From Macrostomum lignano (Eukaryota), in contig NIVC01001066.1 of assembly GCA_002269645.1 (NCBI GenBank), forward strand, positions 302,901-366,900: DNA of 64,000 bases, given 5' to 3'. Position numbers and translations under genes: made by a program. Below the pieces are notes generated by a model. The model searched no databases. It was not told where the DNA came from and saw nothing but the letters and a program-made list of their open reading frames with translations. Positions 1-64,000 of the stretch are shown piece after piece (position 1 is the stretch's first letter; each line of letters starts with the position of its first letter).

Positions 1-3000
1 TGATTACCGAGACTGGCCGGCTCGACTCCGTCAGCGGAGCCCAGCGTCTCAGCCAGGAGTTTGCGGCAGCAGTTTCGGCGGCTGAGGCGCAGCGATAGAG
101 AGGCTTCGCTCAGCAGGAACTCGCACGTGTCCGGCCGCTTCAGGCGAGCCAGCAGGCCGCCACGATGCTCGGCTTCGTCACCCAAATTGGCCCCGGCGAT
201 GGCCAGGTCCACAGACATGACGCTGATGTCCTTGAAGTCCAGGTAGAGGGTGCCGACACCCGGGAGGCGAATAGCGGCGCCAAGCGACGCTGGTGCTGGC
301 GCCGATCGCGCAACACACGCTCGAATCCGTCAACGTCGAACAGGGAGGCCTGGCAATGCGGGCAGTTCCGATTGGCTGGATTCGAACAGACAGGCACAAA
401 GACTACAGGTCACAGACAGGGAGACCGTAGAAAATTATCAGATAAAAAGATCATAGACACAAAGATCATAGACACAAAGACTGACCATCGACACAAAGAC
501 TGACCATAGACACAAAGACTGACCATAGACACAAAGATTGACCATAGACACAAAGACCATAGATAAAAAGACTATAGACACAAAGACTGACCATAGATAA
601 AAAGACTATAGACACAAAGACTGATCATAGACACAAAGACCATAGATAAAAAGACTATAGACACAAAGATTGACCATAGATAAAAAGACTATAGACACAA
701 AGACTGATCATAGACACAAAGACTGATCATAGACACAAAGACCATAGATAAAAAGACTATAGACACAAAGACTGACCATAGACACAAAGACTGACCATAG
801 ACACAAAGACTGACCATAGACACAAAGACTGACCATAGACACAAAGACTGACCATAGACACAAAGACTGACCATAGACACAAAGACTGACCATAGACACA
901 AAGACTGACCATAGACACAAAGACTGACCATAGACACAAAGACTGACCATAGACACAAAGACTGACCATAGACACAAAGACTGACCATAGACACAAAGAC
1001 TGACCATAGACACAAAGACTGACCATAGACACAAAGACTGATCATAGACACAAAGACCGACCATAGACACAAAGACTGACCATAGACACAAAGACTGACC
1101 ATAGACACAAAGATTGACCATAGACACAAAGACTGACCATAGACACAAAGACTGACCATAGACACAAAGACTGACCATAGACACAAAGACTGACCATAGA
1201 CACAAAGACTGACCATAGACACAAAGACTGACCATAGACACAAAGACTGACCATAGACACAAAGACTGACCATAGACACAAAGACTGACCATAGACACAA
1301 AGACTGACCATAGACACAAAGATTGACCATAGACACAAAGACTGACCATAGACACAAAGACTGACAAATGCAGACAATTAGACAGCCAGATTCAGCTAGA
1401 CAGACAATTGCAGACACAAGAAAACGCAAATAAAGTTTACCTGATTAGTAAGCGAAATTGTGCCCAGATGGGCAACCAGTGCCTCATTGCTAGTGGGAGT
1501 TTTGGGCCACACAATAACGGGAGTGTCAAGTCGCACAGTCAGTCGAATGCCATCCAAGCCACTGTCGGCGGCCGAGGCTGCCGAGGCGGCGTCGGACGCG
1601 GCAGCGGCTGTTGCCATAGTTACAGAATCGTCCAAGTCAAACGAACGCTGCTGTTGATGAATGACAGACTGAGCCACGGCGGTGGCGGCCGCGCGAACTT
1701 TAAGCGCCAATCGACTTTTGTACTCGGCAAATTTCGAAACGCATTCGCCAACTTCGTACAGCAGCCGGGGCGCGTGCAGATAGCACAGCGAGGCCATCTG
1801 GGCTTCAATTTCTCGGTCGCCCTCGGCGTCGGAGTACACAGATAGAGTGAGGGCCTGGGCGGGGAATTCAGATGCACAAGTGGCGGCATTTAGTGAAGCT
1901 TTACGAGAAAATATAATATCAGAATCAGGTCAGCAGCGATTCTTACGAGAAAGTCGAATAATGTCAGGGGCGGTTTATTGGAGGTCAGTCGGGAATGATT
2001 TATCGGGGACAGTCAGGGCGATTATCGGGGGCAGTCAGGGGAGATTTATCGGGGGGCAGTCAGGGGAGATTTATCGGGGGCAGTCAGGGGAGATTTATCG
2101 GGGGGGGCAGTCAGGGGAGATTTATCGGGGGGCAGTCAGGGGAGATTTATCGGGGGCAGTCAGGGGAGATTTATCGGGGGGGGCAGTCAGGGGAGATTTA
2201 TCGGGGGGCAGTCAGGGGAGATTTATCGGGGGCAGTCAGGGGAGATTTATCGGGGGGCAGTCAGGGGAGATTTATCGGGGGGGGGGCAGTCAGGGGAGAT
2301 TTATCGGGGGACAGTCAGGGGAGATTATCGCGACAAAGTCAGTTCATCAGCCAGTGGCACCTGCTCGCGCTGAGGGCAGCGCTCGTCAGTTGATTCCGAA
2401 GGATCTCCACCGATCCACACGATGGACCTGTGCAGCCGGGACGAATTAGTCAAGTCCAGGACGCTGACGCTGGCCAGAGAGGCCGTGGCAAAGCTGCTGG
2501 AGTCCACGTGATTCGCTGTCACCTGCGAGTTTGCGGTTCGGTTTGGGGCGGCATTGTCTGTGATAACCCTGACAGGTCCAATGCGATCCAGTCTTGAAAT
2601 TTACTGCATATTGAATGGATTCCAATGTTCTTTACCACTGATAGGCTGTTGATTATTCTGACGAACTGCAGCTTTCCCCACACACCTAGTCACCAGACAC
2701 CTCTGCACATGAGACACCTCTATCCACTAGACACTCCTAGACAGCAGACACCCCAACTCACTAGATCTCATGCCCCTATCCGCCAGATACCCCTAGACAG
2801 CAGACACCCTAGACAGCAGACACCCCTAGACAGCAGACACCGCTAGACATCAGACACCCCTAGACAGCAGACACTCCTAGACAGCAGACACCACTAGACA
2901 GCAGACACCCCTAGACAGCAGACACTCCTAGACAGCAGACACCCCTAGACAGCAGACACCCCTAGACAGCAGACACCCCTAGACAGCAGACACCCCTAGA

Positions 3001-6000
3001 CAGCAGCACTATCACCTACTCACTCTTACCTACGTCAATGTTCTACTCAAAACCCAAGCCAGAGACTCACCTGCATCCCAGTCAGAGTGACAGTGGCGAC
3101 CTTCTTAGCCGACTTTCTCTGCTGCTGCGGGTCGTCTAGCACGCGAACTAGCAGCACGTGTAATCGTGAAAAAGTCGCCTGCAGTTCGCTGCGAACTCCG
3201 GGCGCTTTAACTGCAGCTGAGGCAGCTGGCGGCTCTGAATCCTGACGGCCCCGGTTCTGCTGCTGCTTCTTTTTCTGTTGTTGCTCTTGGCTAGAAGCGG
3301 CAGCTTCAGCCGCGCGTCGCTCACCCTCCTTGGCGGCGTAAGTGTCTGCTGGGTTTATGCGCTTAGCAAAGCTTACTAGCTCTACCAGCGTCTTCTGATT
3401 GGCTGAAATGGTTAGGGTTATAATAAGTCAACACTCCACTCAGCTAGCTGCTCCACCCCACTCCGCCAACCATTCACTCCACCAACCCCCTTACTCCGCC
3501 AACAACCCCACTCCGCCAACCACCCCACTCCGCCAACCCCCTCACTCCGCCAACAACCCCACTCCGCCAAAAAACCCCACTTAGCCAACCCCTCACTCCG
3601 CCAACAACCCCACTCCGCCAACCACCCCACTTCGCCAACCCCCTCACTCCGCCAACCACCCCACTCCGCCAACCCCCTCACTCCGCCAACCACCCCACTC
3701 CGCCAACCCCCTCACTCCGCCAACCACTCCATCATCTGACCCAATATCAATCGCAGAAAAGAGACTGCCCAGCAAACGAAGGTCCAAACACATTCTAACC
3801 AATAATGTCCAACTCGGAGAAGTGCACGCCAATCCGTTGAACTGGACAGCCGCTGCCGCCGCCAGCACCAGCGGACTCGTCAATCCACTGATATGTGCAG
3901 TTGATAAGCGGCTCGCCCGGACCGGCTGTGGAGGCGGCAGCCGCCGCAGCGGCAACCTTTGGTCCAGCCGCAGTTGACAATGGCGGATGTTGCGGCTGCC
4001 TACGCCAGGGATTGAAGTCCGCCTCCGTTGGCGACTGCGGCGACGCCGGCGATTGCGGATTTGAAATGTTGATGCTGCCGGATACCGTCTCGATTCTGTG
4101 GGTTTTTATAGAAAATAAAGGTAAATTTTTTAATATGCTATTAACAGTAGGCAAGCAGCGAATATGCAATCAATTACTTGACGTCGCGATGCGAAGCCAC
4201 TAAAAGATCGAAATCCGGCCCCAGATTTGATAGAGCGTCGGCCACGATCAAAGAATTAATTGTTAGTTGAAACAGCTGCGTCTTTGGGCACAGAGTGTAC
4301 TGAGCTGTGCTCTGGCTTAGCGAGAACTCGGCCACTGGTCGGTCTGAAATGTGCAGCCAGGGTTTAATATTTCATTTTATGACCAAAGTAAAGCTAAACG
4401 GGACGATCTAAAAGGGAGGAGCTAAGCGGGAGAGTCTAAGCGGGAGAGTCTAAGCGGGAGAGTCTGAGCGGGAGAGTCTGAGCGGGAGAGTCTAAGCGGG
4501 AGAGTCTAAGCGGGAGAGTCTAAGCGGGAGAGTCTAAGCGGGAACTTCTAAGCGGGAGACTCTAAGCGGGAGACTCTAAGCGGGAGAGTCTAAGCGGGAG
4601 AAGCTAAGCGAGAGAAGCTAAGCGAGAGAGTTTAAGGGGGAGACTCTAAGCGGGAGGGTCTAAGCGGGAGGAACTAAGGGGGATAGTCTTAGTTGGAGGA
4701 TCTAAGCGGGAGGATCTAAGCGGGAGGAGCTAAGCGGGAGGAGCTAAGCGGGATGATCTAAGCGGGAGGAGCTAAGCGGGAGGAGCTAAGCGGGAGGAGC
4801 TAAGCGGGAGGATCTAAGCGGGAGGATATAAGCGGGAGGAGCTAAGCGAGAGGATCTAAGCGGGAGGATCTAAGCGGTAGGAGCTAAGCGGCAGGATCTA
4901 GGATCTAAGCGGGGGGATCTAAGCGGGAGGAGCTAAGCGGCAGGATCTAAGCGGGAGGAGCTAAGCGGGAGGATCTAAGCGGGGGGATCTAAGCGGGGGA
5001 TCTAAGCGGAGGATCTAAGCGGGAGGAGCTAAGCGGCAGGATCTAAGCGGCAGGATCTAAGCGGGATGATCTAAGCGGGAGGAGCTAAGCGGCAGGATCT
5101 AAGCGGCAGGATCTAAGCGGGAGGATCTAAGCGGCAGGATCTAAGCGGCAGGATCTAAGCGGGAGGAGCTAAGCGGGAGAATCTAAGCGGGAGGATCTAA
5201 GCGGGAGGAGCTAAGCGGCAGGATCTAAGCGGCAGGATCTAAGCGGGAGGATCTAAGCGGGAGGAGCTAAGCGGCAGGATCTAAGCGGCAGGATCTAAGC
5301 GGGAGGATCTAAGCGGGAGGAGCTAAGCGGGAGGAGCTAAGCGGCAGGATCTAAGCGGGAGGAGCTAAGCGGCAGGATCTAAGCGGGAGGAGCTAAGTGG
5401 GAGGATCTAAGCGGGAGGAGCTAAGCGGGATCTCGGTCTCACACCGAATAAAGATGCCAATAGAAGACGCAACCCACCGTCGCTCTCCAGCTGCACAATG
5501 AGCTGGTCAATGCTAAACAATGCGTCTACAAATTTAGCCAGCTCCTGAGTATCCATAGCGCTGGCGGTGGTGGACGATGATGCCGCGGCTGCCACAGCGG
5601 CGGCGGCGGCAGCAGCCGTCTCCGAGTCGGCGGCGGAGGCCGACGATGTCGGTCGATCGCGCGGCGCCCTCGGCGACGTTCGTGCAGCCGACTGCGCCGG
5701 CTTTGCCAGTCCGATGTCGCCTCCGCCTTCAGCGCCGCCGCCGCCGCCGCCGCCAACTGCTGACTGCAGATTCATGAGGCAGCGCTGCAGCCGGGTGATC
5801 TTACGATCGCTGGCCTGCAGCAGGAAGTGCGCCATACGGCCGAGCACTCGACAGCGGGGATAAACTGAGTCGCTGCCACGCAGCAGGCGGCGCTGCAGGC
5901 GGACTGTCACTGAGAATTTCTGCACCAAGCTGAGCTGCTCGCGCTGTCGCTGGGTAAGAGTTGCTGGTCTGGGAGAATTTGCAGTGGGGTTGGGAGATTT

Positions 6001-9000
6001 GAGTACGCTTCGGTAGGGGTAGCTCGTATTTGTAATGGACAGATCTGCTTCATAATGTTAGAGTAGCGTCAGTGTCTTAGTAATGTCATTTATCACAGTT
6101 TCATGTGTCACAGTGTCATGTATCACAGTGTCACAGTGTCTCAGTGTCACAGTGTCACAGTGTCTCAGTGTCACAGTGTCATGTGTCAGTGTCATGTGTT
6201 ACACAGTACCATGTGTAACAGTAACAGTGTCATGTGCCAAAGTGCAATGTACCACAGTCATGTAACAAGGTGCCATGTACCACAGTGTCATACATCAGGT
6301 GTCATGTATCACGTGTCATGTGTCACAGTGTCATGTATCACGTGTCATGTGTCACAGTGTCATGTATCACAGTGTCATTTATCACAGTGTCATGTATCAC
6401 AGTGTCATGTATCACAGTGTCATTTATCACAGTGCCATGTGTCACAGTGTCATGTATCACAGTTTCATGTGTCACAGTGTCATGTATCACAGTGTCATTT
6501 ATCACAGTGTCATTTATCACAATGCCATGTGTCACAGTGTCATGTATCACAGTTTCATGTGTCACAGTGTCATGTATCACAGTGTCATGTATCACAGTGT
6601 CATGTTTCACAGTGTCATTTATCACAGTGCCATTTATCACAGTGCCATGTGTCACAGTGTCATGTATCACAGTGTCATTTATCACAGTGTCATTTATCAC
6701 AGTGCCATTTATCACAGTGCCATGTGTCACAGTGTCATTTATCACAGTTTCATGTATCACAGTGTCATTTATCACAGTGTCATGTATCACAGTGTCATGT
6801 ATCACAGTTCCATGTATCACAGTGTCATGTATCACAGTGTCATGTGTCACAGTGTCATGTGTCACAGTGCCATGTATCACAGTGTCATTTATCACAGTTT
6901 CATGTATCACAGTTTCATGTATCACAGTGTCATGTATCACAGTGTCATGTATCACAGTGTCATGTATCACAGTGTCATGTATCACAGTGTCATGTGTCAC
7001 AGTGTCATGTATCACAGTGTCATGTGTCACAGTGTCATGTATCACAGTGTCATGTATCACAGTGTCATTTATCACAGTGTCATTTATCACAGTGCCATGT
7101 GTCACAGTGTCATGTATCACAGTTTCATGTGTCACAGTGTCATGTATCACAGTGTCATGTTTCACAGTGTCATGTATCACAGTGTCATGTGTCACAGTGT
7201 CATGTATCACAGTGTCATGTGTCACAGTGTCATGTATCACAGTGTCATGTATCACAGTGTCATGTATCACAGTGCCATGTATCACAGTGTCATGTGTCAC
7301 AGTGTCATGTGTCACAACACTCTTGCTCGCAAGAACCACAGTGCAAATCAGCAGCCCCAAGCGGAGCCCTAAGCCAATCCTCATTACCTGGCTTTTCCCG
7401 CAGCTTCAACAGCGGACTGGAACGGCACCAACTTGTTGACATCGGCAAAAGGACCAACTAAGATTTGCAGATCTCGCATCGCCAGCGAATAGGTCTCGTA
7501 GATTTTAGCTTCAATCGCGTCCGCGGCAGCGGCTGCGAGAGTTTCGTCGGTGGCAGCGGCGGCTTCAACGCATTCAGGCGGCGTAGAGCTCGGCGTTGCG
7601 AAGTCCTCATCGTCCGCGTCTTCCTCGTCGGCTGCAACGGCGCCGGTTGCGGTGGTGCTGACGGCGGCGGCTGTAGTGGGAGCCGTCGTAGAGGCTCGCA
7701 ACTCTGGCGAAGTGTTGACTAAATGCAAATGACCAAAGTCGAACAGCACAACTGGACTAGCTGGGTCCGTGAACTTCTCAGGCAGCAAAAATTGCGGCGC
7801 GCTGATGTTCAACTCCACCTCCCAGCGCTTGCCGTCAACCTGGGTTTGCATTGGATGAGCAGCTCAGGGCTGTGAGATTCTTGCTAATGAATAATTTAGT
7901 CACTAATTTGACGATTCTTTTAGTGACTAATTGGTGATTCTCACGTGACTAATTGGCGATTCTCAGGTGACTAATTGGCGATTCTCAGGTGACTAATTGG
8001 TGATTACTGTAGTGACTAATTGGTGATTCTCAGGTGACTAATTGGCGATTCTCAGGTGACTAATTGGTGATTACTGTAGTGACTAATTGGTGATTCTCAT
8101 GTGACTAATTGGTGATTCTCAGGTGACTAATTGGCGAATCTCAGGTGACTAATTGGCGAAACTCAGGTGATCGATTGGCGATTCTCAGGTGACTAATTGG
8201 CGATTCTCAGGTGACTAATCGGCAATTCTCATGTGACTAATCGGCGATTCTTGTAGTGATAAATAATAGCGATTCTCCATACCATAATAAAATAAAGGTC
8301 ATTCCCAACTCTCACCTGTCGATCTCCCCGCTGAATCTGATCGATCATCTCTTTGATGTTGGCGCGAGCATTTTCTCTGGCCCGATAGTACTTACGTCTG
8401 GCCGCGTCTGCAACATTTACAGCGGGGCCGCTTTGAGTTGGAGCGTGAGGGAATAATTTCAGCACTTGGTTTGTGGGTGCCGCTTCCCCACTGTGGGCAG
8501 TTCACAGAGGACACCCCCTCGGTTCACGCCGCTACCCGTCCGGCCCTCAGTACACTGCTATCCCCTCAGTGAACACCGCTTCCCCCTCAGTGGACACTGC
8601 TATCCTCTCAGTGAACACCGCTTCCCCTCAGTGGACACTGCTATTCTCTCAGTGGACACCGCTACCCCCTTCAGTGGACACTGCTATCCTCTCAGTGGAC
8701 ACTGCTATCCCCTCAGTGGACACCGCTACCACCTCAGTGGACACCGCTACCACCTCAGTGGACACCGCTTCCCCTCAGTGGACACTGCTATCCTCTCAGT
8801 GAACACCGCTTCCCCCTCAGTGGACACTGCTATCCTCTCAGTGGACACCGCTTCCCCCTCAGTGGACACTGCTATCCTCTCAGTGAACACCGCTTCCCCC
8901 TCAGTGGACACTGCTATCCTCTCAGTGGACACCGCTACCACCTCAGTGGACACCGCTACCCTCTCAGTGGACACCGCTACACCCTCAATGAACACCGCTA

Positions 9001-12000
9001 CCCTAAACAACAAAGCATATAAAGTACACAGAAAATACAAGTCCGAACCAAAGACAACTTACCTCTCAGGTGATAATTAGACCGACTAGTTTTGAACACG
9101 GCAACTACATCGGCAGTTAATTGTGGATTATAAACCACCTGTAGAGCGTGAGTTCTAATGTGCAATCGATAATCCGCAGTGCAATCCAATGGGTTCAGCT
9201 CGTACAACAGCTCAAATAGAAGGCGCTCCTGCTTGTTGTCGGCGGCGGCGGCGGCTGCAGCGGCGGCTGCAGCGGCGGCGGCAGCGGCTGCCTGCGGCGC
9301 CACCAAGACGGGGAAAACACTGCCAGCTCCGAGGCGACGATCCCGAAGCAGCAGGGAGGCCACGGCGGCCGAGATTGCCAGCGAGCGATGCTTCGGACGC
9401 GACTCGACGCTCAACGACAATCGGCGACACTCGGCGGCTACTAACGGCGAAGCCGCTCGCATCAGCGTTAAAGTGCACGCCTCCAACTGGAAGCTGAGCC
9501 GGATAAACACGGGATCGCGCTTCATCAGGGTGTCGCTGTCCTGGTCTAAGCTGAATGCTTCAACTAGTTCAGCTTGCTCTTTGTCGGTTAGGCCCAGCGG
9601 TTGCTGCTGCTGCTGCTGCTGCTTTTGTTGAGAAGTCACCGACGTCGGCTGCTGCACCAGGACCGGCGCATTGTCGTTGTCGTCATCGTCCATCGTCGGA
9701 TCGGCCTCGGGGGCGGCGGCGGTGGCAACTGGGTCAGTTGAGTAGCCGCTCGCCCAGGTGAGCCAGCTGCCCCAGTAGCCCCAGGACGAACGGTTGGCAG
9801 GTGAGGCGGCTCCGTGGCTCTGGGCCTGGCCGCCCTGGCCAGCAGCGGGATCGTTTGGGACTGCCGCCGCCTGCTGCTGCTGCTGCTTGATCAGGCTGGC
9901 TAGAGGGTCCATGCCGGTGCGCTCGATCCGATCACGCCTGGCCCTGACGGCCCGGTCCATGGCCAGCTCGCGGACAACCAGCAGTTCGCCGGTGCTCCAG
10001 ACAGCCTCAGCGTTTGTTAGAAATTTTGCCGCCTAAAATGTATAAGAAATCACATGTTCGAATATTGCTACTTAATAAGTAGACAAGTAGAAAATAGTCA
10101 GTATCAGTGTCAGTGTCAGCGTCAGTCAGTGCCAGTGCCAGTGTCAGGGAGAAACCAACCTCCGGACTGAGCTTGTCCTGCAGCAGCTTGCTCTGGTAGC
10201 ACCGGACGTACTGAACCAATTCCCGGCACCTGTCGCGCAGATAAGGCCAGCTCCAGTTCTCGCGGCGCTGTCGAATATCGCGCAGATGGGCCTGGATAGC
10301 GAAGCGCCACCAGGTGGCTGCGTGGCCGGCCACGCGCACCCTGGGCCGGTACTTGCGGTGCCGGCGGGACCTGGAGATGGGGACGGAGTTTTCAGGTGTG
10401 GGATCTAGCGATCCGGACGAAGTCTGTAGGTGTGGGATCTAGCGAAGGAGACGGAGTCTGTAGGTGTGGGATCTAGCGATGGGGACGGAGTCTGTAGGTG
10501 TGGGATCTAGCGATGAGGGCGGAGTCTGTAGGTGTGGGATCTAGCGATGGGGACGGGATCTGTAGGTGTGGGATCTAGCGATGGGGACGGAGTCTGTAGG
10601 TGTGGGATCTAGCGATGAGGGCCACAATACCTGTGGAAGCGGTCCAGCTCGTTAAGCAGGGCCACCATGCAGGCATACTGCGAGTCGGCCAGCGTGAATG
10701 CCAGCTCCTCCTGCTGAACATCCAGCTGAATTCTGGGCGTCTGGCGCGACTTCAACGGCAGCGGAGTGGTGTACCGCTTCAGCCTAGCGGTCAGAGAGGT
10801 CGGCCGAAGCAGATAGTCGTGCTTGGCCGCCGATCCGCCGGCCGCTAAACCGGCAGCGGCGGCGTCGAAACCGGCGCCGGGCGACAATTCCGACATGAGA
10901 AGCGGCGCGTCTAAATCCAAGTAGAGGCAGAGCTCCGACAGGTTCAACAGTTTGTAGGCGATTTCGCTAGAAGATTTTTGATTGCCCGAGTCAGGAGTTG
11001 CAGCCGATGATGAGGCGGTGCGCGGTACCCAATTGGAGTCTGTGCTTTGCGCTCGGAGCTCCTGCAAATGTGATTGCGTCATCACTCAGATTCTCCCATA
11101 GTTTTAGCTGCATAGGATCTGCTTGGGCAGCCCCTGCCGCTCATGAGGACCAACCGCCAACTGTCTCCAATTGATGCACAGTTCAGCATCAATCCCCATC
11201 AATTCTCAGCCTCAATCTCCATCAATTCTCAGCCTCAATCCCCATCAATTATCAGCCTCAATCCCTATCAATTCTCAGCCTCAATCTCCATCAATTCTCA
11301 GCCTCAATCTCCATCAATTCTCAGCCTCAATCTCCATCAATTCTCAGCATCAATCTCCATCAATTCTCAGCCTCAATCTCCATCAATTCTCAGCATCAGT
11401 CTCCATCAATTCTCAGCCTCAATCCCCATCAATTATCAGCCTCAATCCCCATCAATTCTCAGCCTCAATCCCCATGAATTCTCAGCCTTAATCTCCATCA
11501 ATTCAACACAACACAATCTCAGTCAAGCGAACACAACCACAGCCCAAATCCGCCAGTTCACCTTCAAGCTGATTCCGCAGGCGAAAGTTCGCCCATCCGG
11601 CAGCGTCTGCGCATCCTCGTATCGGATGTGAACGTCGCGCACGATCAGTTGAATATTTTCAACAACGCTCATGGCCAGGCTGGCTCCATATGACAGCAGG
11701 CTGGAGCCGTAGCCGCCGCCACCTTCGCCAGAATCTCCTTCGCTAGCTGCGGCTAGACCCTGGCTCTTGATCCAGCGGGCCTCCAGCGCCTGCAGCTGCT
11801 TCCGTTTCCGTTCCAATTCGCCAAGCGTCTCCTTGCGCTCGTCGTACTGAACGCAGTGTTGTTGGTTAAAGATTTTTTAGAGTATTTACGCTGCTCAGCT
11901 CATATCCTCTCATTTCATCTCATCCCTCTCATTTCATCTTATCCAGCGACTGCTTTTCTCGCTCAAGTCTCAAGGGTTCAATTTCACATTAATTAATTGG

Positions 12001-12654
12001 GGGGGGGGGCAATGAGTAGGTCAACCCAACATTCTCCGAAGTTAGCATGCCTGCAACTCTTTACTTGGGCGCCCCAAGTAGCTCTACTGAGATGGGGTAT
12101 TGTAAGTTGGATTTATGCATAAAAATGACATCAAACCAAACACTGACTTACCTTCTTGTGAATAAGAGGCTTTGCGACAATGTACAATTTCTCTATAGTG
12201 AATAGCCATGGCTGACTTCTTAGCTGAGTGTAAGGAATCTTCAGCGATATCTTGCCAATGTGGCCTAGTTTAAAAACAAGTATAGTTTTAATAAGTTTCA
12301 TGCATGTACTCACACGTTAAAACTATATTTAATAATCATTGTCTTTTACAAAGAAGTGTACATACCTGATACAATTTCAACAGGAAGGTCAAAGATGTCT
12401 AGTAGAGCATCACTCTTTAGCGGCAAGTTTTCCAGAGTTACATCGCCTAAAATTCATAGCAAGTATAGCAATTAAAACTATTTCAAGAACACATTCATTT
12501 ACTACAGGGGTTGGCAAACTTTTTTTATTTCAAGGGTCAGATAAATAATCTAGCTAATGGCTGCAGGCCAGATTAGGGTGAAAATGAGAGGGAATAGAAG
12601 ATGAGAGGTTGATAGAAGAGAAGAAGATAAAGGGGAGAAGGAAGAAAAGAGGTG

Positions 12655-12733
<79 letters not shown>

Positions 12734-13094
12734 GAGAAAGAGAGAGTGAGAGAGAAGAAAGAAGAGAAGAAAGGGGGAAGGGAGAAGGGAGAGAGGAGTG
12801 GAAAGAGGAAAGGGGAGAGAATAAAGATGAGAGAAAGAACTGAATTCAGATATAAACCTTCAAAAGGCTATATTGCTATGAAGTTTCAAAGACCTAAGGG
12901 TCATATAGAAAGGCTTTGTAGGCTGCATGTGGCCTATAGCTAAGAGTTTACCAACCCTTAATTTTATTGCAATAATAGACTTTAAAACAACAATTACCTT
13001 GAAAGACACCAAATGACACTTTTTCACTATTGAAGTTTTCCACATATTTTCCCACATATTTTTGAAGGATATAACTTATTACTCCTTCAAGCAT
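1..13094 (-). CDS. VPS13D: Vacuolar protein sorting 13D (bridge-like lipid transfer protein), 5' part; the gene continues beyond the left edge
   Basis: Manual splice model (minus): 12998-13094 (ATG, MLEGVISYILQKYVGKYVENFNSEKVSFGVFQG, chorein-N start), 12366-12446 (GDVTLENLPLKSDAL), 12152-12264 (GHIGKISLKIPY..SQPW), 11562-11846, 10631-11061, 10160-10370, 9063-10032, 8316-8407, 7388-7839, 5478-5968, 4178-4343 (LGPDFDLLVASH), 3800-4095, 3071-3402, 2361-2522, 1441-1854, 1-349. All junctions are GT-AG with consistent phase, apart from one apparent missing base near 262. Motifs recalled from VPS13D (DAARRKY, VEKF-like QKFSVTVRLQRRL, LDIIANQ) support the D paralogue. Confidence 0.9.
448..1365. repeat. 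19-bp minisatellite (GACCATAGACACAAAGACT)n in a VPS13D intron
   Basis: Direct tandem unit visible; explains ORFs 689-1429, 708-1367, 757-1032 and 1042-1377. Confidence 0.95.
1995..2330. repeat. G-rich ~22-25 bp minisatellite (GATTTATCG(G)nCAGTCAGGGGA) with variable G-run
   Basis: Tandem units visible in VPS13D intron 1855-2360. Confidence 0.9.
2770..3005. repeat. 17-bp minisatellite (CAGACACCCCTAGACAG)n
   Basis: Tandem units visible in intron 2523-3070. Confidence 0.9.
3440..3730. repeat. C-rich ~15-16 bp minisatellite (CCACTCCGCCAACC..)
   Basis: Tandem units visible in intron 3403-3799. Confidence 0.85.
4405..5430. repeat. 14-bp minisatellite (CTAAGCGGGAGGAT / CTAAGCGGGAGAGT)n
   Basis: Tandem units fill intron 4344-5477; variants change progressively along the array. 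Confidence 0.95.
6080..7315. repeat. 15-bp minisatellite (TCACAGTGTCATGTA)n
   Basis: Tandem units fill intron 5969-7387; source of the spurious 350-450 aa ORFs. Confidence 0.95.
7890..8260. repeat. 22-bp minisatellite (GTGACTAATTGGCGATTCTCAG)n
   Basis: Tandem units in intron 7840-8315. Confidence 0.9.
8545..9005. repeat. ~21-bp minisatellite (CTCAGTGGACACTGCTATCCT)n
   Basis: Tandem units in intron 8408-9062. Confidence 0.9.
10375..10620. repeat. 34-bp minisatellite (GTAGGTGTGGGATCTAGCGATGGGGACGGAGTCT)n
   Basis: About 7 units fill almost the whole intron 10372-10630. Confidence 0.9.
11170..11510. repeat. 23-bp minisatellite (CCATCAATTCTCAGCCTCAATCT)n
   Basis: Tandem units in intron 11062-11561. 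Confidence 0.9.
12505..12960 (+). mobile_element. hAT (Charlie-like) MITE with a GA-rich/(GA)n core, in VPS13D intron 1
   Basis: Left TIR CAGGGGTTGGCAAACT (12505) and right end AGTTTACCAACCCTTA (12945-12960). Both ends align with the second copy at 32046-32619. (GA)n at ~12657-12722. No clear TSD. Confidence 0.7.
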
Positions 13095-15769
13095 GACTTG
13101 TTCTTTAAGTAATATCCATGCAATAAATAAATGATTATTTTAAATTTTGTGTATATAAAGATGATATAAAAAGCAAAAAATATAATTTGAAAACTCTGAG
13201 TAAAAAACTATTAAAAATATATAGTTATCGCTACTTGTTAAATTTGCCATATATTCACTTGATTTGATTTATAATAGCTTAGATACTTATCAAATATTAA
13301 AGCCTAAGACTTATAATCAAAGAAAAATTATACTCTAGCTAAATTGTAATTATACCATTCTTAGAAGATATAGTAAAGTATTTAGTATAAGTGGATTTAT
13401 GTATTACTACTAGTCAATAAAACACGAAATCAATTTATTTTAATTTTTGCATATTTAAGTTTATATTTATGATAAAAATGACATTTTAGAAATCTAATAA
13501 ATCTTTTTTATTTACTTATGGCTATCCAAAACAAACATACTTTATATTAATTGGCAATGTTTAGGCCTACCTTCTATTTAATAGTGATATCAGTTTGAAT
13601 CAAATTAATGAATTTAATGAAATGAAATAAAAATATAAATTATATTAAACTGAAAAGGCGAGGCCTATATAGTTTTTCTATTAAGATAAACATAAGCATT
13701 TATTTCATGTATACTTTGGTTATTCACAAGTAATAAATTCAAACTATAAGACAGAACTGTTAATTCATTAGTAAATATTCTTCATTTTAACAAAAAGAGC
13801 ACACAGTATTTGTATATCATAGAATAATAAAAATTACTAATTGTTTAACAAGGCCTTTTCATATTGCTTATTCTGGTTCTAGAACCAGATCCAATTTGTA
13901 AAGTATAACTTTTTGTCTCCTAAACTAGAGGGATATTAGTGCTTTAAAGTTGTGATTATTGTATGGCAATAGCCAAGAAGAAAGTGAAAAATTGTGCAAA
14001 GTGAGGCTGTTAAGGCAGTTAAACATTCAAAAAAGTTAAATAGTTATACTGTTTTTTGGAAATCCGAACCGATTCTGGTTCTGGAATTGGTAATGTGAAA
14101 AGCCCTATAGTTACCATTTAAAAAATTATAGTAAAACGTGTGCATCGACTTTGTAATTGGCACCTATTCTGGATTTAAATAGGTAGATATTAAGTAAGGC
14201 TTTTTGTACCAAGAGCAAACGACCAATTTAATACAGTAGTGTAGTTCCTGTAGACAATAATCACGCAATGACAAAACTCTTTTCGTTGTTTTAAGTCTAA
14301 GAACATTGTATATTTTCATTGTTTTTAACTCGCGTTTATAATTCCTAACAGTTAAGAACACCAGAAATTACTTCTAATATATTTCGAAATTAAGATCATA
14401 AAGATAGTTATTCATCTTGTTCCTCATGCTTACAAAAGGACCAAGAGGTACTATTTTAAGTTGTTGAGCTTTTCTTAGATTTTTCTTGGAAAGTTTAAAA
14501 TTTTGTAAATTATTACATATTTTAACAAAAACTTCAATGTAAATTAAAAGTCAATACGTAAAAGTAATATATAAACTATGTTTTACTGTTTTTAATTTAC
14601 GGAGTCATTCACTTTTGAAATTAATTGCTTATTTACAGTTGTTGGGTAATACTTTAAGTATCGATTCTATTGATTCTATAGTACTTTCGGAACCAGAGCC
14701 AGTTGGATCCCCATATTTGTTTCTTCTCTTCTGGCTTTGTCGATCTAAACCAATGACCTTTTTCGTATTCTCGATTCCGGTTCAGAACCGAATCTATGTA
14801 GTGCATGCAGACTGTATGTCCGATCAATTGGATCGTCCATAAAATTACTCAACGGTTGGATATGGTACAATGTATATATAGTATTGGTATAGTTACAGCT
14901 GCATGTATCAGTGTACTTGTAACATCAAAATGAACATAAAGCCAGCTCTTAAAATCTATGGTATATGTATACCCTTAGTGAAACTCAGTACTTTTTCAGA
15001 CTGCAATTTGTTTTCTAAAATATGCTTTATGTATTATAAACAGGTGTTTAATATACATGTATTGCAAGCATTATGTACAACCTGTATACATGGGGACGTC
15101 GACAGTGCAAGAGTTGTCGCAAAAAAATTTGCTTACAGCGCAGGAGGTTCAAATGAGTGTTACAGCGACAGGTCATGTCCATGAAATTATAAGGACGTTA
15201 GAATTAAAGCTTGTCTGAGAAATTACTCTAGAGAAAGAATGGGCGCATGAGAAAATTGCGAATTGTGATTAGTTCTTCAGTTCCTTCAGTAAGCATTTAA
15301 ATAATATGAATACCGTAAAATGTATATGAACTCTCCTCTGAATTGGCTGGGACTGGGAGAAACGGGTACTGGACTAACATGTATAGATAGGCCAGCAAGT
15401 CCGAGTTAATATCCATTGTAATCCCGTTAGACCGTCCCTAAACGATCGCCATGCATATGCCATGTGAGAAATGACAATAAACAACTAAATTAATATTTGG
15501 TTGAATAATGTAATAGTAATGATAAAAAATCACTAATGTTAAACGCGTTTATTTAACATTTATTCATACATGTAAAATGTGAAAAACACGTTTCTGAATG
15601 CAGAATACGATTAAACGCAAGTCATGCAAAGATTTTAGAATGGACACGCATTTAGACAATGCAGAAACTTTTACAACTAGCTCGATCGATGATACATGAA
15701 ATTGCAAATGTATACTTTGTACAAAGGTTATTCAAGAGACTCAGTCCTTGAAGAATGTGCAGATGATGC

Positions 15770-17686
15770 TCAGTCGACCTCCTCAACGGTGGGTCCTCCA
15801 GCTCGCTGATGTCCAGGCTGAGGCTGACCAGACTGCTGCTGCTGCTGATGAAGCTTGGCCATGATTGGCGAGCAGCGGCTGCTGAGTTGCTGCTGCTGGT
15901 GGGCAATCTCGTCCTTCTCGGCAGTCTGGTTGTTCTCCAGCCAGGAAATCACTTGCTCGCAGGCGGCCACCACCTCGGCGGAGTCCTTCTCGCCCAGCTT
16001 GTCCTTGCAGTCGTTGGCAGCCTGCTTGTACTGGAAGGCGAGCGACTCGAGCTGGTTGCGGGCCGCCAGGCGCTCGCGGTGCCGCTCGTCCTCCTCGCGG
16101 AACTTCTCCGCATCCCGCACCATCCTGTCGATCTCGTCCTTCGAGAGGCGGCCCTTGTCGTTCGTGATCGTGATCTTCTCCTCCTTGCTGGTGCTCTTGT
16201 CTTTCGCCGACACCACCAGGATTCCGTTGGCGTCAACGTCGAAGGTCACCTCGATCTGAGGGACTCCGCGCGGCGCTGGCGGGATCCCGTCCAGGTTGAA
16301 CCGGCCCAGCAGGTGGTTGTCTCTGGTGAGCGCTCGCTCGCCCTCGAACACCTGCACCGTGACGCCGCTCTGGTTGTCCGAGTAGGTGGTGAACGTCTGC
16401 GTCGCCTTGGTCGGGATGCGGCTGTTCCGCTCGACAATCTTGGTCATCACCCCGCCGGCGGTCTCGATGCCGAGAGACAGCGGCGCCACATCCAGCAGCA
16501 GCAGGTCGTCGATCTTGTCGTCCTTCACGCCAGTCAGCACCGCAGCCTGCACGGCAGCTCCGTAGGCGACCGCCTCGTCCGGGTTGATCGACTTGTTCAG
16601 CGTCCAACCGCCCATGAATTCTTGCAGCAACTTCTGCACCCTCGGGATCCGGGTTGATCCGCCAACCAGCACGATCTCGTTGATGTTGCTCTTGTCCATC
16701 TTGGCGTCTCTCAGCGCTCGCTCCACCGGCTCCATCGTCTGGCGAAACAGGTCGGCGCACAGCTCCTCGAATCGAGCCCTGGTGACGCTCGTGTAAAAAT
16801 CGATGCCCTCGAACAGCGAGTCAATCTCGATGCTCGCCTGTGCCGAGCTGCTCAGCGTTCGCTTCGCTCGCTCAGCCGCAGTCCGAAGGCGTCTCACAGC
16901 CCGAGCGTTGCCGCTCATGTCCTTGCGGTACTTGCGCTTGAACTCTTGCATCAGGTGCTCAACCAGACGATGATCAAAGTCCTCGCCGCCGAGGTGGGTG
17001 TCGCCGGCGGTTGCGCGCACCTCGAACATGCTGCCCTCCGACACTGTCAGGATGGACACGTCGAACGTGCCGCCTCCCAGGTCAAAGATGAGAATGTTCT
17101 TCTCACCCTGCAGGTTCTTGTCCAGACCGTAGGCCAGTGCCGCAGCAGTCGGCTCGTTCACGATGCGCAGCACGTTCAGTCCGGCAATCGCCCCGGCATC
17201 CTTCGTTGCCTGTCGCTGACTGTCGTTGAAGTAGGCCGGCACTGTGATCACCGCGTCAGACACCTTCTCGCCGAGGTAGGCCTCCGCCGTCTCCTTCATC
17301 TTGGTGAGAACCATGGCGGAGATCTCCTCCGGGTAGAAGCTGCGCCTCTCGCCCATGTACTGCACCTCAATCTTGGGTCGGCCTCCGTCGTTCGTCACCT
17401 TGAATGGCCACAGCTTCATGTCCCTCTGCACCGTCTCGTCTCCGAACTTTCGTCCGATCAGACGCTTCGCGTCAAACACCGTGTTGTCCGGATTCATCGC
17501 CACCTGGTTCTTTGCAGCGTCGCCTACCAGCCTCTCCGTGTCCGTGAAGGCCACGTAGCTGGGAGTGGTTCGGTTGCCCTGGTCATTTGCAATGATCTCC
17601 ACTTTGCCTGCCTGGAACACGCCAACGCACGAGTACGTGGTGCCCAGGTCAATGCCGATTGCAGGTCCGTTGTTGCTCTTACCCAT
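15770..17686 (-). CDS. hsp70: Inducible cytosolic heat shock protein 70 (638 aa, intronless), left copy
   Basis: Hsp70 signatures [22 protein letters not shown] and [11 protein letters not shown]; C-terminal GPTVEEVD; upstream HSEs. Confidence 0.98.
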
Positions 17687-17843
17687 GTTGTCGATCGATT
17701 AATTCGCACTTGCTTGATATACGAGTAGTAGCGTAGGCTGATGCGTCTGTTGCCTTGATGGCTTGCTTGGCTTTGCTGTTCGTTTCGTTCGCCTTGCGAT
17801 CCGATTTCAATTCTTGCCTCCAATTCTGGGCCGGGTGCTTCTC

Positions 17844-17939
17844 TTTTATAGACTCCGGCCCGTTTCTAGAAGTTTCCCGCACCATCCTCCGCGAATGCGC
17901 CGCGAGCTATTTTTAGCTCGTTCTGGAAATTTCTCGAAA
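17844..17939 (-). promoter_or_regulatory. hsp70 promoter: TATA box (17844-17850) and two heat-shock elements (17863-17877, 17920-17939)
   Basis: Reverse complement of TATAAAA; arrays of 3 and 4 alternating nGAAn/nTTCn pentamers. Confidence 0.9.
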
Positions 17940-18352
17940 AAAGAATTGCTTGACAAATTTTACCGTTTGCGTCTATTTCGCCTACTTTAAGTAGAAAGTA
18001 ACAAACCTGTAGTCTAATATTCTTACAAACATATTTACAATGTTGAATGAATCAAGAAATCCTGTGGAAAATGGGGTTAACGAATATTAACGATCGTTTT
18101 GGTAGCAAAGAATTCATTTTGTTATTCAATATTTATTTGTTAAAACAATCAGGTCTTTCAGATTAACTGATTCTGGAAATCGGCGATATGTATAGAACAA
18201 GCATTGCAAGCACAAAACAAAAGTCAGAAAAGTGCTATGTTTTAAAGCCGACTCAATCTTCTGAAGTGAAACAAAAAGAAAATACAAACAGTTAGTCATT
18301 TTAATATAATTTTTTAGTTAGTGCTTATTGGAAGTGCACAAAACAAAATGGC

Positions 18353-18358
18353 AAAAAA
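18353..18358 (-). terminator. Pol III oligo-T terminator of the left 5S gene
   Basis: A6 on the plus strand right at the 5S 3' end. Confidence 0.8.
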
Positions 18359-18476
18359 GACAACAGCATTTGGTATTCCCAGGCGGTCACCCATCCAAGT
18401 ACTAACCAAACCCAACGTTGCTTAACTTCGGTGATCAGACGAGAACCGGTGTTTTCAACGTGGTATGGCCGTTGCC
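18357..18476 (-). rRNA. 5S rRNA: 5S rRNA gene, left arm
   Basis: Reverse complement of the 19440-19559 copy; followed by T6 on the minus strand (18353-18358). Confidence 0.95.
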
Positions 18477-18678
18477 AATTACCGAGAGCACTCAACTTCA
18501 ATTTATACTTCGCTACCGCCGCATTTGTGTCAGCAGGCAATACGTAACGTAAGTAATATGGCCCATTTTGTATCGACCAAGAGCCAATAGCCTCCTCGCC
18601 TTATCGGGATGATGAATATCCAATCCTGACCAACTGACCAATCTTTAATTGATATTTCTCTCTGCGTTGAATCGACAA

Positions 18679-19238
18679 TCAGATAATGACAGTCATATAA
18701 TGACAGTCAGATAACAACAGCCAGATAATGACAGTCAGATAATGGCATTCAGATAATGACAGTCAGATAATGACAGTCAGATAGTGACAGTCATATAATG
18801 ACAGTCAGATAGTGACAGTCAGATAGTGACAGTCATATAATGACAGTCAGATAGTGACAGTCAGATAGTGACAGTCATATAATGACAGTCAGATAGTGAC
18901 AGTCAGATAATGACAGTCAGATAGTGACAGTCAGATAGTGACAGTCAGATAGTGACAGTCAGATAATGACAGCCAGATAATGAAAGAATGAAAGATAATG
19001 AAAGATAATGCTGTTGTCATTATCTGGCTGTCATTATCTGACTGTCACTATCTGACTGTCACTATCTGACTGTCACTATCTGACTGTCATTATCTGACTG
19101 TCACTATCTGACTGTCATTATATGACTGTCACTATCTGACTGTCATTATCTGACTGTCATTATCTGAATGCCATTATCTGACTGTCATTATCTGGCTGTT
19201 GTTATCTGACTGTCATTATATGACTGTCATTATCTGAT
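18679..19238. repeat. 14-bp minisatellite (GACAGTCAGATAAT/GACAGTCAGATAGT)n forming the palindrome axis; orientation flips at ~18983-19016
   Basis: The left array (~300 bp) and right array (~220 bp) are reverse complements with unequal copy number. Confidence 0.92.
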
Positions 19239-19439
19239 TGTCGATTCAACGCAGAGAGAAATATCAATTAAAGATTGGTCAGTTGGTCAGGATTGGATAT
19301 TCATCATCCCGATAAGGCGAGGAGGCTATTGGCTCTTGGTCGATACAAAATGGGCCATATTACTTACGTTACGTATTGCCTGCTGACACAAATGCGGCGG
19401 TAGCGAAGTATAAATTGAAGTTGAGTGCTCTCGGTAATT

Positions 19440-19559
19440 GGCAACGGCCATACCACGTTGAAAACACCGGTTCTCGTCTGATCACCGAAGTTAAGCAACG
19501 TTGGGTTTGGTTAGTACTTGGATGGGTGACCGCCTGGGAATACCAAATGCTGTTGTCTT
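19440..19559 (+). rRNA. 5S rRNA: 5S rRNA gene, right arm
   Basis: GGCAACGGCCATACCACGTTGAAAACACCGGTTCTCGTCTGATCACCGAAGTTAAGC...GGATGGGTGACCGCCTGGGAATACCAAATGCTGTTGTCTT. The 5' GGCAACGGC pairs with the 3' GCTGTTGTC (helix I). Box A/box C are recognisable, a TATA-like TATAAAT lies at -31 (19409-19415), and T6 follows. Confidence 0.96.
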
Positions 19560-19563
19560 TTTT
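19558..19563 (+). terminator. Pol III oligo-T terminator of the right 5S gene
   Basis: T6 right at the 5S 3' end. Confidence 0.8.
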
Positions 19564-19994
19564 GCCATTTAGTTTTGTGCACTTAATTAAGCATTAACTA
19601 AAAAATTATTCAACTGACAAGCTGTTTGTATTTTCCTTTTGTTTCACTTCAGAAGATTGAGTCGACTTTAAAACATAGCACTGTTCTGAATTTTGTTTTG
19701 TGCTTGCAATGCTTGTTCTATTTCTATACATATCGCCGATTTCCAGAATCAGTTAATCTGAAAGACCTGATCGTTTTAACAAATAAATATTGAATAACAA
19801 AATAAATTCTTCGCAACCAAAACTATCGCTAATATTCATTAATCCCATTTTCCACAGAATTTCTTGATCCCTTTAGGTTTTAACATTGTAAATATGTTTG
19901 TAAGAATATGTTTGTATTAGACTACACGTTTGTTACTTTCTACTTAAAGTAGGCGAAATAGACGCAAATGGTAAAATTTGTCAAGCAATTCTTT

Positions 19995-20090
19995 TTTCGA
20001 GAAATTTCCAGAACGAGCTAAAAATAGCTCGCGGCGCATTCGCGGAGGATGGTGCGGGAAACTTCTAGAAACGGGCCGGAGTCTATAAAA
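19995..20090 (+). promoter_or_regulatory. hsp70 promoter: HSEs (19995-20014 TTTCGAGAAATTTCCAGAAC; 20057-20071 GGAAACTTCTAGAAA) and TATAAAA (20084-20090)
   Basis: Perfect alternating nTTCn/nGAAn pentamers and a canonical TATA box. Confidence 0.9.
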
Positions 20091-20247
20091 GAGAAGCACC
20101 CGGCCCAGAATTGGAGGCAAGAACTGAAATCGGATCGCAAGGCGAACGAAACGAACAGCAAAGCCAAGCAAGCCATCAAGGCAACAGACGCATCAGCCTA
20201 CGCTACTACTCGTATATCAAGCAAGTGCGAATTAATCGATCGACAAC

Positions 20248-22164
20248 ATGGGTAAGAGCAACAACGGACCTGCAATCGGCATTGACCTGGGCACCACGTA
20301 CTCGTGCGTTGGCGTGTTCCAGGCAGGCAAAGTGGAGATCATTGCCAATGACCAGGGCAACCGAACCACTCCCAGCTACGTGGCCTTCACGGACACGGAG
20401 AGGCTGGTAGGCGACGCTGCAAAGAACCAGGTGGCGATGAATCCGGACAACACAGTGTTTGACGCGAAGCGTCTGATCGGACGAAAGTTCGGAGACGAGA
20501 CGGTGCAGAGGGACATGAAGCTGTGGCCATTCAAGGTGACGAACGACGGAGGCCGACCCAAGATTGAGGTGCAGTACATGGGCGAGAGGCGCAGCTTCTA
20601 CCCGGAGGAGATCTCCGCCATGGTTCTCACCAAGATGAAGGAGACGGCGGAGGCCTACCTCGGCGAGAAGGTGTCTGACGCGGTGATCACAGTGCCGGCC
20701 TACTTCAACGACAGTCAGCGACAGGCAACGAAGGATGCCGGGGCGATTGCCGGACTGAACGTGCTGCGCATCGTGAACGAGCCGACTGCTGCGGCACTGG
20801 CCTACGGTCTGGACAAGAACCTGCAGGGTGAGAAGAACATTCTCATCTTTGACCTGGGAGGCGGCACGTTCGACGTGTCCATCCTGACAGTGTCGGAGGG
20901 CAGCATGTTCGAGGTGCGCGCAACCGCCGGCGACACCCACCTCGGCGGCGAGGACTTTGATCATCGTCTGGTTGAGCACCTGATGCAAGAGTTCAAGCGC
21001 AAGTACCGCAAGGACATGAGCGGCAACGCTCGGGCTGTGAGACGCCTTCGGACTGCGGCTGAGCGAGCGAAGCGAACGCTGAGCAGCTCGGCACAGGCGA
21101 GCATCGAGATTGACTCGCTGTTCGAGGGCATCGATTTTTACACGAGCGTCACCAGGGCTCGATTCGAGGAGCTGTGCGCCGACCTGTTTCGCCAGACGAT
21201 GGAGCCGGTGGAGCGAGCGCTGAGAGACGCCAAGATGGACAAGAGCAACATCAACGAGATCGTGCTGGTTGGCGGATCAACCCGGATCCCGAGGGTGCAG
21301 AAGTTGCTGCAAGAATTCATGGGCGGTTGGACGCTGAACAAGTCGATCAACCCGGACGAGGCGGTCGCCTACGGAGCTGCCGTGCAGGCTGCGGTGCTGA
21401 CTGGCGTGAAGGACGACAAGATCGACGACCTGCTGCTGCTGGATGTGGCGCCGCTGTCTCTCGGCATCGAGACCGCCGGCGGGGTGATGACCAAGATTGT
21501 CGAGCGGAACAGCCGCATCCCGACCAAGGCGACGCAGACGTTCACCACCTACTCGGACAACCAGAGCGGCGTCACGGTGCAGGTGTTCGAGGGCGAGCGA
21601 GCGCTCACCAGAGACAACCACCTGCTGGGCCGGTTCAACCTGGACGGGATCCCGCCAGCGCCGCGCGGAGTCCCTCAGATCGAGGTGACCTTCGACGTTG
21701 ACGCCAACGGAATCCTGGTGGTGTCGGCGAAAGACAAGAGCACCAGCAAGGAGGAGAAGATCACGATCACGAACGACAAGGGCCGCCTCTCGAAGGACGA
21801 GATCGACAGGATGGTGCGGGATGCGGAGAAGTTCCGCGAGGAGGACGAGCGGCACCGCGAGCGCCTGGCGGCCCGCAACCAGCTCGAGTCGCTCGCCTTC
21901 CAGTACAAGCAGGCTGCCAACGACTGCAAGGACAAGCTGGGCGAGAAGGACTCCGCCGAGGTGGTGGCCGCCTGCGAGCAAGTGATTTCCTGGCTGGAGA
22001 ACAACCAGACTGCCGAGAAGGACGAGATTGCCCACCAGCAGCAGCAACTCAGCAGCCGCTGCTCGCCAATCATGGCCAAGCTTCATCAGCAGCAGCAGCA
22101 GTCTGGTCAGCCTCAGCCTGGACATCAGCGAGCTGGAGGACCCACCGTTGAGGAGGTCGACTGA
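20248..22164 (+). CDS. hsp70: Inducible cytosolic heat shock protein 70 (638 aa, intronless), right copy
   Basis: Protein identical to the left copy in the ORF track; C-terminal EEVD; AATAAA signals at ~22370-22386. Confidence 0.98.
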
Positions 22165-22608
22165 GCATCATCTGCACATTCTTCAAGGACTGAGTCTCTT
22201 GAATAACCTTTGTACAAAGTATACATTTGCAATTTCATGTATCATCGATCGAGCTAGTTGTAAAAGTTTCTGCATTGTCTAAATGCGTGTCCATTCTAAA
22301 ATCTTTGCATGACTTGCGTTTAATCGTATTCTGCATTCAGAAACGTGTTTTTCACATTTTACATGTATGAATAAATGTTAAATAAACGCGTTTAACATTA
22401 GTGATTTGTTATCATTACTATTACATCATTTAAATAAATAATAATTTAGTTGTTTATTGTCATTTCTCACATGGCATATGCATGGTATGTGCGATCGTTT
22501 AGGGACGGTCTAATGGGATTACATGGCTTAGACAAATAGCTTCTTGCCTATCCCCATTTCCCCGTATTCCCATCGCAGTACAAGCTAGGTGTAAAGCTTC
22601 GACTAAAG

Positions 22609-23516
22609 CTACTTGGACCGATTGGACAGATTCTCTCCGATTGTCTCCATCGACTGTTCCCAGTTCTGGCCATCGAAGTGCTCCCAGACTAACTGGCTGA
22701 CGGTGTCCGGCCGCAGGCAGTGCACATTGATGCCGTAGCCGTCCGGATTGGATCTGGGCGTGTAGAAACTCTGCACTCCGCACCTGGCGCAGAACGTGTG
22801 TTTGGCTGCGTGCGTGTTGAAGGTGTAAGTTGTTAAACAGTCGGAGCCCGTCAGCAGGGTGAAGTGGCTGGCTGGCACAATGAAATGATCATTGCCTTTC
22901 ATGCTGCATACTGAGCAAGAGCATTTGATGACATTGATCACTGCCGGTGCCCTTACTGTGAAGGTCACGGCACCGCAGTGGCAGCCGCCGTGATGAGTCA
23001 CCAGCTCGGCCTTGTCCTTGTTGTCGGGATGAGGCGGTTGGGAACAGCGGAATTTATAGCTGCTGTACACTACTTTAATGAGGTTGTCATGCACTGTAGT
23101 ATTAATGCAGTGGACAGCTACCCTTACCTTCTAGCCAATTCGGTGGACAGCTACCCTACCATCTAGTCAATTCGGTAGACAGCTACCCTACCTTCTAGTC
23201 AATGCTGTGGACAGCTACCTTACCTTCTAGTCAATGCAGTGGACAGCTACCCTACCTTCTAGTCAATTCGGTAGACAGCTACCCTACCTTCTAGTCAATG
23301 CTGTGGACAGCTACCCTACTTTCTAGTCAATTCGTTAGACAGCTACCCTACCTTCTAGTCAATTCGTTAGACAGCTACCCTACCTTCTAGTCAATGCTGT
23401 GGACAGCTACCCTACCTTCTAGTCAATTCGGTGGACAGCTACCCTACCTTCTAGTCAATTCGGTGGACAGCTACCCTACCTTCTAGTCAATGCTGTGGAC
23501 AGCTACCCTCCTGCAT
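22609..23516 (-). CDS. CENPV: CENP-V-like / GFA-family zinc-binding protein
   Basis: Main exon 22609-23093: HHGGCHCGAV..CSCSVCSMKG..HFIVP..YTFNTHAAKHTFCARCGVQSFYTPRSNPDGYGINVHC. The ORF starts at GTG with no in-frame ATG before the domain. Proposed micro-exon 23507-23516 (ATGCAGGAGG|gtagct) splices in phase 1 to the acceptor at 23093; this 5' model is tentative. Confidence 0.8.
23107..23508. repeat. 32-bp minisatellite (GTGGACAGCTACCCTACCTTCTAGTCAATGCT)n
   Basis: Tandem units fill the proposed CENP-V intron. Confidence 0.92.
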
Positions 23517-24180
23517 TGTTGCCTTTGAGATAAAAGAAGATTTAATTAAACAAAACCTGTTGTTTAACAAAATAGTTCACAGTGTACTGCAATTCAAAAT
23601 AGTTTCGGTCGTATAATTTAATGTAAGGGTCTATAAGTGGCTAAGTAATATACAATGAAAGCAAACTTGATAAATAAACAAATACAATAGAAGGCTTATT
23701 TAAAAAAACAATGGTCACTTTAGCAGAGACAGATGAGTCAGGATGGAAAAAGAATGAAACAAATGATTATTTTGGCTAAAATATGTTCCTCGTTAGTGTC
23801 AGTGAGGATCAGCTGATTGTAAAAGGATTGGTAAAACCTAATAAAATGTAGTTTAGCAGCCAGTAAACATCAGCACTATTCTGGGAGTAGTAAATATGGC
23901 CATGATTAATTGATGCTAAACACCTTACTACTGTTCAGTAGTATAAAAAGCAAACAATTAGCAAACACAACAGAAAGATGTAGTTTGAAAAATGGCACAA
24001 AAACCCCATAATTTTTAGTCATTATCGAATCAATAGTTGAAAGACATTTACGGGATAATTTCAGCAATACAAGGAAAAAGTGGGAATTCCACCGCTGTAA
24101 AAGGTAGCGACCTATTATTTCTTAGAAATGAGATTGGTTGATAACACTAGAAGCAGCAGCAGAAGGCCGCACTGCAGTCT

Positions 24181-27100
24181 CTAGCTCCTGGCAGTTGGCC
24201 GATCCAATGAAATCGAAGCGGCTCGCGGTCTCTGCAGCTGCGGCCGCTCCGCTGAGCACATTTCGCACTCAAGCAGGTCCGGGTGGTTAGCGAATGTGCA
24301 GCGCTGACAGTGCCACGGCGGCAGCGACGGCGCCGGGGCAGCCTCCTGCGGCACCGACGATGGCCGGAACAGCAGGATCGGAGGCGGGGCACCTGAAGAA
24401 TAGATTTTCCAGGTGAAATTTATGCTAGCAATGCCAGTAGCTTATTGTTGTCATGTCAGCAGTCGCATTGGGACGCGGGCCGTAGCCCAGTGGTCCAGCG
24501 CGGCGCTCTGATGTGTCAGCGGCCCAGGCTCGATTCCCAGTGCAGTCACATTAATTTGGGGCTGAATTTGAATCTCGGCTTGGCTCTGCTCGTGCAATTA
24601 ACACCCTTGAGGGCCAACCCTCAAGGCACAGTGAAGTGTACATGCCTAACGATAAAATAAAGTTAGGGCCGCTGTACACTCCTGTGTGAGTGTGTGCCTG
24701 CGTACGTATCCGCGCGCTCGTATGCCTGCTCAGGGGAGTCGGCGGAATGGGCAGTAATGCCTCTCGCCGGTTGTGTGCCTATGTCGCTTAAAATGCGCCA
24801 GGGACACACAACCCCCCTGCCTCTAATAAAAAATAGGATAACACTTTCTAATATACTCGCTCTGAAAATTGCTCACTGGGCCATAGAGTGGCGACTTTTC
24901 AATGTTGCTGAGTATAGTTGACTGTTCGGTTTTATACAACACTCAAAGCTCACCGGCGGCCCCACTGGGAGCTGGCAGGAGCGAAACGGACACTCGCTGA
25001 TGCCGCGGCGCCTGTCCAGAATCTGCGCTGCCGCTCCCACCGCCGCCAGAGTTGCAACCGAATTTTGGACGACGTCGCGTAACGGCCGAGCTTGGAGCCA
25101 GCGTGTGTTGCTGCTGCTGCTGCCGATCGCCTCTCGAACTGTTAAGAGTCGCCCATTGGCGATTCAGTTGACGAATATCGTTTAATAGGGTGTCGCGAGC
25201 CAGCTCGAAGATCACGGAGCTGGCCGCGCCTTGCGATGCGCCGTTCTGCGTAGCCGAGACGTGCATCGGCAGCAGCAGCGCCAGCATCTCCCGTCGGGCG
25301 GTCACGGCCAGCCAGGCAAGCGTCAGGCTGTTGGACGATGTCGACCGGGCGCTAGCAATGCGATTCAGGCTGTGGCGCTGCACGGCTACTGGAAGGTTCA
25401 AAATTGGCGCGAGATGCGAGAACTAAGGGTAGCTGATTCAGGGGCGGAGCAGCTCAGCGGTGAACGCGTCTGCCTCTCGCGGCGGTCACATTAATTCAGA
25501 GCTTTGTTCGCGAAAATTGACCAAAGCCAAAGGGCTTGTCGTGCAAGTCAACGCCCATGATAGCAACCCCAAGCCCTGTGTGAGCGTGTGAATTAAGTGC
25601 TTGTGGGAAGATGTCTTCAAGACCCGTCATCTCACCGTGGTGATCCACGTCAGACATTTGTCCAACAGGCGGCACTGCCGCAGCAGCAGATCCGTTTGTT
25701 GCAGTCGCCTCCGCAGCTGCTGGCGCTGCCGCTGCTGTTGGCGACAACTGCCGACTGCTGCCGCCGCGGTTGCCACCGCCCAGCTTGGGCCAGCGCCATT
25801 TGAAACGGCGCTTCGGTTTGGCCTGCTGCCGCCCTCTCAGCTGGTTTAGGGCCTCGCGGCACCGGCTCAGGGAAAATTCGTGCTGCGGTATCGAAGCGCG
25901 ACGGTGGAGAATGAAATAGAGATTAGAGATATTGCTTTGAAATGAGTCAAAATGAACTTCTGACATCTACGTACTGCACAGACAAATTGCTGCTCAAACA
26001 ATAATAGGCCTAAGACAGGTGGATACAGCAACTGGAGTCCTAGCTGACACAGGTGGATACAGCAACTGGAGTCCTAGCTGACACAGGTGAATCCAGCAAC
26101 TGGAGTCCTAGCTGACACAGGTGAATCCAGAATCTGGAGTCCTAGCTGACACAGGTGAATCCAGAATCTGGAGTCCTAGCTGACACAGGTGAATCCAGAA
26201 TCTGGAGTCCTAGCTGACACAGGTGAATCCAGAATCTGGAGTCCTAGCTGACACAGGTGAATCCAGCAACTGAAGTCCTAGCTGACACAGGTGAATCCAG
26301 AATCTGGAGTCCTAGCTGACACAGGTGAATCCAGAATCTGGAGTCCTAGCTGACACAGGTGAATCCAGAATCTGGAGTCCTAGCTGACACAGGTGAATCC
26401 AGCAACTGGAGTCCTAGCTGACACAGGTGAATCCAGAATCTGGAGTCCTAGCTGACACAGGTGAATCTAGCAACTGGAGTTCTAGCTGACACAGGTGAAT
26501 CCAGCAACTGAAGTCCTAGCTGACACAGGTGAATCCAGAATCTGGAGTCCTAGCTGACACAGGTGAATCTAGCAACTGGAGTCCTAGCTGACACAGGTGA
26601 ATCCAGAATCTGGAGTCCTAGCTGACACAGGTGAATCCAGCAACTGAAGTCCTAGCTGACACAGGTGAATCCAGAATCTGGAGTCCTAGCTGACACAGGT
26701 GAATCCAGAATCTGGAGTCCTAGCTGACACAGGTGAATCCAGAATCTGGAGTCCTAGCTGACACAGGTGAATCCAGCAACTGGGCCACGAAAGAGTATAA
26801 AAAGCTCAAGTGCACCTGCACTCATCAACCTTGCTTGCAGAACTCTTACATGTACTAGCTTAATACATGCGAGACGCCAAAAGATAAGAAATACCAAAGA
26901 CGCTAACAAAAGTAGTAGCTAAAGGAGAAAAATTTCTTCGAAGGTTTTGTGCATCAGAGTACGATTGTAATTTTTTTCAACTTCAGCACCACTTATTACC
27001 GCTGGACTATATGCGCCTAACTACATTAGCTTTGGCAGCAAGCGGGAGGTAGCTAATCTCTTCGCTTCATCGTAAAGGAAGGTCGCCTATAGCAGACAAG

Positions 27101-28664
27101 CTAACTGCAAACTAACAGGTTCGGTTACGGGGGGGGGGGCAGGTAAGCTGATCTTGTCGCAGCCCCTTGCACACGGGGCACAAGGCATAGTATAGGCTGC
27201 TAGGGCTCTATTTCTGCCAAATTCGAGACAAAATTAACTATATTGATAATTGCTGTAAACTCTGCTTCAGCCGGCGGAATTTCCTTAGAGTTTCTTAGAC
27301 TCCTGAGAATTAATTTGTTAATTTCAAGCTTTATGCGCTAACGGAAACAGGAGTATTGCCCAATAACTGTGATATAAAAAACCCTCTGTAAAATTCGATC
27401 TTGAAAAGATTATTCAAAAACGAGTAAATAAAGCTTAATAGTATACAAATTGTAAAGAGTTGAAAAGGATATGCAACATCACAACAGTGAGCAAAAATGG
27501 TGTCTGTATTAGTGCCTGTATTAGTGCCTGTATTAGTGTCTGTATTAGTGCCTGTATTAGTGTCTGTATTAATGCCTGTATTAATGCCTGTATTAGTGTC
27601 TGTATTAATGCCTGTATTAATGCCTGTATTAGTGTCTGTATTAGTGTCTGTATTAGTGTCTGTATTAGTGCCTGTATTAATGCCTGTATTAGTGTCTGTA
27701 TTAGTGTCTGTATTAGTGCCTGTATTAGTGTCTGTATTAGTGCCTGTATTAGTGTCTGTATTAGTGTCTGTATTAGTGCCTGTATTAGTGCCTGTATTAG
27801 TGCCTGTATTAGTGTCTGTATTAGTGCCTGTGTTAGTGTCTGTATTAGTGTCTGTATTAGTGCCTGTATTAGTGTCTGTATTAGTGTCTGTATTAGTGCC
27901 TGTATTAGTGTCTGTATTAGTGCCTGTATTAGTGTCTGTATTAGTGTCTGTATTAGTGTCTGTATTAGTGCCTGTATTAGTGTCTGTATTAGTGTCTGTA
28001 TTAGTGTCTGTATTAGTGTCTGTATTAGTGTCTGTATTAGTGCTTGTATTAGTGCCTGTATTAGTGTCTGTATTAGTGCCTGTATTAGTGTCTGTATTAG
28101 TGCCTGTATTAGTGTCTGTATTAGTGCCTGTGTTAGTGTCTGTATTAGTGTCTGTATTAGTGCCTGTATTAGTGCCTGTATTAGTGCCTGTATTAGTGTC
28201 TGTATTAGTGCCTGTATTAGTGCCTGTATTAGTGCCTGTATTAGTGTCTGTATTAGTGTCTGTATTAGTGCCTGTATTAGTGTCTGTATTAGTGCCTGTA
28301 TTAGTGTCTGTATTAGTGTCTGTATTAGTGCCTGTATTAGTGCCTGTATAGAGTTACAGGCAAAACTGCTCACTCTGAATTAGTTTTACACTGCATTAAA
28401 ATATTGGCAATACGGGCCCGTAGGCTCTAGCATAACAAAAAAACACAAAGCAATTAATTGACAGAAATTACAGCAGCAATGTCATATACTCGTACATAAA
28501 TAGCAGCTAATTAACGGAACTTCCACGGAATTTCCATGCACACACGCCACACTCTTGCTCACCGCCTCTAAAGTCTGCTGAATGCACTGCTCGCTAAATT
28601 CTGGATACTCGGCTCGGAGCTGACGCTCAGCGCTCTGCCTGTCTGTCTGATGACGTTGCGTCAT
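24181..28664 (-). CDS. TAB2/TAB3-like ubiquitin-binding adaptor (N-terminal CUE, C-terminal NZF/RanBP2 zinc finger), ~331 aa
   Basis: Phase-consistent exons 28563-28664, 25636-25882, 24954-25388, 24181-24392. The spliced N-terminus LRAEYPEFSEQCIQQTLEA|HEFSLSRCREALNQL is CUE-like, and the last exon has WHCQRCTFANHPDLLECEMC (NZF). Confidence 0.72.
24471..24836 (+). mobile_element. tRNA-derived SINE-like element, antisense in the last intron of the TAB2/3-like gene
   Basis: A-box-like TAGCCCAGTGG (24483-24493), B-box-like GGCTCGATTCC (24527-24537), internal hairpin CCTTGAGGG-CCAA-CCCTCAAGG, A-rich end. Confidence 0.55.
26010..26782. repeat. 34-bp minisatellite (GACACAGGTGAATCCAGAATCTGGAGTCCTAGCT)n
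   Basis: Tandem units in intron 1 of the TAB2/3-like gene. Confidence 0.95.
27503..28350. repeat. 12-bp minisatellite (TGTATTAGTGYC)n
   Basis: About 70 units of two main variants; source of the CISA/LIQT/VLVS ORFs. Confidence 0.95.
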
Positions 28665-28889
28665 CTGCAGGTTGTTGGAGGCTGGCACAGGCAGTTGTGG
28701 TCAGTAAGGGGCTGAAATAGGCCCTTATTATTAGCTTAATAATGGAATCCGCTCTAAATAGTTTTTCTTTAGTAATCTTTGTCTTTATCTAGGAATACTA
28801 AACAGGTTTATGGCTTGGGTTGGTGGTTTCATAAGCCCCAAAAGTAATAAGCATCGTCTAAAAGTTTAAGCATCCATTTTCAAATAGGA

Positions 28890-29380
28890 CTAGATGTTAG
28901 CGCCACAGACTTGATTTTAGCGTCACAGACTAGATGTTAGCGCCACAGACTTGATTTTATCGTCACAGACTAGATCTTAGCGTCACAAACTAAATTTTAG
29001 CGTCACAGACTAGATTTTAGCGTCGCAGACTAGATGTTAGCGCCACAGACTAGATGTTAGCGCCACAGACTAGATTTTAGCGTCGCAGACTAGATGTCAC
29101 AGACTAGATTTTAGCGTCACAGAATTGATTTTATCGTCACAGACTAGATCTTAGCGTCACAAACTAAATTTTAGCGTCACAGACTAGATTTTAGCGTCGC
29201 AGACTAGATGTTAGCGCCACAGACTAGATTTTAGCGTCACAGACTAGATTTTAGCGCTACAGACTAGATTTTAGCGCCACAGACTAGATGTTAGCGCCAC
29301 AGACTAGATGTTAGCGCCACAGACTAGATTTTAGCGTCGCAGACTAGATTTTAGCGTCGCAGACTAGATTTTAGCGTCAC
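28890..29380. repeat. 20-bp minisatellite (AGACTAGATTTTAGCGTCAC)n
   Basis: Tandem units, intergenic or 5'UTR region. Confidence 0.9.
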
Positions 29381-30481
29381 TATAATGCAGTTGTAGAGTG
29401 GACTCTAAACTATGAACAGCAGATTTATGGTGCTAAATAGGCCTAGAAAAGAATAAAATACAGAAAATAAACTTTAAATATCCAGTTGAGACAAGCGGCT
29501 CTGATCAAATATTTGGTACATAATTTATTTGTTTTAATTAATTGTACAGTATTAATAATGTCAGTCGTATAGTCTGTTTTCTGTCACAATGGAAGATAAG
29601 CACAAGAGGATTAGGAGGAATGCAAAACAGAGGCCTCGGCCTTCATTATACTTAATAAAATTGAGCTTCTGTACACTTCGAATTGGTTTTTTTAAACAAA
29701 ATGCCCCTAGCTCTTAATCAGAAGAATTTGAACTCAGCAAGCTATGTTTTAAAATAGTAAAAAGTTCATATAAACAAGAAGCGATTCGGTTTGAATATAC
29801 ACATAAATTTAGTAGTGGAAGCATGCCCAGCGTCTGTACTTGACTACTGAAAATGCCATGAATCCGGTTAAGCACCAAGCGACCTTTAAGTTAATAGTCA
29901 GAAGCAATTAAATCTACGAGATTTGTCATCAGACTTCTAAGTTGAATTACACAAAGCAGGTTTGTGCCATAGACATAGTGTCAAAACCGAGATCCAAGAA
30001 TGTCTATGGTAAAAAGACCATCGACATTTTAGGCTGTCTATGGTAAATTCTCTCACTCGCTATCTACGACTCTAATTAGCATTGGCTGGTTCAGAATTTT
30101 TTGTCTATGGCCAAAGTCTATTTACACAAGACTGAAGATTTTACTAAATCGCAGAGCAATTACTTAGTCTTAAGATTCTGGCTCAAGAACTCGATACGCT
30201 AAAGCCATAGACCTCATTATACACTCTAAATAGGCCACTTTGTGCTGAAAAAAGATAGCAAAAAATGTGGATATTCGATGGCGCACAAAAATTACTAACT
30301 CGTGTAATGCGAGACAATTCCGGGTTAAGCAAACAATTGAGAATATTTTGGCCTCAACGCTCTGTTGAAGATAATGTAGACTGAGTGTTAGAGTTCAGCA
30401 GAATGTCTATGGTAGAAGTCTGTTCTGATTCGTTGATGGCTAGAGAATCGAGCTGAAAGCTTCATAGGCTCAATTAAGGCC

Positions 30482-35692
<5,211 letters not shown>

Positions 35693-38298
35693 TTCTGTTC
35701 TTTTGCAGCGCCGAACCACTTCTGGCAGAAGATTCGGATTTTCTGGGTTAATAATCTTTGTTTGAAATTTAAATACAAACTTATGAAATCATTTTTTGCT
35801 ATATTTGTGCTACTTCGTACTCAAGCATTAAGTGTCAGATTTGATTTCAGATCAGATAAACCATTTAACTTACAATATACGGTATGTAATTTAATACATA
35901 GAGCTTGAAGATTCATGGAAAGAAATTGTTGCATTATAATATAGACAAAATCAGGATAAAAAGCTGTTACATTAAAGTTAAAAGATTGTTTCTACGAGCG
36001 TCGATAACTTGTTGGAGCCATACTGTAACAAAAACAATTAGTAATCTGAGCTAAATAACTAAATGGTTTATAATAAGGACATATCATATAAATAGCAACG
36101 TTTAAAAGAGATGCTATTTATTATATACAAAATTAAATTTTAACCTATTTATATTTCTCTGTGAAAAAACAACAATGATACCTCTCATACCCTTAACTTG
36201 CTATAGGTTTTAATTAAAAAATATGATGAATTAATTTGAATATTAAAAAGAATAGGCCTAGAGCATCATAGTTTACAGTTAAAGATCAGAATTTCAGGTA
36301 GAACCTATTTTATAATAATTTAAATCCGATTTTCAACAACACTTTGTATTTCTGTCATTCTGCTTCAACTCATTAAAAGTACTATTATTAATAAAAGTTC
36401 AAACTAAGAAAATTAAATAAATAAAAATGAAGAAGCAGCTAGTCGATACATTTTGTGAACATTTAAGAGAGCGTTTACAGCCTTTACAGAATTACAGGCA
36501 GGTGCTTACTGTAGATATTTTCATCTACTTGTCAAGTTCGGTGATCAAAAGCACGCAGTATTCATGGCTTATGCTCAAATAATTTATTTCTTAGAATGAT
36601 GGATCTCTGATAAATAGTGAGTTAAACGCAACTACTAATAAATAATATTATAGGTAATTTAGTGCATTTTCACCATTTTTAAGTGGTAACACTTAGCTAT
36701 AAACAAGTACGTTACTATAAGCTGACTGACTACTCTCAATAAAAAAAGCAACAATGTTTTCCGTTTGAATTGCTTCGTAAGTTATTTATACTTGTTTCAC
36801 TTGCTTGATCTTTTATTTTCGCAAAATTCATTATGAGAAAACCTTTTTTAACACTCCTACATAATGTTTTATTGTTTTTTGCATTATTTACAGTGACTAT
36901 TTTTATATATTTGTTTTAACTATTACTTGGCGGTCGCCACCAATTAGCTCCAACCAAGGACCACTGTATATAATTGTAATATACAGTTGTCTTTGCTCCC
37001 CACAAAATACTTTTTATAAACGAAGACTACTACCCGACTATACATGTATATGCCACTTGCAAATAAAAACGAGGGGATGAGCGACAAAAAATCTTACTAA
37101 TTGACGTATTGTTTGATCGAGTAATTGCTACCCCCCTTGAGGCGGGAAAAACAAAATGTTGTGCTATTGGATTATACGACAAATGCACATTCTCTTTTTG
37201 TGCCACACATGTCAATTAATCAATTGATTCCGTCAATTAATTATTAGTGCGTGCAACACAAATTTTAACAACAAAAGATCATATACATGTATATACTCAG
37301 CGTTAGCGTGGTTGCTATGCAGCAATTTTTATAGGGGATGACCCAAAGATCATATAAGATCTATGGGATGACCCCAGTGGGGGTATACAGTGCCTCTTGC
37401 CTTTTTTGGATAAATTGTAAGGGGGACCAAACGAGTCTGTCTCCTTATCAGCTCTATTTCCAAGTTGTCTCACAGTTGTCTCACATCTCCAAGTTTCGTC
37501 CATCACTCTTAATTAGGATTTCAATACACATATTCAATTACATGTAACTTGCTTTTATTACGGTTAAATAATAGGAGTCATTTTGATCAACCCAGCATTC
37601 GGTAAAAGGGACAAAGGGCCGGGGTGCTAAAGACTTTCCATTGGCTATCAAAAGTATATTGCTAGCAGTATTGCTACTCGTAAAGCCCCTGGTGCTTGTG
37701 CACTCTTCAAGTGTTTCTGATTGCGCTGCTCAGCTTCAGTGGATATAGTAGCTGCTCTGTAAACAAAATTATTTATGCAAAAACTCGGAACCCTTTCGAA
37801 GGCAAAGACAGAAGAAGCAGAAGAGGAGGAGCAAGGCAGGGGAAGCGAGCGCGCTGCAGCTGGGGAAATGCGAAGCAACCGAAAGTACAGCTATAAGGCC
37901 GAGAATTATCGATTGGCCGGGATAGTAGACGAGGGACGTGCAGCAGAGGATCGGGGAGGCGAATGAGGAGGAGGGGCTGAGAGGAAAATATCCCCCAATT
38001 CTCTCTCTCCCTTTCTATCTGGCTGTAGCCCCGATCGCAGTACAGCGGATGACTAGCCTGACTGCTGCTCCAGACTGGGGTATCCCCTCTCTCTCTCGCT
38101 TCTCAGTGAATAGTCGAGAGGCCTGCAATTTAGCGAACTATTTGGGAGGGCTGGCCGAACCAAGCGTAGCCGAGAGTTGCTGCTTTTTCTTCATTTCCTG
38201 TCCAAACTTTGGCCCCTATTGCTGAAAAAGAAAGTTGACTGCGCCAGTCTTAGAGACGCCAGCTACCGTCTAGACTATAATAGAGATAAATCTTCTGA

Positions 38299-38637
<339 letters not shown>

Positions 38638-38919
38638 AGTTTGTTTTCTTAGGAATTTGTTCAGAATCTCTGATCTCAGCTTGGTATTGGCATTATTATT
38701 CCATTAAACCATGCTCTCTAGCATGCTGCCATTGTTGAATTTGATCAGAACAATTGTAAAATTATATAAACAGTTCCTTTTTTGGGCATATTACACACAG
38801 ATTCCCCTTACAAGACTGACATTTGGGCATGCTTAGATACAAATGATCCCTCGTCTTTTACTCTGCTCTCATTTTTCCAAATTTACAAACTTTTCGAGCA
38901 ATTGATTACCAGAGCGTGA

Positions 38920-39300
38920 AAAAAGTCGTATTTCCAAGAAATCACACATTTCTTCTCAATCAATTAGCACAGCGTTAAAATAAGTCGTATTTCCAAGAAA
39001 TCACACATTTCTTCTCAATCAATTAGCACAGCGTTAAAATAAGTCGTATTTCCAAGAAATTACACATTTCTTCTCAATCAATTAGCACAGCGTTAAAATA
39101 AGTCGTATTTCCAAGAAACCACACATTTCTTCTCAATCAATTAGCACAGCGTTAAAATAAGTCGTATTTCCAAGAAATTACACATTTCTTCTCAATCAAT
39201 TAGCACAGCGTTAAAATAAGTCGTATTTCCAAGAAACCACACATTTCTTCTCAATCAATTAGCACAGCGTTAAAATAAGTCGTATTTCCAAGAAACCAGA
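38920..39300. repeat. 59-bp tandem repeat x~6.5 downstream of the InaF-like CDS
   Basis: Unit AAGTCGTATTTCCAAGAAATCACACATTTCTTCTCAATCAATTAGCACAGCGTTAAAAT. Confidence 0.93.
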
Positions 39301-39799
39301 TATTCCTTCTCGATTATACTGAGTTTAACAAGCTCAAAGAACGCATTGAAATTGTAAATAAACAACTTTAAACTGAATCAAAAATATATTTGTTAGTTAG
39401 TTGCTTCCTTCATTGTTATTTTGCATCGTTTTTGAGCTTTTTGTTTCTTGTAGACCCAAATTTTGGTCGGTCACTGAACAAAGATTAGTAGTGTGTAATG
39501 TTTTCTTACTATATTTACTTTTCTATCCGCATCTAGTTTTTGTCTAAATTATTTAATTACAACTATTTGTATTCTCAACTAAGTCCATATCTCTCGACTT
39601 AGTTTGATGGAACAATTGAAAATATTAAAGACTTTATATATTTTAAATAAAGGACTTATTAAACAGATTTTTTAACATCCAATTTAATGATAATTAGCAA
39701 TTGGGGCACCGTTCACTCGCCTTTATCGATATTTCGCTATTCGTATTGTGTCGCAAAAATCAATTTAACAGGGATTTCTTTGAAAAACTACCAAATTTG

Positions 39800-41075
39800 T
39801 GGGGGTGACTGGGACTGGATCTCGTGAACGGGTGTGGGTCACTGGGATTGGATACCGTGAACGGGTGTGGGTCACTGGGATTGGATACCGTGAACGGGTG
39901 TGGGTCACTAGGATTGGATACCGTGAACGGGTGTGGGTCACTGGGATTGGATACCGTGAACGGGTGTGGGTCACAGGGATTGGATACCGTGAACGGGTGT
40001 GGGTCACAGGGATTGGATACCGTGAACGGGTGTGGGTCACTGGGATTGGATACCGTGAACGGGTGTGGGTCACAGGGATTGGATACCGTGAACGGGTGTG
40101 GGTCACTGGGATTGGATACCGTGAACGGGTGTGGGTCACTGGGATTGGATACCGTGAACGGGTGTGGGTCACTGGGATTGGATACCGTGAACGGGTGTGG
40201 GTCACAGGGATTGGATACCGTGAACGGGTGTGGGTCACAGGGATTGGATACCGTGAACGGGTGTGGGTCACAGGGATTGGATACCGTGAACGGGTGTGGG
40301 TCACAGGGATTGGATACCGTGAACGGGTGTGGGTCACTGGGATTGGATACCGTGAACGGGTGTGGGTCACTGGGATTGGATACCGTGAACGGGTGTGGGT
40401 CACTGGGATTGGATACCGTGAACGGGTGTGGGTCACTAGGATTGGATACCGTGAACGGGTGTGGGTCACAGGGATTGGATACCGTGAACGGGTGTGGGTC
40501 ACAGGGATTGGATACCGTGAACGGGTGTGGGTCACAGGGATTGGATACCGTGAACGGGTGTGGGTCACTGGGATTGGATACCGTGAACGGGTGTGGGTCA
40601 CTGGGATTGGATACCGTGAACGGGTGTGGGTCACTAGGATTGGATACCGTGAACGGGTGTGGGTCACTGGGATTGGATACCGTGAACGGGTGTGGGTCAC
40701 TGGGATTGGATACCGTGAACGGGTGTGGGTCACTAGGATTGGATACCGTGAACGGGTGTGGGTCACAGGGATTGGATACCGTGAACGGGTGTGGGTCACT
40801 GGGATTGGATACCGTGAACGAGTGTGGGTCACTGGGATTGGATACCGTGAACGGGTGTGGGTCACTGGGATTGGATACCGTGAACGGGTGTGGGTCACAG
40901 GGATTGGATACCGTGAACGGGTGTGGGTCACTGGGATTGGATACCGTGAACGGGTGTGGGTCACTGGGATTGGATACCGTGAACGGGTGTGGGTCATAGG
41001 GATTGGATACCGTGAACGGGTGTGGGTCACTAGGATTGGATACCGTGAACGGGTGTGGGTCACATGGATTGGATC
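39800..41075. repeat. 33-bp G-rich minisatellite (GTGAACGGGTGTGGGTCACTGGGATTGGATACC)n, ~38 copies
   Basis: Highly homogeneous tandem array between convergent genes; source of four 390-450 aa spurious ORFs. Confidence 0.97.
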
Positions 41076-41551
41076 CCGTGGAAGGGGTGTATGCTTCGAC
41101 AAAACAAAACACAAAGCTTTGTCGAAAAAGTAAAATTGAAAACTATTTTTTTAAACCGAAGTAGGTTAGCTCAGAGCCAATATTGCACAGCAATTGTATT
41201 TTACAGTTGATCCCACCAGCACCAATTTTTGTTAATTATATTGTTGGTGAAGCAATTAGTTTGAAACCAGCTTTTCTAACGATTTAGGTATTGAAGAAAA
41301 ATTAATTTATTACTTTTCCTACATTTATGGAATCGATTCTGCATTACATGTAGACGACGGACTATGCACTAAAATGATTAAATTACGGTAGAGATATGCG
41401 CTTTTGCTACTTGTTTATAGCGAGACTATTTATAAGTAGCTTTACAGAATATAGCTAGAATATTTTATTTTGAAACAATAAACGATAATCAATTTCTAGC
41501 CAACTCAGTCTAAAGTCAGAAGGTCTTGGATTCGATCCCCCCCGCCCCGGG

Positions 41552-43776
41552 TCAGTCGCAGCCAGACTGCAGAGCCTCCTGCTCCTCCGCCAGCCGCTTG
41601 TGCTGCAGCAGAATCATCTTCAACTCGTCGCGGGCAATCCGGCCGTCCTTGTCGGCGTCCCACTGCTCCATGATGACATCGCGGAAGTATAGCATCTTGG
41701 ACTCGTCGTAGTCCTCGCCGGTCAGCTCCAGGAGGTCCTTCAACAGTCCGGCCAGCTCGTCGCCTTCGATCTGGCCGCTCCTGTCCGTGTCGTATTTGCG
41801 GAACAGCCGGTCGATCTCGGGGCCGGACAGGCGGGACGCGTTTTTCAGCAGCGGCTTGGCCAAGAAATTGTCCTTCACTGGCAGCAGGCGGGCCAGCTCG
41901 CTCAGCTGCAGCTGGCCGTCACCGTTTCTTAGAAATAATGGAATGGCGGGAATTCAAATTGTTTCAGTTTCTTCAGCTGAAGTAGTTGCTTCTCTCGGAA
42001 TATATAGAAGTTCAATACTTGTGAGACTAATTAAATGCTAAACTGTAAACTTTGAAACCTAACTAGAGAATAAGCTTACTCAGAATCTATTGAAAACTCT
42101 GAGAATTTCAAATCCTCAAGATCCACAAAGTTTTTATCGGTAGAGGATCTCAAAAAAACAAAAAAAACGATTTCACACTTTTTTAGAAATTGAAATTCTT
42201 GATTCTTGGAATCAAAAATTGTAATTTTTTAAATACAAAGTGCATACTTCTTTAAATCCGAAATTTTAAATCCGTAGAATTCCAAATATAAGACGCTTTG
42301 TATTCTCAATTCTTAAAATCTTAAATTCCACATTGTTAGAATCCTCAATTCTTAGAATCGCAAGCTCCAAATTGTTAGGATAATCTATTCCTAATATCGA
42401 AAATTCCAATTTCTTAGAATCCGATCTAAGAATCGCAAACTCCAATTTGTTAGAATTCTCGATTCTTAGAATCGCAAATTCCAATTTGTTAGAATCCTTG
42501 ATTCTTGGAATCGCAAACTCCAATTTGTTAGAATCCTCGATTCTTAGAATCGCAAATTCCAATTTGTTAGAATCCTCGATTCTTAGATTCGCAAATTCCA
42601 ATTTGTTAGAATCCTTGATTCTTAGAATCGCAAATTCCGATTTGTTAGAATCCTTGATTCTTAGAATCGCAAATTCCAATTTGTTAGAATCCTTGATTCT
42701 TGGAATCGCAAACTCCAATTTGTTAGAATCCTCGATTCTTAGAATCACAAATTCCAAATTGTTAGAATCCTTGATTCTTGGAATCGCAAATTCCAATTTG
42801 TTAGAATTCTCGATTCTAAGAATCACAAATTCCAAATTGTTAGAATCCTTGATTCTTGGAATCGCAAACTCCAATTTGTTAGAATCCTCGATTCTTAGAA
42901 TCGCAAATTCCAATTTGTTAGAATTCTCGATTCTTAGAATCACAAATTCCAAATTGTTAGAATCCTTGATTCTTAGAATCGCAAATTCCAATTTGTTAGA
43001 ATCCTCGATTCTTAGAATCGCAAATTCCAATTTGTTAGAATCCTCGATTCTTAGAATCACAAATTCCAAATTGTTAGAATCCTTGATTCTTAGAATCGCA
43101 AATTCCAATTTGTTAGAATCCTCGATTCTTAGATTCGCAAATTCCAATTTGTTAGAATCCTTGATTCTTAGATTCGCAAATTCCAATTTGTTAGAATCCT
43201 TGATTCTAAGAATCACAAATTCCAAATCGTTAGAATTCCAGGCCCCTCGCACCTGTCAAACAGGCGCAGGATGGTGTCCCGGTACTCCTTCATCCGCTCC
43301 TCGCCGACATCGCGCTTCTCTCCCAGGATGTGCCGCAGGAAGTCGCCCAACTCGTCGGCATCGATGTGGCCGGAGCTGTCACGGTCGAACTGTCGCCAGA
43401 CCCGGATGAACTCCACGCTGCTGGACAGCGGGTTGCTCCGCCGGAACAGCAGCAGGAAATTCTCCTCCGTCGGCAGCATCTGCGCCAGCTCGCCAATCTC
43501 GATTTTATTGTCCTCGTTCTCGTCGTACGCCCGCATGAACTCCTCCTTGAGGTCCTGCAAAGCGCTGTCCGACACGACCTCTTCGCCAATCCGGCCGGGA
43601 ACGATGGAGCTGACGAACTCGCGCAGGAAGCTGTCCAGCTCCCGGTCCTCGATGTAGCCGCTACCATCCAGATCGTAGTGGCTCCACACCTCCAGGAACT
43701 GGCTGGCCGTGAAGTTCTTGAAGGCGCGGGTGTCCTTGTCGCGAAATTTCTGCAGGAAGTTGCTGGCGGTGGCCAT
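41552..43776 (-). CDS. Hexa-EF-hand calcium-binding protein, calbindin-32 (Cbp53E)/calretinin/secretagogin family, 299 aa
   Basis: Exons 43253-43776 and 41552-41927 (phase 2, DR|NGDG). EF loops DLDGSGYIE, DENEDNKIE, DRDSSGHID, DRNGDGQLQ, DTDRSGQIE, DADKDGRIA; family motifs ELAQMLPTEENFLLLFR and ELARLLPVKDNFL. Confidence 0.92.
42330..43235. repeat. 39-bp minisatellite (AATTCCAATTTGTTAGAATCCTCGATTCTTAGAATCGCA)n
   Basis: Tandem units in the calbindin-like intron; each has a small AGAATC-ctc-GATTCT inverted repeat. Confidence 0.95.
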
Positions 43777-45053
43777 GGCGCAGGTTCGGCAAACAGGTTC
43801 GGCAGATATAAGCTATGCAAATTTTAACTGCGAGCAGCGAGCTCTGCACCGTCCAACGTTTTGGTTTTCGCTTTAATAACAGCCCGACCCACCCTTGGCT
43901 GAACAGAGGAATCCGGAGGGTCTAGCGATCAGCCTTCTTGTCCGATTGGGATATGATTTTTATCGATTTGTCTCACCCATAGCTCAGAATTTCTCTGCCC
44001 CCCCAGCCAGCCGGGTGCAGCTCCCAACCGAAAAAAATCCCCGTCGATTCGCACAAGCAGTGGAAATTCACAAAAAACGGTCCCCAGCCTACTTGTAGCA
44101 GCAGCTGCACAGAAGAATCTATAGAGTCGCTGGCAGGTGCAGGGGGGGGGTTCAGTCACGTGATGCGATAAGATCGTCTATTGTGATTTGGCTATGCCGC
44201 TCGCAGCTCATTGGTCCCGCAGAATTTCCACGAAATCAGCTGCATGGAGACTCGCTCGGCTGAGAAAGCCGGCGAGAGAGATTAGGGTAGGAATTTTATT
44301 GCCTCCTTTTTTGTGCAGAGTACCGAGACCGATTTTGATTTATATCAAACTTTTTTTCAACCTGTATAGCAGGGTATAAATATAACATTGAAACACGGTC
44401 CAAAATGAAGAAGCTTTGAACACTGCTTCATAAATAATAACTGCAGGAGCCCTGTGCAGGGAGGGACTTTGGCGACATCGTCCAACACAAGCAGCAGCAC
44501 TGAAGCTGTTCTGCCCAATCCGCTGAGTCCTGAGCACATACAAGTGCGCCAATACTGTGCACAAGCTCACACAGGGTGTACAGTCGGCCTGACTTTCTAA
44601 TTGTCAGGCAGTCTCCACTTTACCGCTGAGCTGCTCCGGCCGGCACAATGGTAGCTCGTAATTAGTTTTCTCCAAGTAGGTCACAGTCATGCTTCCCAAT
44701 GTATATCTACTCCCGACCAAGTATAAATTTCATCACGTGACTGCTTTCTTATGTATCCAGCTCTTCTTAAGAAGCTTAAATCGAATTGTCTGTTATTCTG
44801 ATAGAGTCTGTTTATTAACAAGATTTTACTTCACAATAATTTACTGATTCGTATGTGAGCTTTGATCCTTAACAAGCGCCCTTTTTAGCAGATGTAGCTT
44901 GCATGTAATAACGGTAACGCCAAATTTGATTTATTACTGTTACAGCAGTCGCGGCTCTTCTGCGACAGTTTTCAGTGATGAACATCGATGAAGGGCATTT
45001 CAATTGTTACTTTACAACGGTATTTTCACAGTTTTTTTTTGTTCCCTGATGCT

Positions 45054-45504
45054 TCATTGTTGGTCATCTTCGGAGGTCAAACTGGAGTCCCACAGCTGCT
45101 GAACTCGCACAGCCAATCGGCTGACGCTGAGCATCTCTCCGGTCGCTGTGCTGTCCTCCACTGCCCGCCAGACCAGTTCAGGTGGAAAGCCGAGCTTGTC
45201 AATCAAGACGGGACTGAAGCGGTGAAATGCCTTTCGTACCGTTTCTTGATGCTGCTGCTCAGAAATGCTGCTTTGATTTGCTGGAGACTCGAAATCGCCA
45301 GCTGTGATTTTGGTGTGGATTAGTGAATTCGTATACTTTTCAGGGCAAAACGCTACGCTATCTATATGTATACATAATGGCATAAAACCATAAAACCATA
45401 AACTTACAAAGCTTGCCATCGAAGTCAATCCGGGTAGGCCATGCGATTGTCGACTGAGACACCCGTTGAATACTGGCAGATTGCTGCGGAACACTTGCTG
45501 GCAT
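45054..45504 (-). CDS. Small two-exon protein (114 aa) with a UBA-like domain resembling the IAP-type UBA
   Basis: Exons 45408-45504 (ATG..CTT T|gtaagt) and 45054-45301 (cacag|CT GGC), 106-nt phase-1 intron. The segment IDKLGFPPELVWRAVEDSTATGEMLSVSRLAVRVQQL resembles UBA folds. Confidence 0.55.
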
Positions 45505-46493
45505 TGTGTTTTGAATGCGCGTTGTTATGGAGGCAATTGCAACTCTAAAAACTGACTAGCTAGTTTCTTATAGCTTATTATGTACATTGTCTAAGCGACT
45601 GTCGAGTCCCGAAAAAAATTAAAATTAGGTTCTACGTAATTTCCTTTTTTTGCCGAGGCATTGCAGTATGCGTTAAAACTACAAGGTACTAAATGACGGG
45701 CTTGTCGTAAGTTCTATTTTTAGAAATGCTGGATTGAATTCTCTTTCCGACTGTACTCGCAATGCACTAGCAGCAGTTAGCTGCTGAAAGTACGCATTGA
45801 AACATAATCTCCGCCGCGCCCTTGATAAGTGCAGTTGTGAGAACTACGTAGTAAGACTACGTATATTAGTAGACTACGAGAGGACCAGTACAGCAAGGAC
45901 ATTACAAAATTTACATATTACATACAAAATTTACATATGTGTGTAATTAATTCTACATGTATAATTACGTTATTAAATGTACGTCATACATGTCAAGGAC
46001 GACTCAAGTAGAACTGGAAACCTCGTTTCCAAGAAAATTTTAGGAGGCAAGTTTTTCAGAAAAATACACTACGGAAATAGGAAGTTTTCATTTTTTCAGC
46101 ACAAAAAAATATTGCTGCTTTCGATAGGAGGCAGACCCAGCAGTGCTCATCTTTTGATACGTTGTGCCTTTCTGACAGCTGTATTGATTTTTTATAAAGC
46201 CTGTCGTTCAGAAAATTAGGAACCAGCCTCCTCAAATTTTCCAAGAGACGAGCTATGTTTCCCGTCCTTCGAATTGAGTCGTCCTTGGTTAAGGCACTCG
46301 TTATTTGCACGGGACCGTATAAAAAATGATAATAATTTAATTTTATAATGAAAACGAGAATAAAAAAATCAAATAAAAATTATAGTTATTTATTTTATTA
46401 CTCTTACAAAAATAGTTTTCTCTGCAATCAAATACTGCATTGACAAAAAATGTTATAATGTGTTATAATGGGCTGCGAAATACCAGTTGACAC

Positions 46494-47083
46494 GGTTTCA
46501 ACTTCGGCGAAAGAATTTTCGGCGAAAGTCAATAACGGCGAAAAATACTTTCGCAATGACCATTTCGTTTAAAGCTGACCATTCGGCGAAAAATTTATTC
46601 CAAGCTTCGCTGAGAAGCTTTTTGTTTTAGAAGTAAGTTTAAAAAACGACGAACTTTAAAAAGACTAATTTTATCTAAACATGTTTTTGTTTTGTCGCAG
46701 TTTAATTTAGTTTTTTTATTAGATGCCCTTCCATTACGGCGGAATTTCAAAGTACGATTTTAGGAGCCTGGGATTTAATCTGAAAAACCACACCGTAATC
46801 ATCCCTAATCTATCGACTGCATATCGATAGATCGCATGTACATAACATAGCTACGAGCTAAGTCATGAGTTTTTAAATTTCCTAGCTGCAAATAATTTGC
46901 AGCTATGAACAATTTATTAAAAGCTTCAATCACCAAAGTGGTATATTTGCAATATATACGTAGCCCATCTTTTCGCCGAACTGGTCACTTTCTTTCGCCG
47001 AAATGTAAATCTATTGAAACTTAAAATTCACTTTCGCTGAAGCGTCTTTCGCCGAAAATTCCTTCGCCGAAATGGGCTGCACC
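46494..47083. mobile_element. MULE-like MITE with subterminal TTCGGCGAAA repeats
   Basis: GG..CC termini; TTCGGCGAAA repeats at the left end mirror TTTCGCCGAA repeats at the right; flanks AGTTGACAC / CGTTGACAC form a 9-bp TSD with one mismatch. Confidence 0.6.
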
Positions 47084-47416
47084 CGTTGACACGGTCCGAT
47101 ACTTTTTTTAATATTTTGCACTTGCTCACACTTAAACAAAGTAAATACTTTTAAATAATATTTTTATTAATCAACTGCGCAAATAAGAACACTTAATATT
47201 CTTTGTGTATTTAATTTCAATTTAGTAGTTTATTGGGCGATTAAACTACAACGAGAAGAGATTTTTTAAATTGTGCTGAAAAATATCTTACTTGAGTTGA
47301 GCAACGCGGACGAGACCATTCTCACGATACAGGTTTTGTCTTTAAAGATATAAATTAAATTGGGTAGAATCTTTCCTTAAAAGCTTTACTTTCATAATTT
47401 ATTAAATATCCTCAAT

Positions 47417-50400
47417 ATGATTCAGTCAGCTACACCTGCGGGGCAGGAAGCTCAAGCGGGCGTCTCCCTTCGAGAAAAAACACTGTCAGATTATAGAAAA
47501 AAATTAATGGAGCATCGTGAATTGGAGGCCAAGCTCAAGGAGGGTAAGATATTGATTTACTTGCGTTGCAACTAATTTTTTCTCTTACTAATAAGTTTTT
47601 AATTAACCTTTTTGCTTTTCACATAAACCTAAAATATGAATACTATATAATGCCATAAAACTTTTGCCATAATAAAAGAATGCTGTAAAAAGATAGATAG
47701 AATGCCATAAAAAATTGAGTTTTTCAAGTTAAGTTATCCCATCCAATCTTTTGTATTGTAGACTGGGTTTGGAGAAATGAAAAGTTAATGAGGTATTGGT
47801 ATTGGGAAAGGAACCAGAATCTGTAGGAAATCATCAAGCAAAGAAAGCTCAAATATTATGGACATTAGACAATGAAGGGTGCCATGACAAATTGTCTTTT
47901 CTAGGAGAAATTGGAAGGTGAAAAAATGGAAGAAGACCACTAGGATCTAGAATCTATTCATTGTATAGTAGTAAATGCTAAATCAAGAACCTATCTTAGA
48001 TTCTTGTACATCCTATTCTTCTTGTTATCCTATCTTGCACAATAAAGCATTATGCACTTTAAATTGCAATGTCATATACACATATGTATAGTTTTTATAA
48101 TAGCAGTTGTTTTTTTATGGTGACCATTAGAGGTCGGATGGGATCCCAATCCCTAAATCTCGGGATCCCAAGGAAAATTGAATTCTCACAGGACCAGAAT
48201 CCTGACTTTAAAAAACTCAAGATTCGGGAACAGGTCTTTTGATTAAAAATTTATAGAATTAGTGATTACTTAAAGGTATTTTCTTTAACTTGTACTTGTT
48301 ACATTATTTACTTTGTTGGTTACAAAACTTCATATCAATTTCATTGTGTTTTATTTCTTGATCTTGAGAATCTTTTCTCAATTTTGTTTAACTTTACATG
48401 GACAATACACTAAAATTGTCCACATGGACAATCGGTATATGTAAGCAAAATGGCTATTTTTATAGTCATAAAAAAATTTCATTTAAATTACAATGTAATA
48501 GTTTCGCAATTACCTAAAATAAACCAGCTAAAGATGGTGAAAAAAAAGTATTAGAAGTCAATATTATATCAATATATTTATTAATAATATGTTTCTTTTT
48601 TTATTAAATTTTATAGACTTAGGCCTAGCTCAAATTATAGTTTATCACTTCATCTAGATAGTATTTGTTTCAAGTGTTAACTCTAAAAATAACCATCTTG
48701 CTATTTATATGGTCACCATAACAATAACAATTATATTTTATAATGATTGCTTCTTAGCCATATACATGTTAGAACATATATGCGCAACCTCCAAAATTTG
48801 GTCGGCCATGCGACTTAGTATTAATTAGTATTAACAAAAATGCGATGTAGTTTTTGGCCAAAAATGTGACTTACATGTAAAAAACCCTAATGCAAAATTA
48901 ATGCAACTTTGGATAAACGGCAGAGGTAACTATGACTGTCTTATTAAGTCAAAATGCCTCATCAGCTACTTAGTGCTACACTTTGGTATTTTTTTGGGTG
49001 GGCATTTTTGCAACTTTCATTGTTGGCTGCCAAATCGGTCGGCCAGATTGGCCAACTCGGTCAACTGTTGCGCATGTGTGTGTTAGAATTATCATATATG
49101 TGCATGTTATATCTTTATCTATAAAAATGAAAACTATATATCTGTCTGTCTGTCTGTAAAGGCCCCATGTATAATTTTAATTGCTATAGACTCCCAAACC
49201 ACTCAACCAAATTACACCAAATTTTGTGCCTACCCTAAACTCATTACAAAGAATGTCTATGCAGAATGTCTATCTATATGCTATACAAAGCATACACACT
49301 AAGAAGATTTGTTAGGTAGAGATGAAATCTATCAATAATACATATAAGTTTCAATTGAAATTATAAATATAGCAAATTATATAATATTGATTTTTAAAAA
49401 GTTATTATCACTTAAAAATTCACAATTAAAATAGAATTTCAGCACAACAAAATAAATAATAGTTTAGTTATTTAAAGTAAAAAGTATTGCAAAGCATCTA
49501 TTGTTAAATTAGGACCTACTTTCTATTTTGCATCTAAATCTAATTTATAATTTAGGCACCAAAAAGACAACTACTGAAATATCAAATACTGAAAAGTAGA
49601 GGTTGGACGGGATTGAAATCTTTGGGCAGGATTGGGATTGGGAATAATTTTTTTCTCAGGATTGGGATCGGGATTGGGATTCGAGAATTGGGATCAGGTC
49701 TTTTAGTGTATTGTCCATGTAAAGTTAAACAAAATTGAGAAAAGATTGTCAAGATCAAGAAGTAAAACAATGAAATTGATATGAAGTTTTGTAACCAACA
49801 AAGTAAATAATGTAACGAGTACAAGTTAAAGCAAAATACCTTCAAGTAATCACTAATTCTATAAATTTTTAATCAAAAAACCTGTTCCCAAATCTTGAGT
49901 TTTTTAGGGTCAGGATTCTGGTCCCGCGGGAATTCAATTTTCTTTGGGATCCCGAGATTTCGGGATCAGGATCGGAATCCCGTCCGACCTCTACTAAAAA
50001 GCATATGAACCAAAAAGTGTGGATACCATACCAATTAAATCAGTTAGTCCCTATATAAAGGAACACCACAAGACAAAATGATTATCAAGACTATAAAACA
50101 ATTTATAAAAGCCAAAACTTTGTCCATATGTCTATATAAAATTATAGTGCTATTGAAGTCCTAAACTGCTCAACAAAATAGCACCAGATTTTGTATTAAC
50201 CCTATATTCACTATAGAAAAGGCCATGCTTGGGCGCAACCTTGGGATTCACTCGGCCGTTTCTATTGGCAACACACACATGTAAGTCGCTATTGGATGGA
50301 ATAGTAGTCACGTGACTGCTCTCAGCCAATAGCGACTTACATGTCTGTGTTGCCAATAGAAACGGCCGGGTGATTCCCAAGGTTGCGCACGTATGGAAAA

Positions 50401-53400
50401 GGCTGTAGGCTACCATAAAAGGTTTGCATTTATCTCTTCATTTTCTTAATCTAAAGGTGCAAAAAACATTAAAAAGTTAGTTTTTTAGCATTAGCAAAAC
50501 AACTATCCCAACCCCAGCTCTCTTTCCTTCCATATCTGGTTAACAATATTGCACTTTGCACATCATTTATATGCTAAACTAAAACTATAGTCAATAAAGG
50601 CCTTCAAGGAAGAGTCCTTGAATGGTATTGTTTTTGTGTTGGGTAGGGTATGGCCCAATAGATGTTACTTATAATAAGTCAATATATAACAATAGTCTGC
50701 TATAAATGTGTCCATTTAATATTGATTTGCAAGGCAAACAATAAAAATCTACTTCCAATTTGTTATTCCCAACTCTGTTTAGCTCGCGAAAAACTCCGCG
50801 ACCTAACAAAAGAATTCGACAAGTCGGAGGACGCACTAAAGGCGCTTCAAAGTGTTGGCCAAATTGTTGGCGAAGTGCTTCGCCAGCTAACCGAGGAGAA
50901 ATTCATTGTAAAGGCCACCAATGGGCCGCGTTATGTTGTTGGCTGCCGGCGCAGTATCGACAAGAAACGGCTGAAGTCTGGCACCCGCGTGGCTCTCGAC
51001 ATGACCACCATGACTATTATGCGCTGCCTGCCGCGCGAAGTAGATCCTCTAGTTTATAATATGAGCGCCGAGGATCCCGGCGACGTGTCCTACGCTAGCA
51101 TTGGCGGCCTGTCCGAGCAGATTCGCGAGCTGCGCGAAGTTATCGAATTGCCGCTGCTTAATCCCGAGCTTTTCCAGCGTGTCGGCATCTCCCCGCCTAA
51201 GGGCTGCCTGCTGTATGGCCCGCCTGGCACAGGTGAGTCTGACTGGCATAGATAGATAAATAATAGGGCGAAAAATGACACACACACAGTGCGAGAAAAT
51301 TCACCCTTTCTTTAAAATTTAAATTCGAAGAAATATACCAATATTTTGACCGAAACTAGGTCTTCGCCAGGGTATAATTGAGAAAAAAAGCTGTAATAAG
51401 GGGCGGCGCATTAAAACAATTTGGTAGTATTTGTCGTGAGTATAGAAGTACAAAATGGCCGTGCGAATTTCGTGAACAACTCGCCCAGAGTGCTCCGTGA
51501 AACGAAACACTATTGTGATACAGACGCTTTTTTCAGTGATAACATGTGTTTAAACCTCCCAGAGTCTGAGTCTGTAGTAGTAAAGCGATGAGATTCTGCA
51601 ATCTGCTCCATATTCCTCCGCCTGCGCTAGGTTCCCTATTTAGTGGTCAGGCACTCAAGTACTGGGGAACCACAGACCCATAAAGCGCAAGTACTGAAGA
51701 TTGCTTGTTGACCGAAAGTGTCTGGAGATTGGGGTGTCCTTAGCCAATCTGATGTCGCTCTGATATGCTTGAAGTCGCCTACAGTCTCACGGACGTAGAT
51801 ACAGCAGTCATTGCAAGTCTTGCACATAATGGCATACACCTTATTTCTAGAGTCAGCGGAATTTCTGACAAATATTTTTATCTCATTTTTGTTGCACTAG
51901 ATCCTGGATAAACTTAGCTAAAGTGTAATTCGCAACGGCGAGCGTATCGGAGAAACAGATTTCACTAAATCCTTGAATGTTTGCTTTGACTGAAATGACT
52001 CCAGATGCAAGATCTGGCGTGAATCGGTGGGTTTGAAGTAGATAGAGCACGTCTCTTTTTTGTTGCCTCCGTCAGTCAGACTGACACAGCAGTCCAGGAA
52101 GTAATTAAATCTTCTCTCCGCTGCATTGCATCGTGAGTCGGATGTTGCTATCGAATCCATTCAGATGCCTGTGCATCTCCTTTAGTTCGATTTCAGTGCC
52201 GACGAAAACCATAAAAATGTAGCGCTTGAAAAAGCAAAGAGTCAGCAAAACTGCTTTTGAAGCTTTGGATCCCCCCAGACAAACAAATATGTTGGCGTAG
52301 GATGGCGCAAAGGCCTTTCTCATGCTTGTGCCTTTGAATTGAAGATAGCGCGTGTCGTTGAAAACCAAAGTCATTTTTGTTCAAGTTAATTTGCAGGGGC
52401 GCAAGTAGTGGTTATCGGGCCTTGAGATTTAGTAACTTTTTTGAAGGCATCTCTATTGGATTTACATAGATTCAACGTCGATTTTTACCAAAAACACTTG
52501 TCTTTGTTAAAAAGTCAAATCATTGATGGGAATGATAGCCGCTTGAAGTTTATAAGAAGAAAGAAACACCAAAACAAGCATGTTTAAAGCCAACGCGTTT
52601 CGACGCAAACCGTCATCAAGGCATGCCACAGCAATCATCACGACAAATATATTTAAAAACAAATCCAGTACTAAGGCAATAGACAGAATGATTTCATTTA
52701 GGTCCGGTCGATAAATAAGCGTGCAATATAATACATTACAACACTTGGCTGCTGGCCGCATTCACGAAACCTACTAGTTTTTTGCACTTTGCCATAGACA
52801 ATATTTATGACTTTCAAGGCGGATTGGCCAGATAGTGTGACCTTGTCTGACAGATTGAGATTCCCTGCCTGGCGGTTCAATTTGTCCACAGTACTTCGGA
52901 CGCTGTCGGTTGCCTCGATATCCACCACTGAGTCAAGTGTGTAAATTTTGTCTCTAGAAAGGGCTTGCGACAATGATTCACGATTACATCTGCAAATCGT
53001 CTTGGTAGGTCATGACAACAAGGAAAGAGAATGACCGCTTTGACAGATGAGCTACAGTTTTCAACTGCCCACGTATCGCTTCGATTACTATAGGAGGGTC
53101 AAACCCAAATTGTACATCTGGATTATATAGAGACTTTCGTCGTCGCCGATCGTTATTGTTGACTTTTCAACAGGAGGCAGTTTCCAGTCCTTATGTCTTT
53201 TGCGGGCGTTAATCTGGCTAGATTGAGAAAGTGCCTATTGAGGTAGCGTCTGTTCATGACTGTCTCCATTGCTATTGTCATGAATGTGTTATTATGAGTA
53301 CACTATCCTACGCCGGGCCAGTCTGGCCGTCCGGCGTCCTCCCCCCTCAGATGTTTTCTGACTCACCCACCTTCACTTCTGAGCGTGCGTAGCCCCCAAC

Positions 53401-55561
53401 CCCCCTCTGCCTAGGCATTGTCTGTTTATTGAACCCCCCTTCTTTGCGTGCGACCCCACCCCATTTTTTAAGTCTAGCTGCCGCCCCTATAGTTTGTGAT
53501 TGGCTGCCAGACTGCCGTCCCAGTCTGCCGTGTTGCGCTCTCGGCGATTGGCTGGTACTTCTCATTTTGGTCCCATGTTGTTGTCTAAGCCCCCTGTTGC
53601 CGCTTTCATCCCGCGCCCTCGACCCCAGTTTGCTGCCTATATATTCAGACCCCGTGAGACCCCATTTCCGTCGTCCGCGTTGGCTCCCCGGTGATTTGTG
53701 CCAGCGTTGGTTGCTATTACAATAAATTTTCCTAAAAAATAGAAATCCAAATAAAGAATACCAAGAAGACTCCCACTGCTCTGTCGGCGCTGTTTCCGGG
53801 TTGAACGACCGAAATCGCGGCTGGTAAGCCTTCCACCTTGCAAGTCATTTGTTGTTCCCTCCCCTGCGCAGTTGTCACAGGGCTGACGGCTTGGTGGAGT
53901 CCATTCGAACACGCCACATCAGACAAGAGGTTTCAAACGGGTACCCCCAGTGAGCTGGTGGTTTGTTTCGTTAAAGTCACGTTTTCAACAGAAAAAATTA
54001 ATCTAACCTTTCTTAGCAGCACTCGTACGACTCGTACATTCAGGTACCTTAGTTTGATGGCAATGCGTTTCAGCCGAGTTTGCAGAAGATCACGGCTGCA
54101 GCTGTATCGTCTGCCAAGGTCTTTCGCCACCGGTTTCTTGCCAGCCGGTTTCCCAATCAGGAGGATCGACGTCCTTCCTGGCTTCCAGTAATTAGTTACT
54201 TGACCTGACGGCGATTCCGGACGCGGCGGTCGTCAGTGCCCCACTGAATTCCGACGTTGTTGACGGTGGCCGTCCGTCCTGTCTTGTGCGGCGCGGTCAC
54301 TTGGGCGATTTCTTTGGCGATCACCAAATTTCTTCGGCTGTCAGCCATGTTGTGGAAGCTGACACTGCACTGTCGATCACACACCTTGGTAGTATTGACA
54401 TTATAGACGACTTTCCGATTGTTAAGGATCCTTCGCTTAGCGGTTATATGAACTGTACAAGCTTCGACTGGAAAATTTTGAAATTACTGCACTGGTCCCA
54501 GGAGAAGTTAAAGCGAAAAAACCACACACACAGTGCAAGCAGATTCACAATTTCTTTATTTAAATACGAAGAAATATAATATATAGATAGATATAATGAT
54601 AATTCGTATAGATAGGTATACGATTCGTATACGATCGTATAGATCGTATAGATATGTTAATATATATAAAGCTGTATTGAACTTATTGAAGAGAGAGCTA
54701 GTTTCGCCAGTCGGATCCCCCATTGCTCTGCACATCCAGGCAAAACTCTGCTGGCCCGCGCCATCGCTTCGTCAATTGACGCCAAATTCCTAAAAGTGGT
54801 GTCCTCGTCAATCGTTGACAAGTACATCGGCGAGAGCGCCCGCCTGATTCGCGAGATGTTCGGCTACGCCCGAGAGCACGAGCCCTGCATCATCTTCATG
54901 GACGAGATCGACGCCATCGGCGGTCGCCGGTTCAGCGAGGGCACGTCGGCTGATCGAGAGATTCAGCGGACGCTCATGGAGGTGCGTTTTACTTATTATT
55001 TGCAGAGAAGACTATCCACCCCTTGACCTTTACAATACGCCCCTTCAGTCTCACAATACGCCCCTGTCAGCCTCACCATCCGCCCCGTCAGCCTCACAAT
55101 CCGCCCCGTCAGCCTCACGATCCGCCCCTCCAATCTTAAATCTGCCCCTCAATCCACCCGGTTGGCAGCTCCTAAACCAGATGGACGGTTTCGATGCCCT
55201 GGGCGCGGTGAAGATCATCATGGCCACTAACCGACCGGACACCCTGGACCCTGCCCTGCTCCGGCCCGGCCGACTCGATCGCAAAGTTGAAATCCAGCTG
55301 CCAAACGAGCTGGGCAGGCTGGACATTCTCAAGATCCACTCCGGGCCCATAGCCAAGCACGGCGAAGTTGACTGGGAGGCGGTCGTAAAGCTGTCGGACG
55401 GCTTCAATGGTGCCGATCTGCGCAACGTGTGCACGGAGGCCGGCATGTTCGCTATCAGGGCCGAGCGAGACTACGTCATCGAGGAGGACTTTATGAAGGC
55501 TGTGCGTAAGATTGCCGACACTAAGAAGCTGGAGACCAAGCTGGATTACAAGCCGGTATAA
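47417..55561 (+). CDS. PSMC6: 26S proteasome regulatory ATPase subunit Rpt4 (403 aa)
   Basis: Phase-consistent exons 47417-47543 ([18 protein letters not shown]), 50783-51232 ([38 protein letters not shown]), 54740-54981 ([38 protein letters not shown]), 55169-55561 (..[11 protein letters not shown]). Confidence 0.97.
48128..48415 (+). mobile_element. Truncated copy of the hAT MITE found complete at 49597-49993 (inverted relative to it)
   Basis: TAGAGGTCGGATGGGATCCC... aligns over ~290 nt with the reverse complement of 49701-49993. Confidence 0.8.
49597..49993 (-). mobile_element. hAT-type MITE (397 bp) in PSMC6 intron 1
   Basis: TIRs TAGAGGTTGGACGGGATT / AATCCCGTCCGACCTCTA; 8-bp TSD CTGAAAAG / CTAAAAAG. 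Confidence 0.85.
50233..50388. repeat. Near-perfect ~156-bp hairpin (63-bp arms), probably a palindromic MITE
   Basis: Arm GCGCAACCTTGGGATTCACTCGGCCGTTTCTATTGGCAACACACACATGTAAGTCGCTATTGG mirrored with about 3 mismatches; central AGTCACGTGACT palindrome. Confidence 0.85.
51560..54400 (-). mobile_element. Decayed Penelope-like retroelement (RT + GIY-YIG), antisense in PSMC6 intron 2; boundaries approximate
   Basis: Frameshifted fragments in PLE order: [11 protein letters not shown] (N-terminal), [22 protein letters not shown] and [21 protein letters not shown] (RT), YFLDCCV..YFKPTDS..LHLES (thumb), [19 protein letters not shown] (GIY-YIG). Confidence 0.8.
55025..55130. repeat. Short 21-bp tandem repeat (CGCCCCGTCAGCCTCACAATC) in PSMC6 intron 3
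   Basis: About 4-5 degenerate units. Confidence 0.8.
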
Positions 55562-56149
55562 ATAATATCGTTAGCGTGTGTATACTGCTACTGGGCTGGT
55601 AGTAGACTGAACTGCAAGTTGTAGCTGTAATGTAAACTGCTCTTTTGTCTTAACTTGTGTTTGCCTAATGCTTAGGCTATGAATGCGGGTCTCAACAACT
55701 GGGGGGGGGGTGTTTATTTTCTCGCATAAACAAGTCTAATAAGTTTTTTCTCTTTCGTCTTATTACGCAAATCCAGCAGCGGCTTTGCCAACCTCTCGTA
55801 CAGCGCATTGAACTATTTACTATAAAGTGCATCGGCAAGGTGTGTCTGAAGTAGACTGAACTTTCGGTTATTCGCACCACTGTGTAACCCTGCCGTGTTG
55901 CTGTGCTTGTCTATCAGAATAATTAAATTTATAAAGTCCAAGTTAGTAGCCCATTGTTCACTTTATTACATGATTTATGCAATGCAAACCAACATTTTTC
56001 ATTTGCACTTTTTCGCTTGCGTTCAATTTCTTTTTAACTTTTAAAGAAATTCATTAGACATCTCATTTCATTTTTCTTATTGTACGAGTATTGTTTTATT
56101 GTGTATGAAGGGTAACAAGTAGTTGGCCAAAAACAGAGTAATCAAGAAG

Positions 56150-56935
56150 GTTAGATGATTCACTGGCAGGTGAGGCACTCAGGTATCATCAGGAAGGGCA
56201 GATGATTCACTGGCAGGTGAGGCACTCAGGTATCATCAGGAAGGGCAGATGATTCACTGCCAGGTGAGGCACTCGATATCATCAGGAAGGGCAGATGATT
56301 CACTGTTAGGTGAGACACTCAGGTATCATCAGGAAGGGCAGATGATTCACTGTTAGGTGAGACACTCAGGTATCATCAGGAAGGGCAGATGATTCACTGT
56401 TAGGTGAGACACTCAGGTATCATCAGGAAGGGCAGATGATTCACTGTTAGGTGAGACACTCAGGTATCATCAGGAAGGGCAGATGATTCACTGTTAGGTG
56501 AGACACTCGATATCATCAGGAAGGGTAGATGATTCACTGTTAGGTGAGACACTCAGGTATCATCAGGAAGGGCAGATGATTCACTGTTAGGTGAGACACT
56601 CAGGTATCATCAGGAAGGGCAGATGATTCACTGTTAGGTGAGACACTCAGGTATCATCAGGAAGGGCAGATGATTCACTGTTAAGTGAGACACTCAGGTA
56701 TCATCAGGAAGGGCAGATGATTCACTGTTAGGTGAGACACTCGATATCATCAGGAAGGGTAGATGATTCACTGCCAGGTGAGGCACTCGATATCATCAGG
56801 AAGGGTAGATGATTCACTGCCAGGTGAGGCACTCGATATCATCAGGAAGGGCAGATGATTCACTGTTAGGTGAGGCAGTCAGGTATCATCAGGAAGGGTA
56901 GATGATTCACTGCCAGGTGAGTCCATCAGATATCA
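56150..56935. repeat. 46/47-bp minisatellite (GATGATTCACTGTTAGGTGAGACACTCAGGTATCATCAGGAAGGGCA)n
   Basis: About 17 units downstream of PSMC6. Confidence 0.95.
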
Positions 56936-57485
56936 TCAGTTTATGCATATGTAAACTTGAGGACTTCCATGTGAACTCGAGTTTGGTCATATTTTATCTC
57001 GACAGCTCATCGAGCTTGCGTGCGCCTTGGAGCTGTTAAGCGGGATTTTTTTATCTGATAGAATGAGAAATCAAAATGATGGGATCTTCTTAGGTGTTCA
57101 AATTGACTTACAGACCGGCACTTAAGCAGGTGAAAATGAAAGTCTGCTGACCGATGCGGTGTTAATTAGTTGCTGGCACGCATCTTGATCGCTCTTCACT
57201 GCGAACTCCGATGAACTTTCCAATTAAGTAAGACTCAATTCGTTGGTGCCTCTTTTATGACTAATTATCTGTTCTGTAGGTTTTTGAGGGCCAGGTGAAG
57301 CGGAAACCTTGGGAGAATTTTTTAGATGATGATTAAAAATCAGTCTCAGCTTGTCTAACGACTACATACAAGCCTTGCTTCTTTTATTGAGGCGTTTATT
57401 ATATAAGCGACTATTTTAAATCCTGACTTCTTCAAAATCGCTTTTTCCGTTTTCCCGTTTTTGATCCGGCTTTCAAGTGTGCCAT

Positions 57486-58425
57486 AAGATTTGTTATACC
57501 GGTGTCCGGATGTGAGATTTGTTATACCGGTGTCCGGATGTGAGATTTGTTATACCGGTGTCCGGATGTGAGATTTGTTATACCGGTGTCCGGATGTGAG
57601 ATTTGTTATACCGGTGTCCGGATGTGAGTTTTGTTATACCAGTGTCCGGATGTGAGTTTTGTTATACCGGTGTCCGAATGTGAGATTTGTTACACCGGTG
57701 TCCGGATGTGAGATTTGTTATACCAGTGTCCGAATGTGAGTTTTGTTATACCGGTGTCCGGATGTGAGATTTGTTATACCGGTGTCCGGATGTGAGATTT
57801 GTTATACCGGTGTCCGGATGTGAGATTTGTTATACCAGTGTCCGGATGTGAGATTTGTTATACCGGTGTCCGAATGTGAGATTTGTTATACCGGTGTCCG
57901 GATGTGAGATTTGTTATACCGGTGTCCGGATGTGAGATTTGTTATACCGGTGTCCGGATGTGAGATTTGTTATACCGGTGTCCGGATGTGAGATTTGTTA
58001 TACCGGTGTCCGGATGTGAGATTTGTTATACCGGTGTCCGGATGTGAGTTTTGTTATACCAGTGTCCGGATGTGAGTTTTGTTATACCGGTGTCCGAATG
58101 TGAGATTTGTTACACCGGTGTCCGGATGTGAGATTTGTTATACCAGTGTCCGAATGTGAGATTTGTTATACCGGTGTCCGGATGTGAGATTTGTTATACC
58201 GGTGTCCGGATGTGAGATTTGTTATACCGGTGTCCGGATGTGAGATTTGTTATACCAGTGTCCGGATGTGAGATTTGTTATACCGGTGTCCGAATGTGAG
58301 ATTTGTTATACCGGTGTCCGGATGTGAGATTTGTTATACCGGTGTCCGGATGTGAGATTTGTTATACCGGTGTCCGGATGTGAGATTTGTTATACCGGTG
58401 TCCGGATGTGAGATTTGTTATACCG
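57486..58425. repeat. 28-bp minisatellite (GTGAGATTTGTTATACCGGTGTCCGGAT)n
   Basis: About 33 units, intergenic. Confidence 0.96.
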
Positions 58426-59379
58426 ACTATAGTACACCATATTCTCATATTGTACTTTTTAACGTCAAACTCTCTGGTAAGAGATTCGGTACACTCATGT
58501 CCAGCTTGCGTTTCCATTCGCTGAGTCCATCCATTTCTGCAATTAGCAATAAGTGAGTCCTGCAGCACCTCCCGCTATTCAATTCTACTTTGCTACCTCA
58601 AGTGTCAGGCGGACATATAATTTACAGTATTTTTCCCGGCTCCCAGCCCAATGCGCCAGAGGCCATCGTCATTTAGCGCCATAAATAATCAGGCGTTAAA
58701 AGCGGACAGCCCTTGCGATCAGGAAACGGCGCGTGGGTGCCCAGGCAGAGTCCAGCGTAACCAACTAGCTAAGTCGTAAATATTATTCCATTTTGCTAAG
58801 CGGGGATTTTATCCCCATAAATTCTATAGGCGTACCCAACGGCGCTCACGCCCCATCTCTCTCTGTAATCGGCACTTAAACAGGGTAATACACGACCATA
58901 CCCAACACCATTGTGGTGGCCTATGGGCTTCAGTATGCGGTTTAGTGTCTCGACCGTAGTAGCCAGCCATCTCTCGTGGGAGCGCCTTCCTCTCTGCACC
59001 CCCCCCCCCTGTGCATCTCCCTCTAGATTCTGATGCAGCTATTTATTCTATCGTATCAGTAGCAGATTTATGTGTGCCTGCACTGTTGCCAGACTGATTA
59101 TGAAGCTGCAATACTGTCTAGTAATTCTAGTACTGCAGTACTTGTAACAATATAGTAACTTGCTGCTATACACATATACATCCTAAGCGAATATTAAGGT
59201 TCACCCTGCTAAAGTCAAAAGCCAAGACCTCCTAAGTTATTTATCTGGATTAGAAATAAATATCAACACTAAGAGGCCAGTTCGCTTTGCCTTCAGCCAA
59301 TTTTAAAATCTGTCTAAACTGCATTTCTAAAATGCGGCTGTAGTGTGACAGGCTGGCTTTACAGGCTGGCTACAGGCCT

Positions 59380-60030
59380 CGTCTCCCTCTACCTCCCCAT
59401 TTTCCTCTACCTCCCCATCTCCCTTTATCTCTCCACCTTCCTCTACCTCCTTACCTCTCTCCCTCATCTCTCTCTACCTCTCCACCTTCCTCTACCTCCT
59501 TACCTCTCTCCCTCATCTCCCTCTACCTCTCCATCTCACTCTACCTCCTTACCTCTCTCCCTCATCTCCCTCTACCTGTCCACCTTCCTCTACCTCCCCA
59601 TCTCCCTTTATCTCTCCACCTTCCTCTACCTCCTTACCTCTCTCCCTCATCTCCCTCTACCTCTCCATCTCACTCTACCTCCTTATCTCTCTCCCTCATC
59701 TCCCTCTACCTCTCCACCTCCCTCTACCTCCTTACCTCTCTCCCTCATCTCCCTCTACCTCTTCACCTCCCTCTACCTCCTTACCTCTCTCCCTCATCTC
59801 CCTCTACCTCTCCACCTTCCTCTACCTCCTTATCTCTCTCCCTCATCTCCCTCTACCTCTCCACCTCCCTCTAACTCCTTACCTCTTTCCCTCATCTCCC
59901 TCTACCTCTCCACCTCCCTCTCCCTCCTTACCTCTCTCCCTCATCTCCCTCTACCTCTCCACCTCACTCTACCTCCTTACCTCTCTCCCTCATCTCCCTC
60001 TACCCCTCCACCTCACTCTACCTCCTCATC
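59380..60030. repeat. Pyrimidine-rich composite tandem repeat (CTACCTC/CCCTCATCT units)
   Basis: Low-complexity CT array; explains ORF 59345-60064. Confidence 0.9.
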
Positions 60031-60459
60031 TCCTTTTTTCACGTCTCCCTCTGACTCCCTGTAAGCCCGGTAGGCACTGTCTCCTGGACCGTCGACTATT
60101 TTTCTCATTAATATTCACTGGCACTGCCCAACCAATCAGAGCCAAGCTGCAACCCTATTCGCTGGCTAGTGGGTGCAGCAGCTGGTAAAGCAAAATATCA
60201 TACATTAGCCAACACAGTGAGTCGCCTGGGCCAATATGCTGATATTGCCTCCACAAATTCGCATCTAATTCTCAGCAGAACTGGATTTAGCAACCATTGG
60301 GAACTTCGTCTCAGCCGAACTGATTTGGAAAGACATTTTTCGGCATCAGGTTGCAGATAATTAGCAAGGTGAGCGGATTTTTTATTTGGCTTTCACTTTC
60401 TACTAAAGTGTGGTATGCAACCTCTTAATTTATTGATAAGGGGAATGACTACTAAATGT

Positions 60460-60840
60460 ACACTGTGACTACCACACTCTGACTACCACACTGTGACTAC
60501 CAAACTCTGACTACCACACTGTGACTACCACACTGTGACTACCACACTGTGACTACCACACTGTGACTACCACACTGTGACTACCACACTGTGACTACCA
60601 CACTCTGACTACCACACTGTGACTACCACACTGTGACTACCACAATCTGACTACCACACTGTGACTACCACACTGTGACTACCACACCGACTACCACACT
60701 GGGACTACCAAACTCTGACTAACACATTCTGACTACCACACTCTGACACACACTGTGACTACCACACTCTGACTACCACAATCTGACTACCACAATCTGA
60801 CTACCACAATCTGACCATCCACTCTGACTACCACAGTGAC
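60460..60840. repeat. 14-bp minisatellite (GACTACCACACTGT)n
   Basis: Tandem units just upstream of the TRIM-like ATG. Confidence 0.93.
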
Positions 60841-60974
60841 TAACAGAGACAAAGTACTCTACGCTTTAATCAACAAAATGCCGGCAAACCAATAAATTAC
60901 TCGTAATATTTCGCAGGACAGCACCCACCCCCTACCTCTGCATCTCCCAGTCTGTCTGCCAGTCTCTCTTCGCA

Positions 60975-62161
60975 ATGTCCGGCAGCATCGGCAAAGGCCT
61001 CGAGCAGGAGCTGAAGTGTCCGCTGTGCAGAGCCTGGTTCGTCCGGCCGCTGCTGTTGCCATGCGGACATTCGCTGTGCCGCGACTGCTGGGCCGGCATC
61101 CAGCAGGCCCGGCGGACGACCAGATGTCCGTGCTGTCCGAGACCGACTCGGGCGTGTCCCTGCCGGCGTCCAGGCCGGACAGTTTGGTGACCGCTGGTGA
61201 GCGGTTTCTTGGAAACTACTGCAAGGAAATTGCTTTACAGTTTTCTTCGACCTAGAAAGTTTCTTAGAAATAATAAATCTTAGCAAGATATAATATTTAA
61301 CGCGAATACTACGTTTAAAATGCAATTATGTTTCTTGGAAAACTGGGCACTAGAAAAGTTTTTTTCGGGCACTTAATAATAATAATAATTGATTGATTAC
61401 ACCTGCCAAAATTGGCCAGATGCGCAACCGACATCTCAGCCGCAGCTATTGCGCGGCGCATCTGAAGGCTGCGTACGGCTGTTCAGTCCAAGGACTGGGG
61501 GGTCGCCACACACACCCTCCATTTCCCCAGCTGAACTGAAGCAATGCAGAGTTAAGTGTCTTGCTCAAGGACACAAATTATTCCAGTGGAATCTGGAATC
61601 GAACCGCCGACCTTTGAGTCGTGAATCCGACACTAATCACTAGGCTACAACCCCTTTTTCTAAGAAACTTACGTGGTTTTTATGACAAGCCGGAGGTTTT
61701 CGTTAAAAAGCAACTCAGCTTGAAGACAATCATTAGAAACATTTTTGTTTCAGCTTCCAGCGGCTCCGGCAGCAGCGGCGGCGGCGGCGGCGGCGCAGGA
61801 AGTTCCGGCGCTGCTGGCACAATCGGCGGCTTCCTCTGCCCGGCCTGCCGCAAGCCGGTGGCGCCGCCGCACAGCCAGCAGCTGCCGCCAATCGCGCTCT
61901 CGAACGGCTTGTCTCCGCCACTGCCGCCGCCTCTTCGGCTAACAAAGACCACGGCAGCCAGGACTGCGGCAACGACGAAGATGTCGTCGAGTTGAACGAC
62001 TGCCGGAGACACCTGGGCGAGCCGGGCGCCTTCTGCCTCTCCTGCCGGGGCAGCTTCGCCTGCGGCCTGTGCGCCGGCGAGGAACCCTGCGCGGCGGCGG
62101 AGGCGGCGGCGGCGAGCGGCACCAGCCTGTACCGCTGCCGGCGCGCTGCAAAGCTCAGAAG
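60975..62161 (+). CDS. TRIM9/TRIM67-like RING/B-box protein, first two exons; two apparent -1 frameshifts (sequence error or pseudogene)
   Basis: Exon 60975-61196: LEQELKCPLC..PLLLPCGHSLCRDC, then in a shifted frame DDQMSVLSETDSGV (TRIM9-type insert). Exon 61754-62161: FLCPACRK, then in a shifted frame NRALERLV and a B-box-like CRRHLGEPGAFCLSC..CGLC. Confidence 0.7.
61495..61650 (-). mobile_element. tRNA-derived SINE with a CORE-like segment, antisense in TRIM intron 1
   Basis: Minus strand reads TAGCCTAGTGA (A-box-like)..GGTTCGATTCC (B box)..GTGTCCTTGAGCAAGACACTTAACTCT, similar to the MIR/CORE motif CCTTGGGCAAGTCACTTAACCTCT. Confidence 0.7.
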
Positions 62162-62259
62162 GTGCGTTGGTTGTTTGAGGCTGTGCTGAGATGCCGGAGA
62201 GGCTGTTTTATTCTAATGGGAGGACCACTGGGTTCTTTGTTGTGAACACCTAGAAATAA

Positions 62260-62590
62260 GTCACTCTGAAGACATTTCTAAAGAAGTCACTCTGAGGTGA
62301 TCTCCCGAGGTCATCTCATTCTGAGGAAATTTCCCAAGTTGTCACTCTGAACACATCTTTTAAGAAGTCACTCTGAGGACACCTCTGAAGTATCACCTTG
62401 AGGACAGCCTGAAGTAGTCAATCTGAGGACATCCCTGAAGAAGTCACTCTGAGGACGTCTCCGAAGAAGTCACTCTGAAGACATTTCGGAAGTAGTCACC
62501 TCGAAGACATCTATCTATGAAGAAGTCACTCTGAGGACATCTCCGAAGAACTCACTCTGAAGTCATATTTAAAGAAGGCACTCGGATGTC
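62260..62590. repeat. Degenerate ~23-bp tandem repeat (GAAGTCACTCTGAGGACATCTCC)
   Basis: Repeated AAGTCACTCTGA cores. Confidence 0.75.
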
Positions 62591-63794
62591 TAACTGTAGT
62601 CTGCCACAGCTTACAGTAATATCTAAAATCCTACACACTTTTCCTAACAAGGCTCTGAGTCACCAACAGCAAAGAAATTCCTAAAATATTCTACCTGCAT
62701 CTTTATTTAAAAGTCGCCAGGGCCTTCCGACAGCTTCTTGAGGTTCTGCCTGACGCAACCCGGGCAAACAAATTGTCCATTACTGTTGGAATTCTGGGCG
62801 CGGCAGCATTAATTTCCTGGGAAAAATTCCCGGATTGGTTAGACATTGGTTTCTTTTCCCAGATTGCCATCACAGGCTAGAAATTTTAGAGATCCGGGAG
62901 GTCCAAGACTTGCTTAAAGCACCACGTGGGTGATCGAATGGCATTAGTATGGTGGTAGTTAAAAAAAGTAAAGTTTGAATATCAATAGAGTATCAATAGA
63001 GCTATAAGAAAGGCACAACATACTGGTATCAAAAGATGAGCATTGGGTCTGCCTCCTATCAAAAGCAATAACAATTTTAGTATGAAAAAAGGTGAAAGCT
63101 TCTATCTCCGTAGTGTATTTTTCGTCGAAAACCAGCCTCTAACATTTTCTAAGAAATTTACGAGATAGTTTGCCGTCCTAATTTAGTTGTCCTTGGAATT
63201 CTAATAATGGAGCTCAATTGCATTGTCTATGGTTCAAGCCTATTAGTTCAGCTCCAGTTTGACCCCTAGTTGCATATTCTTCACCTCACTTTGAGGTCAC
63301 CATCACCGACTCTGATTGCACTCACCATCAATATATTTCCTTTGTAAGATCGTACAGTTTACGCCCGAGAGCTATTCGATGTGCAAAGTTTGTTTGCTAG
63401 CAGATTCTTATCACCCAAACTCGTTGAGCTGCACTTGCCGGCTGGACTGATTTGACCTCAAATGTGAGTCAAACAGAGAGCAGGAGCTACCAGCGTTTGG
63501 GGAGCGGTGGGAGCAGATTTCGGCACCTGGGAGTTCGCAGATAAGACTGCAACGGGCCCGCTTCAATGCGGCTTCGATAAGCTCTTGCGGGATGCCAGCA
63601 GATGCGGATTACAGAGAATCCCTTCTCAGAGCCCCCCCTCCCCACTGGAGCAGTGGCAATCGCGCGTTACGAAGGCAGGGACACCTACAGTCACAACCTG
63701 GAGTGGCCTCATCAAACACTTGTCATTTTCAGACAACTATAGGCCGACTGCGGTTCTTCAGTTTACAAAGGAAGGACAAGTCTGTCTAATGTCA

Positions 63795-63960
63795 CCGCAA
63801 TCAGCCTACAGTTGTCTGAAAATGCAAGGCTTTGTCGAGCCGCAATCAGCCTACAGTAGTCTGAAAATGCAAGGCTTTGTCGAGCCGCAATCAGCCTACA
63901 GTTGTCTGAAAATGCAAGGCTTTGTCAGGCCGCAATCAGCCTACAGTAGTCTGAAAATGT
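63795..63960. repeat. 45-bp tandem repeat x~4 (CCGCAATCAGCCTACAGTTGTCTGAAAATGCAAGGCTTTGTCGAG)
   Basis: Visible; gives the PQSAYSCLKMQGFVE periodicity in ORF 63507-63995. Confidence 0.9.
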
Positions 63961-64000
63961 GGAGTTCAGTAAGGAGTTGGCTCTCCAGCTTCTGACTCTA

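Follow-up and report, generated by a model that had tools for sequence, protein, structure and literature searches.

The 64-kb window of Macrostomum lignano DNA (the whole stretch analysed here) contains, at positions 15413-22526, a 7.1-kb near-perfect palindrome in which two hsp70 genes lie back to back, each with a complete 5S rRNA gene about 0.7 kb (-690) upstream, as revealed by a pair of inverted repeats (I1/I2) and the arm-to-arm alignment. From the centre outward, each arm carries a 14-bp minisatellite, a TATA-like box, the 5S gene, T6, the spacer, HSEs, a TATA box and hsp70 (Table 1). Within an arm the 5S and hsp70 genes are co-oriented, the 5S gene being placed between the hsp70 promoter and the repetitive centre; its 3' end is separated from the distal HSE by 437 nt (right) or 419 nt (left), which puts a Pol III gene ~0.5 kb upstream of the hsp70 TATA box. 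From start codon to start codon the hsp70 pair is separated by 2561 bp, within which lie two complete 5S genes and an inverted minisatellite. This is the anatomy claimed in the preliminary description, and in our structural check all of its elements were found in place in both arms. The layout "5S in each arm" is thus correct, but the two arms descend from a single duplication and therefore represent one linkage event, not two, so that the second arm is a copy and not a replication of the first.

Table 1. Positions of the features of the 5S-hsp70 palindrome in the window
Feature	Position	Strand	Description
Whole palindrome	15413..22526	.	two ~3.55-kb arms, symmetry centre near 19010
Left hsp70 CDS	15770..17686	-	638 aa, intronless; ORF list
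Left hsp70 promoter (mirror)	17843..17938	-	HSEs 17921-17938, 17864-17876; TATA 17843-17850
Left 5S rRNA gene	18358..18476	-	RF00001; identical to right copy
Central 14-bp minisatellite	18674..19242	.	TRF; orientation flips near 19010
Three CCAAT boxes	19274..19332	-	59 bp, inverted relative to 5S, -112 to -166; mirror 18584-18642
TATAAAT, -31 to -25 of right 5S	19409..19415	+	mirror 18501-18507; sequence
Right 5S rRNA gene	19440..19558	+	119 nt; RF00001 full length
T6 Pol III terminator, right 5S	19558..19563	+	mirror A6 at 18353-18358; sequence
Right unconverted AT-rich spacer	19571..19927	+	mirror 18007-18345; 21 substitutions, 5 indels between arms
Right hsp70 promoter	19996..20091	+	distal 4-unit HSE 19996-20013, proximal 3-unit HSE 20058-20070, TATAAAAG 20084-20091
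Right hsp70 CDS	20248..22164	+	638 aa, intronless; ends GPTVEEVD

The two Hsp70 proteins are identical to each other and match the Pfam family PF00012 with 848.5 bits over profile positions 1-597 of 599; this full-length domain and the terminal EEVD are the marks of a cytosolic Hsp70. Their best protein matches are from M. lignano (92-96% identity); they equal the UniRef entry A0A1I8I8J9 of this species except for R361W, an unusual change shared by both copies; their 5'UTR, when translated, agrees with an M. lignano entry at 68 of 68 residues. A dipteran origin was rejected on these grounds. A 92%-identical hsp70 paralog of M. lignano is represented by P0008/P0018. All six matches to GAAnnTTCnnGAA in the window (0.81 expected) fall within the two hsp70 promoters, where TATAAAAG follows 14 nt downstream of the HSEs. 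To judge from HSEs adjoining a TATA box, hsp70 is presumably a classical HSF-driven Pol II gene. In the main text of a preprint on heat-shock RNA-seq in M. lignano, comparing 2 h at 37 with 20 degrees C (10.1101/2024.12.18.629116), hsp70 is not mentioned.

The two 5S genes are the only ones in the window, and both were identified by cmscan (RF00001; score 116.5 bits, gathering score 38; model covered from position 1 to 120 of 120). The alignment contains no non-canonical pairs in the helices, all of which can form, the MFE fold is the canonical three-way junction (-40.5 kcal/mol), and comparison with the 5S consensus shows a conserved internal-control region. Directly 3' of the gene, where we took at least four T as a terminator, there are six. 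An intact gene, a TATA-like box at -30 and T6 are the features needed for Pol III transcription, which the 5S copies thus appear to carry. We found no tRNAs in the window, and searches for further ncRNAs in 14000-24000 gave only sub-threshold chance matches. The CCAAT cluster and the minisatellite, which the preliminary description listed in each arm, are present but weaker than implied, as neither is distinctive against the background. Similar CCAAT triplets occur outside tandem repeats at 47742 and 49630, hence the cluster is not statistically distinctive, and we rejected it as a meaningful promoter module. The minisatellite, with ~22 copies on the left (18674-18983) and ~16 on the right (19015-19242) according to TRF, is one of ~35 arrays of this kind in the window and can therefore be regarded as genome background.

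The palindrome is surrounded by VPS13-like, GFA-domain and RhoGAP gene fragments, and no other copies of any part of it were found in the window. We also considered a foldback-type transposon: the inverted arms and inverted subrepeats of such an element are present, but it lacks a target-site duplication, and the candidate was rejected. The bases immediately beyond the arm ends differ (agttaatat at 15404-15412 vs cttagacaa at 22527-22535).

Differences between the arms are distributed very unevenly. The 5S block has none in 467 nt and the hsp70 block 4 in 2480, vs 21 substitutions in 357 nt (5.9%) and 5 indels in the spacer between them; the profile of 5S block, spacer and hsp70 block is significant by Fisher's test (p = 1.7e-8 and 5.8e-16). 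Near-identical blocks on both sides of a diverged spacer point to an old inverted duplication with later conversion of both units, and the hsp70 pair, with 4/2480 differences vs 21/357 in the spacer, behaves as expected of an inverted pair undergoing conversion. Within hsp70 there are 2 synonymous differences vs 26.4 expected (P = 1.3e-9), the 3'UTR shows 0/243 (P = 6e-7), and the region upstream of 5S together with the minisatellite 0/336 (P = 2.6e-9), so that purifying selection alone is insufficient to explain the identity. The comparison of the arms thus demonstrates, at the level of the DNA sequence, that conversion has repeatedly homogenised both transcription units. The 5S tract comprises the gene with ~340 nt upstream of it and reaches 7 nt beyond the T-run; that of hsp70 runs from 68 nt before the distal HSE through the 3'UTR. 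Alternatively, tract edges so close to the unit edges could be due to selection acting on the two units, and hence to a functional 5S gene. Short-read polishing of the long-read assembly could also have inflated the identity of the arms.

The main 5S rDNA of M. lignano is a tandem array, seen by FISH as a single terminal cluster on chromosome MLI2p and amplified as a 1645-bp fragment; the authors allow for a few copies at other sites (PMC5704211). Primers published for M. lignano 5S (PMC7013459) match the 5S gene of the window exactly, so the two kinds of 5S are the same at both primer sites (positions 3-21 and 26-46). On the window gene these primers face outward, and the only product predicted there is 1005 bp long and primed by 5SR at both ends, in contrast to the 1645-bp fragment of the main cluster. 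Unlike the latter, the pair described here is divergent, not tandem, and there are only two copies in 64 kb. Since the main 5S genes form the tandem cluster on MLI2, we regard the window pair as dispersed copies among ordinary genes.

A full-text literature search found no paper that links 5S genes with hsp70 loci or describes a 5S-hsp70 unit, in agreement with the preliminary description, whose author knew of none. In the window the unit occurs as one palindromic pair only, and all comparison loci are from outside Macrostomum. There is no 5S gene near hsp70 at the loci of the parasitic flatworms Schistosoma mattheei, Hymenolepis diminuta and Schistocephalus solidus, nor at five metagenomic loci that extend 1.6 kb or more upstream of the gene. 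A metagenome scan found 5S absent from 80 of 80 hsp70 loci, mostly transcripts, of which only 7 had at least 800 nt upstream. The closest relatives from outside M. lignano, L001 and L002 (Hsp70 identity 85% and 84%), are uninformative on linkage because their upstream sequences (422 and 145 nt) stop short of -690. A search with the Hsp70 N-terminus gave no match above 84% identity, and one with an ORF spanning the 5S gene gave 401 spurious "5S proteins" of other organisms, none from Macrostomum. Exact look-ups of the hsp70 product, of the spurious 5S-spanning ORFs of 73 and 41 aa, and of two promoter-crossing ORFs returned no record.

Inverted hsp70 pairs are familiar from Diptera, namely the hsp70Aa/Ab pair at 87A7 of Drosophila melanogaster and the divergent pairs of Anopheles and Aedes. 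As in M. lignano, two intronless, HSE/TATA-driven genes diverge there from a short shared intergenic region, and the copies are held almost identical by gene conversion. To our knowledge, however, no 5S gene has been described in a dipteran hsp70 pair, whereas the 2561-bp intergenic region of the flatworm pair holds two of them and the inverted minisatellite; as the locus comes from the flatworm Macrostomum lignano, the comparison is one of analogy only. Genes for 5S rRNA are known to be embedded in histone, spliced-leader RNA and snRNA repeats and in 45S rDNA units. There too a full 5S gene, promoter and terminator included, lies beside an unrelated gene and has been co-duplicated with it, but those repeats are tandem, comprise tens to hundreds of units and are often conserved across species, while the M. 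lignano locus is one palindromic pair whose partner gene is hsp70. One paper names the shared chromosomal location of 5S rDNA and H3 histone clusters in its title (PMC3234176). A composite tandem repeat, L003 (ENA ERZ25070786 ctg139317c), contains full-length 5S (115-116 bits) repeated together with LanC-like and DDAH-like ORFs; unlike our palindrome, it is arranged head-to-tail in 3879-bp units, and its partner genes are other than hsp70. Pol III boundaries and tethers, i.e. tDNA/TFIIIC insulators and the nucleolar association of 5S (PMC3261910), resemble the locus in that a Pol III gene lies within ~0.5 kb of a Pol II promoter, a setting for which effects of this kind have been reported. They differ in that the effect published for 5S is one of repression and that 5S genes rely on TFIIIA and a C-box, not on the B-box of the tDNA insulators; the M. 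lignano locus is characterised here by its sequence.

We consider it rather probable that a dispersed 5S gene came to lie beside hsp70, that one inverted duplication and conversion followed, and that the units are independent and their adjacency accidental. A solitary 5S gene from outside the main array would have arrived ~0.7 kb upstream of an intronless hsp70 gene, itself presumably heat-inducible; 5S unit, spacer and hsp70 unit may then have been duplicated once, in inverted orientation, to give the 7.1-kb palindrome. Since then, arm-to-arm conversion has homogenised the 5S and hsp70 units, and the spacer has drifted by ~6% and acquired indels. Each unit most likely acts independently, and the adjacency would be a historical accident carried along by the duplication, with no regulatory device involved. 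The preliminary description had proposed that co-duplication lets 5S spread with the hsp70 family; the composite shared by the arms bears this out for one inverted duplication and for nothing beyond it. The fact that the 5S genes are intact despite the age of the duplication, as seen from the spacer, counts against an accident. An unlikely reading is that the 5S copies are silent relics, orphons kept intact only by conversion from the other arm or from the main array, which would neither supply 5S rRNA nor affect hsp70. The MLI2p cluster is the main 5S supply, and the complete identity of the arms (0/336) runs through the neutral minisatellite, which speaks for recent conversion and not for selection on 5S; on the other hand, the 5S gene has its full length, none of its helices is disrupted, and it retains its -30 TATA-like box and T6 terminator, and because conversion between two copies fixes disabling mutations as readily as it removes them, long-term intactness suggests some constraint. 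That the palindrome is an artefact of assembly, a chimeric long-read fold-back in a genome with one 5S-hsp70 arm or none, is highly improbable. Near-perfect palindromes are a known artefact of long reads, and no independent contig spanning 5S and hsp70 was retrieved. Fold-back arms, however, would differ only by random read errors, which would not cluster, whereas all 21 substitutions and 5 indels are clustered in the spacer, and this confinement argues against an artefact. The copy number of the minisatellite is moreover unequal, the arms differ at their 3' ends, and a gene model from an older, independent M. lignano assembly has this hsp70 and its 5'UTR as well.

We regard as unlikely, too, a functional coupling in which the 5S gene, occupied by TFIIIA, TFIIIC and Pol III, serves as a boundary, a nucleosome-phasing or an open-chromatin element, or in which heat shock modulates 5S; the 5S pair flanking the centre of the palindrome would then shield either hsp70 promoter from the other and maintain both in a poised state. 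It would agree with the orderly geometry of the locus, where each hsp70 promoter has one 5S gene in the same orientation, 419-437 nt from the distal HSE, with the homogenisation of both units but not of the spacer, and with the fact that 5S rDNA is a classical nucleosome-positioning sequence. TFIIIC-bound Pol III genes have been reviewed as insulators (PMC11346459). Insulator evidence in general, however, comes mostly from B-box tDNAs and not from 5S genes. Human HSP70 was reported to bind 5S rRNA and tRNA and to be present at Pol III loci (preprint 10.1101/2023.04.10.536203). In the one direct experiment that we found, by contrast, nucleolar tethering by ectopic 5S rDNA led to repression of a linked reporter, the opposite of poising (PMC3261910). 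The linkage moreover goes back to a single independent event, the hsp70 loci of the three other flatworms are without 5S, and no feature of the sequence connects the two promoters; nor does the sequence lend support to the poising, insulation or co-regulation proposed in the preliminary description. It is likewise unlikely that 5S and hsp70 form a composite module conserved within Macrostomum, one that would recur at further hsp70 loci or homeologs and in related species of the genus, with a Pol III-bound 5S gene as built-in boundary or tether. In such a module, 5S would shield the promoter from the repeat-rich surroundings so that it stays inducible, or would keep the locus at the nucleolar periphery, from which heat shock would release it. 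As working transgenesis and heat-shock reporters exist for M. lignano (PMC6371448), a test of coupling is feasible.

In practice, the Pol III gene ~0.5 kb upstream of the TATA box needs to be borne in mind when the hsp70 promoter of M. lignano is cloned to drive inducible transgenes. If the locus is a co-duplicated accident, it is an example of dispersed 5S copies spreading by hitch-hiking and of conversion that homogenises separate functional blocks and skips the spacer between them. Were the linkage to prove conserved and to have a function, it would amount to a natural experiment on cross-talk between Pol III and Pol II at a classic inducible promoter, and a conserved module would offer a natural case in which a stress gene has co-opted 5S as a cis-regulatory element.

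The preliminary description of a palindromic 5S/hsp70 cassette proved correct in every element of its anatomy, since the inverted repeat, both 5S genes with their T6 runs and TATAAAT boxes, the heat-shock elements (HSEs) and the hsp70 ORFs were all located as described. The only RNA genes that Rfam searches identified in the 64-kb window are two full-length 5S rRNA genes (gathering score 38 bits). The two copies are identical in sequence, match all positions of the model with no non-canonical pairs, and are predicted to fold into the canonical three-way junction; nhmmer searches of the 64 kb with this 5S sequence found no further copies or fragments. Each gene has TATAAAT upstream, at -31 to -25; a TATA-like box at about -30 is an established upstream element in many invertebrate and fungal 5S genes. 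Farther upstream (-112 to -166) lie three CCAAT boxes in inverted orientation, a cluster that is present as reported but is not distinctive, as equally tight triplets occur at two other sites in the window outside tandem repeats. The two hsp70 ORFs encode identical proteins with a complete Hsp70 domain (848 bits) and a C-terminal EEVD, and both are preceded by the same set of a four-unit HSE, a three-unit HSE and TATAAAAG. All six matches to GAAnnTTCnnGAA in the 64 kb (0.81 expected) fall within the two hsp70 promoters. Judged from its sequence, the locus carries two intact 5S genes, each with the signals expected for Pol III, and two canonical heat-shock promoters.

Features of the palindrome and its surroundings (window positions; the three arm zones are from the arm-to-arm alignment, in right-arm coordinates)
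Feature	Position	Strand	Remark
Whole inverted repeat	15413-22526		symmetry centre ~19010
Left hsp70 ORF	15770-17686	-	638 codons, uninterrupted
Left 5S rRNA gene	18358-18476	-	Rfam 116.5 bits
Right 5S rRNA gene	19440-19558	+	Rfam 116.5 bits
T6 directly 3' of right 5S	19558-19563	+	left mirror 18353-18358
Four-unit HSE, right hsp70 promoter	19996-20013	+	
Three-unit HSE, right hsp70 promoter	20058-20070	+	
TATAAAAG, right hsp70 promoter	20084-20091	+	
Right hsp70 ORF	20248-22164	+	638 codons, uninterrupted
GFA (glutathione-dependent formaldehyde-activating enzyme) domain ORF	22609-23094	-	~80 bp past right-arm end, convergent with right hsp70
5S unit (part of minisatellite, upstream region, gene, to 7 nt past T-run)	19104-19570		0 differences / 467 nt
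AT-rich spacer	19571-19927		21 substitutions + 5 indels / 357 nt
hsp70 unit (68 nt upstream of distal HSE through 3'UTR)	19928-22407		4 differences / 2480 nt
Example minisatellite arrays	452-1365, 4394-5430, 6084-7316, 27500-28349, 39799-41090, 57487-58425		

The central minisatellite (14-bp period, ~22 copies versus ~16 between the arms) was likewise confirmed, but not as a cassette-specific element: it is one among ~35 separate arrays in window 1-64000 (periods 12-59 bp, each up to ~1.3 kb), and is a trait of this genome, not a property of the cassette. Several of these arrays yield long spurious ORFs on both strands, and the "pentapeptide repeat" Pfam match at 6103-7461, which overlaps the 15-bp repeat array 6084-7316, is probably just that array in translation. 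The sub-threshold match to the miRNA precursor MIR1520 at the palindrome centre (18939-19053, 33 bits versus 53) most likely just reflects that the inverted minisatellite can form hairpins.

Divergence between the arms falls into three zones, the spacer differing from both the 5S unit and the hsp70 unit (Fisher p = 1.7e-8 and 5.8e-16). At the 5.9% divergence of the spacer, the CDS should carry 26.4 synonymous differences but has two (P = 1.3e-9); there are none at all in the 3'UTR (0/243 nt, P = 6e-7) or in the 5S upstream region with minisatellite (0/336 nt, P = 2.6e-9). Purifying selection alone does not account for these deficits, and both units have been homogenised between the arms. The simplest history would be that a segment already holding 5S, spacer and hsp70 was long ago duplicated in inverted orientation, and that gene conversion recurred over two tracts matching the two transcription units. 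A fold-back assembly chimera could also produce a palindrome, and is strongly argued against by the three-zone pattern and the unequal minisatellite copy numbers, while short-read polishing could have exaggerated the identity of the arms. A foldback transposon was rejected, as there is no target-site duplication at the arm ends and no other copy within the window. Residue 361 is Trp in both hsp70 copies (TGG, 21328-21330 and its left-arm mirror); P0010, the closest relative, and the UniRef models of M. lignano carry Arg there, and P0011 and P0013 carry Lys. This unusual substitution, R361W, is either a strain polymorphism that conversion has spread or a mistake of assembly or polishing.

Modelling gaps aside, UniRef A0A1I8I8J9 (P0017) is identical to the window Hsp70 except for R361W, and its spurious N-terminus matches the translated window 5'UTR at 68/68 positions, which identifies it, by sequence, as a wrongly modelled form of this same gene. 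Public models of M. lignano hsp70 (P0008, P0017, P0018) are mis-built, with translated upstream UTR, small false introns and unrelated N-terminal exons fused; two of them, P0008 and P0018, stand for a paralog of 92% identity. The primers 5SF and 5SR published for M. lignano 5S (PMC7013459) have perfect matches in the window 5S (positions 26-46 and 3-21, respectively), where they face outward. By FISH, the same authors mapped the 5S rDNA of this species to one cluster, located terminally on chromosome MLI2p, and with these primers amplified it as a 1645-bp fragment, with the caveat that a few copies elsewhere may have gone undetected (PMC5704211). The only product predicted from the window is 1005 bp, with 5SR priming both ends, and the neighbourhood consists of ordinary gene fragments (a VPS13-like exon, the GFA-domain ORF, RhoGAP); the window 5S genes are thus dispersed copies outside the main array. 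The left-arm flank is AT-rich and holds no ORF of at least 100 aa.

No 5S gene was found at the hsp70 loci of Schistosoma mattheei (L084) and Schistocephalus solidus (L086), at the hsp90-hsp70 locus of Hymenolepis diminuta (L085), or at five metagenomic loci where 1.6-9.7 kb lies upstream of hsp70; contigs of the closest relatives had upstream sequence too short to count. The arrangement is therefore not general in flatworms or metazoans, among outgroups that include no Macrostomum. Homology searches for further loci returned no Macrostomum matches, and neither the hsp70 product nor any of four spurious ORFs over the 5S gene and hsp70 promoter matched a record in exact-sequence look-ups. The S. 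mattheei family (OX103947.1, L084 1-31436) is tandem, with three or more co-oriented hsp70 genes in 31 kb, in contrast to the inverted pair of M. lignano; that locus also has two mir-3492 family matches.

We consider it probable that the units act independently, the 5S gene being a hitch-hiking dispersed copy that by chance came to adjoin hsp70 and was then duplicated with it, each unit functioning on its own. Co-duplication, as originally proposed, is borne out, one inverted duplication having carried both genes. The long-term intactness of the 5S copies and their retained upstream box suggest competence for transcription, on which arm-to-arm identity is uninformative because it runs on through neutral sequence. 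Regulatory coupling of 5S and hsp70, which the preliminary description proposed, seems unlikely. TFIIIC-bound Pol III genes have been reviewed as insulators (PMC11346459), human HSP70 binds 5S rRNA and Pol III loci according to a preprint (10.1101/2023.04.10.536203), and the edges of the conversion tracts lie near those of the units; against this, the sole direct experiment found, a 5S gene placed beside a Pol II reporter, gave nucleolar tethering and repression (PMC3261910), the promoters share no connecting sequence feature, and the 5S gene in each arm, both arms stemming from one duplication, counts as a single linkage event seen twice.

Inverted hsp70 pairs of Diptera are divergent, intronless and homogenised by conversion, and the M. 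lignano pair resembles them in all three respects, while its 5S genes resemble others that join gene families and duplicate with them. A further instance of 5S repeated together with protein-coding genes is a head-to-tail repeat (ENA ERZ25070786 ctg139317c, L003 1-11184) whose 3879-bp unit holds a full-length 5S (115-116 bits) and LanC-like and DDAH-like ORFs. A 5S-linked repeat family would be marked by recurrence of its unit; the M. lignano window contains one palindromic pair. A literature search found no published account of 5S adjoining hsp70. The locus, which rests on a single event and whose likeliest explanation is ordinary, is neat and easy to test in a transgenic model; given that the search found no such adjacency described, hsp70 looks like a new partner in a known phenomenon, not a new kind of system.
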